64,000 nucleotides of DNA from Squalus acanthias (lineage: Eukaryota), in NCBI GenBank assembly GCA_030390025.1, contig CM059432.1:36086001-36150000 (forward strand). Direction: 5' to 3'. The translations under genes and the position numbers were made by a program. Positions within the stretch are counted from its first letter, which is position 1; each line of letters begins with the position of its first letter. Positions 1-64,000 of this stretch are shown one piece after another. Under the pieces are notes generated by a model. It was given only the letters and a program-made list of their open reading frames with translations, was not told the origin of the DNA and ran no database searches.

Positions 1-856
1 TTGCACTGGCATGCTGGCTATGCCATCATTGAGGATGGGGATATTCATGGAGCCTCCTCCTTCCGTTAGTTGTTTAATGGTCCGCCACCATTCACGACTG
101 GATGTGGCAGGACTGCAGAGCTTTGTTCTGATCCGTTGATTGTGGGATCGCTTAGCTCTGTCTATCGCATGCCGCTTCCGCTGGTTAGCATGCATGGGTC
201 CTGTGTTGCAGCTTCCCCAGGTTGGCACCTCATTTTTAGGTAAGAGTGGTGCTGCTCCTGGCACACTCTTCTGCACTCCTCATTGAACCAGGTTCCCTGG
301 CTTGACAGTAATGGTAGAGTGAGGCATATGCCGGGCCATGAGGTTACAGATTGTGGTGGAATACAATTCTGTTGCTGCTGATGGCCCACAGCACCTCATG
401 GATGCTCAGTTTTGAGCTGCTAGATCTGTTCTGAATCTATCCCATTTAGCACGGTGGTAGTGCCACACAACACGATGGAGGGTGTCCTCAGTGTGAAGAC
501 GGGATTCGTCTCCATAAGGACTGTGCGGTGGTCAATGCTACCAATACTGTCATGGACAGATGCATCTGCGATCGGTAGATTGGTGAGGACGAGGTCAAGT
601 AGGTTTTTTCCTTGTGTTGGTTCTTTCACCACCAGTTGCAGACCCAGACTGGCAGCTATGTCCTTCAGGATTCAGCCAGCTCGGTCAGTAGTGGTGCTAC
701 TGAGCCACTCTTGGTGATGGACATTGAAGTCCCCCACCCAGAGTACATTCTGTGCCCTTGCTACCTCAGTGCTTCTTTCAAGTGGTGTTCATATATGGAG
801 GAGTACGGATTCATCAGCTGAGGGAGGGCGGTAGGTGGTAATCAGTAGGAGGTTTC
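1..856 (-). mobile_element. LINE fragment (CR1/L2-group non-LTR retrotransposon), endonuclease C-terminus to linker, runs off the window edge
   Basis: Minus-strand ORF 420-632 has EPTQGKNLLDLVLTN...SIDH (APE endonuclease end). Positions 1-517 are the reverse complement of about 871-1395. Confidence 0.85.
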
Positions 857-869
857 ATTGCCCATGCTC

Positions 870-3115
870 ATTGTGGAGATGAAGTCCCATCTTCACACTG
901 AGGACACCCTCCATCGTGTTGTGTGGCACTACCACCGTGCTAAATGGGATAGATTCAGAACAGATCTAGCAGCTCAAAACTGGGCATCCATGAGGTGCTG
1001 TGGGCCATCAGCAGCAACAGAATTGTATTCCACCACAATCTGTAACCTCATGGCCCGGCATATCCCTCACTCTACCATTACCATCAAGCCAGGGGACCAA
1101 CCCTGGTTCAATAAGGAGTGTAGAATAGCGTGCCAGGAGCAGCACCAGGCGTACCTAAAAATGAGGTGCCAACCTGGGGAAGCTACACCACAGGACTACA
1201 TGCATGCTAAAAAGCAGAAGCAGCATGTTATAGACAGGGCTAAGTGATCTCACAATCAACGGATCAGATCAAAGCTCTGCAGTCCTGACACATCCAGTCA
1301 TGAATGGTGGTGGACCATTAAACAACTAATGGGAGGAGGAGGCTCCATGAATATCCCCATCCTCAATGATGGTGGAGCCCAGCATGTGAGTGCAAAAGAC
1401 AAGGCTGAAGCGTTTGCAACCATCTTCAGCCAGAAGTGCCGAGAGGATGATCCATATCGGCCTACTCCCGAGGTCCCCACCGTCACAGAAGCCAGTCTTC
1501 AGCCAATTCAATTCACTCCACGTGATATCAAGAAATGCCTGAGCACACTGGATACAGCAAAGGCTATGGGCCCCAACAACATCCCGGCTATCGTGCTGAA
1601 GATTTGTGCTCCAGAACTAGCCGCGCCTCTAGCTAACCTGTTCCAGTACAGCTACAACACTGGCATCTACCCGACAAAGTAGAAAACAGCCCAGGTATGT
1701 CCTGTCCACAAAAAGCAGGACAAATCCAACCCAGCCAATTACCGCCCCATCAGTCTACTCTCAATCACCAGCAAAGTGATGGAAGGTGTCATCGACAATG
1801 CTATCAAGCGGCACTTACTCACCAATAAACTGCTCACTGATGCCCAGTTTGGGTTCCGCCAAGACCACTCGGCTCCCGGCCTCATTGCAGCCTTGGTCCA
1901 AACATGGACAAAGGAGCTGAATTCCAAAGGTGAGGTGAGAGTGACTGCCCTTGACATCAAGGCAGCATTTGACTGAGTGTGGCATCAAGGAGCCCTAGTA
2001 AAACTGAAGTCAATGGGAAATGGGGGAAAACTCTCCACTGGCTGGAGTCATACCTAGCACAAAGGAAGATGGTTGTCGTAGTTGAAGGTCAATCATCACA
2101 GCCCCAGGACATCACTGCAGGAGTTCCTCATGGCAGTGTCCTAGGCCCAACCATCTTCAGCTGCTTCATCAATGACCTTCCCTCCAACATAAGGTTAGAA
2201 ATGGGGATGTTCGCTGATGACTGCACAAAGTTCAGCGCCATTCACAACTCCTCAGATAATGAAGCAGTCCATGCCCACATCCAACAAGACCTGGACGATG
2301 TTCAGGCTTGGGCTGATAAGTGGCAGGTAACATTCGTGCCACAGAAGTGCCAGGCAATGACTATCTCCAACAAGCGAGAGTCTAACCACCTCCCCTTGAC
2401 ATTCAACGGCATTACCTTCGCCGAATCCCCCACCATCAACATCCTGAGGGTCACCATTGACCAGAAACTTAACTGGACCAGCCACATAAATACTGTGGCA
2501 ACAGGAGCAGGTCAGAGGCTAGGTATTCTGTGGCGAGTGTCTCACCTCCTGACTCCCCAAAGCCTTTCCACCATCTACAAGACACAAGTAAGGAGTGTGA
2601 TGGAATACTCTCCACTTGCCTGGATGAGTGCAGCTCCAACAACACTCAAGAAGCTCAACACCATCCAGGACAAAGCAGCCCACTTGATTGGCACCCCATC
2701 CACCACCTTAAACATTCACACTCTCCACCACCGACGTACCGTGGCTGCAGTGTGTACCATCTACAAGATGCACTGCAGCAACTCGCCAAGGCTGCTTCGG
2801 CAGCACCTCCCAAACCCGCGACCTCTTCCACCTAGAAGGACAAGGGCAGCAGAGGCATGGGAACACCACCACCTCCAAGTTCCCCTCCAAGTCACACACC
2901 ATCCTGACTTAGAAATATATCGCCGATCCTTCATCGTTGCTGGGTCAAAATCCTGGCACTCCCTACCGAACAGCACTGTGGGAGTACCATCACCACACGG
3001 ACTGCAGCTGTTCATGAAGGCGGCTCACCACCACCTTCTCAAGGGCAACTAGGGATGGGCAATAAATGCCGGCCTTGCCAGCGATGCCCACATCCCAAAA
3101 GCGAATAAAATAAAA
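870..3115 (+). mobile_element. 5'-truncated, inactivated LINE ORF2 (reverse transcriptase) with 3' UTR and A-rich tail
   Basis: RT motifs YRPISLL, QFGFR, ALDIKAAFD, GVPHGSVLGP, FADD. In-frame stops at 1245, 1680 and 1974 plus a frameshift near 2010. Ends gggatgggcaataaatgcc...aataaaataaaa. Confidence 0.92.
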
Positions 3116-3117
3116 TA

Positions 3118-3352
3118 TAGGTAAGGACAGCAGATTTCCTTCCTAGAGGACATTAGTGAACCAGATGGGTTTTTACGACAATCTGATAGTTATAGTTTCA
3201 TGGTTGCTGATACTAGCTTTTTATTCCAGATTTATTTAATTAACTGAATTTGAATTCCCCAGTTGCCATGGGATTTGAATTCTATGTCTCAATGGATCAT
3301 TTAGTCCAGGCCTCTGGATTATTAGTTCAGTAACATAACCACTATGCTACCA
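3118..3352 (-). mobile_element. tRNA-head SINE fragment (same family as 19060-19480)
   Basis: Shares ggtaaggac..ggacattagtgaaccag..gggatttgaa..ctggattattagt..cataaccac with copies at about 10045, 19060 and 40630. Confidence 0.7.
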
Positions 3353-3456
3353 TTCTAGTGGAGGTGGAGGTGCGGTCTTTTGGACAAGACTTTAAACTGA
3401 GGTCCCGTCTGCCCTCTCAGCTGGGTGTAAAAGATCCCATGGCACTATCGAAGAAG

Positions 3457-3728
3457 TCATGATGCGGAGATGCCGGTGTTGGACTGGGGTGGACAAAATT
3501 GAGAGGTCGCACAACACCAGGTTATAGTCCAACAGTTTTATTTGAAATCACAAGCTTTCGGATCTATCGATTGCCCCTTCCTCAGGTGAAGTAAATTAGA
3601 TACAGAAAGCTTTGGCGATTCTGTATCTAATTTACTTCACCTGAGGAAGGGGCAATCGATAGCTCCGAAAGCTTGTGATTTCAAATAAAACTGTTGGACT
3701 ATAACCTGGTGTTATGCGACCTCTCAAT
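3457..3728. mobile_element. Penelope-like non-autonomous fold-back element (inverted pLTRs plus tail)
   Basis: 110-bp arms 3498-3607 and 3619-3728 (2 mismatches), 11-nt loop, one-sided tail 3457-3497. 13-bp TSD actatcgaagaag at 3444-3456 and 3729-3741. Confidence 0.85.
3637..3678 (+). ncRNA. Minimal type-I hammerhead ribozyme-like motif (mirror copy on minus strand at 3548-3589)
   Basis: TCAC-CTGAGGA-A-GGGGC-loop-GCTCC-GAAA-GC-TT-GTGA: core boxes, stems I and II, and palindromic AGCT in place of stem III. Confidence 0.65.
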
Positions 3729-5014
3729 ACTATCGAAGAAGAACAGGGGATTTCACTCCAGTGTCATGGCCAATATTTATCCCTCAACGAACATCACTAA
3801 AACAGATTATCTTATTATATTGTTGTTTGTGGGATCTTGCCATGTGCTGCCGCGTTTCCTACATTACAACAGTGATTACACTTATAAGTACCTCATTGGA
3901 TTTAAATGCTTTGGGACATCCTGAAGTTGTGAATGGTGCTATATAAATGCAAGTTCTTTCTTTATAGGATCTTTTTAGTATCTTTACCTCAGCTGCTTAC
4001 ACAGTCGCCCACTGTAACTCATTCTTTCCCATCCCCTATCTCCTCAATCTTCCCTTCCCCCCCTTGACAATCAACAGGCTTTTAAAACCCAAGCATAGCG
4101 TCAACTATTCTATAATGCTTAATTTATCTCACCTTGTCTCCGACTCTTATGCACCTTGGTGTTGTTTAGCACTGTAGGCCTAGGTTTCCTAATTTAAAAA
4201 AACCTTTTCATTTAAAGAAAAAGTTTAGGCTAATGTGAGACAGAAAAGCTCCTTTTGAGAGAAAAAGGGCAGTTTAAGTGTTGCGAGTCTAATCTCTTTT
4301 TTTATTGCTCTCTAGTATTGGCCGCTTTACTGCTGCAAATCCCCCCTCCTCCTCCCCAGGGGGAGGATCTGGGCCTGTAGTGCACACACACCTCTGGACA
4401 TCAGTGGCCTGCTTTGATGTCTGGGCCTAGCTATTGTTAAGCAGGAAGCATCCATCTGTCACTTCAGAAATCAGCCAGGACACCCCGGGGGTGGGGGTGA
4501 GACTTGAATAGTTTACGAGAGGCCGCAGTAAAACGCTGTTTGCCCAATGATCAGGAGAGAGAAGTGTGAGGAGATGGATTTGGGCGTCAAGGAAGCAGCA
4601 GCACCTTCAAAGCAGCTGTGCGATCATCTGCAGTTAAAGGAGAGTGTAGATGAATGACAAGTAGACCCCCAAACCAGTCCGTTTAAAGATTTGAACCTTC
4701 CTCGCAAATGTCCCTGATGGCTCAGTTAGTTAATGTACCACCTAGTCTGGCACTGACCTACACAGACCAGGAAAATCCCAGGCTCGATCCTGGTTTGTGC
4801 TGAGTCAGCTCTCAGCCAGTGCAACAGTAAGGAATCACAAGACAAATACAAATGAGGAAGGCCATTCAGCCCATCTCATCCATCCAGAGAGACCCGAGGG
4901 ACCATGGCACATCCAATTGTTTCTTAAATCCAGGCTGACAGTCCAGTGCAGTACCGAGACAGTTGGATAGCCTGTCAACACTTTCTGTTTTATTTGTTCT
5001 TGGGCTGTGGGCGT

Positions 5015-5310
5015 TACTGTTGTAATGTAAGAAATGTGGCAGCTAATTTGTGCACAGCAAGGTCCCAAAAACAACAATGAGATAGTGGCCAGATAATCTG
5101 TTTTTGTGATGCTGGTTGAGGGATAAATATTGGCCAAGACACTGGGAGAACTACCCTGCTCTTCTTCGAAATACTGCCATGGGATCTTTCATGTCCACCT
5201 GAGAGAGCAGATTTTACATCTCCTCTGAAAGATGGCACCTCCAACAGTATAGCTCTTCCACAGAACTGCACTGTAGTGTTAGTCTAGATTTTGTGCTGAA
5301 GTCTCTGGGA
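5015..5310 (-). mobile_element. DeuSINE fragment
   Basis: Reverse complement of the SINE body seen at 15875-16330. Confidence 0.8.
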
Positions 5311-5311
5311 T

Positions 5312-5752
5312 CTGTGCTTGCTGATCTACATTGGCTCCCGGTTAAGCAATGCCTCGATTTCTAAATTCTCATCCTTGTTTTCAAATCCCTCCATGGCTTC
5401 GCCCCTCTCTATCTCTGTAATCTCCTCCAGCTCCACAACCCCTCGAGATATCTGTGCTCCTCTAATTCTGCCCTCTTGAGCATCCCTGATTATAATCGCT
5501 CAACCATTGGTGGCCGTGCCTTCTGTTGCCTAGGCTGTAAGCTCTGGAATTCCCTCCCTAAACCTCTCTACCTCTCTTTCCTCCTTAAAGACACTCCTTA
5601 AAACCTACCTCTTTGACCAAGCTTTTGGTCACCTGCCCTAATTTCTCCTTATGTGGCTCGGTGTCAAATTTTTTGTCTTATAATACACCTGTGAAGTGCC
5701 TTGAGACATTTTACTACGTTAAAAGCGCTATACAAGTTGTTGCTGTTGTTGT
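5312..5752 (+). mobile_element. L2-type LINE 3' end
   Basis: Encodes L2-typical LHWLPV..FKSLHG remnant and ends aagcgctatacaagttgttgctgttgtt. Related pieces at 12705-12990 and 41020-42440. Confidence 0.7.
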
Positions 5753-6809
5753 TATATTTGACTTTAACCCAGAACCTTCTGATTCAGAGGTGAGAGTGCA
5801 ATCACTGAGTTATGGCTAACACTAATACCTCATCCGTGTGAGGCTAGATAGTGAGCGCTGGGTGGCTATTTGACTATGGGGGGTAGGGGGTTGGGGTACC
5901 TTCTTGATACAGCTGAGTGGTTTTCTGGGCCACTTCAGAGGACAGTTAAGAGTTTACTACCTGGGCTGACATGTGACTCCAGTTCCACACTACATGGTTG
6001 ACTCTTAATGGTCTAACAAGCCAACCAGTTGTAAAAAGAAATACTCATGAAGGCTCGCCGGCTTCTTAAGGTAATTAGGGATTGATCAGAGTTGCCTACA
6101 TCCGAAGAACAAATATACATGATGATCGGTCAATAGTCATCCTCCATGACTGTTAAAATAAACATTTGCAAATTTTGTGCTCATCAGGTAAAGGGTGTTA
6201 CTGAACTGTTTGAAGAAGAGCAGGGAGTTTTCCAGGTGTCCGAGCCAACATGCCTCCATCAACATCATACAGCAAAATACAGATTAAGTTATTAAGTTAT
6301 TCATCTTATTGCTGCTCATGGGATCTTGCTGTGTGCAAAATGGCTGCCACATAAGAACAGTCTCTACACATCAAAGTAATTAATTGATTGTGAAGCTCTT
6401 TGCGACATCTCTTGAGAGATGTGAGCGAGGTTATATAAATACAAGTTCTTTCTGGTTGCTGGTGAATGGAGCTCTCCCTTCTGCTAGTGTCCTCTCCGCC
6501 TGCTCACCTGAACCTGACTCCTCACTGAGATACAGCTGGGTGGGCTACAGACACCCTCTGATACCTCACCCATGTGAGGCTAGATAGTGAGTGCTGGGAG
6601 GCTATTTGACGGTGGGTGGGGACACCACAGCCAAGCCCTACTCATCTTCACCCGTCATCAACTTTTTAACAAAGGAGCGGGAATCCTGGTTTGTTTTTGC
6701 TCCTCACCAGCCCAGGGCACGGAGGGTGATTGTAGCATCTTAGCTACAGGGTCAGGTAACTCTACAGCACAGGAATTGCACCCAGGAACCTTTTGGATTG
6801 TATGGTTTA

Positions 6810-8065
6810 CAGACATAGAATTACATAGAATATACAGCACAGAAACAGGCCATTCGGCCCAACTGGTCTATGCCGGTGTTTATGCTCCACATGAGCCCCT
6901 TCCCACTCTAATTACCTCTTCCCACCCTGCTCCCATATTCCTCTATTCCCTTCTCCATCGTACATGCATCAAGTCACCCATAAATGCATCAATGCTCTCT
7001 GCTTCAACCACTCCAAGTGGCAGCGAGTTCCACATTCTCACCACTCTGTGTAATGAAATTCCTGCTCTTAAAATCTTCATTTGATCTGTTAGTGACTATC
7101 TTATATTATGCCCCCTTGTTCTGGACTCAGCCGCAAGTCGAAACAGTTTCTCCACATCTACTCTGTCAAACCCCTTCATAGTTTTAAAGACCTCCATCAG
7201 GTCTCCTCTTCGTCTTCTCCTTTCCAAAGAAAAGAGCCCCAGCCTTCTCAGTTTTTCCTGATAGTTACATTCTCTCAATTCTGTAAATCTTTTCTGCGCT
7301 TTCTCCAGTGCTTCTATATTCTTTTTGCAATGTGGAGACTAAAAGTGCACACTGTACTTCAAGTGTGGTCTAACCAAGGTTCCATCTCAATTTTACTTTA
7401 CTTCCCTGTTTTGTAACACGGTGGCACAGTGGTTAGCACTGGTGCTTCACAGCGCCAGGGACCCGGGTTCGAATCTGACCTCGGGTGACTGTCTGTGTGG
7501 AGTTTGCACATTCTCCCCGTGTCTGCGTGGGTTTCCTCCGGGTGCTCCGGTTTCCTCCCACAGTCCAAAAATGTGCGGGTTAGGTTAATTTGGCTATGAT
7601 AAATTGACCCTTAGTGTTAGGGGGGGATTAAATATGTGGGGTTGATGGGATATGTTAGGGGGAATTAAATACGTGGGGTTACGGGGATAGGGTGGGATAG
7701 GTGCAGGCTCGATGTGGGGATTCGGTGTGAGAAAGCAGGGACAGGGTACTGGATTTGGATGATCAGCCATGATCGTATTGAATGGTGGAGCAGGCTCGAC
7801 GGGCCGAATGGCCTACTCCTGCTCCTAGTTTCTATGTCTATGTCTATGTCTATGTATTCTATTCCTCTAGAAATGAACCCCAGTACTGTGTGCACTCGTC
7901 ATGGCCTTATCAAGTTGTGTTGCTACGTTTAGTGACTTATTTATCTGCATTCAGTTTCTCACCTTCCACAGAATAATTGGCCTCCTTATTCCTCCTACTA
8001 AAATGAACCACCTCACACTTTGACATATTGAATTTCATTTGCCATTTATCCGCCCACTCTGCATC
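6810..8065 (-). mobile_element. CR1 LINE 3' fragment with nested V-SINE
   Basis: Minus-strand peptides WADKWQMKFNMSKCEVVHF and LGLFSLERRRRRGDLMEVFK; ttctatg-type tail near 6810. Confidence 0.85.
7416..7856 (+). mobile_element. V-SINE (HE1-like shark SINE)
   Basis: tRNA-like head (tggcacagtggttagc...gggttcgaat), V-domain gtgtggagtttgcacattctccccgtgtctgcgtgggtttcctccgggtgctccggtttcctcccacagtccaaa, and CR1-type tail with (tctatg)n. Confidence 0.88.
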
Positions 8066-8299
8066 ATAGCAAGCAAGTTCTTTACCCACTAGGCCGTGGG
8101 GGAAGCCCAAGCAGTAAGTTAAATATTGCTGCCAGACGTGGGAAGGGCAACACTCCAGCAGATACCTTTGAACGCCCTCTCCCCTCACCAGCTGCCCCTG
8201 TGTGCCGCCATGCCCCTCACTGGGGAGCCAGTAGAAAGAGACCCTTGTTTTCTGTGCTCGTAGGGCCAGTGATAAGCTGGGATCTGACTCCCAAGCGAG

Positions 8300-9420
8300 G
8301 GCGTGGAGTTAGAGTCGCCAGCTCTAGTTGGACGTATTCCTGGAGATTCAAACACATGACTTAATGCCTCCAACCACCTCTCCCCGTACTCCCGCCACTG
8401 GTCGCCTAACACGTCCATCATATGCACCACCTTCCCACGCCAATTGGAAAGCGAACAGATTCATACCCAATTGGGAGACTCTTGACTGTCAGTCAAACAG
8501 CCTTTTAATACATTACAACAGTGACTACACTTCAAAAAAAAGTACTTCAATGGCTGTAAAGCGCTTTGGGACATCCTAAGGTTGTGAAAGGCACCATATA
8601 AATGCAAGTCTTTCTTGTTTTCTTTTTACTCCCCATCTCCAATATTTCTATAACTAATAAATGTAAGTGTTCAAAGAAAATTAAGAGAAAGACACATAAT
8701 TTTTTTAATGCCCTTATGGAACCTCCAGGAATGTCTTACTGCAATTATACAGGGCCCTGGTGAGACCACACCTGGAGTATTGTGAACAGTTTTGGTCTCC
8801 TTACCTAAGGAAGGATATACTTTCCATAGAGGGAGTGCAACGAAGGTTCACCAGACTAATTCCTGGGATGGGGGGATTGTCCTATGAGGAGAGATTGAGT
8901 AGACGAGGCCTATATTCTCTAGAGTTTAGAAGAATGAGAGGTGATCTCATTGAAACATACAAAATTCTTACAGGGCTTGACAGGGTAGATGCAGGGAGGA
9001 TGTTGCCCCTGGCTGGGGAGTCTGGAACCAGGGGTCACAGTCTCAGAATAAGGGGTCGGCCATTTAGGACGGAGATGAGGAGAAATTTCTTCACTCAGAG
9101 GGTGGTGAATCTTTGGAATTCTCTACCCCAGAGGGCTGTGGAGGCTCAGTCGTTGAGTATATTCAAGACAGAGGTCGATAGATTTTTGAATATTAAGGGA
9201 ATCAAGGGATATGGGGATAGTGCGGGGAAAGTGGAGATATAAGGTAGAAGATCAGCCATGATCTTATTGAATGGTGGAGCAGGCTTGAACAGCCAAATGG
9301 CCTACTCCTGCTCCTATTTCTTATGTTCTTATGATTTTTTTCTCCCGGGTTGCTTTCAGGGGCGATTAATCTTTAATTCCTGGAGACTCCAGGTCAATCT
9401 GGGAGGGTTGGCAAACCCTA
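8300..9420 (+). mobile_element. Degenerate DNA-transposon relic (TAGGGTTGCC-type ends) split by a SINE tail (8510-8620) and a CR1 insert (8730-9335)
   Basis: 8400-8510, 8620-8730 and 9340-9420 align consecutively with the uninterrupted copy at 29451-29798. Confidence 0.6.
8730..9335 (+). mobile_element. CR1 LINE 3' end
   Basis: ORF 8760-9242 RPHLEYC..WSPYLRKDI..RRMRGDLIETYK..FFTQRVVNLWNSLP; tail ttcttatgttcttatg. Confidence 0.92.
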
Positions 9421-12008
9421 CATGGAGTTTGCCTACTTTATATTAGGCCCTACCTCTGACAGCACTGTACCGCTGTAAAATTACCTTTTAACTGGGCACA
9501 GTTTAAAGGACTGCACCAGATGAAGGAGAAGGTGCACGTGTGAATATGTAAAGGGAGGAAGGGAGGGGCAGGGCCATTGCTGAGTTTGATGGATGAGCTG
9601 TATAGTCTATTCCCTTCTTATTGAACATGTTTTTAAAAGGCTCGCTCTGTATTTCCTGAGTTGGAGCTCAGAGGCTCAGACTGCGGGACTGGGAGGGTGG
9701 GGGTGGAATCAGGCCTTGCACATCAAAGGCACCGAGAATCAAACCAGGCTTAAACACAGGAAACCTAGCCCCCAGGGCCTCAAATAAAACCCGCCTCTTT
9801 AAAGCAACACATCCCTCCACTCAAGTTATAGTACAACAGCTGTTGAAAAACAAATGACATGTTGTATTAATATATTAACAAAATTTACAATTAAATGCAT
9901 ATAAATATATGTTTGTGTTTGTGTGTAAAATGTTAAGGAAGCGAGTTTTATATATATATTAATAATATTGATAATATATTAAAAATCTTACCATCTTTCA
10001 TGTCAACTTTTGTACATTATAAATTCCATATTTTACTTTTTTGTTACATTCATTCTTGGGATGTGGTGTCGCTGGCAAGGCTGCATTTATTGCCCATCCT
10101 TAGTTGCCCAGGTTTGGTACAACTGAGTCACTTGCTCGGCCACTTCAGAGGGCAGTTAAGAGTCAACCACGTTGGTGTGGGACTGGAGTCACATATAGGC
10201 CAGACTGGGTAAGGCCACTTTCACTGATGCCAGCTTTTTTAGTTCCAGATTTTTAAAACTGAATTAAAATTCTCAAACTGCCATGGTGGGAGATGAGCTC
10301 ACAGTTCTCTGGATTATTAATCCAGTCACATAACCAGTAATGCATTTATGTTTGTGTGTGCAGATGCTGGGTGAGAGGAGGATTAGGCTAGGCTGTTGTG
10401 CCTTCCGTGGTTGAATAGCCTGCTGACACCCACTGACTCTAGGCTCATGCCATGAGTGAAGAATGTGCAGTAAGGAGAGGTGATTGAGGGCTGTCTGTAC
10501 CTGTGCAATCCCTATCCCAGCAGGAGTGGCGAGGAGCAAACTGTCATAGAATTCCAAGCCCTCGTACAGGTATCTGAGAGGAACAAAATTAGTAAAATGC
10601 TTAATCAATTGAAAAACAAAAACACTTCCTGTTCAGCATAATCCAGGCTGGGACTTCAGTGCAGTACTGAGGGAGTGTTGCTCTGTCGGAGGTGCTGCTC
10701 CAAGGGTGATGTGTTAAACTGCCAGTTTAGGTGTGTTGGCCAACATTCCTCCCTCAACCAACACCACCAATAAAACAGATTAACTACTCATTCATCTCAT
10801 TGCTGTTTGTGGGATCTTGCTATGAGCAAAATGGACGCTACACTTACCCGCAATTTCATTCATGCCTGGGATCTTTCTGATACCTCATAAGCTGCTGCTA
10901 TGTAAAGTAAGTTCTTTCTCTCTCTTTCAAAATACTACGTGTGCTGAAGCAGTCCGAGGCTTAGCTGGTGTGCCCACCATTGCTGAATAGCTTGCTGCCG
11001 CTCACTGTCTCGACTCACACATGAAGATTGGCCGCTTGGGTTCCATACCCATGGAGCTGTACTCCTGCAAGGGGTCAATATCTTCAGGGAAGTAGGGGTA
11101 TGATTAAAAAGAGAAGACAGCTCACACTTTGCACTGTTGCTTTGCCTTCTAGAGTTCAAACACTCCCAAAGGGAGTGACTGCAACTGGTGTTTTTTTTAA
11201 GACAAGTTCACCCAAGTCTCAGCTCAAGTCTGCAAACAGTGTCCAAAATAAAAACAAATAATTGACAGTTCAGGATAAATCTGAAATAAACGTACACAGC
11301 AAGTGTGACAGGTTAACATTTAGGGAATGTCCTGCTCTAGTCAGCCCAAATAATAACCTGCCTTTCTCTGGCTATCCCAATGGGTAAAGGCACCATCTAA
11401 TCAGGTATAAAGCCACACAGACCGGGGAGGGCCTGGGTTTGAGTCCTAGTCTGTGCTGAGTTAGTTGCAACTGGGTTAGGAAGGAGTCAACCAGCTGGGA
11501 TCTCACTCCTGATCTCTATCCAGTGACATAACAACAAGAATAGGCCATTCAGCCCCTCAAGCCTGTTCCGCCATTCAATTAGATCATAGCTAATCTGTAC
11601 CCCAACTCCATTTAGCCGTCTTTGCTCCATATGCCTTGATACCCCTGCCTAACAAAAATCTATTGATCTCAGTCTTGAAAATGTATATTGTCCCAGCATC
11701 CACTGCCTTTTGGGGTAGAGAGTTCAAGATTTCCACTACCCTTAGTGTGAAAAAGTGCTTCCTGATTTCACTTCTGAATGGCCTAGCTCTAATTTTAAGA
11801 TTATGTTCTCTTGTGCTGGTTCCCCCACCAGAGGAAATGGTTTCTCCATTTCTACCCTATCAAGTCCCGCGATGCCCTGCTGGAACCTGTGCTGATGTTG
11901 GGTGAGGACAAGATCGGGGGTGGCTGATGTGGATCCCACCCTATTGCCATGTAGATTCCAAGCTCACGTCTGAGGTGAGGCAGGGCAACCTAACCCTACC
12001 TAACACAA

Positions 12009-12212
12009 TCATGATGCGGAGATGCCGGTGTTGGACTGGGGTGGACAAAAGTGAGAAGTCGCACAACACCAGGTTATAGTCCAACAGTTTTATTTGAAAT
12101 CACAAGCTTTCGGAGCGCTGCTCCTTCGTCAGGTGAAGGCTTCACCTGACGAAGGGGCAGCAGCTCCGAAAGCTTGTGATTTCAAATAAAACTGTTGGAC
12201 TATAACCTGGTA
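12009..12212. mobile_element. Penelope-like fold-back element, short copy, with hammerhead-like motif (12142-12179 on +)
   Basis: Same tail as the 3457 copy. About 70-bp arms 12068-12138 and 12140-12211 around a 1-nt centre. Flanking duplication taacacaatcatg at 12001-12013 and 12213-12225. Confidence 0.82.
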
Positions 12213-13439
12213 TAACACAATCATGGGAGCACCATTACTACACAGACTCCAATGGTTCAAGGAAAAGGCCCACCACCACCTTCTCAAGGGCAACTAGGGG
12301 ATGGGCAATAAATGCCATCCTTGTCAGTGACATCCACGTCCTGAGAATAAATTTTAATATACTCAGCACCCATTGAACTGCACCCTGGGGAACTTATCCA
12401 CAGAAAGCCAGTAGCTCCTGGAGAGGAGGGGAGAGAAAAATAGATAAACTGAATGGAGGAGGATTTAAAACATTTCTAATTGTGAACAAGAAAACTTTTC
12501 TATTTCTTGAAATTGTGCTTGGCTCAGTCGGTAGAATTCTCGCCTCGGAGTCAAAAGGTGTGGGTCCAAGCCTCACTCCAGAGACTCGGGCACATAATCT
12601 AGCCTGAAACTTCAGTGCTGTACTGAGGGTGTGTTGCACTGTCGGAGATGCCGTCTTTCAGATGAGGCGTTGAACTGAGGCCCCATCTGTCCTCTCAGGT
12701 GGGTATCTGAGCTCCTCTAATTCTGGCCTCTTGCTTATCCCTGATTTTAATCATCCACCATTGGTGGCCATGCCTTCAGCTGCTTAGGCCCTAAGCTCTG
12801 GAATTCCCTCCCTAAACCTCTCTGCCTCTCTTTCCTCCTTTAAGATGCTCCTTAAAACCTACCTCTTCATCTGCTCTAATATCTCCTTATGTGGCTCGGT
12901 GTCAAATTTTGTTTTGTAACGCTCCTGTGAAGCGCCTTAGGACATTTTACTATGTTAAAGGCACTATATAAATGCATGCTCTTTCTTTTCATCCTCTTCC
13001 TAGTCTTCATGGGCATAAGTAATGCAACATAGCAGTTTGATACTTTAAAGCTTTAATAGTTCAACAACTTAAAATTGTAGGCTTGTGCGGTGTGGCTTTA
13101 AGAGCCCAAATTCTGGAACGGGGTTATTATCTCCTGGGGAGTTTTGATACATCAACTCTCAGCCAATCCTAATGAAAGTATGCTACCCCCCCCCCCCCCC
13201 CAACCCCCCAGCACCACGTGGGGTAGAGCTTTTACTCCCTCCCTCTCTGTGGCTTTTTTCAATAAAAAAGTAATTGAAAAGTAGCAAAGTGATTGAGTCA
13301 TTGAGAGAGACAGAGAGTAAGACGGAAAGGGAGAGACTGAGATACAGAGCCAGAGAGGGGGGAAAAACTTGGGAGAAAGGAGAGAACGGAGTGGAAAACC
13401 AAGGGCAAACGGAAAGGAAACAAAGTGTTAAAGTGAGTG

Positions 13440-13909
13440 CAAGAGGTTTGCCCGGTGCGGGGTTTGAGGTTTGCCCGGTACAGTGGGCTCTCCCGGGACT
13501 TGCGATCCCAGTTACGCTCCGGTCTCGCCCTCCGATGGCTCCACTCTGCCCGGCTCATTGATCAGCTCCCTGCTCCGGTACAGGGAGAGAGCGGGAGAAC
13601 TCGGTACCGGGACAAAGAGCGGGAGACTTGCCTAACTTTATACAGTTTTTTGTTAAACTTTTCTGTGTTTCTGTTTTTAATTATATTTGAGTTATGACCC
13701 CGGTCTCTCTCCTCCAGGCTGGGATCGTTCTGGTAGCGGAGTTTGCAAACTTGACCCGAATCAAATCTGGACTGGAGATTGATCTTCAACTACACTAGGA
13801 CTGGAAGCTGAACCAGACCGAACCAGGACTGGGGACTGGAAACGGCGCTGAACCGAACACTGGAATCTGAATTGAGTCGAGCCAGGGCTGGAAACTTTTC
13901 AAGGACAGG
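13440..13909 (+). promoter_or_regulatory. CpG-rich promoter / 5' UTR region of the p75-like gene
   Basis: Local CpG enrichment and no repeats immediately upstream of exon 1. Duplicated gaggtttgcccggt motif near 13443 and 13466. TSS not determinable. Confidence 0.5.
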
Positions 13910-13945
13910 ATGCGGCTGCAGTTTTGCCTGCTCTTCCTCTCCCGG
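13910..13945 (+). CDS. NRADD: p75NTR-like receptor (NRADD/NRH1) coding exon 1, signal peptide MRLQFCLLFLSR
   Basis: aggATG start in a CpG-rich region, perfect donor CGG/gtaagt. Phase 0 joins exon 2 to give a 15-aa signal peptide MRLQFCLLFLSRVLA. Confidence 0.75.
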
Positions 13946-14714
13946 GTAAGTGGGGCACTGTGGCGGGGGTCACGGTAAACAGTTTTGTTTTAATATTTTA
14001 TACAAGAGTTCAAAGTCTGTTTTATTCTGTTCCAAAATCCTTAAATTAATAAAAAAATAAATTCTAGGATAAAATACTAACTAACGTACGCGGGGAGAAA
14101 GAATTAAGCATTTATATGGCGCCTTTCACGACCTCAGGACATCCCAAAGCCCTTTACAGTCAATAAAGTACTTCTGAAGTGGAATCGCTGTTGTAATGTA
14201 GCAAACGCAGCAGCCAATTTGCGCACTGCAAGATCCCACAAACAGCACTGAGATAATGACCAGATCATCTGCTTTTAGGTGTTGGTTGAGGGATAAATAT
14301 TGGCCAGGACATTAGGAAACTGCAGAAAACAAAGGGAAGTCTGGTTAGGGAAACTGCGCTGCAAGAGGCTGAACACAAGAACATAAGAAATAGGAGCAGA
14401 AGTAGGTAATTCAGCTCTTTGAGCCTGCTCTGCCATTCAGTGAGATCATGGCTGATCTTGTACAACAACAACAACTCCACCTTGCCGCACTATCCCCATA
14501 TCCCTTGGTTCCCTTAATATCCAAAAATCTATCGATCTCAGTCTTGAATTTACTCAACGACTGAGCATCCACAGACCTCTGGGGTAGAGAATTCCAAAGA
14601 TTTACAACCCTTTGATGGGGGGGGGGGGGGGGTCTGGAACTCGCTGCTTGAAAGGGTGGTAGAGGCAGAAACCCTCATCGCATTTAAAAAGTACTTGGAT
14701 ATGCACTTGAAAAA

Positions 14715-15180
14715 GAAAAAAAGACTTGCATTTATATAGCGCCTTTCCTGTCCTCTGGATGTCCCAGGGCCCTTTGCAGCCAATGAGGCTCTTTTGAAGT
14801 GTGGTCACTGTTGTGGTGTAGGGGTCACGGCAGCCAATTTGCACGCAGCGGGTTCCCACGGATGGCAGTGTGGTAATTGACCAGATAATCTGTTTTAGTG
14901 ATGTTGATTGAGGGATACATATTGGCCAGGACACTGGGGAAAACTCCCCTGCTCTTCATCGAAATAACGCCATGGGATCTTTTATGTCCACCTGAGAGAG
15001 CAGACAGGACCTCTGTTAACGTCTCATCCGAAAGACAGCACCTCCGACAGTGCAGCACTCCCTTAGTACTGCACTGGAGTGACAGCCTAGATTTTTGTGC
15101 TCAAGTCACTGGAGTGGGGCTTGAACCCCCAACCTTCTGATTCAGAGGTGAGAGTGCTACCGCTGAGTCACAGCTGTCAC
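14715..15180 (-). mobile_element. Full-length DeuSINE
   Basis: tRNA-like head near 15180, Deu core and 3' tail, all in reverse orientation. Confidence 0.88.
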
Positions 15181-15874
15181 TTTGAAGTGCTGTAACCTAT
15201 AGGGCTACAGACCAAGAGCCGGAAAGTGGGATTAGGCTGGATAGCTCTTTTTCAGCCGGCACAGACATGATGGGCCGAATGGCCTCCTTGTGTGCCATAA
15301 ATATCTATGATTCTATGATTACTAGTCCAGGCACTACGGTTGGACTTAGTGCCTCTGGAGTGTGGGGGAGAATCAGTGTTGGTTGCTACTCCCTACTCAC
15401 TATCTATTGACACATCCATGCGCCCCCCCCACCCACCCCCCTCCCTCCGCTGGCAAGTGCAAGCCTGTGGGCATCAGGTGAGGAGAGGATCGGGCTCTTC
15501 TGTGATAGCTTCTGCAGTAAAATAGCCTGTCGATACTCACTGCCTAGTCATGTATGGTGTTTGGTGCCTGTGGAATTGCATCTCTGGAATGTGTCAACAA
15601 CTTCCGGGGGCCGGTGGGGGGAAGGAGATCGAAAAATCCTTCAGGCCATGACTCCTCTCATGGTTTCCTTGAGCCTGTGTGAAATGGGTGGATGATTTAT
15701 TTTTCACCAATTAATTTAAAATTGTAATCATTGCAACGTGTATTTATTTTTTAAACGTTTCCATAAGTGATTGAATTCTACAATGGAGAGTGAGATTCCC
15801 GAGTCCCTGACACAGATCCCATCGGCCTGTCGCTATGGGAGTCATGAGACGCTCAAACTCTTAGTCTTGTCTTT

Positions 15875-16330
15875 TGGCTCAGTGGGTAGCACTCTCACCC
15901 CTGAGTAGAAGGTTGTGGGTTCAAGCCTTACTCCAGAGACTTGAGCACCTAATCTCGGCAGACACTTCAGTGCAGTACTGAGGGAATGCTGCACTGTTGG
16001 AGGTGTCTGCTTTCAGATGAGACGTTAAACCGAGTCCCAGTCTGCCCTTTCAGGTGGACATAAAAGCTCCCATGGCACTGTTTGAAGAAGAGCAGGGGAA
16101 TTCTTCCTGGTGTCCTGGTCAATATTTATTCTTCAACCAACATCACTAAAACAGATTATCTGGTCATTTATCTCATTGCTGTTTGTGGGTGTTTGCTTTG
16201 TGCAAATTGCCTGCCGTGTTTCCCTACATTACAACAGTGACTACTCTTCAAAGAAGTTCATTGGCTGTAAAGCACTTTAGGACATCCTGAGGTTGTGAAA
16301 GGCTTTATATAAATGCAAGTTCTTTCTTGT
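15875..16330 (+). mobile_element. Full-length DeuSINE
   Basis: A box tggctcagtgg, B box gggttcaagc, Deu core, tail tatataaatgcaagttctttc. Confidence 0.88.
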
Positions 16331-16417
16331 CTTGCTTTTTCACTAGCCAGTGGAAACCTACGGTCTGCTCGCAGGGCTCCCAGACCGATTTTGGACAAAG
16401 AGGCATTTTGAGTGCAA

Positions 16418-18098
16418 TCATAGAATCGTAGAATGGTTACAGCACAGAAGGAGGCCATTCGGCCCGTCGAGCCCGTGCCGGCTCTCTGCAAGAGCACTTC
16501 AGCTAGTCCCACTCCCCCACCCTTTCCCCGCTACCCTGCAAATTTGTTTCCTTCAGGTCCTTATCCAATTCCCTTTTGAAAGCCACAATTGAATCTGCCT
16601 CCACCACCCTTTCAGGCAGTGCATTCCAGATCATAACCACTCACTGCGTAAAACATTTTTTCCTCATGTCACCTTTGGTTCTTCTGCCAATCACCTTAAT
16701 TCTATGTCCTCTGGTTTTCGACCCTTCGCCAATGGGAACAGTTTCTCTCTATCTACTCTGTCTAGACCCCTCATGATTTTGAACACCTCTATCAAATCTC
16801 CTCTCAACCTTCTCTGCTCTAAGGAGAAAAACCCCAGCTTCTCCAGTCTATCCACGTAACTGAAGTCCCTCATCCCTGGAACCATTCTTGTAAATCTTTT
16901 CTGCACCCTCTCTAAGGCCTTCACATTCTTCCTAAAGTGCGGTGCCCAGAATTGGACACAATACTCCAGTTGAGGTCGGACCGGTGTTTTATAAAGGTTC
17001 ATCATAACTTCCTTGCTTTTGTACTCTATGCCTCTATTTATGAAATTGAGAGGTCGCACAACACCAGGTTATAGTCCAACAGTTTTATTTGAAATCACAA
17101 GCTTTCGGAGCTATCTTCTTGCTCCTTCCTCAGGTGAAGTAAATTAGATACAGAATCGCCAAAGCATATATAGATAGAGAACAAAGCATGTGTACCTTAC
17201 AATTGCAGACCACTAAATTAAATCATCCTGACTATCTGCCGAGGTGTGATAAAGTTAATCAAGTCTGATTTAATTTAGTGGTCTGCAATTGTAAGGTACA
17301 AATGCTTTGTTCTCTATCTATATATGCTTTGGCGATTCTGTATCTAATTTACTTCACCTGAGGAAGGAGCAAGAAGATAGCTCCGAAAGCTTGTGATTTC
17401 AAATAAAACTGTTGGACTATAACCTGGTGTTGTGCGACCTCTCAATTTTGTCCACCCCAGTCCAACACCGGCATCTCCGCATCATGACCTCTATTTATGA
17501 AGCCCAGGATCCCGTATGCTTTTTTAACCGCTTTCTCAACCTGCCCTGCCACCTTCAATGATTTGTGCACATATTCCCCCAGGTCTCTCTGTTCATGCAC
17601 CCCCTTTAGAATTGTACCCTTTAATTTATATTGCCGTTCCTTGTTCTTCCTACCAAAATGTATTACTTTGCACTTTTCTGCGTTAAATTTCATCTGCCAT
17701 GCGTCCGCCCATTCCACCAGCCTGTCTATGTCCTCTTGAAGTCTATCACTATCCTCCTCACTGTTCACTATACTTCCAAGTTTTGTGTTGTCTGCAAATT
17801 TTGAAATTGTGCCCTGTACACCCAAGTCCAATTCATTAATATATATCAAGAAAAGCAGTGGTCCTAGTACCGACCTCTGGGGAACACCACTGTGTACCTT
17901 CCTCCAGTCTGATAAACAACTGTTCACCACTACTCTGTTTCCTGTCACTTAGCCAATTTTGTATCCATGCTGCCACTGTCCCTTTTAATCCATGGGCTTC
18001 AACTTTGCTGGCAAGCCTAATTATGTGGCACTTTATCAAACGCCTTTTGGAAGTCCATGTACACCACATCAACCACATTGCACTCATCAACCCTCTCA
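16418..18098 (-). mobile_element. CR1 LINE fragment (RT to 3' end) carrying a fold-back insertion
   Basis: Minus ORFs with VVYMDFQKAFDKVPH, SGVPQRSVLGP, KFADNTKL, RPQLEYCVQFW. Confidence 0.92.
17045..17487. mobile_element. Penelope-like fold-back element, long copy; hammerhead-like motifs at 17354-17396 (+) and 17095-17137 (-)
   Basis: 183-bp arms 17043-17225 and 17266-17448 (1 mismatch seen), 40-nt loop, tail ending catcatga. 14-bp TSD cctctatttatgaa at 17031-17044 and 17488-17501. Confidence 0.88.
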
Positions 18099-18109
18099 GT
18101 TGGTTCAAG

Positions 18110-18260
18110 TGACGGGGGTGAAATTGGTTTTCGGCAGTTGCACGAAACAAGTTCATAGCGAATTGGTAAGTCAGTAGATAAGATAATCGGGGTTAAACTG
18201 GCTGCCAATTTGCTATGAGCCCAACTTGCGCTACAGCCGAAGACTAATTTCATCCCATCA
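18110..18260. mobile_element. Small MITE-like imperfect palindrome
   Basis: Left end gggggtgaaattggttttcggc..tcatagcgaattgg mirrors right end ccaatttgctatga..gccgaagactaatttcatccc. Confidence 0.65.
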
Positions 18261-19059
18261 CTTTAAGTTCACTCCAAGTTATTGCACTTGAAAATAGTCC
18301 CTCTTTCTCGCTCTTTCCCCGTTATCCTGAAAATTTTTCCTTTTGAAGTAACTATAAAATTCCTTTCAGTTACTATTGAAGCTGCTTCCACCACTCTTTC
18401 AGGCAGTGCATTGCAGATCATAACAACTCGTTGCATAAAAAAATCTCATCTCCCCATCCATGAACAGAATGCAAGCCTTCTGTATTGAGTCCTTGTCCTA
18501 ATCCCCTCTTTCTGTATTCCTGGGCCTGGTGGGCTTTCCAATGAGGTCACTGGATAGGGATCAGGTGTGCGATCCTTGCATGATATTCTGCCTCATCCCC
18601 TTCCCCCTCCCAGCCTCTGGGCGCTGAGGCTAGTGGTTGTGAACCAATTGCCTAAGATCAGCTAACTGAAATCAGACTGGGCAACCAACCCTTGGAGCTT
18701 CCTGCTAAGTTTGGCTCAGTACCGCATCAGATGGAGCCCTTGCCCACTGGACGAGCCTGGATAAAAAGCTTTAATCTGCAACATGCCGGGAAGGGGAACG
18801 GGAAAGGGTGTTGTTTTTCATGCCTCGAGGCCAGGAGCAGTTCCACCTCTTGACAGCTGCACAACTGAAACCCACCCTAGACCAATAATTTCAACACCAC
18901 CAGCTTTCAGAGCCATGCCTGTCCATTTTGATTAACAGAATGTCCCATGTTGACACTTAATATTTTTCTGTACTGTAGCAGAGCCCCAGTAAAGGGTCAT
19001 ATTAGTTTCTATAAAAACTGTTGGGAGTTGCCCCCTGTCCCCCAGTTAGATAATTTTTA

Positions 19060-19480
19060 TTATTCATTCTCGGGACATGGAAGTTGCTTGTAAGGCCAGC
19101 ATTTATTGCCCATCCCTAGCTGCCCTTGAGGAGGTGGTGGTTGAGTCTTCTCTTTGAACTGCTGCATTGTAGCGGTTTGATACAACTGAGTGACTTGCTA
19201 GGCCACTTCAGAGGGCAGTTAGATGCCAACCAAGTTATTGTGGGACTGGAGTCACGTATAGGCCAGACCAGGTAAGGACGGCAGGTTTACTTCCCTAAAG
19301 GACATTAGTGATGTCAAACCAGTTGAGTTTTTACGACAATCCAACAACGTCATGGTCGCTTTTACTGATAACAGCTTTTTATTTCTCAAACTGCCACGTT
19401 GGGATTTGAACGCATTCTCCGGATTATTAGTTCAGGCCCCTTCATTACTAGTACAGTAACATAACCACCACGCTAATGTA
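19060..19480 (-). mobile_element. Near full-length tRNA-head SINE whose 3' tail matches the LINE at 870-3115
   Basis: 19060-19170 is the reverse complement of the LINE end (caccacc..ctcaagggca.ctagggatgggcaataaatgc). tRNA-like head near 19480. Confidence 0.72.
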
Positions 19481-22009
19481 CCCCATAATGTACCAGCTGG
19501 TGTGGAACTGAGCTGTGCAGCTGTGAAGGTTGCAGGTTTGATTGGCCAAAGTCGGTTGAGCTCACTACCTAAGGGGAGGGAAAAGTCTGCCAGTGTCGCT
19601 GCCTCCAGATCGCTGTCCAGTGACTCCTGCTGGGAGATGGGCCTCAGGTGGAGATAGAACTGGGCTCAGCAGTGCTGCCTTGTTTCCCCTGCCCCCCACA
19701 CACCCTTCCACCACCGTGGAATAGCTGCTTGCCACTCACTGACTTGGATCACGCATGAAGGATGAGCACCTGGGTGAGGTACTGCAGAACTGCCCAGCAA
19801 GGAGTTGACGGCTAGGGAGAGCAGGGGCAGATCTAGTTTGTGAAGTAGTTGTACACTTGGGTAACAATGAACTGCCCTCTCTTCCTCATTCTGATACGAG
19901 TCCACATTTTCAGGAGAGGAATAAAACCCAGCGTGTGCTTGGGTGGGATGGGGTGGGTTTACTGGCTTGGAAGGGTTCCTCGTTCCTAACCCTAATGGGG
20001 CCCAATCAAAACTGAGTCATTCCTAGGAACATAGGAGTTGGAGTAGGCCATTCAGTCACCGGGTCAACCAGTGTGTCTTAACTGGTATGATCTGCCTCAA
20101 TAACCCCTTCACAAGGTCACAAGATAATTACGGATGGAGAAGGCCATTCGGCCCATCTTACCTCATTTACCCAGCAAGATCCTATCCCCCCTTAATGTAG
20201 TATCCAATTGCTTTTTAAAGGGTTTTTGCCCCCACTACTCTATCTGAAAGTTTATTCCACACATTGATCATTACTCTTTTTGTGTGAAGAAGAAGCTTCT
20301 GACATCAGTGATAAAATGACCTATTACTTCCCCTTGTTGTACTCCCATAGTTTAATTGAAAGTAATATTCTGGATTTTTTTTCCCATCTCCCTAACAATC
20401 TTGTATCCCTTGATAAGATCACCTCTGAGACACCTCCTTTCCAAGCTGAAAGTCGCAAGTCTCTCCAGCCTTTCCTCATAACTTGGGCCCCTGACACTGG
20501 GGACTGGCCTTGTAGCTCTTCTCTGCACTGCCTCCAGTGCTCAAGTGTCTCCCTTGTTTCTTCGATCAGAACTGACCCAGAACCCTGTACAGTTTGATCA
20601 TTAACGCCTCTAATTTATAATCTATTGTCTTGTGTCTGTAGTTTAACATCCTATGCATTCAATGAATCTTGCAGGACAAAAGGAGACCATTCAGCCCATC
20701 GAGCCTGTGCCGGCTGTTTGAAAGAGCTGTCCAATTCGTCCCACTCCCCACTCTTTCCCCATAGCCCTGCAAAGTTTTCCTTTTCAAGTATATATCCAGT
20801 TCCCTTTTGAAAGTTACTGTTGAATCTGCTTCCACCACCCTTTCAGACAATGAATTCCAGATCATCATAACTCGCTGTGTAAAATAAATTCACCTCATCT
20901 CCCCTCTGGTTCTTTTGCCAATTATCTTAATTGATTGGACATGTTGGCCTGAACATCTTACAGACCAACAAGGAGACAGCGTGAGCTGGGAGCAATGGGT
21001 CACGCTTCACTAACTGACAGAAATTCTTTTGAGGTGGGGGGGGGGTGTGAGTAAACCACAGGGTGAGAGGTCCCAGTGGATAGAATTTAAATGGATTCTT
21101 AAAGACATTTGACGAAGTTTTGCAATTTCTTTGCACAGTTTTCTCTCCTTCCCTCCTGAGGGCATGTTGACTTTTGCCGGGGTGCAGTTTTGCAGGCGTT
21201 GCATCCTCGTCCAGTACCTCGTCCGAGTGGCCATACTTGGGAGCCCAAACAGTACCTGTGGCTGTTTGACCATAAGGAGAATCACTGCTGAGGCTGATGG
21301 TGTCCTCACCCAACATCCATCTCCATACACGCACACAAGCACTTCACAGTGGGGTGGGACAAGGTCACGGGGATAGTGATCGGAAGACTTGGGATCAGAA
21401 ATAATTCCCCACAGGTGAGAGGAAAAGCTCAGTTGATGCTGTGCCAATTAACGGTTTGAAAGCAGAGTTAGGATGCCTTCCTGGTTAGGAGGAGGGCTAA
21501 GGGTTAGAAGGAGAAGTACAGATGGAGGTGACCAATTGGTGTTTCCTGAGGTGCCGGGAGTCTGGACCTATCCTGTCAGGGAAGGTGATGTTCTAGTGGA
21601 TGATGTAGGATGTGAGCTGATTTCCCCATTTCACGTTGAGTTAAGAGACCCCGATTTAGGGGTCCCAATAGGGACTGTGCAGGAGTAAAGGTATTTTGGT
21701 ATCCACGTACACAAATCATTAAAAGATAGTGCATAGTTACAAAAATGTATCAAAAAGGCTAATGGAATGTTGGCCTTAATCTCAAGGGCTGGAATACAAA
21801 GGGGAGGAAGTGATGCTTCAGTTGTACAGAGCCTTGGTCAGACCCCATTCAAAGTACTGCGTTCAATTTGGGCATCGAACGTCGGAAAGGATACATTGAC
21901 CTTGGATGGGGTACAGCGCAGATTCACCAGGGCTTAAAATTTAAAATGTTTGGCAGACATTTAAAGAAATAATTCATAATTCACAGCGAATATGCATTCC
22001 TTTTAAGGA

Positions 22010-23495
22010 ATAAAAGCCCCACGGGGAAATCCCCTGGACCTGATGGCCTACATCCTAGGGTTTTAAAAGAAGTGGCTACAGAGATAGTGGATGCATTGAT
22101 TTTGATCTTCGAGAATTCCCTAAATTCTAGAATGGTCCCCTGCGGATTGGAAGGTAGAAAATGTAACCTGCTTTTCAAGAAAGGAGGGAGAGAGAAAACT
22201 GGGAACTACAGGCTGGTTAGCCTGCCATCAGTCGTCGGGGGGGAAAATGCTAGAATCTACTATTAAGGACGTGGTAACAGGGCACTTAGAAAATCATAAT
22301 ATGATTGGGCAGAGTCAACGTGGAAAGGGAAATCGTGTTTGACAAATTTAAGAGTTTTTTTGAGGGTGTAACTAGCAGGGTAGATAAGGGGGAAACCAGT
22401 GGATGTGGTGTATTTGGATTTTCAGAAAGCATTTGATAAGGTGCCAGACAAGAAGTTATTACACAAAATTAGGGCTCTTGGGATTGGGGGTAATATATTA
22501 GCATGGATTGAGGATTGGTTAACGGACAGAAAACAGAGAGTAGGAATAAACGGGTCATTTTCGGGTTGGCAGGTTGTAACTAGGATCATTGCTTGGGCCT
22601 CAGCTATTTATGATCTATATCAATGGCTTAGATGAGGGGGCTGAGTGTAATGTATTCATGTTTGCTGACGATACAAAGCTGGGTGGAAAAGTAAATTGTG
22701 AAGTGGACGCAAAGGCTTCAAGGGGATATAGACAGGCTAAGTGAGTGGGCAAGAACATGGCAGATGGACTATAATGTGGCAAAATGTGAAGTTATCCACT
22801 TTGGTAGGATAAATAGAAAAGCAGAATATTTTTTAAATGGTGAGAGATTGGGAAATGTTGGTATTCAGAGGGACCTGGGTGTCCTTGTACACGAATCACT
22901 GAAGGTTAACATGCAGGTACAGCAAGCAATTAGGAAAGCAAATGGTATGTTGGCCTTTATTACAAAAGGATTGGAGTATAAGAGTAAAGAAGTCTTACTG
23001 CAACTATATAGGGCCCTGGTGAGACCACACCTGGAGTACTGTGTACAGTTTTGGTCTCCTTACCTAAGAAAGGATATACTTGCCATAGAGGGAGTGATTG
23101 AGGAGACTAGGCCTATCTTCCCTAGAATTTAGATGAATGAGAGGTGATCTCATTGAAACATATAAAATTCATACAGGGATGTTTCCCCTGGCTGGGGAGT
23201 CTAGAACCATTGGTCACAGTCTCGGAATAAGGGATCGGCCATTTAGGATGAGATGAGGAGAAATTTCTTCACTCAAAGGGTGGTGAATCTTTGGAATTTT
23301 CTACCCCAGAGGCTGTGGATGTTGTCGTTGAGTACATTCAAGACAGAGATCGATAGATTTTTGGATATTAAGGGAATCGAGGGATATGGGGATAGTGCAG
23401 GAAAGTGGAGATGAGGTAGATGACCAGCCATGATCTTATTGAATGGCGGAGCAGGCTCGAAGGGCCAAATATTTCTTATATTTTTATGTTCTTAA
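22010..23495 (+). mobile_element. CR1 LINE ORF2 fragment to 3' end (frameshifted)
   Basis: KSPGPDGLHPRVLKE, NYRLVSL, VVYLDFQKAFDKVP, FADD, RPHLEYCVQFW. Confidence 0.92.
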
Positions 23496-24085
23496 TGGGT
23501 TAAATTATGAGGGCAGGTTCCATAAACTTGTTTAGAAGTTTAGACAATTGAGGGGTGATCTAATTGAGATCTTTAAAATGAGAAAGGGGTTCGATAGGGT
23601 AGATACAGAGAAAATATTTCCTCTAGTGAATGAATCTAGAACAAGGGGGCATAATCTTAAAATTAGAGCCAGGCTGTTCAGGCGTGAAATCAGGAAGCAC
23701 TTTTTCACACAAAGGGTAGTAGAAATCTGGAACTTGCTCTCCCAAAATGCTGGGTGATTTGAAATTTTCAAGACTGAGATTGGTAGATTTTTGTTAGCTA
23801 AGGGTATCAAGCAATATTCACGTTTAGCTGCGCAGCTGTCTGGCGCTCCCGTGCAGGCCGCTTGCCGGTTTCTCAATGGAAAAACCGCGCATGCGTGGAA
23901 TTTTGAATGGGCCGCGTAGCCCCTTAAAGCGGCCGCGCACCCAAAGAAGAATTAGAGGGAACATTGGTATCAAGGGATATGGAACAAAGGTGGGTAAATG
24001 GAGTTGCGGTATAGATCAGCCATGATCTAATTGAACGGTGGAACAGGCTTGAGGGGCTGAATGGCCTACTCCTGTTCCTATGTTT
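23495..24085 (+). mobile_element. CR1 3' fragment with nested MITE
   Basis: RGDLIEIFK..RTRGHNLKIR..FFTQRVVEIWN; tail cctactcctgttcctatg. Confidence 0.85.
23812..23966. mobile_element. hAT-type MITE (CAATGTTCCC ends)
   Basis: 8-bp TSD gtatcaag at 23804-23811 and 23967-23974, imperfect TIRs. Inverted relative at 60396-60534. Confidence 0.82.
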
Positions 24086-24386
24086 CATGTTGTGTTGCCC
24101 CACGTTGATGTTCTGTGTTGGAAACTGTTGGGAATGTTTGGTTCCACCATGCATTACAGATACATAGATGTGGGGCTGGCTTCTCGTGGCTATTGTAACC
24201 TTCACCCGTTGACAAGTTTGTTCACCCATGATTTTGATGGAGATGACCATGCCCAAACTTGGGTTGTTTAAATTAACTGCGGGGAGAGATGGGTGAAGGA
24301 CCGTCTGTCTATCATTACCTGCACCCGTGTTGTAAAAGAGCGTTTATATTCTGATGGCTTCGTTCTTCAGGGTATTGACAATCCCC

Positions 24387-24735
24387 TGAGGGGGATTGAC
24401 AGGGTAGATGCTGAGAGGTTGTTTCCCCTGGCTGGAGAGTCTAGAACTAGGGGTCACAGTCTCAGGATAAGGGGTCGGCCATTTAAGACCGAGATGAGGA
24501 GGAATTTCTTCACTCAGGGTTGTGAATCTTTGGAATTCTCTACCCCAAAGGGCTGTGGATGCTGAATCGTTGAGTATATTCAAGGCTGGGATAGATAGAT
24601 TTTTGGACTCTAGGGGAATCAAGGGATATGGAGTCAGTGGGAAAGTGGAGTTAAGGTTGAAGGTCAATTATGATCTTAAATAGTGGAGCAGGCTTGAGGG
24701 GGTGCATGGCCTGCTCCTAATTCTTATGTTTTATA
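24387..24735 (+). mobile_element. CR1 3' end
   Basis: GIDRVDAERLFPLAGESRTRGHSLRIRGRPFKTEMRRNFFTQ. Confidence 0.85.
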
Positions 24736-27528
24736 TGGATTTTCTGCCATTTCTTTCCACCAGTGCTGTCATTTAGTTGCGTCCATACAGACCTTCACAT
24801 TATTGACCTGTGCTGACCTTGCATCCTCTCTCCTTCCCCTTACCCTGACACTAGAGAAAAGCACCACCCCCCCCCCCGGACCAGAATGTAGAATGGCGTG
24901 TTTATGATATTTGGACAATAGCACACTAATAAGTCAGAACACAGGTGATAGTGCCCTCCCGCAGACTGACACCGCCAGTAGCGATTTGCATTATAAACAG
25001 GCTATGGGAAACGAGATAAATATAAATGGATGTTTGGTGCCCCACAGCTCACCTGCTGAATTTAAATGAGGCCAAGGCCTCAAAATGGTGGTGTCCTCTT
25101 CGCCGGCGCGCTCCGCCGGTCTGTCACCCAAAAGTCAAAATAAACCGCTGACCCCCCTCTTTTCTTCCCCCCGGGGCGTAACACCAAGGGAGAACAACTA
25201 GTAGTATTACAAATCTATATAATGTGGCTCCTGCTTTTTTCAGTATTAAATGAGGTTTTTTTTTACCTTGAGGCAGTCGAGTGATACATTGCTCTGATAA
25301 ATTTGTTGTATTATAAAGATGGGCAAACTGTCCTGTGGCAAGATTGCAGCCTGGCCTCATACTAACCAGTTGTAGTTTAGAAGTCAGTTGCTTTATCTGC
25401 TCGGTGTAAAACTTTTCTTTTTAACTTTTAATTATCACGCTGAAACCTCTCCAGAATGCTTTTAACTTTACAACCCGGCACTAATTAAATATACAGAGGG
25501 AGAGAGAGACCCTGTTTTAAAAAAAATAATTCTGCAGGCGCTCGCTGGGGAATGGTCTGGCTGGCTGGCTGTATTCGGGCTGTAATTAAGCTGATTTCTA
25601 ATTTGTCCCTTTTTTAAAAAAAATGCAGACCTAGTTAATAGTGGGGGTTGGGGGACGGGAGTGTTCGACAGTCTGTGTGTCAAGACACAAAATAACCTCC
25701 AGCCTGTGCCACAGATGCACCATCTGCGCAGACCTTGTTTGAACTCACTTCCTCCTTAATTGCCTCTCCCGTCGGCTCCTATTGTGTGGAATTAAAGAAA
25801 AGAATTTAAATTATTTACAGTGGAGCCCCACCGTTCCGTCTTTCACCCTCTTCGCAGACTGTGATTCATTGGTGGCCGTGCGATTCTTTTATGCGTGGCT
25901 TTGAAGGCCAAGAACTTGTGCTAATGTTCTCCGCTCCCAAAAGCATCGCCTGTTGCTCGGCTACACGTTTGGCGGTACCAATTGCCGCCCCGTTACTTTA
26001 TTGTGGCGCCGAAGCACTCTGGGGTGGCGGGGGTTACTGAGCCTGTGACATAGAACAGTGCCGAGCGGGGAGGATCAGGACTGAAAGCTTGAAGAGAATG
26101 TTTTAAAAGGTGGAGGGATTGAGGGCTGCACAGGAAGCCAGATTCAAAGGGCCAGAGGATGTGGGAGTGGGTGTAGGATGCTGCAGATCAGGATGGTCCC
26201 AGGGTCAAACTCCTTCCACCCAGCTCTCCCCTACCTCCCACCCATCGCAGACTGGTTTGTACTGCTTGAGCTGAGCCGCTGTGTTGCAATTGGTCTCCGT
26301 GCCCCTGAGTGTTGGGGAAGATGAAAATCAGCCAGGGTTTTTGCTCCTATCCAGCCAGCCTTGTATATAGACGGTGCTCAGGCAGCTTGAAACAAGCTCT
26401 ACAACCTGCCCCTCTCTTTGTCCCCCCCCCCGCCCCCTCCTCCGGTCAGTTGTGATGCTTCCTGCAGTGGAATAGTCAGTCTGCCAGCACTCGCTGTGTA
26501 GGCTCAAACATTGAGCCATTGCGAAAGGTGTAACTCCTACTGTGTGTAGTACACCATGTATAACTCTGCCGATTCTCCTTTTGCCTTGTGTAGTGTGATA
26601 CAATATTTGGGAGGCTGGCGGGCAGAAGGACCCTGGGGAAACCTTTCGGGACCAGAGACCTCAACATGAGTGTTAATGTTGAGTGGTGAAGATCAGAGCG
26701 ATACTGGGCCCCCGCAGCTGTTAAATTCCTTCCTATTGTGTTCACTGTGGGTTTAAAAAAAATGTATACAAAGATACCTACACACAAGAGTTTAAAGGCT
26801 GCAAACAGTGCTTAGGATGTGAGCCAGTGGTCAGACAGCTTCAAATGAGCTGCATACCCAGTGTCACAGACACTGATAAGTGGACTGAGGAATTAGTCTC
26901 TGATGGCCTAGTAACTGATGGAGGATTGACGGAGGGGATGTTTAGGTTAGAATGCAGCCAGTACATGGTTCTCTCGTAATCTCGCAAATCATAGAATTTT
27001 ATCGCATAGCAGGAGGCCATTCGGCCATTGTCTCTTGTGCAAGCTCTCTGAAAGAGCTATCTTTCAATCCCTTTCCCCCATACCCTTTTGGAATTTTTCT
27101 TTTTCATATATTTTTCCATTTCCCTTTTAAAAGCTATTCTGGATTCTGTTCCTAACACTATTTCTGGTCGGGCATTCCATGTCCGAACAACCCTGTGTGT
27201 TACAGAACAAAATTCTCCCATCGTTCTTTTGGTGGTGATTTTAAATTTATGGCCTCTAGTTACTGACTCACCGACCAGTGGAAATAGTTTCTCTTTGTTG
27301 ATCTTTTGCTTCTTTTACAGTTTTCTCATTCAGTGGGTATTTCCTCTTCTCATTCATCCTCTCAAACTGTATCACCTCATATTTCTCCACATTAAATTTC
27401 ATCTGACATCTATCTGTCCAATCTAGTAACCTATCTATGGCCTCCTGGAGGCACTTACAGTCCTCTTGACTTGGTGGTAACACTCTCCCATCTCAGAAGG
27501 TTGTGTGTTCAAGTCCCACTCCAGGGAC

Positions 27529-28245
27529 ACAATTGGACACAATACTCCAGTTGAGGTCGGACCGGTGTTTTATAAAGGTTCATCATAACTTCCTTGCTTT
27601 TGTACTCTATGCCTCTATTTATGAAAATGAGAAGTCGCACAACACCAGGTTATAGTCCAACAGTTTTATTTAAAATTACGAGCTTATTTATTATCTATTA
27701 TCTATTTATGAAGCCCAGGATCCCGTGTGCTTTTTTAACTGCTTTCTCAACCTGCCCTGCCACCTTCAACGATTTGTGCACATGCACCCCCTTTAGATTC
27801 TATCCTTTAGTTTATATTGCCTCTCCTTGTTCTTCCTACCAAAATGTATCGCTTCGCACTTTTCTGCGTTAAGTTTCATCTGCCACGTGTCCGCCCATTC
27901 ACCAGCCTGTCTATGTCCTCTTGAAGTCTATCACTATCTCCTCACTGTTCACTGTACTTCCAAGTTTTGTGTCATCTGTAAATTTTGAAATTGTGCCCTG
28001 TACACCCAAGTCTAAGTCATTAATATATATCAAGAAAAGCAGTGGTCCTAGTACTGACCCCTGGGGAACACCACTGTGTACCTTCCTCCAGTCTGATAAA
28101 CAATCGTTCACCTCTACCCTGTTTCCTGTCACTTAGCCAATTTTGTATCCATGCTGCCACTGTCTCTTTTAATCCATGGGCTTCAACTTTGCTGGCAAGC
28201 CTATTATGTGGCACTTTATCAAACGCCTTTTGGAAATCCATGTAT
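27529..28245 (-). mobile_element. CR1 LINE fragment closely related to 16418-18098, with a collapsed fold-back relic at 27626-27700
   Basis: [31 protein letters not shown]. One arm of the fold-back family lies between tctatttatgaa repeats. Confidence 0.88.
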
Positions 28246-28649
28246 GTTATACTTGTTCATATTAAATGGCTTCTGCGTAGGGGAGTGGAGTTATTCAAGA
28301 GGCAGTTAGATTGCGGGAAAGGAAGAATCTTGGGTTCCTATGGTATAATGAGTTAGATGGACCACATGGCTTCCCTTCTCCATATTTACTGTTGTGAAAT
28401 TTCATTTGCTATTCTTAACCCTGGTAATGTTTTATCTGACTCACTTCTGCAGGTTACTGGACCTCCCACTCTCTTCCCCCTCCCCCACTCTCTCAACCTC
28501 AGATTCATCCGAGTTTGTACAATCTACAAACTGGATCAGTGTGTGATCTTCTCAATCTAAGTTGTTCATGTAAATTAGAAACAGCCAGCCTTGGAATGAA
28601 GCACGACTGAAACTGGCTGAATTGCAGGGTCCTGGTTCATCAGCACTTT

Positions 28650-28865
28650 ACTTTTCCCTTCGCCCTCCTGTCTTTCCACCTCTGCTTCCCTTTTCAACCC
28701 CTTCTCCTCCCTTTTCCTCCTCCTCCCTCTCTTCCTTCTTCCCCTCCTGCTTCTTCTCACTCCTCTTCCCACTACAGCTTCCACCTCCTCCCTTTTCAAC
28801 CTCCTACCTCGCCTTTGTTTTCCTACTCCTCCACACCTCTCCCTCTTCCTGCTCCTCCTCCCACC
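28650..28865. repeat. CT-rich low-complexity tract
   Basis: Pyrimidine-rich (cct/ctt)n-like run. Confidence 0.8.
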
Positions 28866-29450
28866 ACAGCAAAGTAAAATTCTCAGCCACGTTGCTATAA
28901 ATGTGAGTTAATCAGGCCTCGAGTAGAAAAACTGTAGTGTTGCTGGAAGCTGCACTTGACCAGATGCAAGTCCCGAGTACTGAGTCGCACAGACCGGGAC
29001 ATTTAAACCCCGGCCTCAGCAGAGTTCGCTGATCTCGGCTGGGACCATATGGGCAGCACACTTGGGCTCAGTGCCTCTAGGCTAGGGAAAGAAGAAAAAA
29101 TGTAGTCAGCTATGATGCATAGTTGCACAGCTTGTCAACACTCATCGTCTAGGCCAGGAGTATCGGCAAGTATTTTGTTTCTGAAGCTCTATTCAATGCT
29201 GTAGTGCCTCAGGGAGCCGTGTGTGAATTTTAAATCAGTGCTGCTATTAACTTGCATAATTCTCTAGTTACTGATGGTTCTGATTTAGGATTTATTCACC
29301 AATCAGGCAACAGTGCGAGGAAGGCCTCTTGCCAAACCTCCAGACTTATGAAATCCAAACAGGATAAACCAGAGAGTCAGAAATGTAAACTCAAGTAGGG
29401 CTGGGTTGTCTGCACTTCAGGGGAAGGATGCTCGGGGTTCAGGGGCTGTG

Positions 29451-29798
29451 TAGGGTTGCCTGGACGCTGGAGGTTTAATCACATCACCTTCCGCCTCCAC
29501 GTTCGCGCTATTGGTCACCCGATATGTCCATCCTTGTGGCGCACTGTTTTCCCACGCCCATTGGGAAGCGAACACGCTTACCAATTGGATGATTCTTGAC
29601 TGTCAGTCAAACAGCCTTTTTTCCCCCCATCTTCGATATTTTTTATAACTAACAAACAAAAAGCGTTAAAAGAAAATGGGGGGAAAAAAACCACATTTTT
29701 TTTTAATGGCCCGATGATTGTCTCCCCGGTTGCTGTCTGGAAGATTAATCTGTAATTCCTGGAAACTCCGGAGCAATCTGGGATGGTTGGATTCCCAA
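29451..29798 (+). mobile_element. Non-autonomous DNA-transposon relic
   Basis: Starts tagggttgcc; body matches the split copy at 8300-9420. Confidence 0.6.
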
Positions 29799-29961
29799 GT
29801 GCTGTGGTTTTGACACTAATGGAATATAGATTCCCAGCAAAAGCAGAGGCCAAAATAATTAACTTCAAAAAGGAGTGAATAAAAACCTGGGACTGAGGGG
29901 TAGGTACAGACTGCAATGATCAAATACACAGGACACAATGGTCCCAGTGCTGCTTGGAGCA

Positions 29962-30410
29962 AAAAAGAAAGGCTTGTATTTATATAGCGCCTTTCACAAC
30001 CACAGACATGCCAAAGCACTTTCCAGCCAATGAAGTACTTTTTGAAGTGTAGTCACTGTTCTAAAGTTGGAAACGCAGCAGTCAATTAGCGCACAGCAAG
30101 CTCCCACAAACAGCAATGTGATAATGACCAGATAATCTGTTTCAGTGATGTTGATTGAAGGATAAATATTGGCCAGGACACCAGGGATAACTCCCTTGCT
30201 CCTCTTCTAAATAGTGCCATGGGATCTTTTACATCCACCTGAGAGAGCAGACGAGGCTTCTGTTTAACGTTTCATCATAAAGATAACACCTCTGACCGTA
30301 CTGCACTGGAGTGTCAGCCTAGATTTTTGTACTCAAGTCTCTGGAGTGGGTCTTGAACCCACAACCTTCTGACTCAGATGAGGCTGTTACCAACTGAACC
30401 ACGGCTGACA
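29962..30410 (-). mobile_element. Full-length DeuSINE
   Basis: Reverse complement of the family consensus seen at 15875 and 31630. Confidence 0.88.
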
Positions 30411-31326
30411 CAAGGGATAAGGGGGAGATTAAGGAAAACCACGTCTAGGGTTGAGGACTGGAGACATGAGGGTAGGTGGATACTCTGGAGTTTTGTTTCA
30501 TTACCTTTTGGATGAGGCAGTATCTAGTCAGAACTTTTCCCTCAGGAGATTAAATGTGTGAGTAGAGTCCATGATGGGGTAGAGTACAGAGGCAATGGAA
30601 GGAAATTAAATGGATTAGTAGAGTTCATGATAGGGGAGATTGTAGAGGGTTTTGGGAGGAGATAAAATTGGTGGGTAGAGTCCATGATAGAAGGGACTGT
30701 ACAGGGTCTGTTGGAGTGGGAACAGTAGGCTTTTTCTTGTCGCATTATGTCCCTCTGTCCTATTCCGAATGTGTGTTGTGTTCCTCCCCCACTCGTCCAA
30801 CCCTCTTTCCCAGTGCAGCTCCATAGAGAATTTCTGGATATTGAAAAGTGCCCTGATCCATTTTTATTACTCTGTCAATTTTTTACCCTCCTGTCTCTCA
30901 CTGGGGTCTGGCTTCCAGGGCACCTTGCCACTGTGGCCATTCTTCTTGTGTTAGCAGGATGTTTGACCATGTAGGGTGTTATGTTCTTTACTCGACGTCC
31001 ACCCATGCACTGCCCAGTAGAGGTCACCCAATAGCGATCATCATGGGAATTGGAGCTGGCTCTTCATTGCCTGAACCTGGGGCACTTGGACCTGGTTATA
31101 TCCTGGAGAGCGGGTAAGCATTGGGCGAGGACAGGATCCAGCTCAAGTGTGATGCCTTCCACTGCTGAATGCCTGCACTCACTGTCGAGGCTCAGACATG
31201 AAGAATGGCCCCTTGGGTGTGGATCTGTAACCCTGGCACCCTTTGGCATCCTCAGGAGGCGAGACTGAAATCTCCCCCCTGCCCTTGCTGGACAGTCTTG
31301 CATAATCTTCATTTCTTGATCCTCAG

Positions 31327-31459
31327 GTGCTGGCGGATGACTCCTGTCCCAGCGGACGATTTACATCGCAGGACGAGTGCTGTGACCTCTGCCCCGAAGG
31401 TCATGGGGTTATTAAAGAGTGTAACACCACCAACACCCAGTGTCAGCCTTGTGAGGATG
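31327..31459 (+). CDS. NRADD: p75NTR-like receptor exon 2 (CRD1): VLADDSCPSGRFTSQDECCDLCPEGHGVIKECNTTNTQCQPCED
   Basis: cctcag/ acceptor and G/gtaagt donor, 133 nt, phase 0 to 1. TNFR cysteine spacing as in p75 CRD1. Confidence 0.92.
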
Positions 31460-31629
31460 GTAAGTGTCTGGAGAAGATCAGTAATCTCTCAAAATAACAT
31501 AGTCTCCTATCTTGCCCCACCCCTCAATTCACCCCTCTGAATTTTTCTTCTCAATCTCCGAATGTATCATTCCACCTGCTCATCCTCCTGCCTCCTATAT
31601 TGAATCATCTCATATATTTTTGTTTTAAG

Positions 31630-32075
31630 TGTCAGCCATGGCTCAGTGGTAGCACAATTGCCTCTGAGTCAGTAGATTGTGGGTTCAAGCCCCACTTCAG
31701 AGACTTGAGCACATAATCTAGGTTGACACCGTACTGAGGGAGTGCTGCACTGTCGGAGGTGTCGTCCTTTGGATGAAACGTTAAACTGAGGCCCCGTCTG
31801 CTCTCTCGGGTGGATGTAAAAGATCCCAAGGCACTATTTTGAAGAAGAGCAGGTGAGTCCTCTGTGTCCTGGCCATTATTTATCCCTCTACCAACATCAC
31901 TAAAACAGATGATCTGCTCATTTATCTATTTCATGTTTGTGGGATCTTGCTGTGCCCAAATTGGCTGCCACATTTCCCTACATTACAACAGTGACTATGC
32001 TTCAAATGTACTTATTTGGTGTAAAGCACTTTTAATGTCGTGAAAGACACTCTATAAATGTAAGTCCTTTCTTTC
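31630..32075 (+). mobile_element. Full-length DeuSINE
   Basis: gtcagccatggctcagtggtagcac head through tataaatgtaagtcctttc tail. Confidence 0.88.
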
Positions 32076-32196
32076 TACTTTCTAACTGCATGAGTTAGTG
32101 CCTTTAACGGCGGGCGGGGCGGGGGATTAAATTTGGGACACTCTTGGATTGTACTAATTCCATTTCCTCCCCATTTTTTTTAAAAATTTGTTGCAG

Positions 32197-32550
32197 GTGT
32201 GACCTTCTCGCCCAGCGCTGGCCTCACCCGCTGCCAGCTGTGCTCGAGCTGCCCCGACAAGATGGAGGTGGGAATCCAGTGTTCAGCCACGTTTGACACC
32301 CAGTGCCAGTGCGTGGAAGGGTACTACTCGCGGTCCGGCGGCAGGCGATGTGTGCCGTGCACCGCCTGCCAGCCGGGCTTCGGGGCGGTGGTGCAATGCC
32401 ACGGGGACCAGGATGCCGTGTGCCAGTCGTGCCCCGAGGGCTCCTTCTCCGATAAGTCGAGCAGCTCGCAACCGTGCACGGCGTGTCGCGTCTGCGGCGA
32501 AGATCATTTTGTGTTGAAGTGCGAAGCGACCTCGGACACGATCTGCCGGA
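32197..32550 (+). CDS. NRADD: p75NTR-like receptor exon 3 (CRD2-4)
   Basis: ttgcag/ acceptor and A/gtaagg donor, 354 nt, phase 1-1. GVTFS..CQLCSSC..CQCVEGYY..CVPCTACQPGFG..CPEGSFSD..PCTACRVC..CEATSDTIC. Confidence 0.95.
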
Positions 32551-32759
32551 GTAAGGCCTGCTCCTGACATTCCAATGATCTTTTCTCTCCAATATTTTCT
32601 CCTGAAGGCTCTTCAGTCCTGCTGGGCTGCACCCCCCCCCCCCCCAAGAAACTCTCCACTGTGATTTTTTTTTAATATAGAGAAACTCAGATGTACAGAA
32701 AGCCCACAGTACAGGACGCCAGCACAGTTGCAAAGAGTAAAGGAGAATCGTGGACTATT

Positions 32760-33380
32760 CTAGCAGAGTAGGAGGCCATTCGGCCCATTGTGCCTGTGCC
32801 TGCTCTCTCTGATACAATAATAACCATTGCCTAACAAAAAATCTATCGATTTCAGTCTTGGAAGTTTGAGCCAACTCCCAGCATCCGCAACCTTTTGGGA
32901 GAGGGAATTCCAGATTTCCACTGCCCATTGTGTGAAAAAATTCTTCCTGATTTCACTCCCAAATGGCCTAGCTCAGCGGTTCCCAACCTTTTCCTTCATG
33001 CGGACCACCAGCCGTTTAAAAATTGCTTCTGCGGACCACCAGCCGTTTAAAATTTTTTTAACAGCCTATGGCCGACGGGAGTCAAACTTATATATTTTTT
33101 TTCACGGACCACCTGCAGTACCCTCGCGGACCACCAGTGGTCCGCGGACCACAGGTTGGGAAACGCTGGCCTAGCTCTAATTTTAAGATAATGTCCCCTG
33201 TTCTTGATTCCCCCATCAGAGGAAATAGTTTTTCTGTTTCTACCCTATCGAATCCTTTTAACATTTTAAACACCTTGATCAGGCCACCCCTCAATCTTCT
33301 ATACTCCAGGGAATACAAGCCAAGTTTATGCAACTGATCCTCATAATTTAACCCTCTAAGCCTGGTATCATTCTGATTTT
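32760..33380 (-). mobile_element. CR1 3' fragment with nested MITE
   Basis: LHKLGLYSLEYRRLRGGLIKVFKMLKGFDRV on the minus strand. Confidence 0.85.
32974..33168. mobile_element. hAT-Charlie/Buster-type MITE
   Basis: TIRs cagcggttcccaacct / aggttgggaaacgctg. 8-bp TSD gcctagct at 32966-32973 and 33169-33176. Repeated subterminal gcggaccac motifs. Confidence 0.9.
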
Positions 33381-33713
33381 TTGTTTTTTTTCCCCAGAGA
33401 AAAGAGCCCCAGCTTGCTCAGTCTTTCCTGATAGTAGTATCCTCGCAATTCACATAAACTGGAACTAATCCAGTCTAATCCCATTGCCCTGCCCTTGCCC
33501 CATATCCTTTTATATTATTCCAGTTCCCTTTTAAATGATAACCTCAGCCTCGGTAGCCACTTTTGGTAAAGAAATCCATGTTCTTGTTTCAGCTCTAGCA
33601 TCTAGTAATTATTTTCCTGCCCTGCCATTTGTTAATCTTGGCATTGGTTGCAGTGACTTGGATACACAATGGATCTAAAACGTGGTTTTCATTCCCTCCC
33701 GTCTCCTGTTTAG

Positions 33714-33921
33714 ACAAAAGTTCACTGGTACCGAAGAGACCACAGGTCGAGCCAATGAAGGACGACGCCAAGTTCATGACCTCCTTGGAACCCGAGTCCA
33801 GCACTGTGATGGGGGCCATCAACTTCACCGCCTATGACACAGGGAAGAACATCATTCCGGTTTACTGCTCCATCCTTGCAGCGGTCATCGTGGGACTTGT
33901 AATCTATGTCACTGTGAAATG
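33714..33921 (+). CDS. NRADD: p75NTR-like receptor exon 4 (stalk and transmembrane helix NIIPVYCSILAAVIVGLVIYVTVK)
   Basis: tttag/ acceptor and TG/gtgaat donor, 208 nt, phase 1 to 2. TM signature IPVYCSILAAV of the p75 family. Confidence 0.95.
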
Positions 33922-34611
33922 GTGAATTTTACATCTCAGTAACTGCAAATGAAGCAAATGCTCTTTATATTTTGTTGTTGTTTTACTTCCTCCTCAGAAA
34001 ATGAGGGAAAGTCAGCGCTCAGTGTAAGATCGAGCAACGTAGGCCACAAGGCTCCAGCTTTGATCCCCGGTCTGTCCTGAATTAGCTGATCTCACCCAGT
34101 TGGGACTCAGCAAACCCTCCAAAAGAAGAGGAAGGAGAAGACAGGAAGGGAGAGGGGAAGAGATATGAGGAAGGGAAAAGAAGAAGGGAGAGGAGAAGAG
34201 AAAAGAGATGGGGGAGGCAGTAAGAGAAAACTGGAAAGGAGAGGGGAAGAGAAAAGGGGAAGGGGAGAAAAAATGTTTCACTAATAAATGTAGTTTGATG
34301 ATCCTACATGTGGTTCTTGCTGACTGGCCTGATTGCTCGCCTTGTCCGTTGCCTGTCCCACATCCACCGTGCTCTGTCCCCTGGTATCCTATTGTCCTCA
34401 CGCGCTGCCCTTCACGGGCTACAACCCACCTCTTTTCCCCCTCCCCTGCCCCCAACCCTCCAGTTGTTGGCCACTCCCATATTTTGACACTGCTGCAGTT
34501 TCCGCTCTCACTCTTGCCGTCTCACGCTCTCTAACTCTTTCTTGCTCTCTAACTCTTTCTCGCTATCTCTCGCTTTCACTCACCCACTCTCTCTCACTAT
34601 TACTCAGCACT

Positions 34612-34750
34612 GTCTTTCTCTCACTCACTTACTTTCTCTCACTCACTTACTTTCTCTCACTCACTTACTTTCTCTCACTCATTTACTTTCTCTCATTCAC
34701 TTACTTTCTCTCATTCACTTACTTTCTCTCACTCACTTACTTTCTCTCTC
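34612..34750. repeat. 18-bp tandem repeat (tttctctcactcacttac)n, about 7-8 copies
   Basis: Directly visible; gives the spurious (LTYFLS)n ORF. Confidence 0.9.
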
Positions 34751-34808
34751 ACTTACACTCGCTCTCACTCACACTCGCTCTCACTCTCATTCTTTTCTCT
34801 CCCTACAG

Positions 34809-34951
34809 CTGGAACACATGCAAGCAGAAGAAGCAGCTGGCGAAGGCACGAGCTGGTGAGCTCGACGTGGGACCCGAAGGTGAGAAGCTGCACAGTGACA
34901 GTGGAGTGTTTGTCGACACACACAGCCTACATGAACCACAGCTCAGTAAAG
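34809..34951 (+). CDS. NRADD: p75NTR-like receptor exon 5 (juxtamembrane): CWNTCKQKKQLAKARAGELDVGPEGEKLHSDSGVFVDTHSLHEPQLSK
   Basis: ctacag/ acceptor and G/gtacgt donor, 143 nt, phase 2 to 1. PEGEKLHSDSG is p75-like; KCW..KQ..QLAKAR is NRADD-like. Confidence 0.95.
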
Positions 34952-35459
34952 GTACGTCCCACTCCGGCAGCGAGCGTTGACTGTTCCATGGGAACCTCAT
35001 TATCTCACTCAGCTGCCCGTGGGAGCCCCTTGTTATCTCGGCTGCCTATGGGAGCCCGAAAGTGCTTGCAGATTATTCGACTCCTGGGCCATCACAGCTA
35101 AGCCTGATTCTGTTCCCAGCACACACGTTACAACAGGGGTGGAGAGTTGGATGGGGGATTTAACGGGTGGAGAGTTGGAAGGGGGATTAATGCCTGGGTG
35201 GACCCAGCGTAGGTCATGCCACTGGTGGGAGCCAGGAGAAGGGCTGGTTCCCTGCTTTCTTGACTATGGAGATGTCAGGTTGAAGAATGAATGAATAAGG
35301 GGGTGAAAATGGTAGGTTTAAAAGTAAAGGGTGTGTAATCAACATTTCAGGAACTTGCCCTCTCTGGATTGGGTTCTGCTATTGGGGAAGATGTTCCACT
35401 TTTTGTCATTGGTAATGTCCCCTTCTCCCCGCTCTCTTTCTTTCCTCCCCCCCCCTCCA

Positions 35460-35675
35460 AATCCCAGAATACCTTCTCATGACCCCACAAGTCATCAAAA
35501 CCCTCAGCGGTTATTCATTCCCAGGTATCTGTTGTTCTTGCTATAAACACCCAAACCCCTCGATTAGATTCCAACCTATAACTCATTCCCAGGAATCTGC
35601 TATTCTCGTTATAAACCACCCGAATACCTCGATTACATTCCAGCCTGTAACTGACTCCCAGATACCTGTTCTTCT
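35460..35675. repeat. Degenerate tandem repeat, about 68-bp unit, about 3 copies
   Basis: tcccag..atctg..ttct..tataaac..cctcgatta.attcca.cct.taact recurs near 35518, 35586 and 35655. Confidence 0.7.
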
Positions 35676-35767
35676 GTCTGTTAATTTCTGGCATCTATTT
35701 GGTGCAATGTTGCAGTTCCGGTATTGACCACTAGTTCTCTCCCTCTCTCTCTCTCTCTCTCCCTCAG

Positions 35768-36075
35768 CTGTTCGCGCTGACCCACCCCTTTACAGCAAAC
35801 TCCCACTGCAGAAACGGGAAGAGGTCGAGCGGCTGCTTGGCAGCCAGGGTGCCAACCGGGCCGACTGGCGCAACCTGGCGCACCTCCTGGGCTACGACGA
35901 GGAGCGCGTGGCCACCATTGGCCGAGGGGAGGACCCGGCCCACACGCTGCTGTCTGACTGGTCGATGAGGGACGGCGCCAGCTTGGACGTGCTTTGCAAG
36001 GCCTTGGGGAGGATGGAGAGGGACGACGTCGCAGAGCGTCTAAAACCGGAGCCGGCCGTGACCTCTGTGGTGTGA
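35768..36075 (+). CDS. NRADD: p75NTR-like receptor exon 6 (death domain and PDZ-binding TSVV, stop TGA)
   Basis: (ct)n ccctcag/ acceptor. LYSKLPLQKREEVERLL..DWRNLAHLLGY..PAHTLLSDWS..LDVLCKALGRMERDDVAERL..TSVV*. All six exons total 1182 nt, i.e. 393 aa in one open frame. Confidence 0.95.
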
Positions 36076-38404
36076 CGGAAAAGCCAACATCCGCCGTCAA
36101 CCTTTTGCGCATGAAAGACTTCGATCCGCTTACAGACAAAAGGGGGTCACTCAGACTCAAAAGTGCGGCTGGGTCTTTTAAATTTATTTAAAAAGAAAAC
36201 CTCTTGACTGTAACTGGGACACGTGAGGCAATCAGTTGATTGTGTGGGAATTGGGATTCTTGCCTTTGGCCCACACCTGACGATGCTTCATCAAACGTGT
36301 GGGGGAATTTTTTTTCTTGATTTTTAATTATCACACATCCTGCGCACGATTACACGGGCCGCTCTGTATTTACTGGTTTCTTTGTTTGCTCACTTCCTCT
36401 TCTTGTAGCTGCCGACTCTTGCTGTGGATTCCTTCGGCGCCCACCCTCGGCTGCCTGGCCAAAGTGCCCGTTCTTTGTCTGGGCCAGCAACTGTCGGCGG
36501 GATGTTCAGCTTAGAGTGGCATCTCACCCAAGCCATTCCTCTCCTCCGTGTACAAAATCGGGTGCAGACACTTTCTAGTAGGGGAGGGGTATGTCTCTGG
36601 ATAGTAAGGGAATGCTCTTTTTTTGGAGTGGGGAAAGGAGGAAGAAGTCGAACTGCAGGAAGCCATTCTGGTTTGGGTCTCCTTACCACCAAACTGGATC
36701 CAGCCAGTTAACATTGTTTACTGGGCTTCTGGATTGGCTGTCCAGCAGTCCTGATCATACCCCTTGTCCCTCAGTGCATATGGGCACTCCCTGTTGGTGT
36801 CATCCCTAACTTGTAAATCAGGCTTGTATGGTTCAAGGGCTTCACACTCAAAATGGCTGCCAAGGTTGCCCATAAAATGGCTGCCCACAGCAAGAAGAAG
36901 TCATAACAGCAAGTGTGGCCAGACTGAACAAGAACTATCAGCAGCTTTGTGATATTTTTTTTTATGCATGAGAGTTTTTCTTTTGGATTGCAACTCAATT
37001 CTCAAACACTTAAGTTCCCTTGATGGCTCAACTGGACCGCAAGTCTATGCTTTAACTGATCCAAGTCAAGGGAGCCGGAATGATGTTACATTTGGCATCA
37101 GCCCACCTAGGTTAAGGAAGGGGAAAATCAACTGGTGTTCCAGTCCCTCACTGCTATCCAGTATCCTCTGTTAGAATATGCATCAGTTGGATATTGGGTG
37201 CGGGTATTATTGGCTGTGACCCCTACGTTACAATACCTTACCAAGACGTAGATAGGCTCATACATGAAAAATGGTCATTTGGGTGCGGTTTGAGGGGAAG
37301 GTGTACAGAGAGGGTTGGTGCCTGTGTGGAACGGTTTGACAAGGGTTACCACCTTCAGGAGAGGAGGGGAGAACATTGGGCCCAAAAAAATCAAAAGAAA
37401 AACTCTGACCTATGTGTCACTCTACTTTTGAAAACACAATTTATTGGGGCATGGATATGTTTGTGCATGGAGTGGCGGGCTGTTGTAAATTGTTAGTATC
37501 TCTTCAGAGCCCAGATTGAAATCTCAGCCTGCAGTAGGTGCAAGTTTCCTCGGTCCTATGTGAAATGAGTTTGCAAGTGTCTCATCCCAGTTCCTAGTGG
37601 ACAAACAGCATAATACTACTCCCAAATTGGAACTCATACAACTGTGGGACAGTGTACATAAGAGAACGGAACGAGAACATAGAATCTTCCAAGGGAAAGT
37701 TCTGTATAAATGTTCCCTGATTCCCCAAAGACAATCAAGCACGAGGCACTGATGGCGGCTGGTGTAGGAAGTAGAACTTGAGATCCTTGGTTGACATTCA
37801 GCCCAAAGGAGATTTTGGGAGCACTTTTGAGGGAGCTTCACTCTGCCTGTGCTATAGGTAACTTGAGAGTGCTTCACTGGGTATCTAACCCATGTTTGAT
37901 GCTGTCCCTGTGGCCAAAAGCTGTCCAGTGCTGAGCATTGACTCCCCCACCTTGATGGGCACAAAATTCTGACAATCCAACTAAAGGAAGTCAGGGCAGA
38001 AAAAGTTGCCAGATCAATCAAAATGGCTGCCACATTAACTAAAATGGCAGCCTATATCCAATATTGTGCCGCAATACTAATTATTTCTTGTCTTCATGCC
38101 AATTTGTTGAGTCAAATTGTTACCTATGTTTGTATCGTTTTTTGTTTTTTCAATAAATACAATACCCAGTGGGTCAGAATAGGTACAATATCCCAGAGAT
38201 TTTGAAAAGAGGAGGAATTGTCAGCTTTGGCTGATGCTTTTTCTGGAACTTTCTCTTTTTGTACATAAAGAAATGAAGAATGGGCTTTTCTGCTCTGGTG
38301 TTGTTGCAGACAGTTTGACCTTCACCTCATTGTGCTGTCATTGCATAATTGTGTCCTACAAAAAAATTTATATCTTTAAAAAAAATCACTTTTATGTTAT
38401 GCCA

Positions 38405-38410
38405 AATAAA
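38405..38410 (+). terminator. Probable polyadenylation signal of the p75-like gene (alternative AATAAA at 38152-38157)
   Basis: AATAAA followed about 30 nt later by a GT-rich element (gtttgttgtggttatgttt), with upstream TGTA motifs. Implies a 3' UTR of about 2.3 kb. Confidence 0.6.
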
Positions 38411-39739
38411 CATTTGAAAAATCAAGCTCCACCCTCTCCAGTTTGTTGTGGTTATGTTTATTTCTCTTGTGATAGTCTAGGATTTTCAGTAATCTGCCGA
38501 TGTGTCATTTATTCCCTAAACTGTAAGTATAAACGTTTCCCTTCTCGTCTCTTGAAGTTAGCCTCTTTCGTGGGGTGGGATTCCACACAAGTGTCCATTC
38601 TTCACATCACAGCAGGCTATTGAGTCGTGGAGTGCATCACAGCCAAGTCTGATCTTGTTTTCACCTCTAACACATCTACTTTCCAGTCACCGGATGATTT
38701 AAAAAAATTAGTTCTTGGGTTGTGGGCCTGGCCTCACTGACGAGGCTGGCATTTATTGCCCATCCCTGCTTGACATGACGGAATGGCTTGTTTGTCACTT
38801 TAGAGAGCAGTTAAGAGTCAACCGTGTTAAGATTCCCTCTTTCCTCCCCTTCCCCAAACCAAGGCACTTTATGGGCACAAAGCAGTAGTTGGGGAAGCCT
38901 TCATCAATGAGGTAGGTTTTGAAGTCTCTGAAGGTGGGGAGTAAGATTAGGGAGTGTTCTAGAGGGCGAGGCCAAGATGGCTGAAGACCAAGTTGGAGTG
39001 GGTGGGGGAGGGGGGAAGGAACATCAAACTTGGGAATTGGATATATAGTTAAAAAGGAAACAATTGCAGGGCTGGGGGGAAAGGAGCAGGGGAGTGGGAC
39101 TAATTGGATCGCTCTTTCAAAGAGCCTGCACAAGCATGATGGGCCGAATGGCCTCCTGTGCTGTATGATTAATGGGCATCAGTGTCCGTTGGACCCGTAT
39201 GTGTCAAATGGACAGTTGGGTTTCTGGTGTCCATGGAACGTGGAGTTAAAGCTGTCAAGAGATGAGGGCAGATAATTGTTGGCCAAAAACTCCTCATGGA
39301 GTGGCTATAACTTTTAAAAAATGTGCGAGGTGGGGATGACCTTGGATCTATAAATGGCTCGCCCTAATTTAGCTCCTCCCCTGCTGAGGTTTTGGGTACA
39401 AGTGTTGCTCTACTGCTTGTCCCCATCCATCATTAACTGAACAAGAAAGATGGCTTTAATTGAGATCAAAGTGATTGAGGGAGAACATGATACCCTGGGT
39501 AGGCAGAGCTTCAACAAGCTCGGATTTGCAGAGGTCAAAGGTGAATGGCATTGACAGTTGCCGTGTATGAAACGCATTTACTGACAGATTTAGAAGGGCA
39601 GCAGGGTGCTGGTGGGGCCTGAGCATTTGAACATCACATTCTTCCCTTCACTTTCTTTCGTCCGATGGGTGCCAATTGTCCTCCAAAGCTTCACCCAACT
39701 GGCCAGTTTAAACGTGACCCTAGTGAGTGCGCATCAGAC

Positions 39740-40270
39740 TGGCTACAAAGGGAAGTGATGCTTCAGTTGTACAGACCCCATCTGGAGAATTGCATTGTTT
39801 TAGGCACTGCACCTTAGAGGACATATTGGCCTTGGAGGGGGTGCAGTGCAGATTCACCAGAATGATACCAGGGCTCAACGGGTTAAATTATGAGCACATG
39901 TTTCATAAACTTGACTTGGTTTTCCCTTGAGTTTAGAAGATTAAGGGGTGAGCTGATCGAGGTGTTTAAAATGAAGGAACTCAATAGGGTAGATACAGAG
40001 AAACCATTTCCTCTGGTGGGGGACTCCAGAACAAGGGGGCATAATCTTAAAATTAGAGCTAGGCCATTCAGGAGTGAAATCAGGAAGCACTTTTTTGCAT
40101 AAAGGTAGTCGAAATCTGGGACAACTGAAATTTTCAAGACTGGGATTAATAGAATTTTATTGAAAGTATCAAGGGATATGGCTGAAAATCAGGTACATGA
40201 GGTTGAGTTACAGACCAGCCATGATCTAATTGGCAAAACAGGCTCGAGGGGCTGAATGGCCTACTCCTGT
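39740..40270 (+). mobile_element. CR1 3' fragment
   Basis: EDILALEGVQCRFTRMIPGL..EFRRLRGELIEVFK..RTRGHNLKIR. Confidence 0.85.
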
Positions 40271-41019
40271 GTGTGAGAAAAGAAGAGTATTGCAGTCCTC
40301 TGTCCCAGGAAACACTGATGCTAACTGTAGCATCCCTGCTTCTAATGACTTTAATGAACAAAAGTACTTGTGCCTCGATGGCTCAGTTGTCAGATGCTCT
40401 GACCGGGAAGGATCCAGCTTTGAACCCTGGCTTAACTGAGTTAACTGAGACTAGGAAAACAATAAATAATCTCAATGTCCTGAGCTGATGAAAAATCAGC
40501 CAGGGCTGTGCGTCCTGCTGGAAAGTTCATAGGGCAACAGAATCATCTGATGCCTCTCCCTAGTCGAATAGCTTCCTGATACTGTGTAAGCTCACACATG
40601 CAGAATGCTCATGGGTTTTAGCAAAAATGTAGTTCTCGGGACGTGGACGTTGGTAAGGCCACATTTATTCCCCATCCCTCGTTGCCCAGAACCCATTGAG
40701 TCAACCACGTAGCGTGGGACTGGAGTCATGTGTAGGCCCAGACTGGATAATAAGAACATAAGAAACAGGAGTAGGAGTAGGCCAATCGGCCCCTCAAGCC
40801 TGCTCCACCATTCAATCAGATCATGGCTGATCCAATCTTGGCCTCAACACCACTTTCCCGCTCCCTCCCCATAACCCTTGACTTCCTAATGATGGCAGGT
40901 TCTCTTCCCTGAAGGACATGAGTGAACCAGTAGGTTTTGTTACAACAATCCAACAGTTCTTCATGGTTATTTTTCACAACTTGCCATAGTTATGAACTCA
41001 CAAATTACCAACTTTATAA

Positions 41020-42440
41020 CAATCACAATTTGCATTTATATAGCCCCTTAAATGTAAAAAATGTGCCAAGGCGCTTCACAGAAGTGTAATCAGACAAAAA
41101 TGAAGGAGCGATTAGGAGGGGCGACCAAATGCTTGGTCAAAGAGTAGGGTTTTAAGAAGGGTCTTAAAGGAGAAGAGATAGGTGGAGAGGCGGAGGGAAT
41201 TTCAGAGTTTAGAGCCGAAACAGTTGAAGGCGGGTTGGGGTGGGGGGGCTGGAGGAGGTTATAGAGATAGTGAGGGGCGAGGCCATGGAGGGATTTGAAC
41301 ACAGGATGAGAATTTTAAATTGGCAGCATTGGTGAACCAGGAGCCAGTGTAGGTTAGTGAGGACAGGGTTGATGGGTGAGCGGGATTTGCAGTGGGATAA
41401 GATACGGGCAACAGAGTTTTGGATAAGGTGCCAGGGGTGCATTGGCATCATTGAGACGAGTTGAGAGTTTCAGCAGCAGAGAAAGACTGAAAGAGTTACA
41501 TTTAGGTAGCGCCTTTAGCGACCTCAGGACATCCCAAAGCAGCTTCACAACCAATGAAGTGCATTGAAGAGAGGCTGAGGTAGGGCTGGAGATGGCAAAA
41601 TTACGGAGGTGGGAGTAAGTGGTCTTTGTGATGGAGAGAATATAGGGTTGGAAATTCAGTTCAAACTCATTTCAGAGTCAAATAGGATGCCGAGGTCACG
41701 AGGAGTCTGGTTCAGCCTGAGACAGTGGCCAGGGAGAGGAATGGAATCAATGGCAAGGGTATGGAATTTGTGGCGGGGCTTGAAGACAACGGCCTCAATG
41801 ATTAACGAGAACGTTTTGGCTCATCCAGGACTGGATGTCAGACAAGCATTCTGACAACACAGAGGCAATGGAGGGGTTGAGAGGTGGTGGAGAGGTAGAG
41901 CTGGCTGTTGTTCGCGTACATTTGGAAGGTGAACCTATGTTTTCAGATGGTTTTGTCAAGGGGCAGGTGTAGTTGAGGAAGGGGTGGGGCCAAGGATAGT
42001 TGGTTGGGAACTCCAGAGGTAACAGCGTGGGAGCGGGAAGAAAAGCCAACAGACAGGTGTTGGAGGAGGATGGTGTGGTTGGCCGTGTCAAAGGCTGCAG
42101 ACTGGTCAAGAAGAATGAGGAGGGATAGTGCACCACAGTCACAGAGGATGCCATTTGTGACTTTGATTAGGGCCGTTTCAGTGCTGTGGCAGGGGCAAAA
42201 ACCTGATTGAAGGGGTTCAAACATGGAGCTGCGGGAAAGATGGGCACGGATTTGGGAGGCGACAACACTTTAAAGAATTTGGAGAGGAAAGGGATTGGAG
42301 ATGGGGCAGTAGTTTGCAAGGGCAGAAAGGTGGGTGATGCCGGTGGTTTTGAACGGGAGTGGGAACCATTTACAATTTCAGCTAGCATGGGGGCCAGGAA
42401 AGGAAGTTGGGTGGTCAGCAGTTTAGCAGGAATTGGAGTT
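41020..42440 (-). mobile_element. Degenerate L2-type LINE ORF2 with 3' end
   Basis: Minus peptides [54 protein letters not shown]. Confidence 0.82.
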
Positions 42441-42903
42441 AAGAAAGAAAGACTTGCATTTATATAGCGCCTTTCATGGCCACCGGACATCTCAAAGCGC
42501 TTTACAGCCAATGAAGTACTTTTTGGAGTGTAGTCACTGTTGTAATGTGGGAAACGCAGCAGCCAATTTGCATACAGCAAGCTCCCACAAACAGCAATGT
42601 GATAATGACCAGATAATCTGTTTGTATCTGATAATATTGGCCAGAACACCAGGGATAATTCCCCTACTCTTCTTTGAAATAGTGCCATAGATCTTTTACG
42701 CCCACCTGAGAGAGCAGACGGGGCGACGGGGCCTCGGTTTAACATCTCATCTGAAAGACGGCACTTCTGACAGTGCAGCACTCCCTCAGCACTGCATTGG
42801 AGTGTCAGCCTGGTTTTTTGTGCTCAAGTCCCTGGAGTGGGATTATGAACCCACAACCTTCTGACTCAGAGGCGAGTGTGCTACCAACTGAGCCACAGCT
42901 GAC
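42441..42903 (-). mobile_element. Full-length DeuSINE
   Basis: Family consensus in reverse orientation. Confidence 0.88.
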
Positions 42904-43694
42904 AGGAGGTCGGTCTAATAGGCAAGATGAGAGACAGAACGGAGGATTAGGATTAGGTCTAGGCTGAGGGGAAGGGATGTCTGGCAAGTGGAGGGAGGGG
43001 TGGAGGGGTGGGGGGGGGGGGACGCAGCAGAGGTTCATAAAATATCCGTTTCACACCTTGCCATTGGTGGTATTTGAACTCACGACCTCTGGGCTGCTAG
43101 TCCAGTATCAAAACCATGAGGTTACCGCACTTTACCCGAAGTGAGGTTCCGGAAGGCTGGATGAGCCGAACCCCAGCCAGTGTGAGGCGAGGGGAGAAGT
43201 GTAAAACTAAAGACAAAGAGCTTGCAGTACTGAAGGCGAGTCTGAGCTGGTTTTAGTCTGACGTCCTGATCCGCTCGTTCTCTGCAGGCATCCGGGAAGT
43301 GCTCAGCCGGGTAACTGGATCCCGCAGCTCCAGGTTAGTCAGGTGGCGACATGCGAAGTTAATCAAAAGCCTTCTCGCGCGCGTCCCTTCTCTCATGTTT
43401 GCGCCCAATTGCTGGGCATGTGATTTATTTTCAGTGCTTTGGCTACCGAAGGAAAGCGTTCCCTTTCTCTAGTGTGCGCCCAGCTCTTCTAAGAAAACAT
43501 TTTATCCAACCCAGTGTTGTTCTGTGTAGCTGACGACAGTTTGGAAGAATATTTGTGCCAACCCTCCTCTTCAAAGTCACTGTCAGCCTGGGAGGTCCCT
43601 GTGATTTCATTACCGTAAAATTATTTTTAAAAAATTGTTCTCATTTCAAGGTTCCTGACAGGGAAAAGATCACCCACTGTCAGAATCAAACCCA

Positions 43695-44010
43695 GCTCAG
43701 GTACAGCACAGGTTAAAGTTCCCTTTCACTGTCCCATCAAAGACTCCCAGGGCAGGTACAGCACAGGTTAGATACAGAGTAAAGCTCCCTCTACACTGTC
43801 CCATCAAAGACTCCCAGGGCAGGTACAGCACGGGTTAGATACAGAGTAAAGCTCCCTCTACACTGTCCCATCAAAGACTCCCAGGGCAGGTACAGCACGG
43901 GTTAGATACAGAGTAAAGCTCCCTCTACACTGCCCCATTAAACACTCCCAGGTCAGCTTGATACAACCTGGGTTAGATCCTAAGTAGAGCTCCCACAACA
44001 TCATCCCAAT
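43695..44010. repeat. 67-bp tandem repeat, about 4.5 copies
   Basis: Unit ctgtcccatcaaagactcccagggcaggtacagcacgggttagatacagagtaaagctccctctaca; agactccc recurs at 43741, 43808 and 43875. Confidence 0.93.
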
Positions 44011-44139
44011 AAAGGATTCTGAGTATTGGTCAGATACAGTGTCATGCCTACAAGTTCCGTGTGTCTGGCCATGAGCTTCCATTAACCAACCCCTGAGATC
44101 TAGTTATCTGGGCCGTGAGCTTTAATTAGCTGGTCAGCA

Positions 44140-44680
44140 AGGTAGGGTGGACGGTTATGGAGGTGGAAGTAATTGGTCTTTGTGATGGAGTTGTTATAGA
44201 GCCTGACATAGCTTGGGGAGAGAAAAGCAATCAGTGGGAGGGGAGTGTTGATCGTAACGGGTTGAATAAGATGGTTTTGGTCTTCAGATGTTGAGTTGGA
44301 AGAAGTTGTGATTCATCGAAGACTGGATATCAGACAAGTAGAGCGATCAAAAATGGAGGCAGAGGAGAGGTCGAGCTGGGTATCGTCAGCGTACAAATGG
44401 AAGCTGGCCCCATCTCTGCGGATGGTGTCAGTGATGGGCAGCATATGGGCGATGAGGAGGAGAGGCCAAGGATAGATCCTTGGGACCTCCAGAGTTAACA
44501 GGGGCTGGGGAGAGAAGGGAAACCATGACTGGAGATATTCTGGCTACATTTGAACCAAGCGATGACTGTCCCATGGAGCTGGATGACGGAGGCGAGGTGC
44601 TGACGGACAATGGAATGGTCAAGTGTGTCGAATGTTGAAGAGAGTAGAGAGGACGAGGAGAGTGGAGATAGTTGCAAGGT
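44140..44680 (-). mobile_element. Old L2-type LINE fragment
   Basis: Resembles 41600-42130; reads STFDTLDH and YADD(T) on the minus strand. Confidence 0.6.
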
Positions 44681-45604
44681 GTCTTTTCCAGTGACTCCAG
44701 AGCCTGTGACAGCCACATCTTTCTGCAGCCGCTTCTGCATCTGAGCACAGTAAAGAGAACAGGAATCAGCGAGAGCATTATTTTATCTCCTTGAATCACA
44801 CCCATTAAAAGAACGGTATTAAAATCAGTAAATGGTTCAGGAAATCCCAAGTGCTACCTACGCTGCTCCCCTATTTCTTTCAGCCCAGGTGGCATCTTGC
44901 CCATTGAACCTTGACCCTTAACTGAGGCCTCCCAATAAAATTAATAAAAAAACAATGATTCCCCGACTGTTCAGTGAGTTGAGCCAATGAGTAGCTGAGG
45001 CCTAAAGACCAGGGAGGGTTGTTACCTTGGAATTCCCTACCTAACACCATTGTGGGAGCCCCACCCCCACAAGGACTGCAGCGGTTCAAGAAGGCACAGC
45101 ACCTCCTTCTCAGGGGAAAAATAGAGATGGGCAATAAATGCCGGCCTTACCAGTGACACATCCTGAGATCAAATATCTTTTTTAAAGTAGGGGTCACTGG
45201 ACACTGATCAGGCCGATTGTTTTCTCCCTTGCAAGGTCGAGAGGGAGCTGGATATACTGAGGGTTTAAGAGATTGAGCAGTGAGTGAATGAGACTTTTGA
45301 ACTGTAGGAACCGAGTAGATAAATCTCAGTGGTAATTTCCAACCCTATGCTCCTTTGTGTGATGACGGGCTAGGATTTGTAAAACTTGTAGCTCCTGCTT
45401 TGCCCCTGACCCTCCTGGACTTTTGATATATTGAAGGCGTGGTTGGTCTCTCAGCCCATCCACTGATCTTGAAGTGCACACAGCACAGCTGCAAACGATA
45501 GTTAACATGAGTCAGAGGGCAGTGTGCACTCAATCAGGATACACTACCCGTTCCTGACTTCCCAGTAATGTGACTGAGCAGCCTCTAAGATTCTAACTGC
45601 ATTG

Positions 45605-46040
45605 GGAGCCGAGTCAGAAGGTTGTGGTTTCAAGACCCACTCCACAGAGCGCATAATCTCAACCAACACTCCAGTGCAGTCCTGAGGGGCTGCTGCACTG
45701 TTGGAGGTGCTGTCTTTCAGATAAGACGTTAAACTGAGGGCCCATCTGTCCTCTCAGGCGGATGTAAAAGATCCCATGGCATTATTCGAAGAAGAGCAGG
45801 GAGTTCTCCCTGGTATCCTGGTCACCATTTATCCCTCAACCAACATCACTAAAACAGATTATCTGGTCATTATCACATTGCTGTTTATGGGGCCTTGCTG
45901 TATGTGAATTGGCTGCTGCGTTTCCTACATTATAACAGTGACTACACTTCAAAAGTACTTCATTGGCTGTAAAGCGCTTTGGGACGACCTGAGGCCATGA
46001 AAGCTGCTTTACAAATGCAAGTTCTTTCTTATTCTTTCTT
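45605..46040 (+). mobile_element. DeuSINE
   Basis: Family consensus, 5' end slightly truncated. Confidence 0.85.
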
Positions 46041-46049
46041 TTTACCTAT

Positions 46050-46497
46050 CAGGAAAGGATGAACAGGCTGGGTCTCTATTCTCTTGAAAAGAGAAGGCTG
46101 AGGAGTGACCTAATAGAAGTCTTTAAAATTATGGAAGGTTTTGATAGAGTAGATATGGAGTGAGTGTTTCCACTTGTGGGGAAGAGCAAAACTAGAGGCC
46201 ATCAATATAAGATAGTCACCAAGAAATCAAATAGGGAATTCAGAAGAAACTTCTTTACCCAGAGAGTGGCGAGAATGTGGAACTCACTACCACAGGGAGT
46301 GGTTGAGCCGAATAGTATAGATGCATTTAAGGGGAAGCTAGATAAGCATATGAGGGAGAAGGGAATAGAGGGTTATACTGATAGAGTTAGATGAGGAAGG
46401 ATGGGAGGAAGCTCGAGCATAAACGCCGGCATGGACTGGGTTGGGCCGAATGGCTGGTTTCTGTGCTGTATATTCTATGTAATTCCATGTAATGTAA
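46050..46497 (+). mobile_element. CR1 3' end
   Basis: FPLVGKSKTRGHQYK..RRNFFTQRVARMWNSLP; ttctatg tail. Confidence 0.85.
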
Positions 46498-47019
46498 TAT
46501 TCACCGGCATTTGAGTCACATGCCAGGAACAGCAGAAGCCACTCAATTCAATCAAATGCTGACAATCCCACTGCTTCTTCACGGTTTCAGAATCACTGCC
46601 TACTTGGGCTCACTGTCTACCAACCATCGTCTACCAAGTGTCGAGGGGGGAAGGGGGAGGTGTACACCTGGTTTGTGGGGGTGGGGGCAGGGAAGGGGAA
46701 GAGGGCAATTGAATGAGGCTGAAAGATTGTTCTTCAGGTTTCAGTGGTTTTCTTTTCAGAATAGAGTCTGACTTCTGTTGATGTTTTCTGTTCTGACATT
46801 TTCTCTGCTTATTTTGATGGTTCAGTGCCGGTAAGTTTTCGGTTATCACCTAAGCTGCGCGGGCGTGTGGCTGCGCATCGATCAGGAGGTCCCACGCAGG
46901 CCGCTCACCAGCTGTTGCCGCTGGAAAAGATGCTAAAAAAAATTAGAGGGAACATTAGTTGTCATGTAACTTTAGGTCGTGCCCTGATGCCTTCAATTTC
47001 TCCTGTAACAGGTCACTGA

Positions 47020-47038
47020 CAGCGCCACCTACAGGCAC
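47020..47038 (-). promoter_or_regulatory. Candidate CTCF site
   Basis: cagcgccacctacaggc closely matches the CTCF core (GCGCCACCTNGTGG). Intergenic, in unique sequence. Confidence 0.45.
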
Positions 47039-49363
47039 AGTGCTTCTGGAATTCGGTGACCAGCCCCTGGAATAGATTCTAGCTGTAACTTACTCCTGGG
47101 TAACCCTTGTCTTTCATATATAAACCATCTAATCATAGAATCATACGGCACAGGAGGCCATTCACCCGATCGTGTTGTGCCAGCTTGTTGGTAGAGCTAT
47201 CCAGTTAGTCCCATTCCCCCGCTCTTTCACCACAGCCCTGGAAATTTTTCCCTTTAAGTATTTATCCAATTCACTTTTGAAAGTTATTACTGAATCTGCT
47301 TCCACCACCCTTTCAGGCAGCGCATTCCAGATCTTAACAACTCGCTGTGTAAAAAACACTCATCTCCCCTCTGATTCTTTTGCCAATTATCTTAAATCAG
47401 TGTCCTCTGGTTACCGACCCACCCACCAGTTAAAAGTTTCTCTAACTTTAATGGGCTGTTAAATTCATTGCTACCCCACCCAAGTCAGGCAAGGGAGGGG
47501 TTAAAAAAAAAAAATCGACCAGCCCGTTAACAGTGACCGTCCAGATTGACACATGGGGAATGGCCACTTAGGGTGGGGGTATCTGGGGGGGGGGCTGGTA
47601 CCTGTGGACTTGTACCCCAGGCGGAATTAGCGCCTGCAGGAGAGGAAGGTGCTGAGGAAAAACCTAAAGGGAGCTCTGGATAAGGAATGTTGTTTCTTTT
47701 AAATGGAAATAGTGGGTGAGAGGCGCTCAGGCCTCAAGTTCTTGTCATCTCTCCCTCCACCCCCCCCCTCCCCTTTGCTGGCAGGCCGGCCGGAATTAAT
47801 CCGAGATTTTGGTTTCCAGCGTCTGCATGCGATTAAACAGCAGATGTGGGGGCAGCTGTTCCATTCTTTTCAACTTTGATCATCACGATCGAGAGGAACA
47901 GGCAGCGGAATCCACGCCCAACGTGTGCGGGCTGTGGAGTCAAAGTCAGGACTGATCAATAACAAGATGGAAACAAGAAGGGGGTTGGGTGAAACGGGGG
48001 TTAAATTGATAACCCTGGTAAAGGACCCAGGCCCAAAGCCCAGGACACTATCAAGATCAAAATAATTAGGCGAATAAGAAGGAGTGGCCAGGTCGCTCTG
48101 ATTCTTGTCTTTGCTCTCTTTTCCACAATATTTTTTCTTCTCCTTACTCAACTTATCTGCTTTCCAAAACACTTTGTGACATTTGCGGTAAGGAATTCAA
48201 CAGAAATCCAACCATAGACGGTTACCAACCCACAGTAGATTTAAAAAAAAAACTTGTTTCATTTTTGCCGTGTTTTTTTGTTGGGAAGCTACGCCTAAGG
48301 CCCAGGGCAAAGCTGAAAAGAATAGGAGAGAAAATTAGGTCAATTTGAAAGTGAGGAGGCTCCGACAATTGCATTCCCCTGTATTTAGAAGATTAAGGGG
48401 TGATTTAACTGAGGTGTTTGAAATGATCAAAGGCTTCAATAGGGTAGATAGTGAGAAACTATTTCCTCTGGTGGGGGAAATCCAGAACAAGGGGGCATAA
48501 TCTTAAAATGACAACCAGGCCATTTAGCAGTGAAATCAGGAAGCATTTTTTCACACAAAGGGCAGTAGAAATCATGAACTCACTCCCCCAAAGGTTATGG
48601 ATGCTGGGTCAATTGAAGTATTCAGGTCTGGGATTTACAGATTGGCACTGGGGAAGAAAAGGTTCAGAGGTGACCTTATAGAAGGATTCAAGAACATAAA
48701 GCATACACAGGACATAAACATCATGCTGTTTAACACAGTCGCAACAAGGGGACACAGTCTCAAGTTCAGAAGAGGGAAGGTAAAAGACAGTTCAGATTTA
48801 ACTCCTTTACTTTACGTGGTGAATGAATGGAATTGACTGATTTGAATTTGCTGGTACAGAGAGTTGGATAAGTACCTGGAAAAATATTTAATAAAGGGGT
48901 ATGAGAGGTGTGGTGGGATAGGATATTTCCCAGAGATTGGGCTTTATCAGTTATGAACATCCCTAAGGTGCTACACCATCCAGTAGATCCATTACAACTG
49001 CACCCCGTACAAGCACACCCATACATCTGGGCATTGGATATTCACCAAACATTCCTTCAAAAAGGTGCAGGCCATTGAGCGTCAGCCTTGGTCCAGTGGA
49101 AGCACTCTCGCCTTCCAGTCAGAAGGTTGTAGGTTCAAGCTCCACTCGAGAGGCTTGGGCACTTAATCTAGGTTAACACTCCAATACAGTAATGTAGTGT
49201 CAGAGGTGTCGTCTTTCGGATGAGACATTAAACCGATCTCCCAGGTGGACACAAAAGATCCTACGGCACTATTCAAAGACAAAGGGCGTTTTCCCAGTGT
49301 CTTGGCCAATATTTATCCCTCAACCAACAGGTCATCCAGTCTTTTATTTCATTGCGGTTTGCT

Positions 49364-50062
49364 AGGAAAGCCAGCATGCATTTGTTAAAGGCACATTTTG
49401 TTTAACTAACTTGATCGAGTTTTTTGATGAGGTAACAGAGAGGGTTGATGAGGGCAATGCGGTTGACGTAGTGCACATGGACTTCCAACAGGCGTTTGAT
49501 AAAGTGCCATATAATAGGCTTGCCAACAAAGTTGAAGCCCATGGGATAAAAGGGACAGTGGCAGGATGGATACGAAATTGGCTAAGTGACAGGAAACAGA
49601 GTAATGGTGAAGGGTTGTATTTTGAAATGAAGGAAGGTATACAGTGGTGTTCCCCAGGGGTTGGTACCAGGACCACTGCTTTTCTTGATATATATTAATG
49701 ACTTGGACTTGGACACACAGAGGACAATTTCAAAATTTGCAGATGACACAAACCTTGGAAGTATAGTGAACAGTGAGGAGGACAGTGATAGACTTCAAGA
49801 CAGACAGACAGGTTGGTGAAATGGGAAGACACGTGGCAGATGAAATTTAACGCAGAAAAGTGCGAAGTGATACATTTTGGTAGGAAGAACAAGGAGAGAC
49901 AACATAAACTAAAGGGTACAATTCTAAAGGGGGTGCATGAAGAGAGAGACCGGGGGGTATATGTGCACAAATCGTTGAAGGCAGCAGAGCAGGTTGAGAA
50001 AGCGGTTAAAAAAGCATACGGGATCCTGGGCTTCAGAAATAGAGGCAGAGAGAACAAAAGCA
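49364..50062 (+). mobile_element. CR1 RT fragment, running directly into the GA-rich repeat
   Basis: LIEFFDEVT..VDVVHMDFQQAFDKVP..WQMKFNAEKCEVIHFG. Confidence 0.9.
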
Positions 50063-52124
50063 AGGGAGAGAGCGAGCGAGCGGGGGGAGAGAGAGCGAGC
50101 GAGCGAGCGTGGGGGGGATAGAGATAGCGAGCGAGCGTGGGGGGGATAGAGATAGCGAGCGAGCGGGGGGGGGATAGAGATAGCGAGCGAGCGGGGGGGG
50201 GATAGAGATAGCGAGCGAGCGGGTGGGGGATGGCAGAGAGCGAGCGGGGGGGGGGAGAGAGCGAGCGAGCGAGCGGGGGGGGAGAGAGCGAGCGAGCGGG
50301 GGGGGGCGGGAGGGGCGAGAGAGGGCGGGAGCGCGGGAGGGCGAGAGAGGGCGGGAGGGCGAGAGCGGGCGGGCGAGAGCGGGAGGGCGAGAGCGGGCGG
50401 GCGAGGGCGGGAGGGCGAGGGCGGGAGGGAGCGAGGGCGGGAGGGAGCGAGGGCGAGGGCGGGAGGGAGCGAGGGCGAGGGCGGGAGGGAGCGAGGGCGA
50501 GGGCGGGAGGGAGCGAGGGCGGGAGGGAGCGAGGGCGAGGGCGGGAGGGAGCGAGGGCGAGGGCGGGAGGGAGCGAGGGCGAGGGCGGGAGGGAGCGAGG
50601 GCGAGGGCGGGAGGGAGCGAGGGCGAGGGCGGGAGGGAGCGAGGGCGAGGGCGGGAGGGAGCGAGGGCGAGGGGCGGGAGGGAGCGAGGGCGAGGGCGGG
50701 AGGGAGCGAGGGCGAGGGCGGGAGGGAGCGAGGGCGAGGGCGGGAGGGAGCGAGGGCGAGGGCGGGAGGGAGCGAGGGCGAGGGCGGGAGGGAGCGAGGG
50801 CGAGGGCGGGAGGGAGCGAGGGCGAGGGCGGGAGGGAGCGAGGGCGAGGGCGGGAGGGAGCGAGGGCGAGGGCGGGAGGGAGCGAGGGCGAGGGCGGGAG
50901 GGGGCGAGGGAGGGGGCGAGGGCGAGGGCGGGAGGGGGCGAGGGCGAGGGCGAGGGCGGGAGGGGGCGAGGGCGAGGGCGAGGGCGGGAGGGAGCGAGGG
51001 CGAGGGCGGGAGGGAGCGAGGGCGAGGGCGGGAGGGAGCGAGGGCGAGGGCGGGAGGGAGGGAGAGGGAGGGCGGGAGGGAGCGAGGGCGGGAGGGAGCG
51101 AGGGCGAGGGAGCGAGGGCGAGGGAGCGAGGGCGAGGGAGCGAGGGCGAGGGAGCGAGGGCGGGAGGGAGCGAGGGCGAGGGCGGGAGGGAGCGAGGGCG
51201 AGGGCGGGAGGGAGCGAGGGCGAGGGCGGGAGGGAGCGAGGGCGAGAGGGAGCGAGGGCGAGGGCGGGAGGGAGCGAGGGCGAGGGCGGGAGGGAGCGAG
51301 GGCGAGGGCGGGAGGGAGCGAGGGCGAGGGCGGGAGGGAGCGAGGGCGAGGGCGGGAGGGAGCGAGGGCGAGGGCGGGAGGGAGCGAGGGCGAGGGCGGG
51401 AGGGAGCGAGGGCGAGGGCGGGAGGGAGCGAGGGCGAGGGCGGGAGGGAGCGAGGGCGAGGGCGGGAGGGAGCGAGGGCGAGGGCGGGAGGGAGCGAGGG
51501 CGAGGGCGGGAGGGAGCGAGGGCGAGGGCGGGAGGGAGCGAGGGCGAGGGCGGGAGGGAGCGAGGGCGAGGGCGGGAGGGAGCGAGGGCGAGGGCGGGAG
51601 GGAGCGAGGGCGGGAGGGAGCGAGGGCGAGGGCGGGAGGGAGCGAGGGCGAGGGCGGGAGGGAGCGAGGGCGAGGGCGGGAGGGAGCGAGGGCGAGGGCG
51701 GGAGGGGCGAGGGCGGGAGGGGGCGAGGGCGAGGGCGGGAGGGAGCGAGGGCGAGGGCGGGAGGGGGCGAGGGCGAGGGCGGGAGGGGGCGAGGGCGAGG
51801 GGCGGGAGGGAGCGAGGGCGAGGGCGGGAGGGAGCGAGGGCGAGGGCGGGAGGGAGCGAGGGCGGGAGGGAGCGAGGGCGGGAGGGAGCGAGGGCGAGGG
51901 CGGGAGGGAGCGAGGGCGAGAGGGAGCGAGGGCGAGGGCGGGAGGGAGCGAGGGCGGGAGGGCGAGGGCGGGAGGGCGAGGGCGGGATGGCGAGGGCGGG
52001 AGGGCGGGAGGGGGAGGGCGAGGGCGGGAGGGCGAGGGCGAGGGCGAGGGCGGGAGGGCGGCGAGGGCGAGGGCGGGAGGGGCGGCGAGGGCGAGGGCGG
52101 GAGGGCGGGGAGGGCGAGGGCGAG
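50063..52124. repeat. About 2-kb G/A-rich tandem repeat, main unit gagggcgagggcgggagggagc (22 bp)
   Basis: Directly visible; almost no T on the + strand. Confidence 0.97.
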
Positions 52125-52324
52125 NNNNNNNNNNNNNNNNNNNNNNNNNNNNNNNNNNNNNNNNNNNNNNNNNNNNNNNNNNNNNNNNNNNNNNNNNNNN
52201 NNNNNNNNNNNNNNNNNNNNNNNNNNNNNNNNNNNNNNNNNNNNNNNNNNNNNNNNNNNNNNNNNNNNNNNNNNNNNNNNNNNNNNNNNNNNNNNNNNNN
52301 NNNNNNNNNNNNNNNNNNNNNNNN
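52125..52324. other. Assembly gap (200 N, true size unknown)
   Basis: Run of exactly 200 N. Confidence 0.99.
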
Positions 52325-53631
52325 TCTCTCTCTCTCTCTCCCCCCTCTCTCTCTCTCTCTCTCTCCCCCCAATCTTATCTCCCCCTCTCTCCCTCCCTGA
52401 GGCTCAGGCCCATTGTGGGTTCCAGTGTGCAGGCGCTCTTTATAAGTGCATCGCCATTCGCCAAGACTCCCAGCACAGTATCAGCATTCGGCAGCCATTT
52501 GCATTTTCACTGGCTCAGGGCTCACGCCTTTCGTGCTTTCCAGCACGCAGGCGGCGAAATGGGTCCAGCGCGCAGGCGTCGAAGCCCGCTCCTGCCGGCC
52601 TAAAGAACGAGCCTGTGGGACGCAATTGAAAAGAGCGCCTGCGCGTTGGAGCCCACTCCAGCAGGACTGCTCCCGGAACTGATCCTCACCCCAAGTAACA
52701 GCCCACATCTCCTTCACTTCCAGTGGCTCTGGTGCAGTCATCCTCCATTAACAGCACACGCTGGCTGAGGTGGGGGGAAAAAAGGCAGTGACTTGAGCAC
52801 ATAATCCCGGCTGACTCCTCAGTATCGATGGAGTACTGCACTGTCGGAGGTGCCATCTTTCAGATGAGACAATAAACTGAGGCCCAGTCTGCCCTCGCAG
52901 GTGGACATAAAAGATCCCTTGGTACTATTCGAAGAGTTCTCCCTGGTGTCCCGGCTAATATTTATCCCAAAACCGACATCACTAAAACAGATTATCTGGT
53001 CATTATTTCATTGTTGTTTGAATGAGAGAGAGAGGGATCTTGCTGTACACAAATTGGCCACCGCAGTGACTGAATCTTCAAAATTAAAAAAAATACTTCA
53101 TTGACTTTAGAGATTTGGAACTTCCTGAGATCGTAAGAGGTGCTATATAAATGCAAGTCTTGTGTGATGTTTTTCAATTTAAATGGTGGTGGGGGAGGGG
53201 GGGGGTGTGGACATGGACTAAAAATATATGATGTTGTGGCCCTGAGCAGTACAAATGAGGAAGAGCCCACGTTCGATTATCTATCGGTGCTGAGTTAGTT
53301 GATCCTCGCTAGGGTGGTGGTAGGGATACTAAAATTGGTCTCAGCACCCCTGGGCTCGGAGCCAGAGTGCCTGTTCTGGATTGGCATCTAATGACACCTG
53401 CTGGATAGTGGTGTGCATGGATATTAGTGAGGACCGGATTGGTCTCGGCTGTGATTCTGCCCTCCCCAGGGATGCTGCAGTAGCCTGCCGGCACTTACCA
53501 TCCAGGCTCACACACAGCCACTCGGGTGAGGCCCTGGCATGAATCTGGGTTAGTGGGGGTGGAAGCAGATTCTGGAAGTAGGGGAGCTGCTCCGTCCGTG
53601 AATCTCAGGACTGTGCCATTTTGTTTTGCAG

Positions 53632-53768
53632 GGACCTCGTTGACGAGGCAAAGGACTACCATCTGATGCCCGAGCGGCGCCCTCACCTACCGTCTTTCAA
53701 GACACGTTCAAGATGCTGCACCTCCATCGCCGGCTTGATCTACGCGGTGGGAGGACTCAATTCTGCCG
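53632..53768 (+). CDS. KLHL18: KLHL18 internal exon (first one visible): [45 protein letters not shown]
   Basis: ttttgcag/ acceptor and G/gtctgt donor, 137 nt, phase 2 to 1. Near-identical to the KLHL18 BACK-Kelch linker as I recall it. Confidence 0.93.
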
Positions 53769-55204
53769 GTCTGTGTTGACTCAGGATGTTCAAAAGGTCT
53801 GGACTAGTCTGGCTCCTTTAAGGGACATTTCATGATGGCATTTATTTGTGCTCATTAATAGAGCAGTTATTGGGGACAAAAAAATGTTTTTTCTTCAGCT
53901 GGAGAAGGCCTGTGATGAGTCAGAGATGAGATTCCTGCTGCAAATAACCCGTTCTCTGTCTGAAATTTGGCAAGAATTGTTCAAGATGCAACTCTCAGCA
54001 AATGCCCCTTAAAGGAACTTGGCTAGTCTGATTGTCCCTCGCCTCGACCCCCAGGCCCTCAACAGAGTTTCAGCACATTGCGCAGCTTACCTGATTGACT
54101 CAGTGCTCCCAAGATGACGATCCAAGTCATGAACCTGTGTGCTGTCTGTGTGTGTGTCTTTGTTCGAATGTGTGTGTCTCTGTATCTGACAGAATACAGA
54201 ACAAGTCATCCTAGTAATCTCATACAGCGTATATACATAATGCATTTACATCTGGTGGGGTATATAAGTAGAGAGACTCGGAGATATAGAACAAGAAGCA
54301 GTTATTCAGGTTGGAATCGCTGGGCCCCCAGACCTTGTGTTGATTTGTTACATCTGTCAGATTTTCCTTCTTCATTCCAGAAATATTAGCCCTTCACTCC
54401 CGCACAGCTCTGTCCAGCTGGGTAAAGGCACCGCCTGATGTGGAAATGATTTATACAGACCAGCAGACCCACGTTCAATCTAAGTTTCTACTGTAGCTGA
54501 TCTCAGCCAAGTCACCAATTGGGGGATTACAATTGCCCTCCGTGCTGTCGGTCTGTCTGTTTGTCTGGGCACCTGAGTGGGTGTAGGATGAGGCTGGGCT
54601 GTGATGTGCCCCACAGAGGAATACCCTCTGACGAGGCTCACCCATGAAGAACGAGTAAAATAGTTGAAGAGGCTCTGCTCATGTAGTACAGTACCCTAGC
54701 GAGGACTCGGCACCTTCAGCTGGGGAAGGAAGGAAAAAGCGAATTGGCAAAAGAAAAAATAGTTTTAATCTCAAAAAAAAAGTTAGACTTCTTAAAACCA
54801 GAGGTCGGATGGTGTTGCTGTGGGCGTCACCAAAGGGGAGATGGTATGTGCGTCCTACAGTGGCTCCACTGAAAGCAGTGGGGTCCACAACACCAGTCTG
54901 TCCTCACAGGTGCCTGATCATTGAAAAGCAAGCTGCCAGCCTGGGGGCAAGGCTAACCAATAATTTCCTTCCCCTTCAGATATATTATCTAACATTCTGA
55001 CCCCTGACCCCCGACCTCATCCATGCTTGCACCATTGTGTGTCATCAGTTTGCTGCAAGTTAGTAACCCTATGAAGCTATAGTTGAATAGTTAGACGCTG
55101 GTTCGCTCTAACGATTGACATGGGGTCATGGAGTTACTGGGCTGGACCTCAAGTTCCGCCCATCCCCCTCTCTAACTGCTCCTGCCACGTCTTTGACTTT
55201 GCAG

Positions 55205-55427
55205 GTGACTCTTTGAATGTGGCGGAGGTGTTTGACCCTATTGCCAATCGATGGGAGCGGTGTCAAGAGATGACCACGTCCCGGAGCCGTGTGGGCGTGG
55301 CCATGGTGAACGGGCTCTTGTACGCGATAGGCGGGTTCGATGGGCAGTCGAGGTTGAGTACGGTGGAAGTTTACAACCCGGAGATGGACACGTGGACTAA
55401 AGTGGCCAGCATGAACAGTAAGCGCAG
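55205..55427 (+). CDS. KLHL18: KLHL18 exon (Kelch 1-2): [20 protein letters not shown]...ASMNSKR
   Basis: tttgcag/ acceptor and AG/gtagga donor, 223 nt, phase 1 to 2. Kelch GG..Y..W pattern. Confidence 0.95.
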
Positions 55428-55539
55428 GTAGGAACGCATGGGCATGCCAACAGCACTGCGGAAAACTGCATTTTGCCCCCCCTTTCCTGCACCCTTTCTC
55501 TGTCTCCCGGTCCATCACACATTCTGTGTCTCCTGCACC

Positions 55540-56412
55540 CCCCCATCACCCATTCAGTTTCCCCTCTCCTTCACCAATTCTCTGTGTTCCCCTCTGCCTC
55601 CTTCACCCATTTTCTGTTTGCCTCGCCCTCCTTCACCCACTCTGTCTCTCCCTCGCCTTCATCCATTCTCTGTGTCTCTCTCCCTCCTTCACCTGTTCTA
55701 TCTCTCTCCCTCCTTCATCCATTCTCTGTGTCTCTCTCCCTCCTTCATCCATTCTCTGTGTCTCTCTCCCTCCTTCATCCATTCTCTGTATCTCTCTCCC
55801 TCCTTCATCCATTCTGTGTCTCTCTCCCTCCTTCACCCATTCTCTGTGTCTCTCCCCCTCCTTCACCCATTCTGTGTCTCTCTCCCTCCTTCACCCATTC
55901 TCTGTGTCTCTCTCCCTCCTTCACCCATTCTCTGTCTCCCTCCCTCCTTCACCCGTTCTCTGTGTCTCTCTCCCTCCTTCACCCATTCTCTGTCTCCCTC
56001 CCTCCTTCACCCGTTCTCTGTCTCTCTCCCCCTCCTTCACCCGTTCTCTGTCTCTCTCCCCCCCTCCTTCACCCGTTCTCTGTCTCTCTCCCCCCCTCCT
56101 TCACCCGTTCTCTGTCTCTCTCCCTCCCTCCTTCACCCGTTCTCTGTCTCTCTCCCTCCCTCCTTCACCCGTTCTCTGTCTCTCTCCCTCCCTCCTTCAC
56201 CCGTTCTCTGTCTCTCTCCCTCCCTCCTTCACCCGTTCTCTGTCTCTCTCCCTCCCTCCTTCACCCGTTCTCTGTCTCTCTCCCTCCCTCCTTCACCCGT
56301 TCTCTGTCTCTCTCCCTCCCTCCTTCACCCGTTCTCTGTCTCTCTCCCCCTCCTTCACCCGTTCGCTGTCTCTCTCCCCCTCCTTCACCCGTTTTTTGTC
56401 TCTCCCCCTCCC
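55540..56412. repeat. CT-rich minisatellite, unit about 28-32 bp (ccctccttcacccgttctctgtctctct)
   Basis: Directly visible in the KLHL18 intron; explains three spurious ORFs of about 300 aa. Confidence 0.95.
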
Positions 56413-56424
56413 TTATCTTGGAGG

Positions 56425-56830
56425 GATAAAGAGCTAAATTATGAGGACAGGTTGCATAATTCCCTTGTTTAAAAGATTGAGGGATGATCTAATCGAGGTG
56501 TTTCAAATGATAAATGAATTCGATAGGATAAATATAAATAACCTGTTTTTGTGGTGGAGAAATCCAGAATAAGGGGGCATAATCTTAAAATTCGAGCTAG
56601 GCCATTCAGGAGTGAAATCAGGAAGCACTTTCCACACAAAGGGTAGTGAAAAAATCTGAACTCTCTTCCCCTGAATGGCTGTGGATGCTGAGTCAATAGA
56701 GATTTGTTGGGCAAGAGTATAAAGGGATATGGATCAAAAGTAAGTAAATGGAGTTCACAGATCAGCCATGATCTAACTGAATGGCAGAACAGACTCAAGG
56801 GGCTGAATGGCCCCATCCTGTTCCTGTGAG
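56425..56830 (+). mobile_element. CR1 3' fragment
   Basis: Same family as 23495-24085. Confidence 0.82.
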
Positions 56831-58132
56831 CTGAACCATGCTGGTGGCTCATTGCTCAAAGTCTCTGCCTCTGTGCCAGACAGATGCGGATGGTCCCAGG
56901 TTTGATACCTGGTCTGTGCTGAGTCCACTAATCTCAGTAACGGGCTGATACAATTGTCCTCAGCATGTCTGGACTAGGGAAACGGGGAATCGACCATGGT
57001 TCCAGCCTCTGATTGCTATCTACTGACCCCTGCTGGAAAATGTGTGTCTGTCTGCCTGTTCACCCTAGATTGGCTTCACAGTCAGATAGCCTGCAGTCAC
57101 TGTCGAGTTGAGGCATAAAAAATGGCCAATTGTACAAGGTACTGACTGCTGCATGTAGAACTGGACTCCAGTGAGAGATCGAGCACCTTCAGGAGAAGAG
57201 AGGAAAAGCTGGAGGAACAAAAAAGTAAATTGTGTTGCTTTCTTTTGATGGTTTGACAAAATATTGCCTGTATTCTTTGAATATTTTTAAGGCAGAGGTA
57301 GATAGATTCTTGGTAAGCAAGGGGGTGAAAAGTTATCGGGGGTAGGCGGGAATGTGGAGTCATTGGATCAGCCATGATCTTATTCAATGGCGGAGCAGGC
57401 TCGAAGGGCCGAGTGGCCTACTCCTGCTCCTAATTTGTATGCTCGTATTGTCACCTTATTTTTAGTGTGTTGATTTGATGCTACAGTAAAGCAGTTAGCT
57501 GAGGTGTCCCCAGTAGATTAGTGAGTGACTGCAGTGTGTGGTACTGAGCCACACAGGTCTGTGCTGAACTAGCTGATCTCAGCCAGGGTGGTGGTGAAGT
57601 CTGGCCGCTTGGCTAAGATGTAAGGGGGCCTCCACGATCCTTGGAGTTCCAGCCCAGCATGCGTCAGAGAGGAGGGCACTGTTGAAGGAATATCTCTTGT
57701 TACAGCTGCACTCCCTTAATCCACCTAATCATTTTCTTCTCTGGTCTGCCGGTAGCAACTCATTCAGTACAGTCCTATGGTGCCTGCCTACCTCTGCTGT
57801 CTTTAGACGGTGAGTGTTGGCTGGCTATTTGACAGTGAGAGGCATCCCAGTTGAGCCCAGTCCTGTCCTTAAACCTGGCTTTAATTTAAATTCTCTTCTC
57901 TCCCTTCCCCCAACCTAGAGGGCTGAAGACAAGACCCCTACCAGAACCCTGTCTGAGATCAGTGAACCGAGGACCAACTACGCATATGGCTCAGTTCCAC
58001 TCCGGGCAGTGCATTTACTAAACCGAGCCTTAATCTGATACTTTATATGTAGCGAAGGCACAGCAAAGAGTCACCAGGCTGATCCTCAGTGTCAGGTACC
58101 TGAATTATGAGGAAAGATTGGAGAGACTCGGG

Positions 58133-58750
58133 CGGGGGGAGAATTGGGTTGCTTTGTGCCTCCCGTTAGCGCCCGGGCGCGGCGCCACTAACTCACGGGA
58201 GGTTAGCGGTGGCGGTAGTGCCCCGCAGAGCTGCGCCGCCGGCGATGACATCACCGCCATGCGCAGCACCCCGCTTGTGCCCCGGCCGCAAACTTCCCTT
58301 GCGCCTCCTGACCTATCGCCGGACAATATGTCTGACTGGTTTAGGGGACGTTTTGGCAGCAGTGGCGGTGCAAATTAAAGGGCAGGTGCCGGGTGGCCAT
58401 TTTTCTTTTGGCCGACTGCCAGCACCTGCTCCTTCTTACCTCTGTATGCGGGGTGCCGACCGCTCAGCTCAGCACTTCTCTTGAGTGCCGGGCTGTTTTC
58501 CCGGCACCCCGCTCCCCGGTGGTCCAGCAGGGCTCCGGTGTGTGCAGCGCTAGGCCCCTCCCCTTTAATCGGGGGAGGAGGCCTGCAATGGCGTGGCGCT
58601 ACTTGCCGCTGTGCATGGCGCTGTTGCACGTAGCGCCGCGAAATTCACTGGTAGCGCCCCAAGAAGGAGGGGGAGCGCTTTCCAGTAGCACTCCGCCTCC
58701 TGCTTGGGGCGCTACTACTGAATTTACAGCCCCACCGAATTTTTCCCCCT
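58133..58750. mobile_element. GC/CpG-rich non-autonomous element inserted in an old CR1 remnant
   Basis: Abrupt GC-rich block between CR1 words ttatgaggaaagattggagagact and tgggcttttcagcctaga. Ends ggggggagaatt and gaattt(t)tccccc resemble TIRs. Confidence 0.5.
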
Positions 58751-59162
58751 TGGGCTTTTCAGCCTAGAAATAAGTTGCCTGAGGGATTATCTTAAAGGGT
58801 GTAGAGGATAGTAAATGGTAAGGGAAAGGTTAATCGAGAACATGTCTTCAACTGTGACGAGATAAGGGCTACAGGTTCAAACTGGTGAAAGGTAAATTTA
58901 GGGCTGACGTTGGGAAATTTTTCACACACACCGTGATCAACACATGGGATGGACTCTCAGATAGAATAGTGGAGGTGCAGACCTCCAAACCATTTAATAA
59001 GCAGCTACATTGGAGCACTCAGTATTTTTCTGAGTGATGGGCCATCCTAGCTTATCCATGTAGTTGGAAAACCTGTTTCTTTCTATCATGTGAATGGACC
59101 CTGAGTGTTTGGGCAGTGGGTCTATAGCTAGTATCTCAGTCTGTCTCTGCTGTTTGTTTCAG

Positions 59163-59267
59163 TGCAATGGGGACGGCTGTCATGGATGGACATATCTACG
59201 TTTGTGGTGGGTATGATGGAATCGCCTCCCTCAATTCAGTGGAATGTTACACTCCAGAAGCTGACAA
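59163..59267 (+). CDS. KLHL18: KLHL18 exon (Kelch 3): [36 protein letters not shown]
   Basis: tttcag/ acceptor and AA/gtaagg donor, 105 nt, phase 2-2. Confidence 0.95.
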
Positions 59268-59945
59268 GTAAGGAATCTTCATGATGCCTTTTTATTTTTG
59301 CAACCGTGGGTCAGTCAAAGGTGTGAAAAAGGAAATGTTCTTATGAAGGAATGACTGAGATACCACATGAGTACTTTGCCTCACTTTTCATGGGAGAATG
59401 TGATAGTGGGAAGGAATGGGGAGGGGGAGCTGCAGAGTAATTAACCTATATATAAGGAAGGAGTATTGAGAATATCATTGGAGCTCAAAGTGGAAAAGGC
59501 TGCATCCTAGAATGCTGAGGGAAGTCAGAGAGGAAACAGTGGAGGCTCTGACCACATCGTTCAAACATCCTTTAGCATTGTAACACCACTGTTTAAGAAT
59601 GGAGAAAGAGATGAAACCAGGTAACTGTATACCAGTGAACCTGTCATTGGTAGGAGGTAAGCTTCTACAGGGCATCGAGCGGGATAAATTAATGCTCACC
59701 GAGAAAGAAACAAGTTCATTAAGGACAGACACCGTAGATTTTTAAACGGCAAGCAGTGTCTGACAATTTTAATGGAGTTCTTTGAGGTGTTGATAAAGTA
59801 AAAACCATGGATGTTGTGTGCATAGATTTTTTAAAAAGGGTTCAATAAGACAAGGTTTGTTAAAATGAATGCGCATGGTATTAAAAGAATGTGGTAGCAT
59901 GGAAGGGATGCTGGTTAAAGGAAAGAACACTGTTTTATTGATGTA

Positions 59946-60375
59946 GTCAGCTGTGGCTCAGTAGACAACACTCTTGCCTCCAAGTCAGAAGGTTGTGTGT
60001 TCAAGACGCACGCCAGAAACATGAGCACAAAATCTAGGCTGACACTCCCTGTGCAGGACTGAGCGAATACAGCACTGTTGGAGGTGCCGTCTTTCGGACG
60101 AACATTAAACTGAGGCTCTGTTTGCCCTCTCAGGTGGACGTAAAAGATCCCATGGCATTATTTTGAAATTTGTCTACTGACCAATAATTTATCTCTCAAC
60201 CAACATCACTAGATTATCTGGTCATCATTATCTCATTGCTGTTTATGGGACCTTGCTGTGGCTGTGTTTCCTACATTACAACAGTGACTATACTGCAAAA
60301 ATACTCCATTCAATGGAAAGTGCTTTGGGATGTCCCAAGTTTGTGAAATGCACTATATAAATGCAAGTCTTTTTT
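59946..60375 (+). mobile_element. DeuSINE
   Basis: Family consensus, nested in an old CR1. Confidence 0.85.
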
Positions 60376-60395
60376 TAAATGTAAACAGTGGTGAC

Positions 60396-60534
60396 CAATG
60401 TTCCCCAGTAATCTTTTTTTGGGTGTGCGGACCCTGTAAGGGGCTGTGTGGCCCATTCAAATTAGCGAGCATGTGCGTTTTTTGCCATTAGAACGCCATG
60501 GAGCCAGCTGTGCGGGAGCTAAACGGGAACGTTG
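60396..60534. mobile_element. hAT-type MITE (same family as 23812-23966, opposite orientation)
   Basis: Ends caatgttccc / gggaacgttg; 8-bp TSD gtggtgac at 60388-60395 and 60535-60542. Confidence 0.85.
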
Positions 60535-60956
60535 GTGGTGACCCCCCCCACCCCAAGGATCTGTGATCTGTGTTGGGATCTTTACCGATCTCAAAAATAT
60601 ATATAATGTGACTTTAGGAAGGAATAGACTGGTTAGTTAGTAGGTTGAACAGATAGATGTCAGATGAAACAATGTGGTGAACTGTGAGGTGAATCATTTT
60701 AGGAGGAAGAATAAGGAGAGGAAATATACACTAAATGGTAAAACTTTAGAAAGAGTAGAGGAGCAGAGAAATTTGGGGATTCAGATGCACAAATCTTTAA
60801 AAGTGAAGGAACTTTAATAAACCTGAGATCCTACATTTTATAAATGGGACATAGAGTACAGAAGCAACGAGGAAATGCAAAACCTATACAAATCATTGGT
60901 TAGGCCTCAGATCAACTTACTTTAGGAAAGATAATAAGATCATGGAACGCATGCAG

Positions 60957-61403
60957 AAAGAAAGAACTTGCATTTATATAGCGCCTTTCACAACCTCGGG
61001 TTGTCCCAGAGCACTTTACAGCCAATGAATTATTTTGAAGTGGAGTCACTGTTGTAATGTCGGAAACGAGGCAGCCAATTTGCACACAACAAGGTCCCAC
61101 AAACAGCATTGAGACGATGACCAGATAATCTGTCTTAGTTCTGTTTGTTGAGGGGTAAATATTGGCTAGGACAGCAGGGTGACCTCCCCTGCTCTTGGGA
61201 TCTTTTACGTCCACCTAAGAGGGAAGACGAGGCCTCAGTTTAACATCTCATCTGAAAGACGGCCCCTCCAACAGTGCAGCACTCCCTCAGCACTGCACTA
61301 GAGTGTCAGCCTAGATTTTGTGCCCAAGTCTCTGGAGTGGGACTTGAACCCATACCTTCTGACTCAGAGGCGAGAGTGCTACCAACTGAGCCACAGCTGT
61401 CAC
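60957..61403 (-). mobile_element. Full-length DeuSINE
   Basis: Family consensus in reverse orientation. Confidence 0.88.
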
Positions 61404-61728
61404 CAGAAGCGCTTCACTAAGATGATGCCAACAAAAGCTTACATTTATATCACCCCTTTGCGTAGAAACAACATCCCAAGGCACTCCTCAGAAGTGTAAG
61501 GAAAAAATAGACTCCAAAACAAAGAAGGGGAGATCAGGAGGGGCGACCAAAAGTTTGAACAAAGAGTTGGGTTTTCAAAATTATGAAGGTTTTGATAAGA
61601 TGAAGAGGACCAAACTATTTGTACTGGTCGGTAACTACATTTAAGATCAACAGCAAAAAAAACGAAGGGGGAAGTTCAGAGGAATGATTTTACTAACCTG
61701 TCTGTTTCTCTGCTCCGGTTCCTAACAG

Positions 61729-61840
61729 ATGGGTGTCTGTGACTCCAATGAGTGCCTGTCGCAGTGCTGCGGGGGTCACCGTGTTTGAAGGGAGGATCTA
61801 TGTCTCTGGAGGGCACGATGGACTACAGATATTTAATACG
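61729..61840 (+). CDS. KLHL18: KLHL18 exon (Kelch 4): [37 protein letters not shown]
   Basis: TACTAAC branch point at 61691, ctaacag/ acceptor, ACG/gtacgt donor, 112 nt, phase 2 to 0. Confidence 0.95.
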
Positions 61841-62099
61841 GTACGTTCTGGGATTTATCAGGAAACAAGCTCCAGCAGGGAAGAGAGGCAACAGAGCCGT
61901 GCATGAATGAAGAAAGCAGCTCAGTAATCCGTGTGATACTTCATAAGTGCAAAGACTGCGCAGCTAGACCACAAGTACAGCATCTTAAATCATTTTCTCC
62001 CCCTCTCCTCCTCGTGGTGCTCATTCTTGCTGTCAAGTGGAGCAGTTACAAAGAATATCAGGTTAGAAACAGGCTGATTGATTTTACCCTTGTAACCTA

Positions 62100-62557
62100 A
62101 GTATCAAATGATTCCAGGGCTTCACCCTCACCACCCTGGATGGGTGCAGCTGCAACAACACTCTACTAGTCCAATTATCCACTCCCTCCACCACAGGTGT
62201 ACCGCGGCTGCAGTGTGCACTGTCTACAGATGCATTGTGCAAGTCGCCAAGGCTTCTTTGGCAGCAGCTCCTAAACCCACGACCTCCACAACCTCGAAGG
62301 ATAAGGGCAGGCAGGTGCATGGGAACACCATCACCTCCAAGTTCCCCTCCGAGTCACACACCATCCCGACTTGATCGTCACTGGGTCAAAATTCTAGAAC
62401 TCCCTACCTAACAGCATTGTAGGAGCGCATTCACCAAACGGACTGCAGCCGTTCAAGAAACAGGCCCACAACCACCACCTTCTCAAGGGCAACTAGGGAT
62501 GGGCAATAAATGCCAGCCTTGCCAGCGACTCCCACATCCCAGGAATGAATGTAAAAA
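62100..62557 (+). mobile_element. 3' fragment of the LINE family seen at 870-3115
   Basis: HSLHHRCTAAAVCTVY and the same 3' UTR. Confidence 0.82.
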
Positions 62558-62768
62558 CCCTGCCCAGAAGTCTCTTTCATGTGAGATTCTGCACATAAAG
62601 GGGCTTCTGGGCAGGGTAGTGGAGGCAAAAAACTCTGAATCATTTAAGAATGAGTTGGGTGATGTGTTGGGAGAACTCTTGGTTAATCTAGATGAACAAG
62701 CTAAGATGGGTCAAATGGCTTTTTCTTGCTCTAGACTTTAAAACAAGCTCTTTTTTTAAATAAAACAG

Positions 62769-63155
62769 GTTGAATGTTATAATCATCACACCACTACCTG
62801 GTACCCCATGCCGAGTATGCTCAATAAACGCTGTCGCCATGGGGCTACGTCCCTGGGCAGCCAGATGTACGTCTGTGGCGGTTATGATGGCTCGGGTTTC
62901 CTGAGTATCGTGGAGGTTTACAACTCTTCTTCGGACCAGTGGTATCCGCTCGTCCCCATGAACACTCGCCGCAGTCGGGTGTCCCTCGTGTCGAACTGCG
63001 GCCGCTTGTACGCCATCGGTGGCTACGACGGACAGTACAACTTGAACTCGATGGAGATGTACGACACCGATACGAACCGCTGGACATTCATGGCCCCCAT
63101 GGTGTGTCACGAAGGTGGGGTTGGCGTAGGGTGCATCCCACTCCTCAGCGTGTAA
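62769..63155 (+). CDS. KLHL18: KLHL18 last coding exon (Kelch 5-6), ends [16 protein letters not shown]
   Basis: aaacag/ acceptor, 387 nt in frame to TAA. C-terminus is characteristic of KLHL18. Confidence 0.96.
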
Positions 63156-64000
63156 GGCAGTCATCGTTCTCCCAGTCACTGGAGTCTACTGCTTGGAAGC
63201 GGTGTGAAACAATGGTACATTTGTGGGGGCAACAAATGAACCCCAGTTTTTAGTGGCCCGCTGGTTGATATCCAGTGGCCAAAGACTATGCAGTGACCAT
63301 TACATCCTCCCAACAGAGATTGATAACTGTTACCAGTACTCAGTAGAGTCTGCGGATGTTTTTAAAGGCAGACATTTAAGTAAAATGATAATACTTTATA
63401 AATTACACTTTTTAAAAATGAATTCGAATGTTAACTTATGAATAACTTGTTTCAGTGATTACGCGAATGCAGAGCAGTGTATTAATAATGAAGACTGTCG
63501 GACTGGGTGTTACCATTGGTTAGACACTGTCCCTTCACCAGTGAGATCTGGGTTATGGTGTGGGAAATGGAAAACTGGCATACTAGGGGGTGCTCTTGTA
63601 GAGAGTTTTGCATCTGACCTATGCTGCACCTTACCTTTGAGTGCTTGCTGCTGACACTGGGTGTCTGAAATGGAAATGTTCCATTTCCCAGAGCTCACAT
63701 CGCCCCCACCTTAGTGAAAGGAGGAGGTTGAACGCTCACTCAAGTCCCCGGCTGATGGCCTGTCTTTCTGCAAAGGCTGATTATTCAGTGCGTGTGTGTT
63801 TAACCTGTTACTGGTCCGAGTAGTGTGTTGAATAGAACGTTTTCTCCTGTTCATTTATGTTAGAAAACCCTAATTCTAGGATAAATGGGTTGGTGTCTGT
63901 ATATATGGAAGGTTCTGATTGTTTTACATTTCTAGGATGGTATAATAATTAGTTCTTTATATACTGTGATAGTGCAGTCTGCTGCTGCCCCCAACCCAAG

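Follow-up and report, generated by a model that had tools for sequence, protein, structure and literature searches.

What are the three small hairpins that lie in this window of vertebrate DNA (the whole stretch of 64 kb that was analysed), and how were they made? The original prediction saw in them a distinct non-autonomous family with ties to Penelope-like elements (PLEs). We consider it very probable that the hairpins are extremely 5'-truncated insertions of an endonuclease-bearing (EN+) PLE, in which the 3' terminal repeat (pLTR) alone was copied, two times in head-to-head orientation. That they are stumps of a PLE at all can be said with still greater confidence.

Fold-back copies and their insertion sites

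The window contains LINE fragments, many SINE-like repeats, and receptor and Kelch exons. The receptor exons (31300-36100, + strand) are of the NGFR/p75 type, with cysteine-rich repeats, a TNFR_16 transmembrane domain and a death domain, and Kelch-repeat exons were found at 55087-55428 and 62760-63152, also on the + strand. An inverted duplication (16-504 / 885-1379), with arms of 214, 181 and 95 nt that are 90-97% complementary, lies at the 5' end of a LINE whose reverse transcriptase (RT) is located at 1683-3049. Moreover, SINE-like repeats form inverted pairs, 0.9-1.9 kb apart, at 14826-16630, 30069-31977 and 59996-61352. Using ARAGORN, we found no tRNA genes in the window.

The three fold-back copies have arms of 110, 71 and 183 bp, much as originally predicted (110, about 70 and 183 bp), and carry a tail on one side only (Table 1). 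The tail, announced as about 40 nt long, indeed measures 39-41 nt in all three hairpins; in copy 2, however, ~59 nt remain as an unpaired overhang because the tail-less arm ends about 20 nt early. Each copy turns around at a different point, and the absence of an ORF could be confirmed, since all three frames of the sense end are interrupted when read from an ATG. Folding of copy 1 gave z = -30 compared with shuffles. In addition to what had been described before, we identified hammerhead ribozyme cores in the arms as well as a fourth copy that consists of a single arm (27624-27685). A profile search of the window with nhmmer returned these seven arms and one insignificant match (E 0.92), and thus no further family member.

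All four copies are bordered by exact target site duplications (TSDs), which are 13, 13, 14 and 12 bp long in copies 1-4, respectively. The chance expectation for an exact duplication of 12-14 bp at both ends is 1e-5 to 7e-7 per copy, and lies below 3e-6 for each of the three hairpins. The TSDs of 13-14 bp that had been proposed for the hairpins are exact, with the reservation that in copy 2 the duplication overlaps the end of the tail by 5 nt. The host of each hairpin is another repeat, and paralogs of these repeats within the window show the target only once (displayed for four SINE, three LINE-end and one CR1 paralogs).

Long inverted arms, a missing ORF and flanking duplications are also what a MITE, or a foldback DNA transposon with long terminal inverted repeats, would offer. 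The sign named beforehand for a MITE was a fixed arm length together with fixed short TSDs, but the arms range from 71 to 183 bp and the TSDs from 12 to 14 bp. Furthermore, the 41-nt overhang at one end means that the termini are not inverted repeats, the arms contain a hammerhead, and the single-arm copy has a TSD of its own. Hence, a DNA transposon can hardly be considered. Perfect palindromes are a known read artefact, and no listed public contig bridges the turnaround of copy 3. An assembly artefact from fold-back reads is nevertheless very improbable, as the arms differ at one or two positions per copy, the target, duplicated exactly around each copy, occurs once in the paralogs of the host repeat, and the loops hold true element sequence that is missing from the other arm.

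Table 1. Features of the four copies (positions in the window; TSD, target site duplication)
Feature	Position	Strand	Length	Remarks
Copy 1, whole	3457-3728			arms 110 bp, 2 mismatches, 11-nt loop
Copy 1, left TSD	3444-3456		13 bp	within SINE-like repeat
Copy 1, tail	3457-3497	-	41 nt
Copy 1, tail-bearing arm	3498-3607	-		hammerhead core 3552-3585, one stem II mismatch
Copy 1, loop	3608-3618	+		10/11 nt are element sequence extending the tail-less arm
Copy 1, tail-less arm	3619-3728	+		hammerhead core 3641-3674
Copy 1, right TSD	3729-3741		13 bp
Copy 2, whole	12009-12213			arms 71 and 72 bp, 1 mismatch and 1 indel, 1-nt centre
Copy 2, left TSD	12001-12013		13 bp	last 5 nt common to tail end
Copy 2, tail and tail-bearing arm	12009-12138	-		hammerhead core 12104-12132
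Copy 2, tail-less arm	12140-12211	+		outer end ~20 nt short; hammerhead core 12146-12175
Copy 2, right TSD	12213-12225		13 bp
Copy 3, whole	17043-17487			orientation opposite to copies 1 and 2; 183-bp arms, 1 mismatch, 40-nt loop
Copy 3, left TSD	17031-17044		14 bp	in RT-coding region of minus-strand CR1-type LINE
Copy 3, tail-less arm	17043-17225	-		hammerhead core 17099-17133
Copy 3, loop	17226-17265	-		upstream element sequence extending the tail-less arm; 4-bp stem and 4-nt bulge at turnaround
Copy 3, tail-bearing arm	17266-17448	+		hammerhead core 17358-17392
Copy 3, tail	17449-17487	+
Copy 3, right TSD	17488-17501		14 bp
Copy 4, left TSD	27614-27625		12 bp	same CR1 site as copy 3, in another CR1 copy
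Copy 4, lone tail-less arm	27624-27685	-	62 bp	subfamily differs
Copy 4, filler	27686-27700		15 nt	short repeats of target end
Copy 4, right TSD	27701-27712		12 bp

Marks of Penelope-like elements in the arms

A minimal type I hammerhead core is present in each of the six hairpin arms, giving six matches where 0.04 are expected, a number that none of 100 shuffles reached. Read in the orientation that puts the tail 3', six of the seven arms show a palindromic helix III remnant after the core, while the arm of copy 4 is too short for a core. Stems I and II formed in all three sense arms that were folded, with a stability not above that of shuffles (z -0.35 to -1.2). Searching Rfam gave no matches at the gathering score in the window, and the hammerhead families were absent around copy 3 at E values up to 10; six weak Rfam matches around copy 3, to unrelated families, were discarded. 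In copy 2 (12104-12175), the arms differ twice within the hammerhead stem and loop II. Since one of these differences is the very letter that separates copies 1 and 3, the two arms may stem from two RNA templates.

Cervera and De la Pena described a minimal type I hammerhead in the pLTRs of PLEs, with pairs of such hammerheads 100-700 bp apart on opposite strands in Schistosoma (PMC4209133). As far as the available part of that paper goes, the cores found here share with it the type I architecture, a 4-bp stem I, one unpaired base before stem II, a G-C closing pair and a palindromic two-base helix III remnant, and differ from it in stem II, which has 5 bp in the present arms. Shark was not found in the section of its supplement text that was searched. 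Judged from the sequence, the hammerhead is an independent mark of PLE ends in these arms, its cleavage being predicted, and it strengthens the assignment to PLEs that had been made earlier from arms and tail.

The overall architecture points in the same direction. According to the portions available of three papers, an inverted 5'-truncated copy and a one-sided tail of 30-40 nt are typical of PLEs (PMC8557442, PMC3846280, PMC6155905). The closest counterparts are insertions of the EN+ PLEs Pen2a/Pen2 in Adineta, for which excerpts describe a head-to-head inverted 5'-truncated copy, an optional 30-40 nt tail on one side and a TSD, together with a palindrome at the inverted junction and no poly(A) end (PMC3846280; scheme in PMC8557442). 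Unlike in these insertions, both copies are cut down to the pLTR here and no ORF lies between them, and the TSDs are 12-14 bp long compared with 8-10 bp in the rotifer examples given there (PMC3846280).

A further comparison is offered by PAc, a Poseidon-type PLE of Anolis carolinensis, whose protein nicks and extends both strands, and whose tail is bounded by two start sites of reverse transcription (Frangieh et al. 2024, PMC11167929). In the passages available from that study, a stem-loop lies close to the start site, to which a 9-bp stem between the pLTR (arm) and the tail corresponds here (window 17410-17487, + strand). The ATT found at the arm/tail boundary of PAc is likewise present in copies 1 and 3. 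One difference is that the ORF of PAc starts at hammerhead stem II (PMC11167929). By its pLTR, the present element may belong to either the Poseidon or the Neptune clade. Within the same stretch of copy 3 (17410-17487, + strand) the tail shows a pyrimidine run ending in CAG, and the tail itself ends at ATG. One may speculate that the full element has a splice acceptor and the beginning of its ORF there.

A coding PLE as the source is suggested by the hammerhead, the tail and the architecture. Among 139 ORFs of the window (stop-to-stop, at least 85 aa, three low-complexity regions left out), none matched a GIY-YIG family of Pfam. The same ORFs gave five RVT_1 matches, and the two that were inspected are LINE-type by their motifs. 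Exact-pattern scans with two pLTR motifs in viral, metagenome and prokaryotic collections had no matches in six of six cases.

Stumps of a longer element

All arms nest within a single sequence. Between copies there are 4-6 substitutions plus indels over ~135 positions, and they belong to different sequence subfamilies. We mapped contigs from 4 of 24 public runs, using one arm of copy 3 with its loop, tail and right flank as the query; five RNA runs of small share were left out, and contig depth was not read as copy number. In runs X1, X7 and X6 (organisms A and B), 12, 4 and 3 contigs, respectively, extend beyond position 17265 with one agreed sequence, and therefore the template was longer than the longest copy. 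Beyond the end of the tail at 17485 the flanks are mixed (agreement 0.39 among 61 contigs in X1), as would be expected of a true terminus with many insertion sites. Tailed as well as tail-less ends join flanks in public contigs. Run X7 may be an RNA run, from which no transcription is deduced. Run X21 (organism D) contributed 17 reads only, some of them on the element end, and the best public run covered 0.85 of the sampled words, which is compatible with copy 3 being present or absent.

A longer template and the different subfamilies argue against the distinct non-autonomous family that had been proposed, and we read the copies as truncated. The hairpins are stumps of a longer element, not units moving as hairpins; a short non-coding master element, and not a coding one, might nevertheless have given rise to them.

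Would a family of hairpins, retrozyme-like or a SINE-like derivative of a PLE, transcribed as a whole and mobilised by a PLE protein, explain the data as well? None of the copies has an ORF, and non-autonomous PLE derivatives do exist (PMC8557442; bioRxiv 10.64898/2026.07.22.740005, both available in part). Animal non-LTR retrozymes, as presented in the accessible text of the latter, are also non-coding, bear a hammerhead and are related to PLE pLTRs. However, they are head-to-tail tandem units, whereas the present copies are head-to-head, of variable length, and have a tail and a TSD. No retrozyme-type array was among the 23 tandem-repeat rows of the window, and no partial head-to-tail tandems were seen in it. 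Two backward joints found among the public contigs (17436 to 17393 and 17442 to 17316) could reflect such tandems or another kind of joint. The final ~65 nt of the pLTR have a much greater summed contig depth than the part upstream, which speaks for such a family at first sight, but the step coincides with the divergence of subfamilies at 17380 and is no measure of copy number. Moreover, the turnarounds differ in three of three copies and the nested arms belong to one sequence continuing beyond the longest of them, and in a transcript of the hairpin the ribozyme and the tail-proximal stem would be trapped in a long duplex. We thus regard a family that moves in hairpin form as improbable.

Pooled over the copies, the two arms differ at 5 of 365 positions. 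By this measure from sequence the copies are young relative to their host repeats, not necessarily active, and arm conversion can lower the divergence. Slow substitution rates in sharks would put a divergence of this size at millions of years.

Proposed order of events at insertion and a possible target preference

Copies 1 and 3 are informative as to the loop, and in both it is part of the tail-less arm; copy 2 is uninformative. For copy 3, loose contig ends on both sides of the turnaround (17265 and 17266) indicate that the whole 40-nt loop extends the tail-less arm. Stumps of a PLE could also arise from one tail-primed cDNA that snaps back on itself, without a second priming. This would be the simplest source of near-equal arms, the centre of copy 2 is a perfect palindrome around 1 nt, and self-priming on an antisense template has been proposed for PLE palindromes in the available part of PMC3846280. 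A simple snap-back of this kind would, however, extend the tail-bearing arm. The loops do the opposite, which excludes it for copies 1 and 3, and copy 4 has a tail-less arm alone, so that snap-back is an unlikely origin of the stumps. The idea that the hairpin is built at insertion agrees with the three different turnarounds, while the part of it that invoked self-priming from the tail-primed strand is contradicted in copies 1 and 3.

A loop in the tail-less arm fits priming from both target nicks, in line with the activity of the Anolis PLE protein on both strands and its two start sites around the tail (PMC11167929). In copy 4 the tail-less arm lacks a mirror image and is closed by target-end filler, which indicates that the target itself can prime a tail-less cDNA. 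At the turnaround of copy 3, the last four bases are paired to sequence farther upstream, with a 4-nt bulge in between, and adding the next two family bases from public contigs the match would reach 6 nt. This suggests fold-back priming, followed by a slip or a small deletion. The turnaround of copy 1 shows no clear microhomology. In three more joints of public contigs the loop sequence is connected to sense pieces whose first positions are 17320, 17423 and 17456. These resemble further turnarounds, and in one of them the short piece is the tail; it should be borne in mind that the choice of reference favours such joints. None of the 15 joints listed (of 17) carries the mark of a strand change, though many hairpins across the genome would predict such joints; short contigs may limit their number.

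The 5' inversion of L1 arises by twin priming, in which both target strands prime cDNA and the products are joined internally, so that non-overlapping parts of the RNA become inverted. Compared with twin priming in L1, the same 3' end was copied twice here, and a hairpin results.

From these few copies, with the polarity of the loop known from two, we somewhat favour the following order of steps. The GIY-YIG nuclease of the element would nick both target strands, 12-14 nt apart. Each nicked 3' end would then prime a cDNA, one at the outer start site, giving a tailed product, and one at the inner, giving a tail-less product. The tail-less cDNA would stop after ~50-220 nt, fold back via a few paired bases and copy itself or its twin into a sense strand. 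Finally, this sense strand would pair with the tail-bearing cDNA, and repair would seal the ends.

Copies 3 and 4 occupy one and the same target site, each within a separate copy of a LINE, which from its RT motifs we take to be of CR1 type. Comparing the 62 positions of copy 4 with copy 3 shows 5 differences, and as two of the five are common family alleles in public contigs, the two look like independent insertions. Their left LINE flanks (16965-17044 and 27546-27625) are identical over 80 nt, and the right flanks differ at 20 of 349 positions (P ~0.009); gene conversion or a conserved stretch may account for the asymmetry. A third CR1 copy is truncated just beyond its empty target site by a purine-rich tandem array of ~2 kb with period 22 (50064-52400), which adjoins the only gap of the window (200 N).

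Of 15 joints listed among the 17 in public contigs, 11 link the element to LINE flank, and 8 of these 11 fall at 17485-17492. The latter come from organisms A and B, with five or more distinct junction sequences. Under a uniform model such clustering has a probability of ~2e-8, a value that overstates the case, since the rows do not represent independent events and some loci may be duplicated. In the clustered joints the tail-less end sits where copy 3 has its tail, so that either nick can take either end. The CR1 site loosely resembles the arm/tail boundary of the element itself. The targets of copies 1 and 2 lack the CR1 site, and any preference is therefore not strict. Taken together, a hot spot at one CR1 site is reasonably probable. 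In the parts of the literature at hand, PLEs are described as favouring AT-rich or microsatellite DNA, and a real CR1 hot spot would add a sequence preference to PLEs. We found no literature on a preference of PLEs for the CR1 site or on the family of these copies, in a search that had most subscription papers, Repbase and Dfam outside its range.

Overall, the family is an ordinary one, since its architecture and its ribozyme have been published before, and its value is as material on PLE insertion. The formation of inverted repeats and one-sided tails in PLEs is stated as unresolved in the available parts of two papers (PMC8557442, PMC11167929). We tentatively propose, though with some doubt, that the stumps record an intermediate of PLE integration, in which a dimeric enzyme primes cDNA at each nick, the tail-less cDNA is the one to fold back and the other cDNA supplies the tail; in addition, the nuclease would favour one CR1 site that resembles the element's own pLTR/tail boundary, with either strand receiving either end. 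Very short copies with clean TSDs show which arm came first and where the target was cut. If the proposal is true, thousands of such copies would make the formation of inverted repeats and one-sided tails in PLEs testable by counting.
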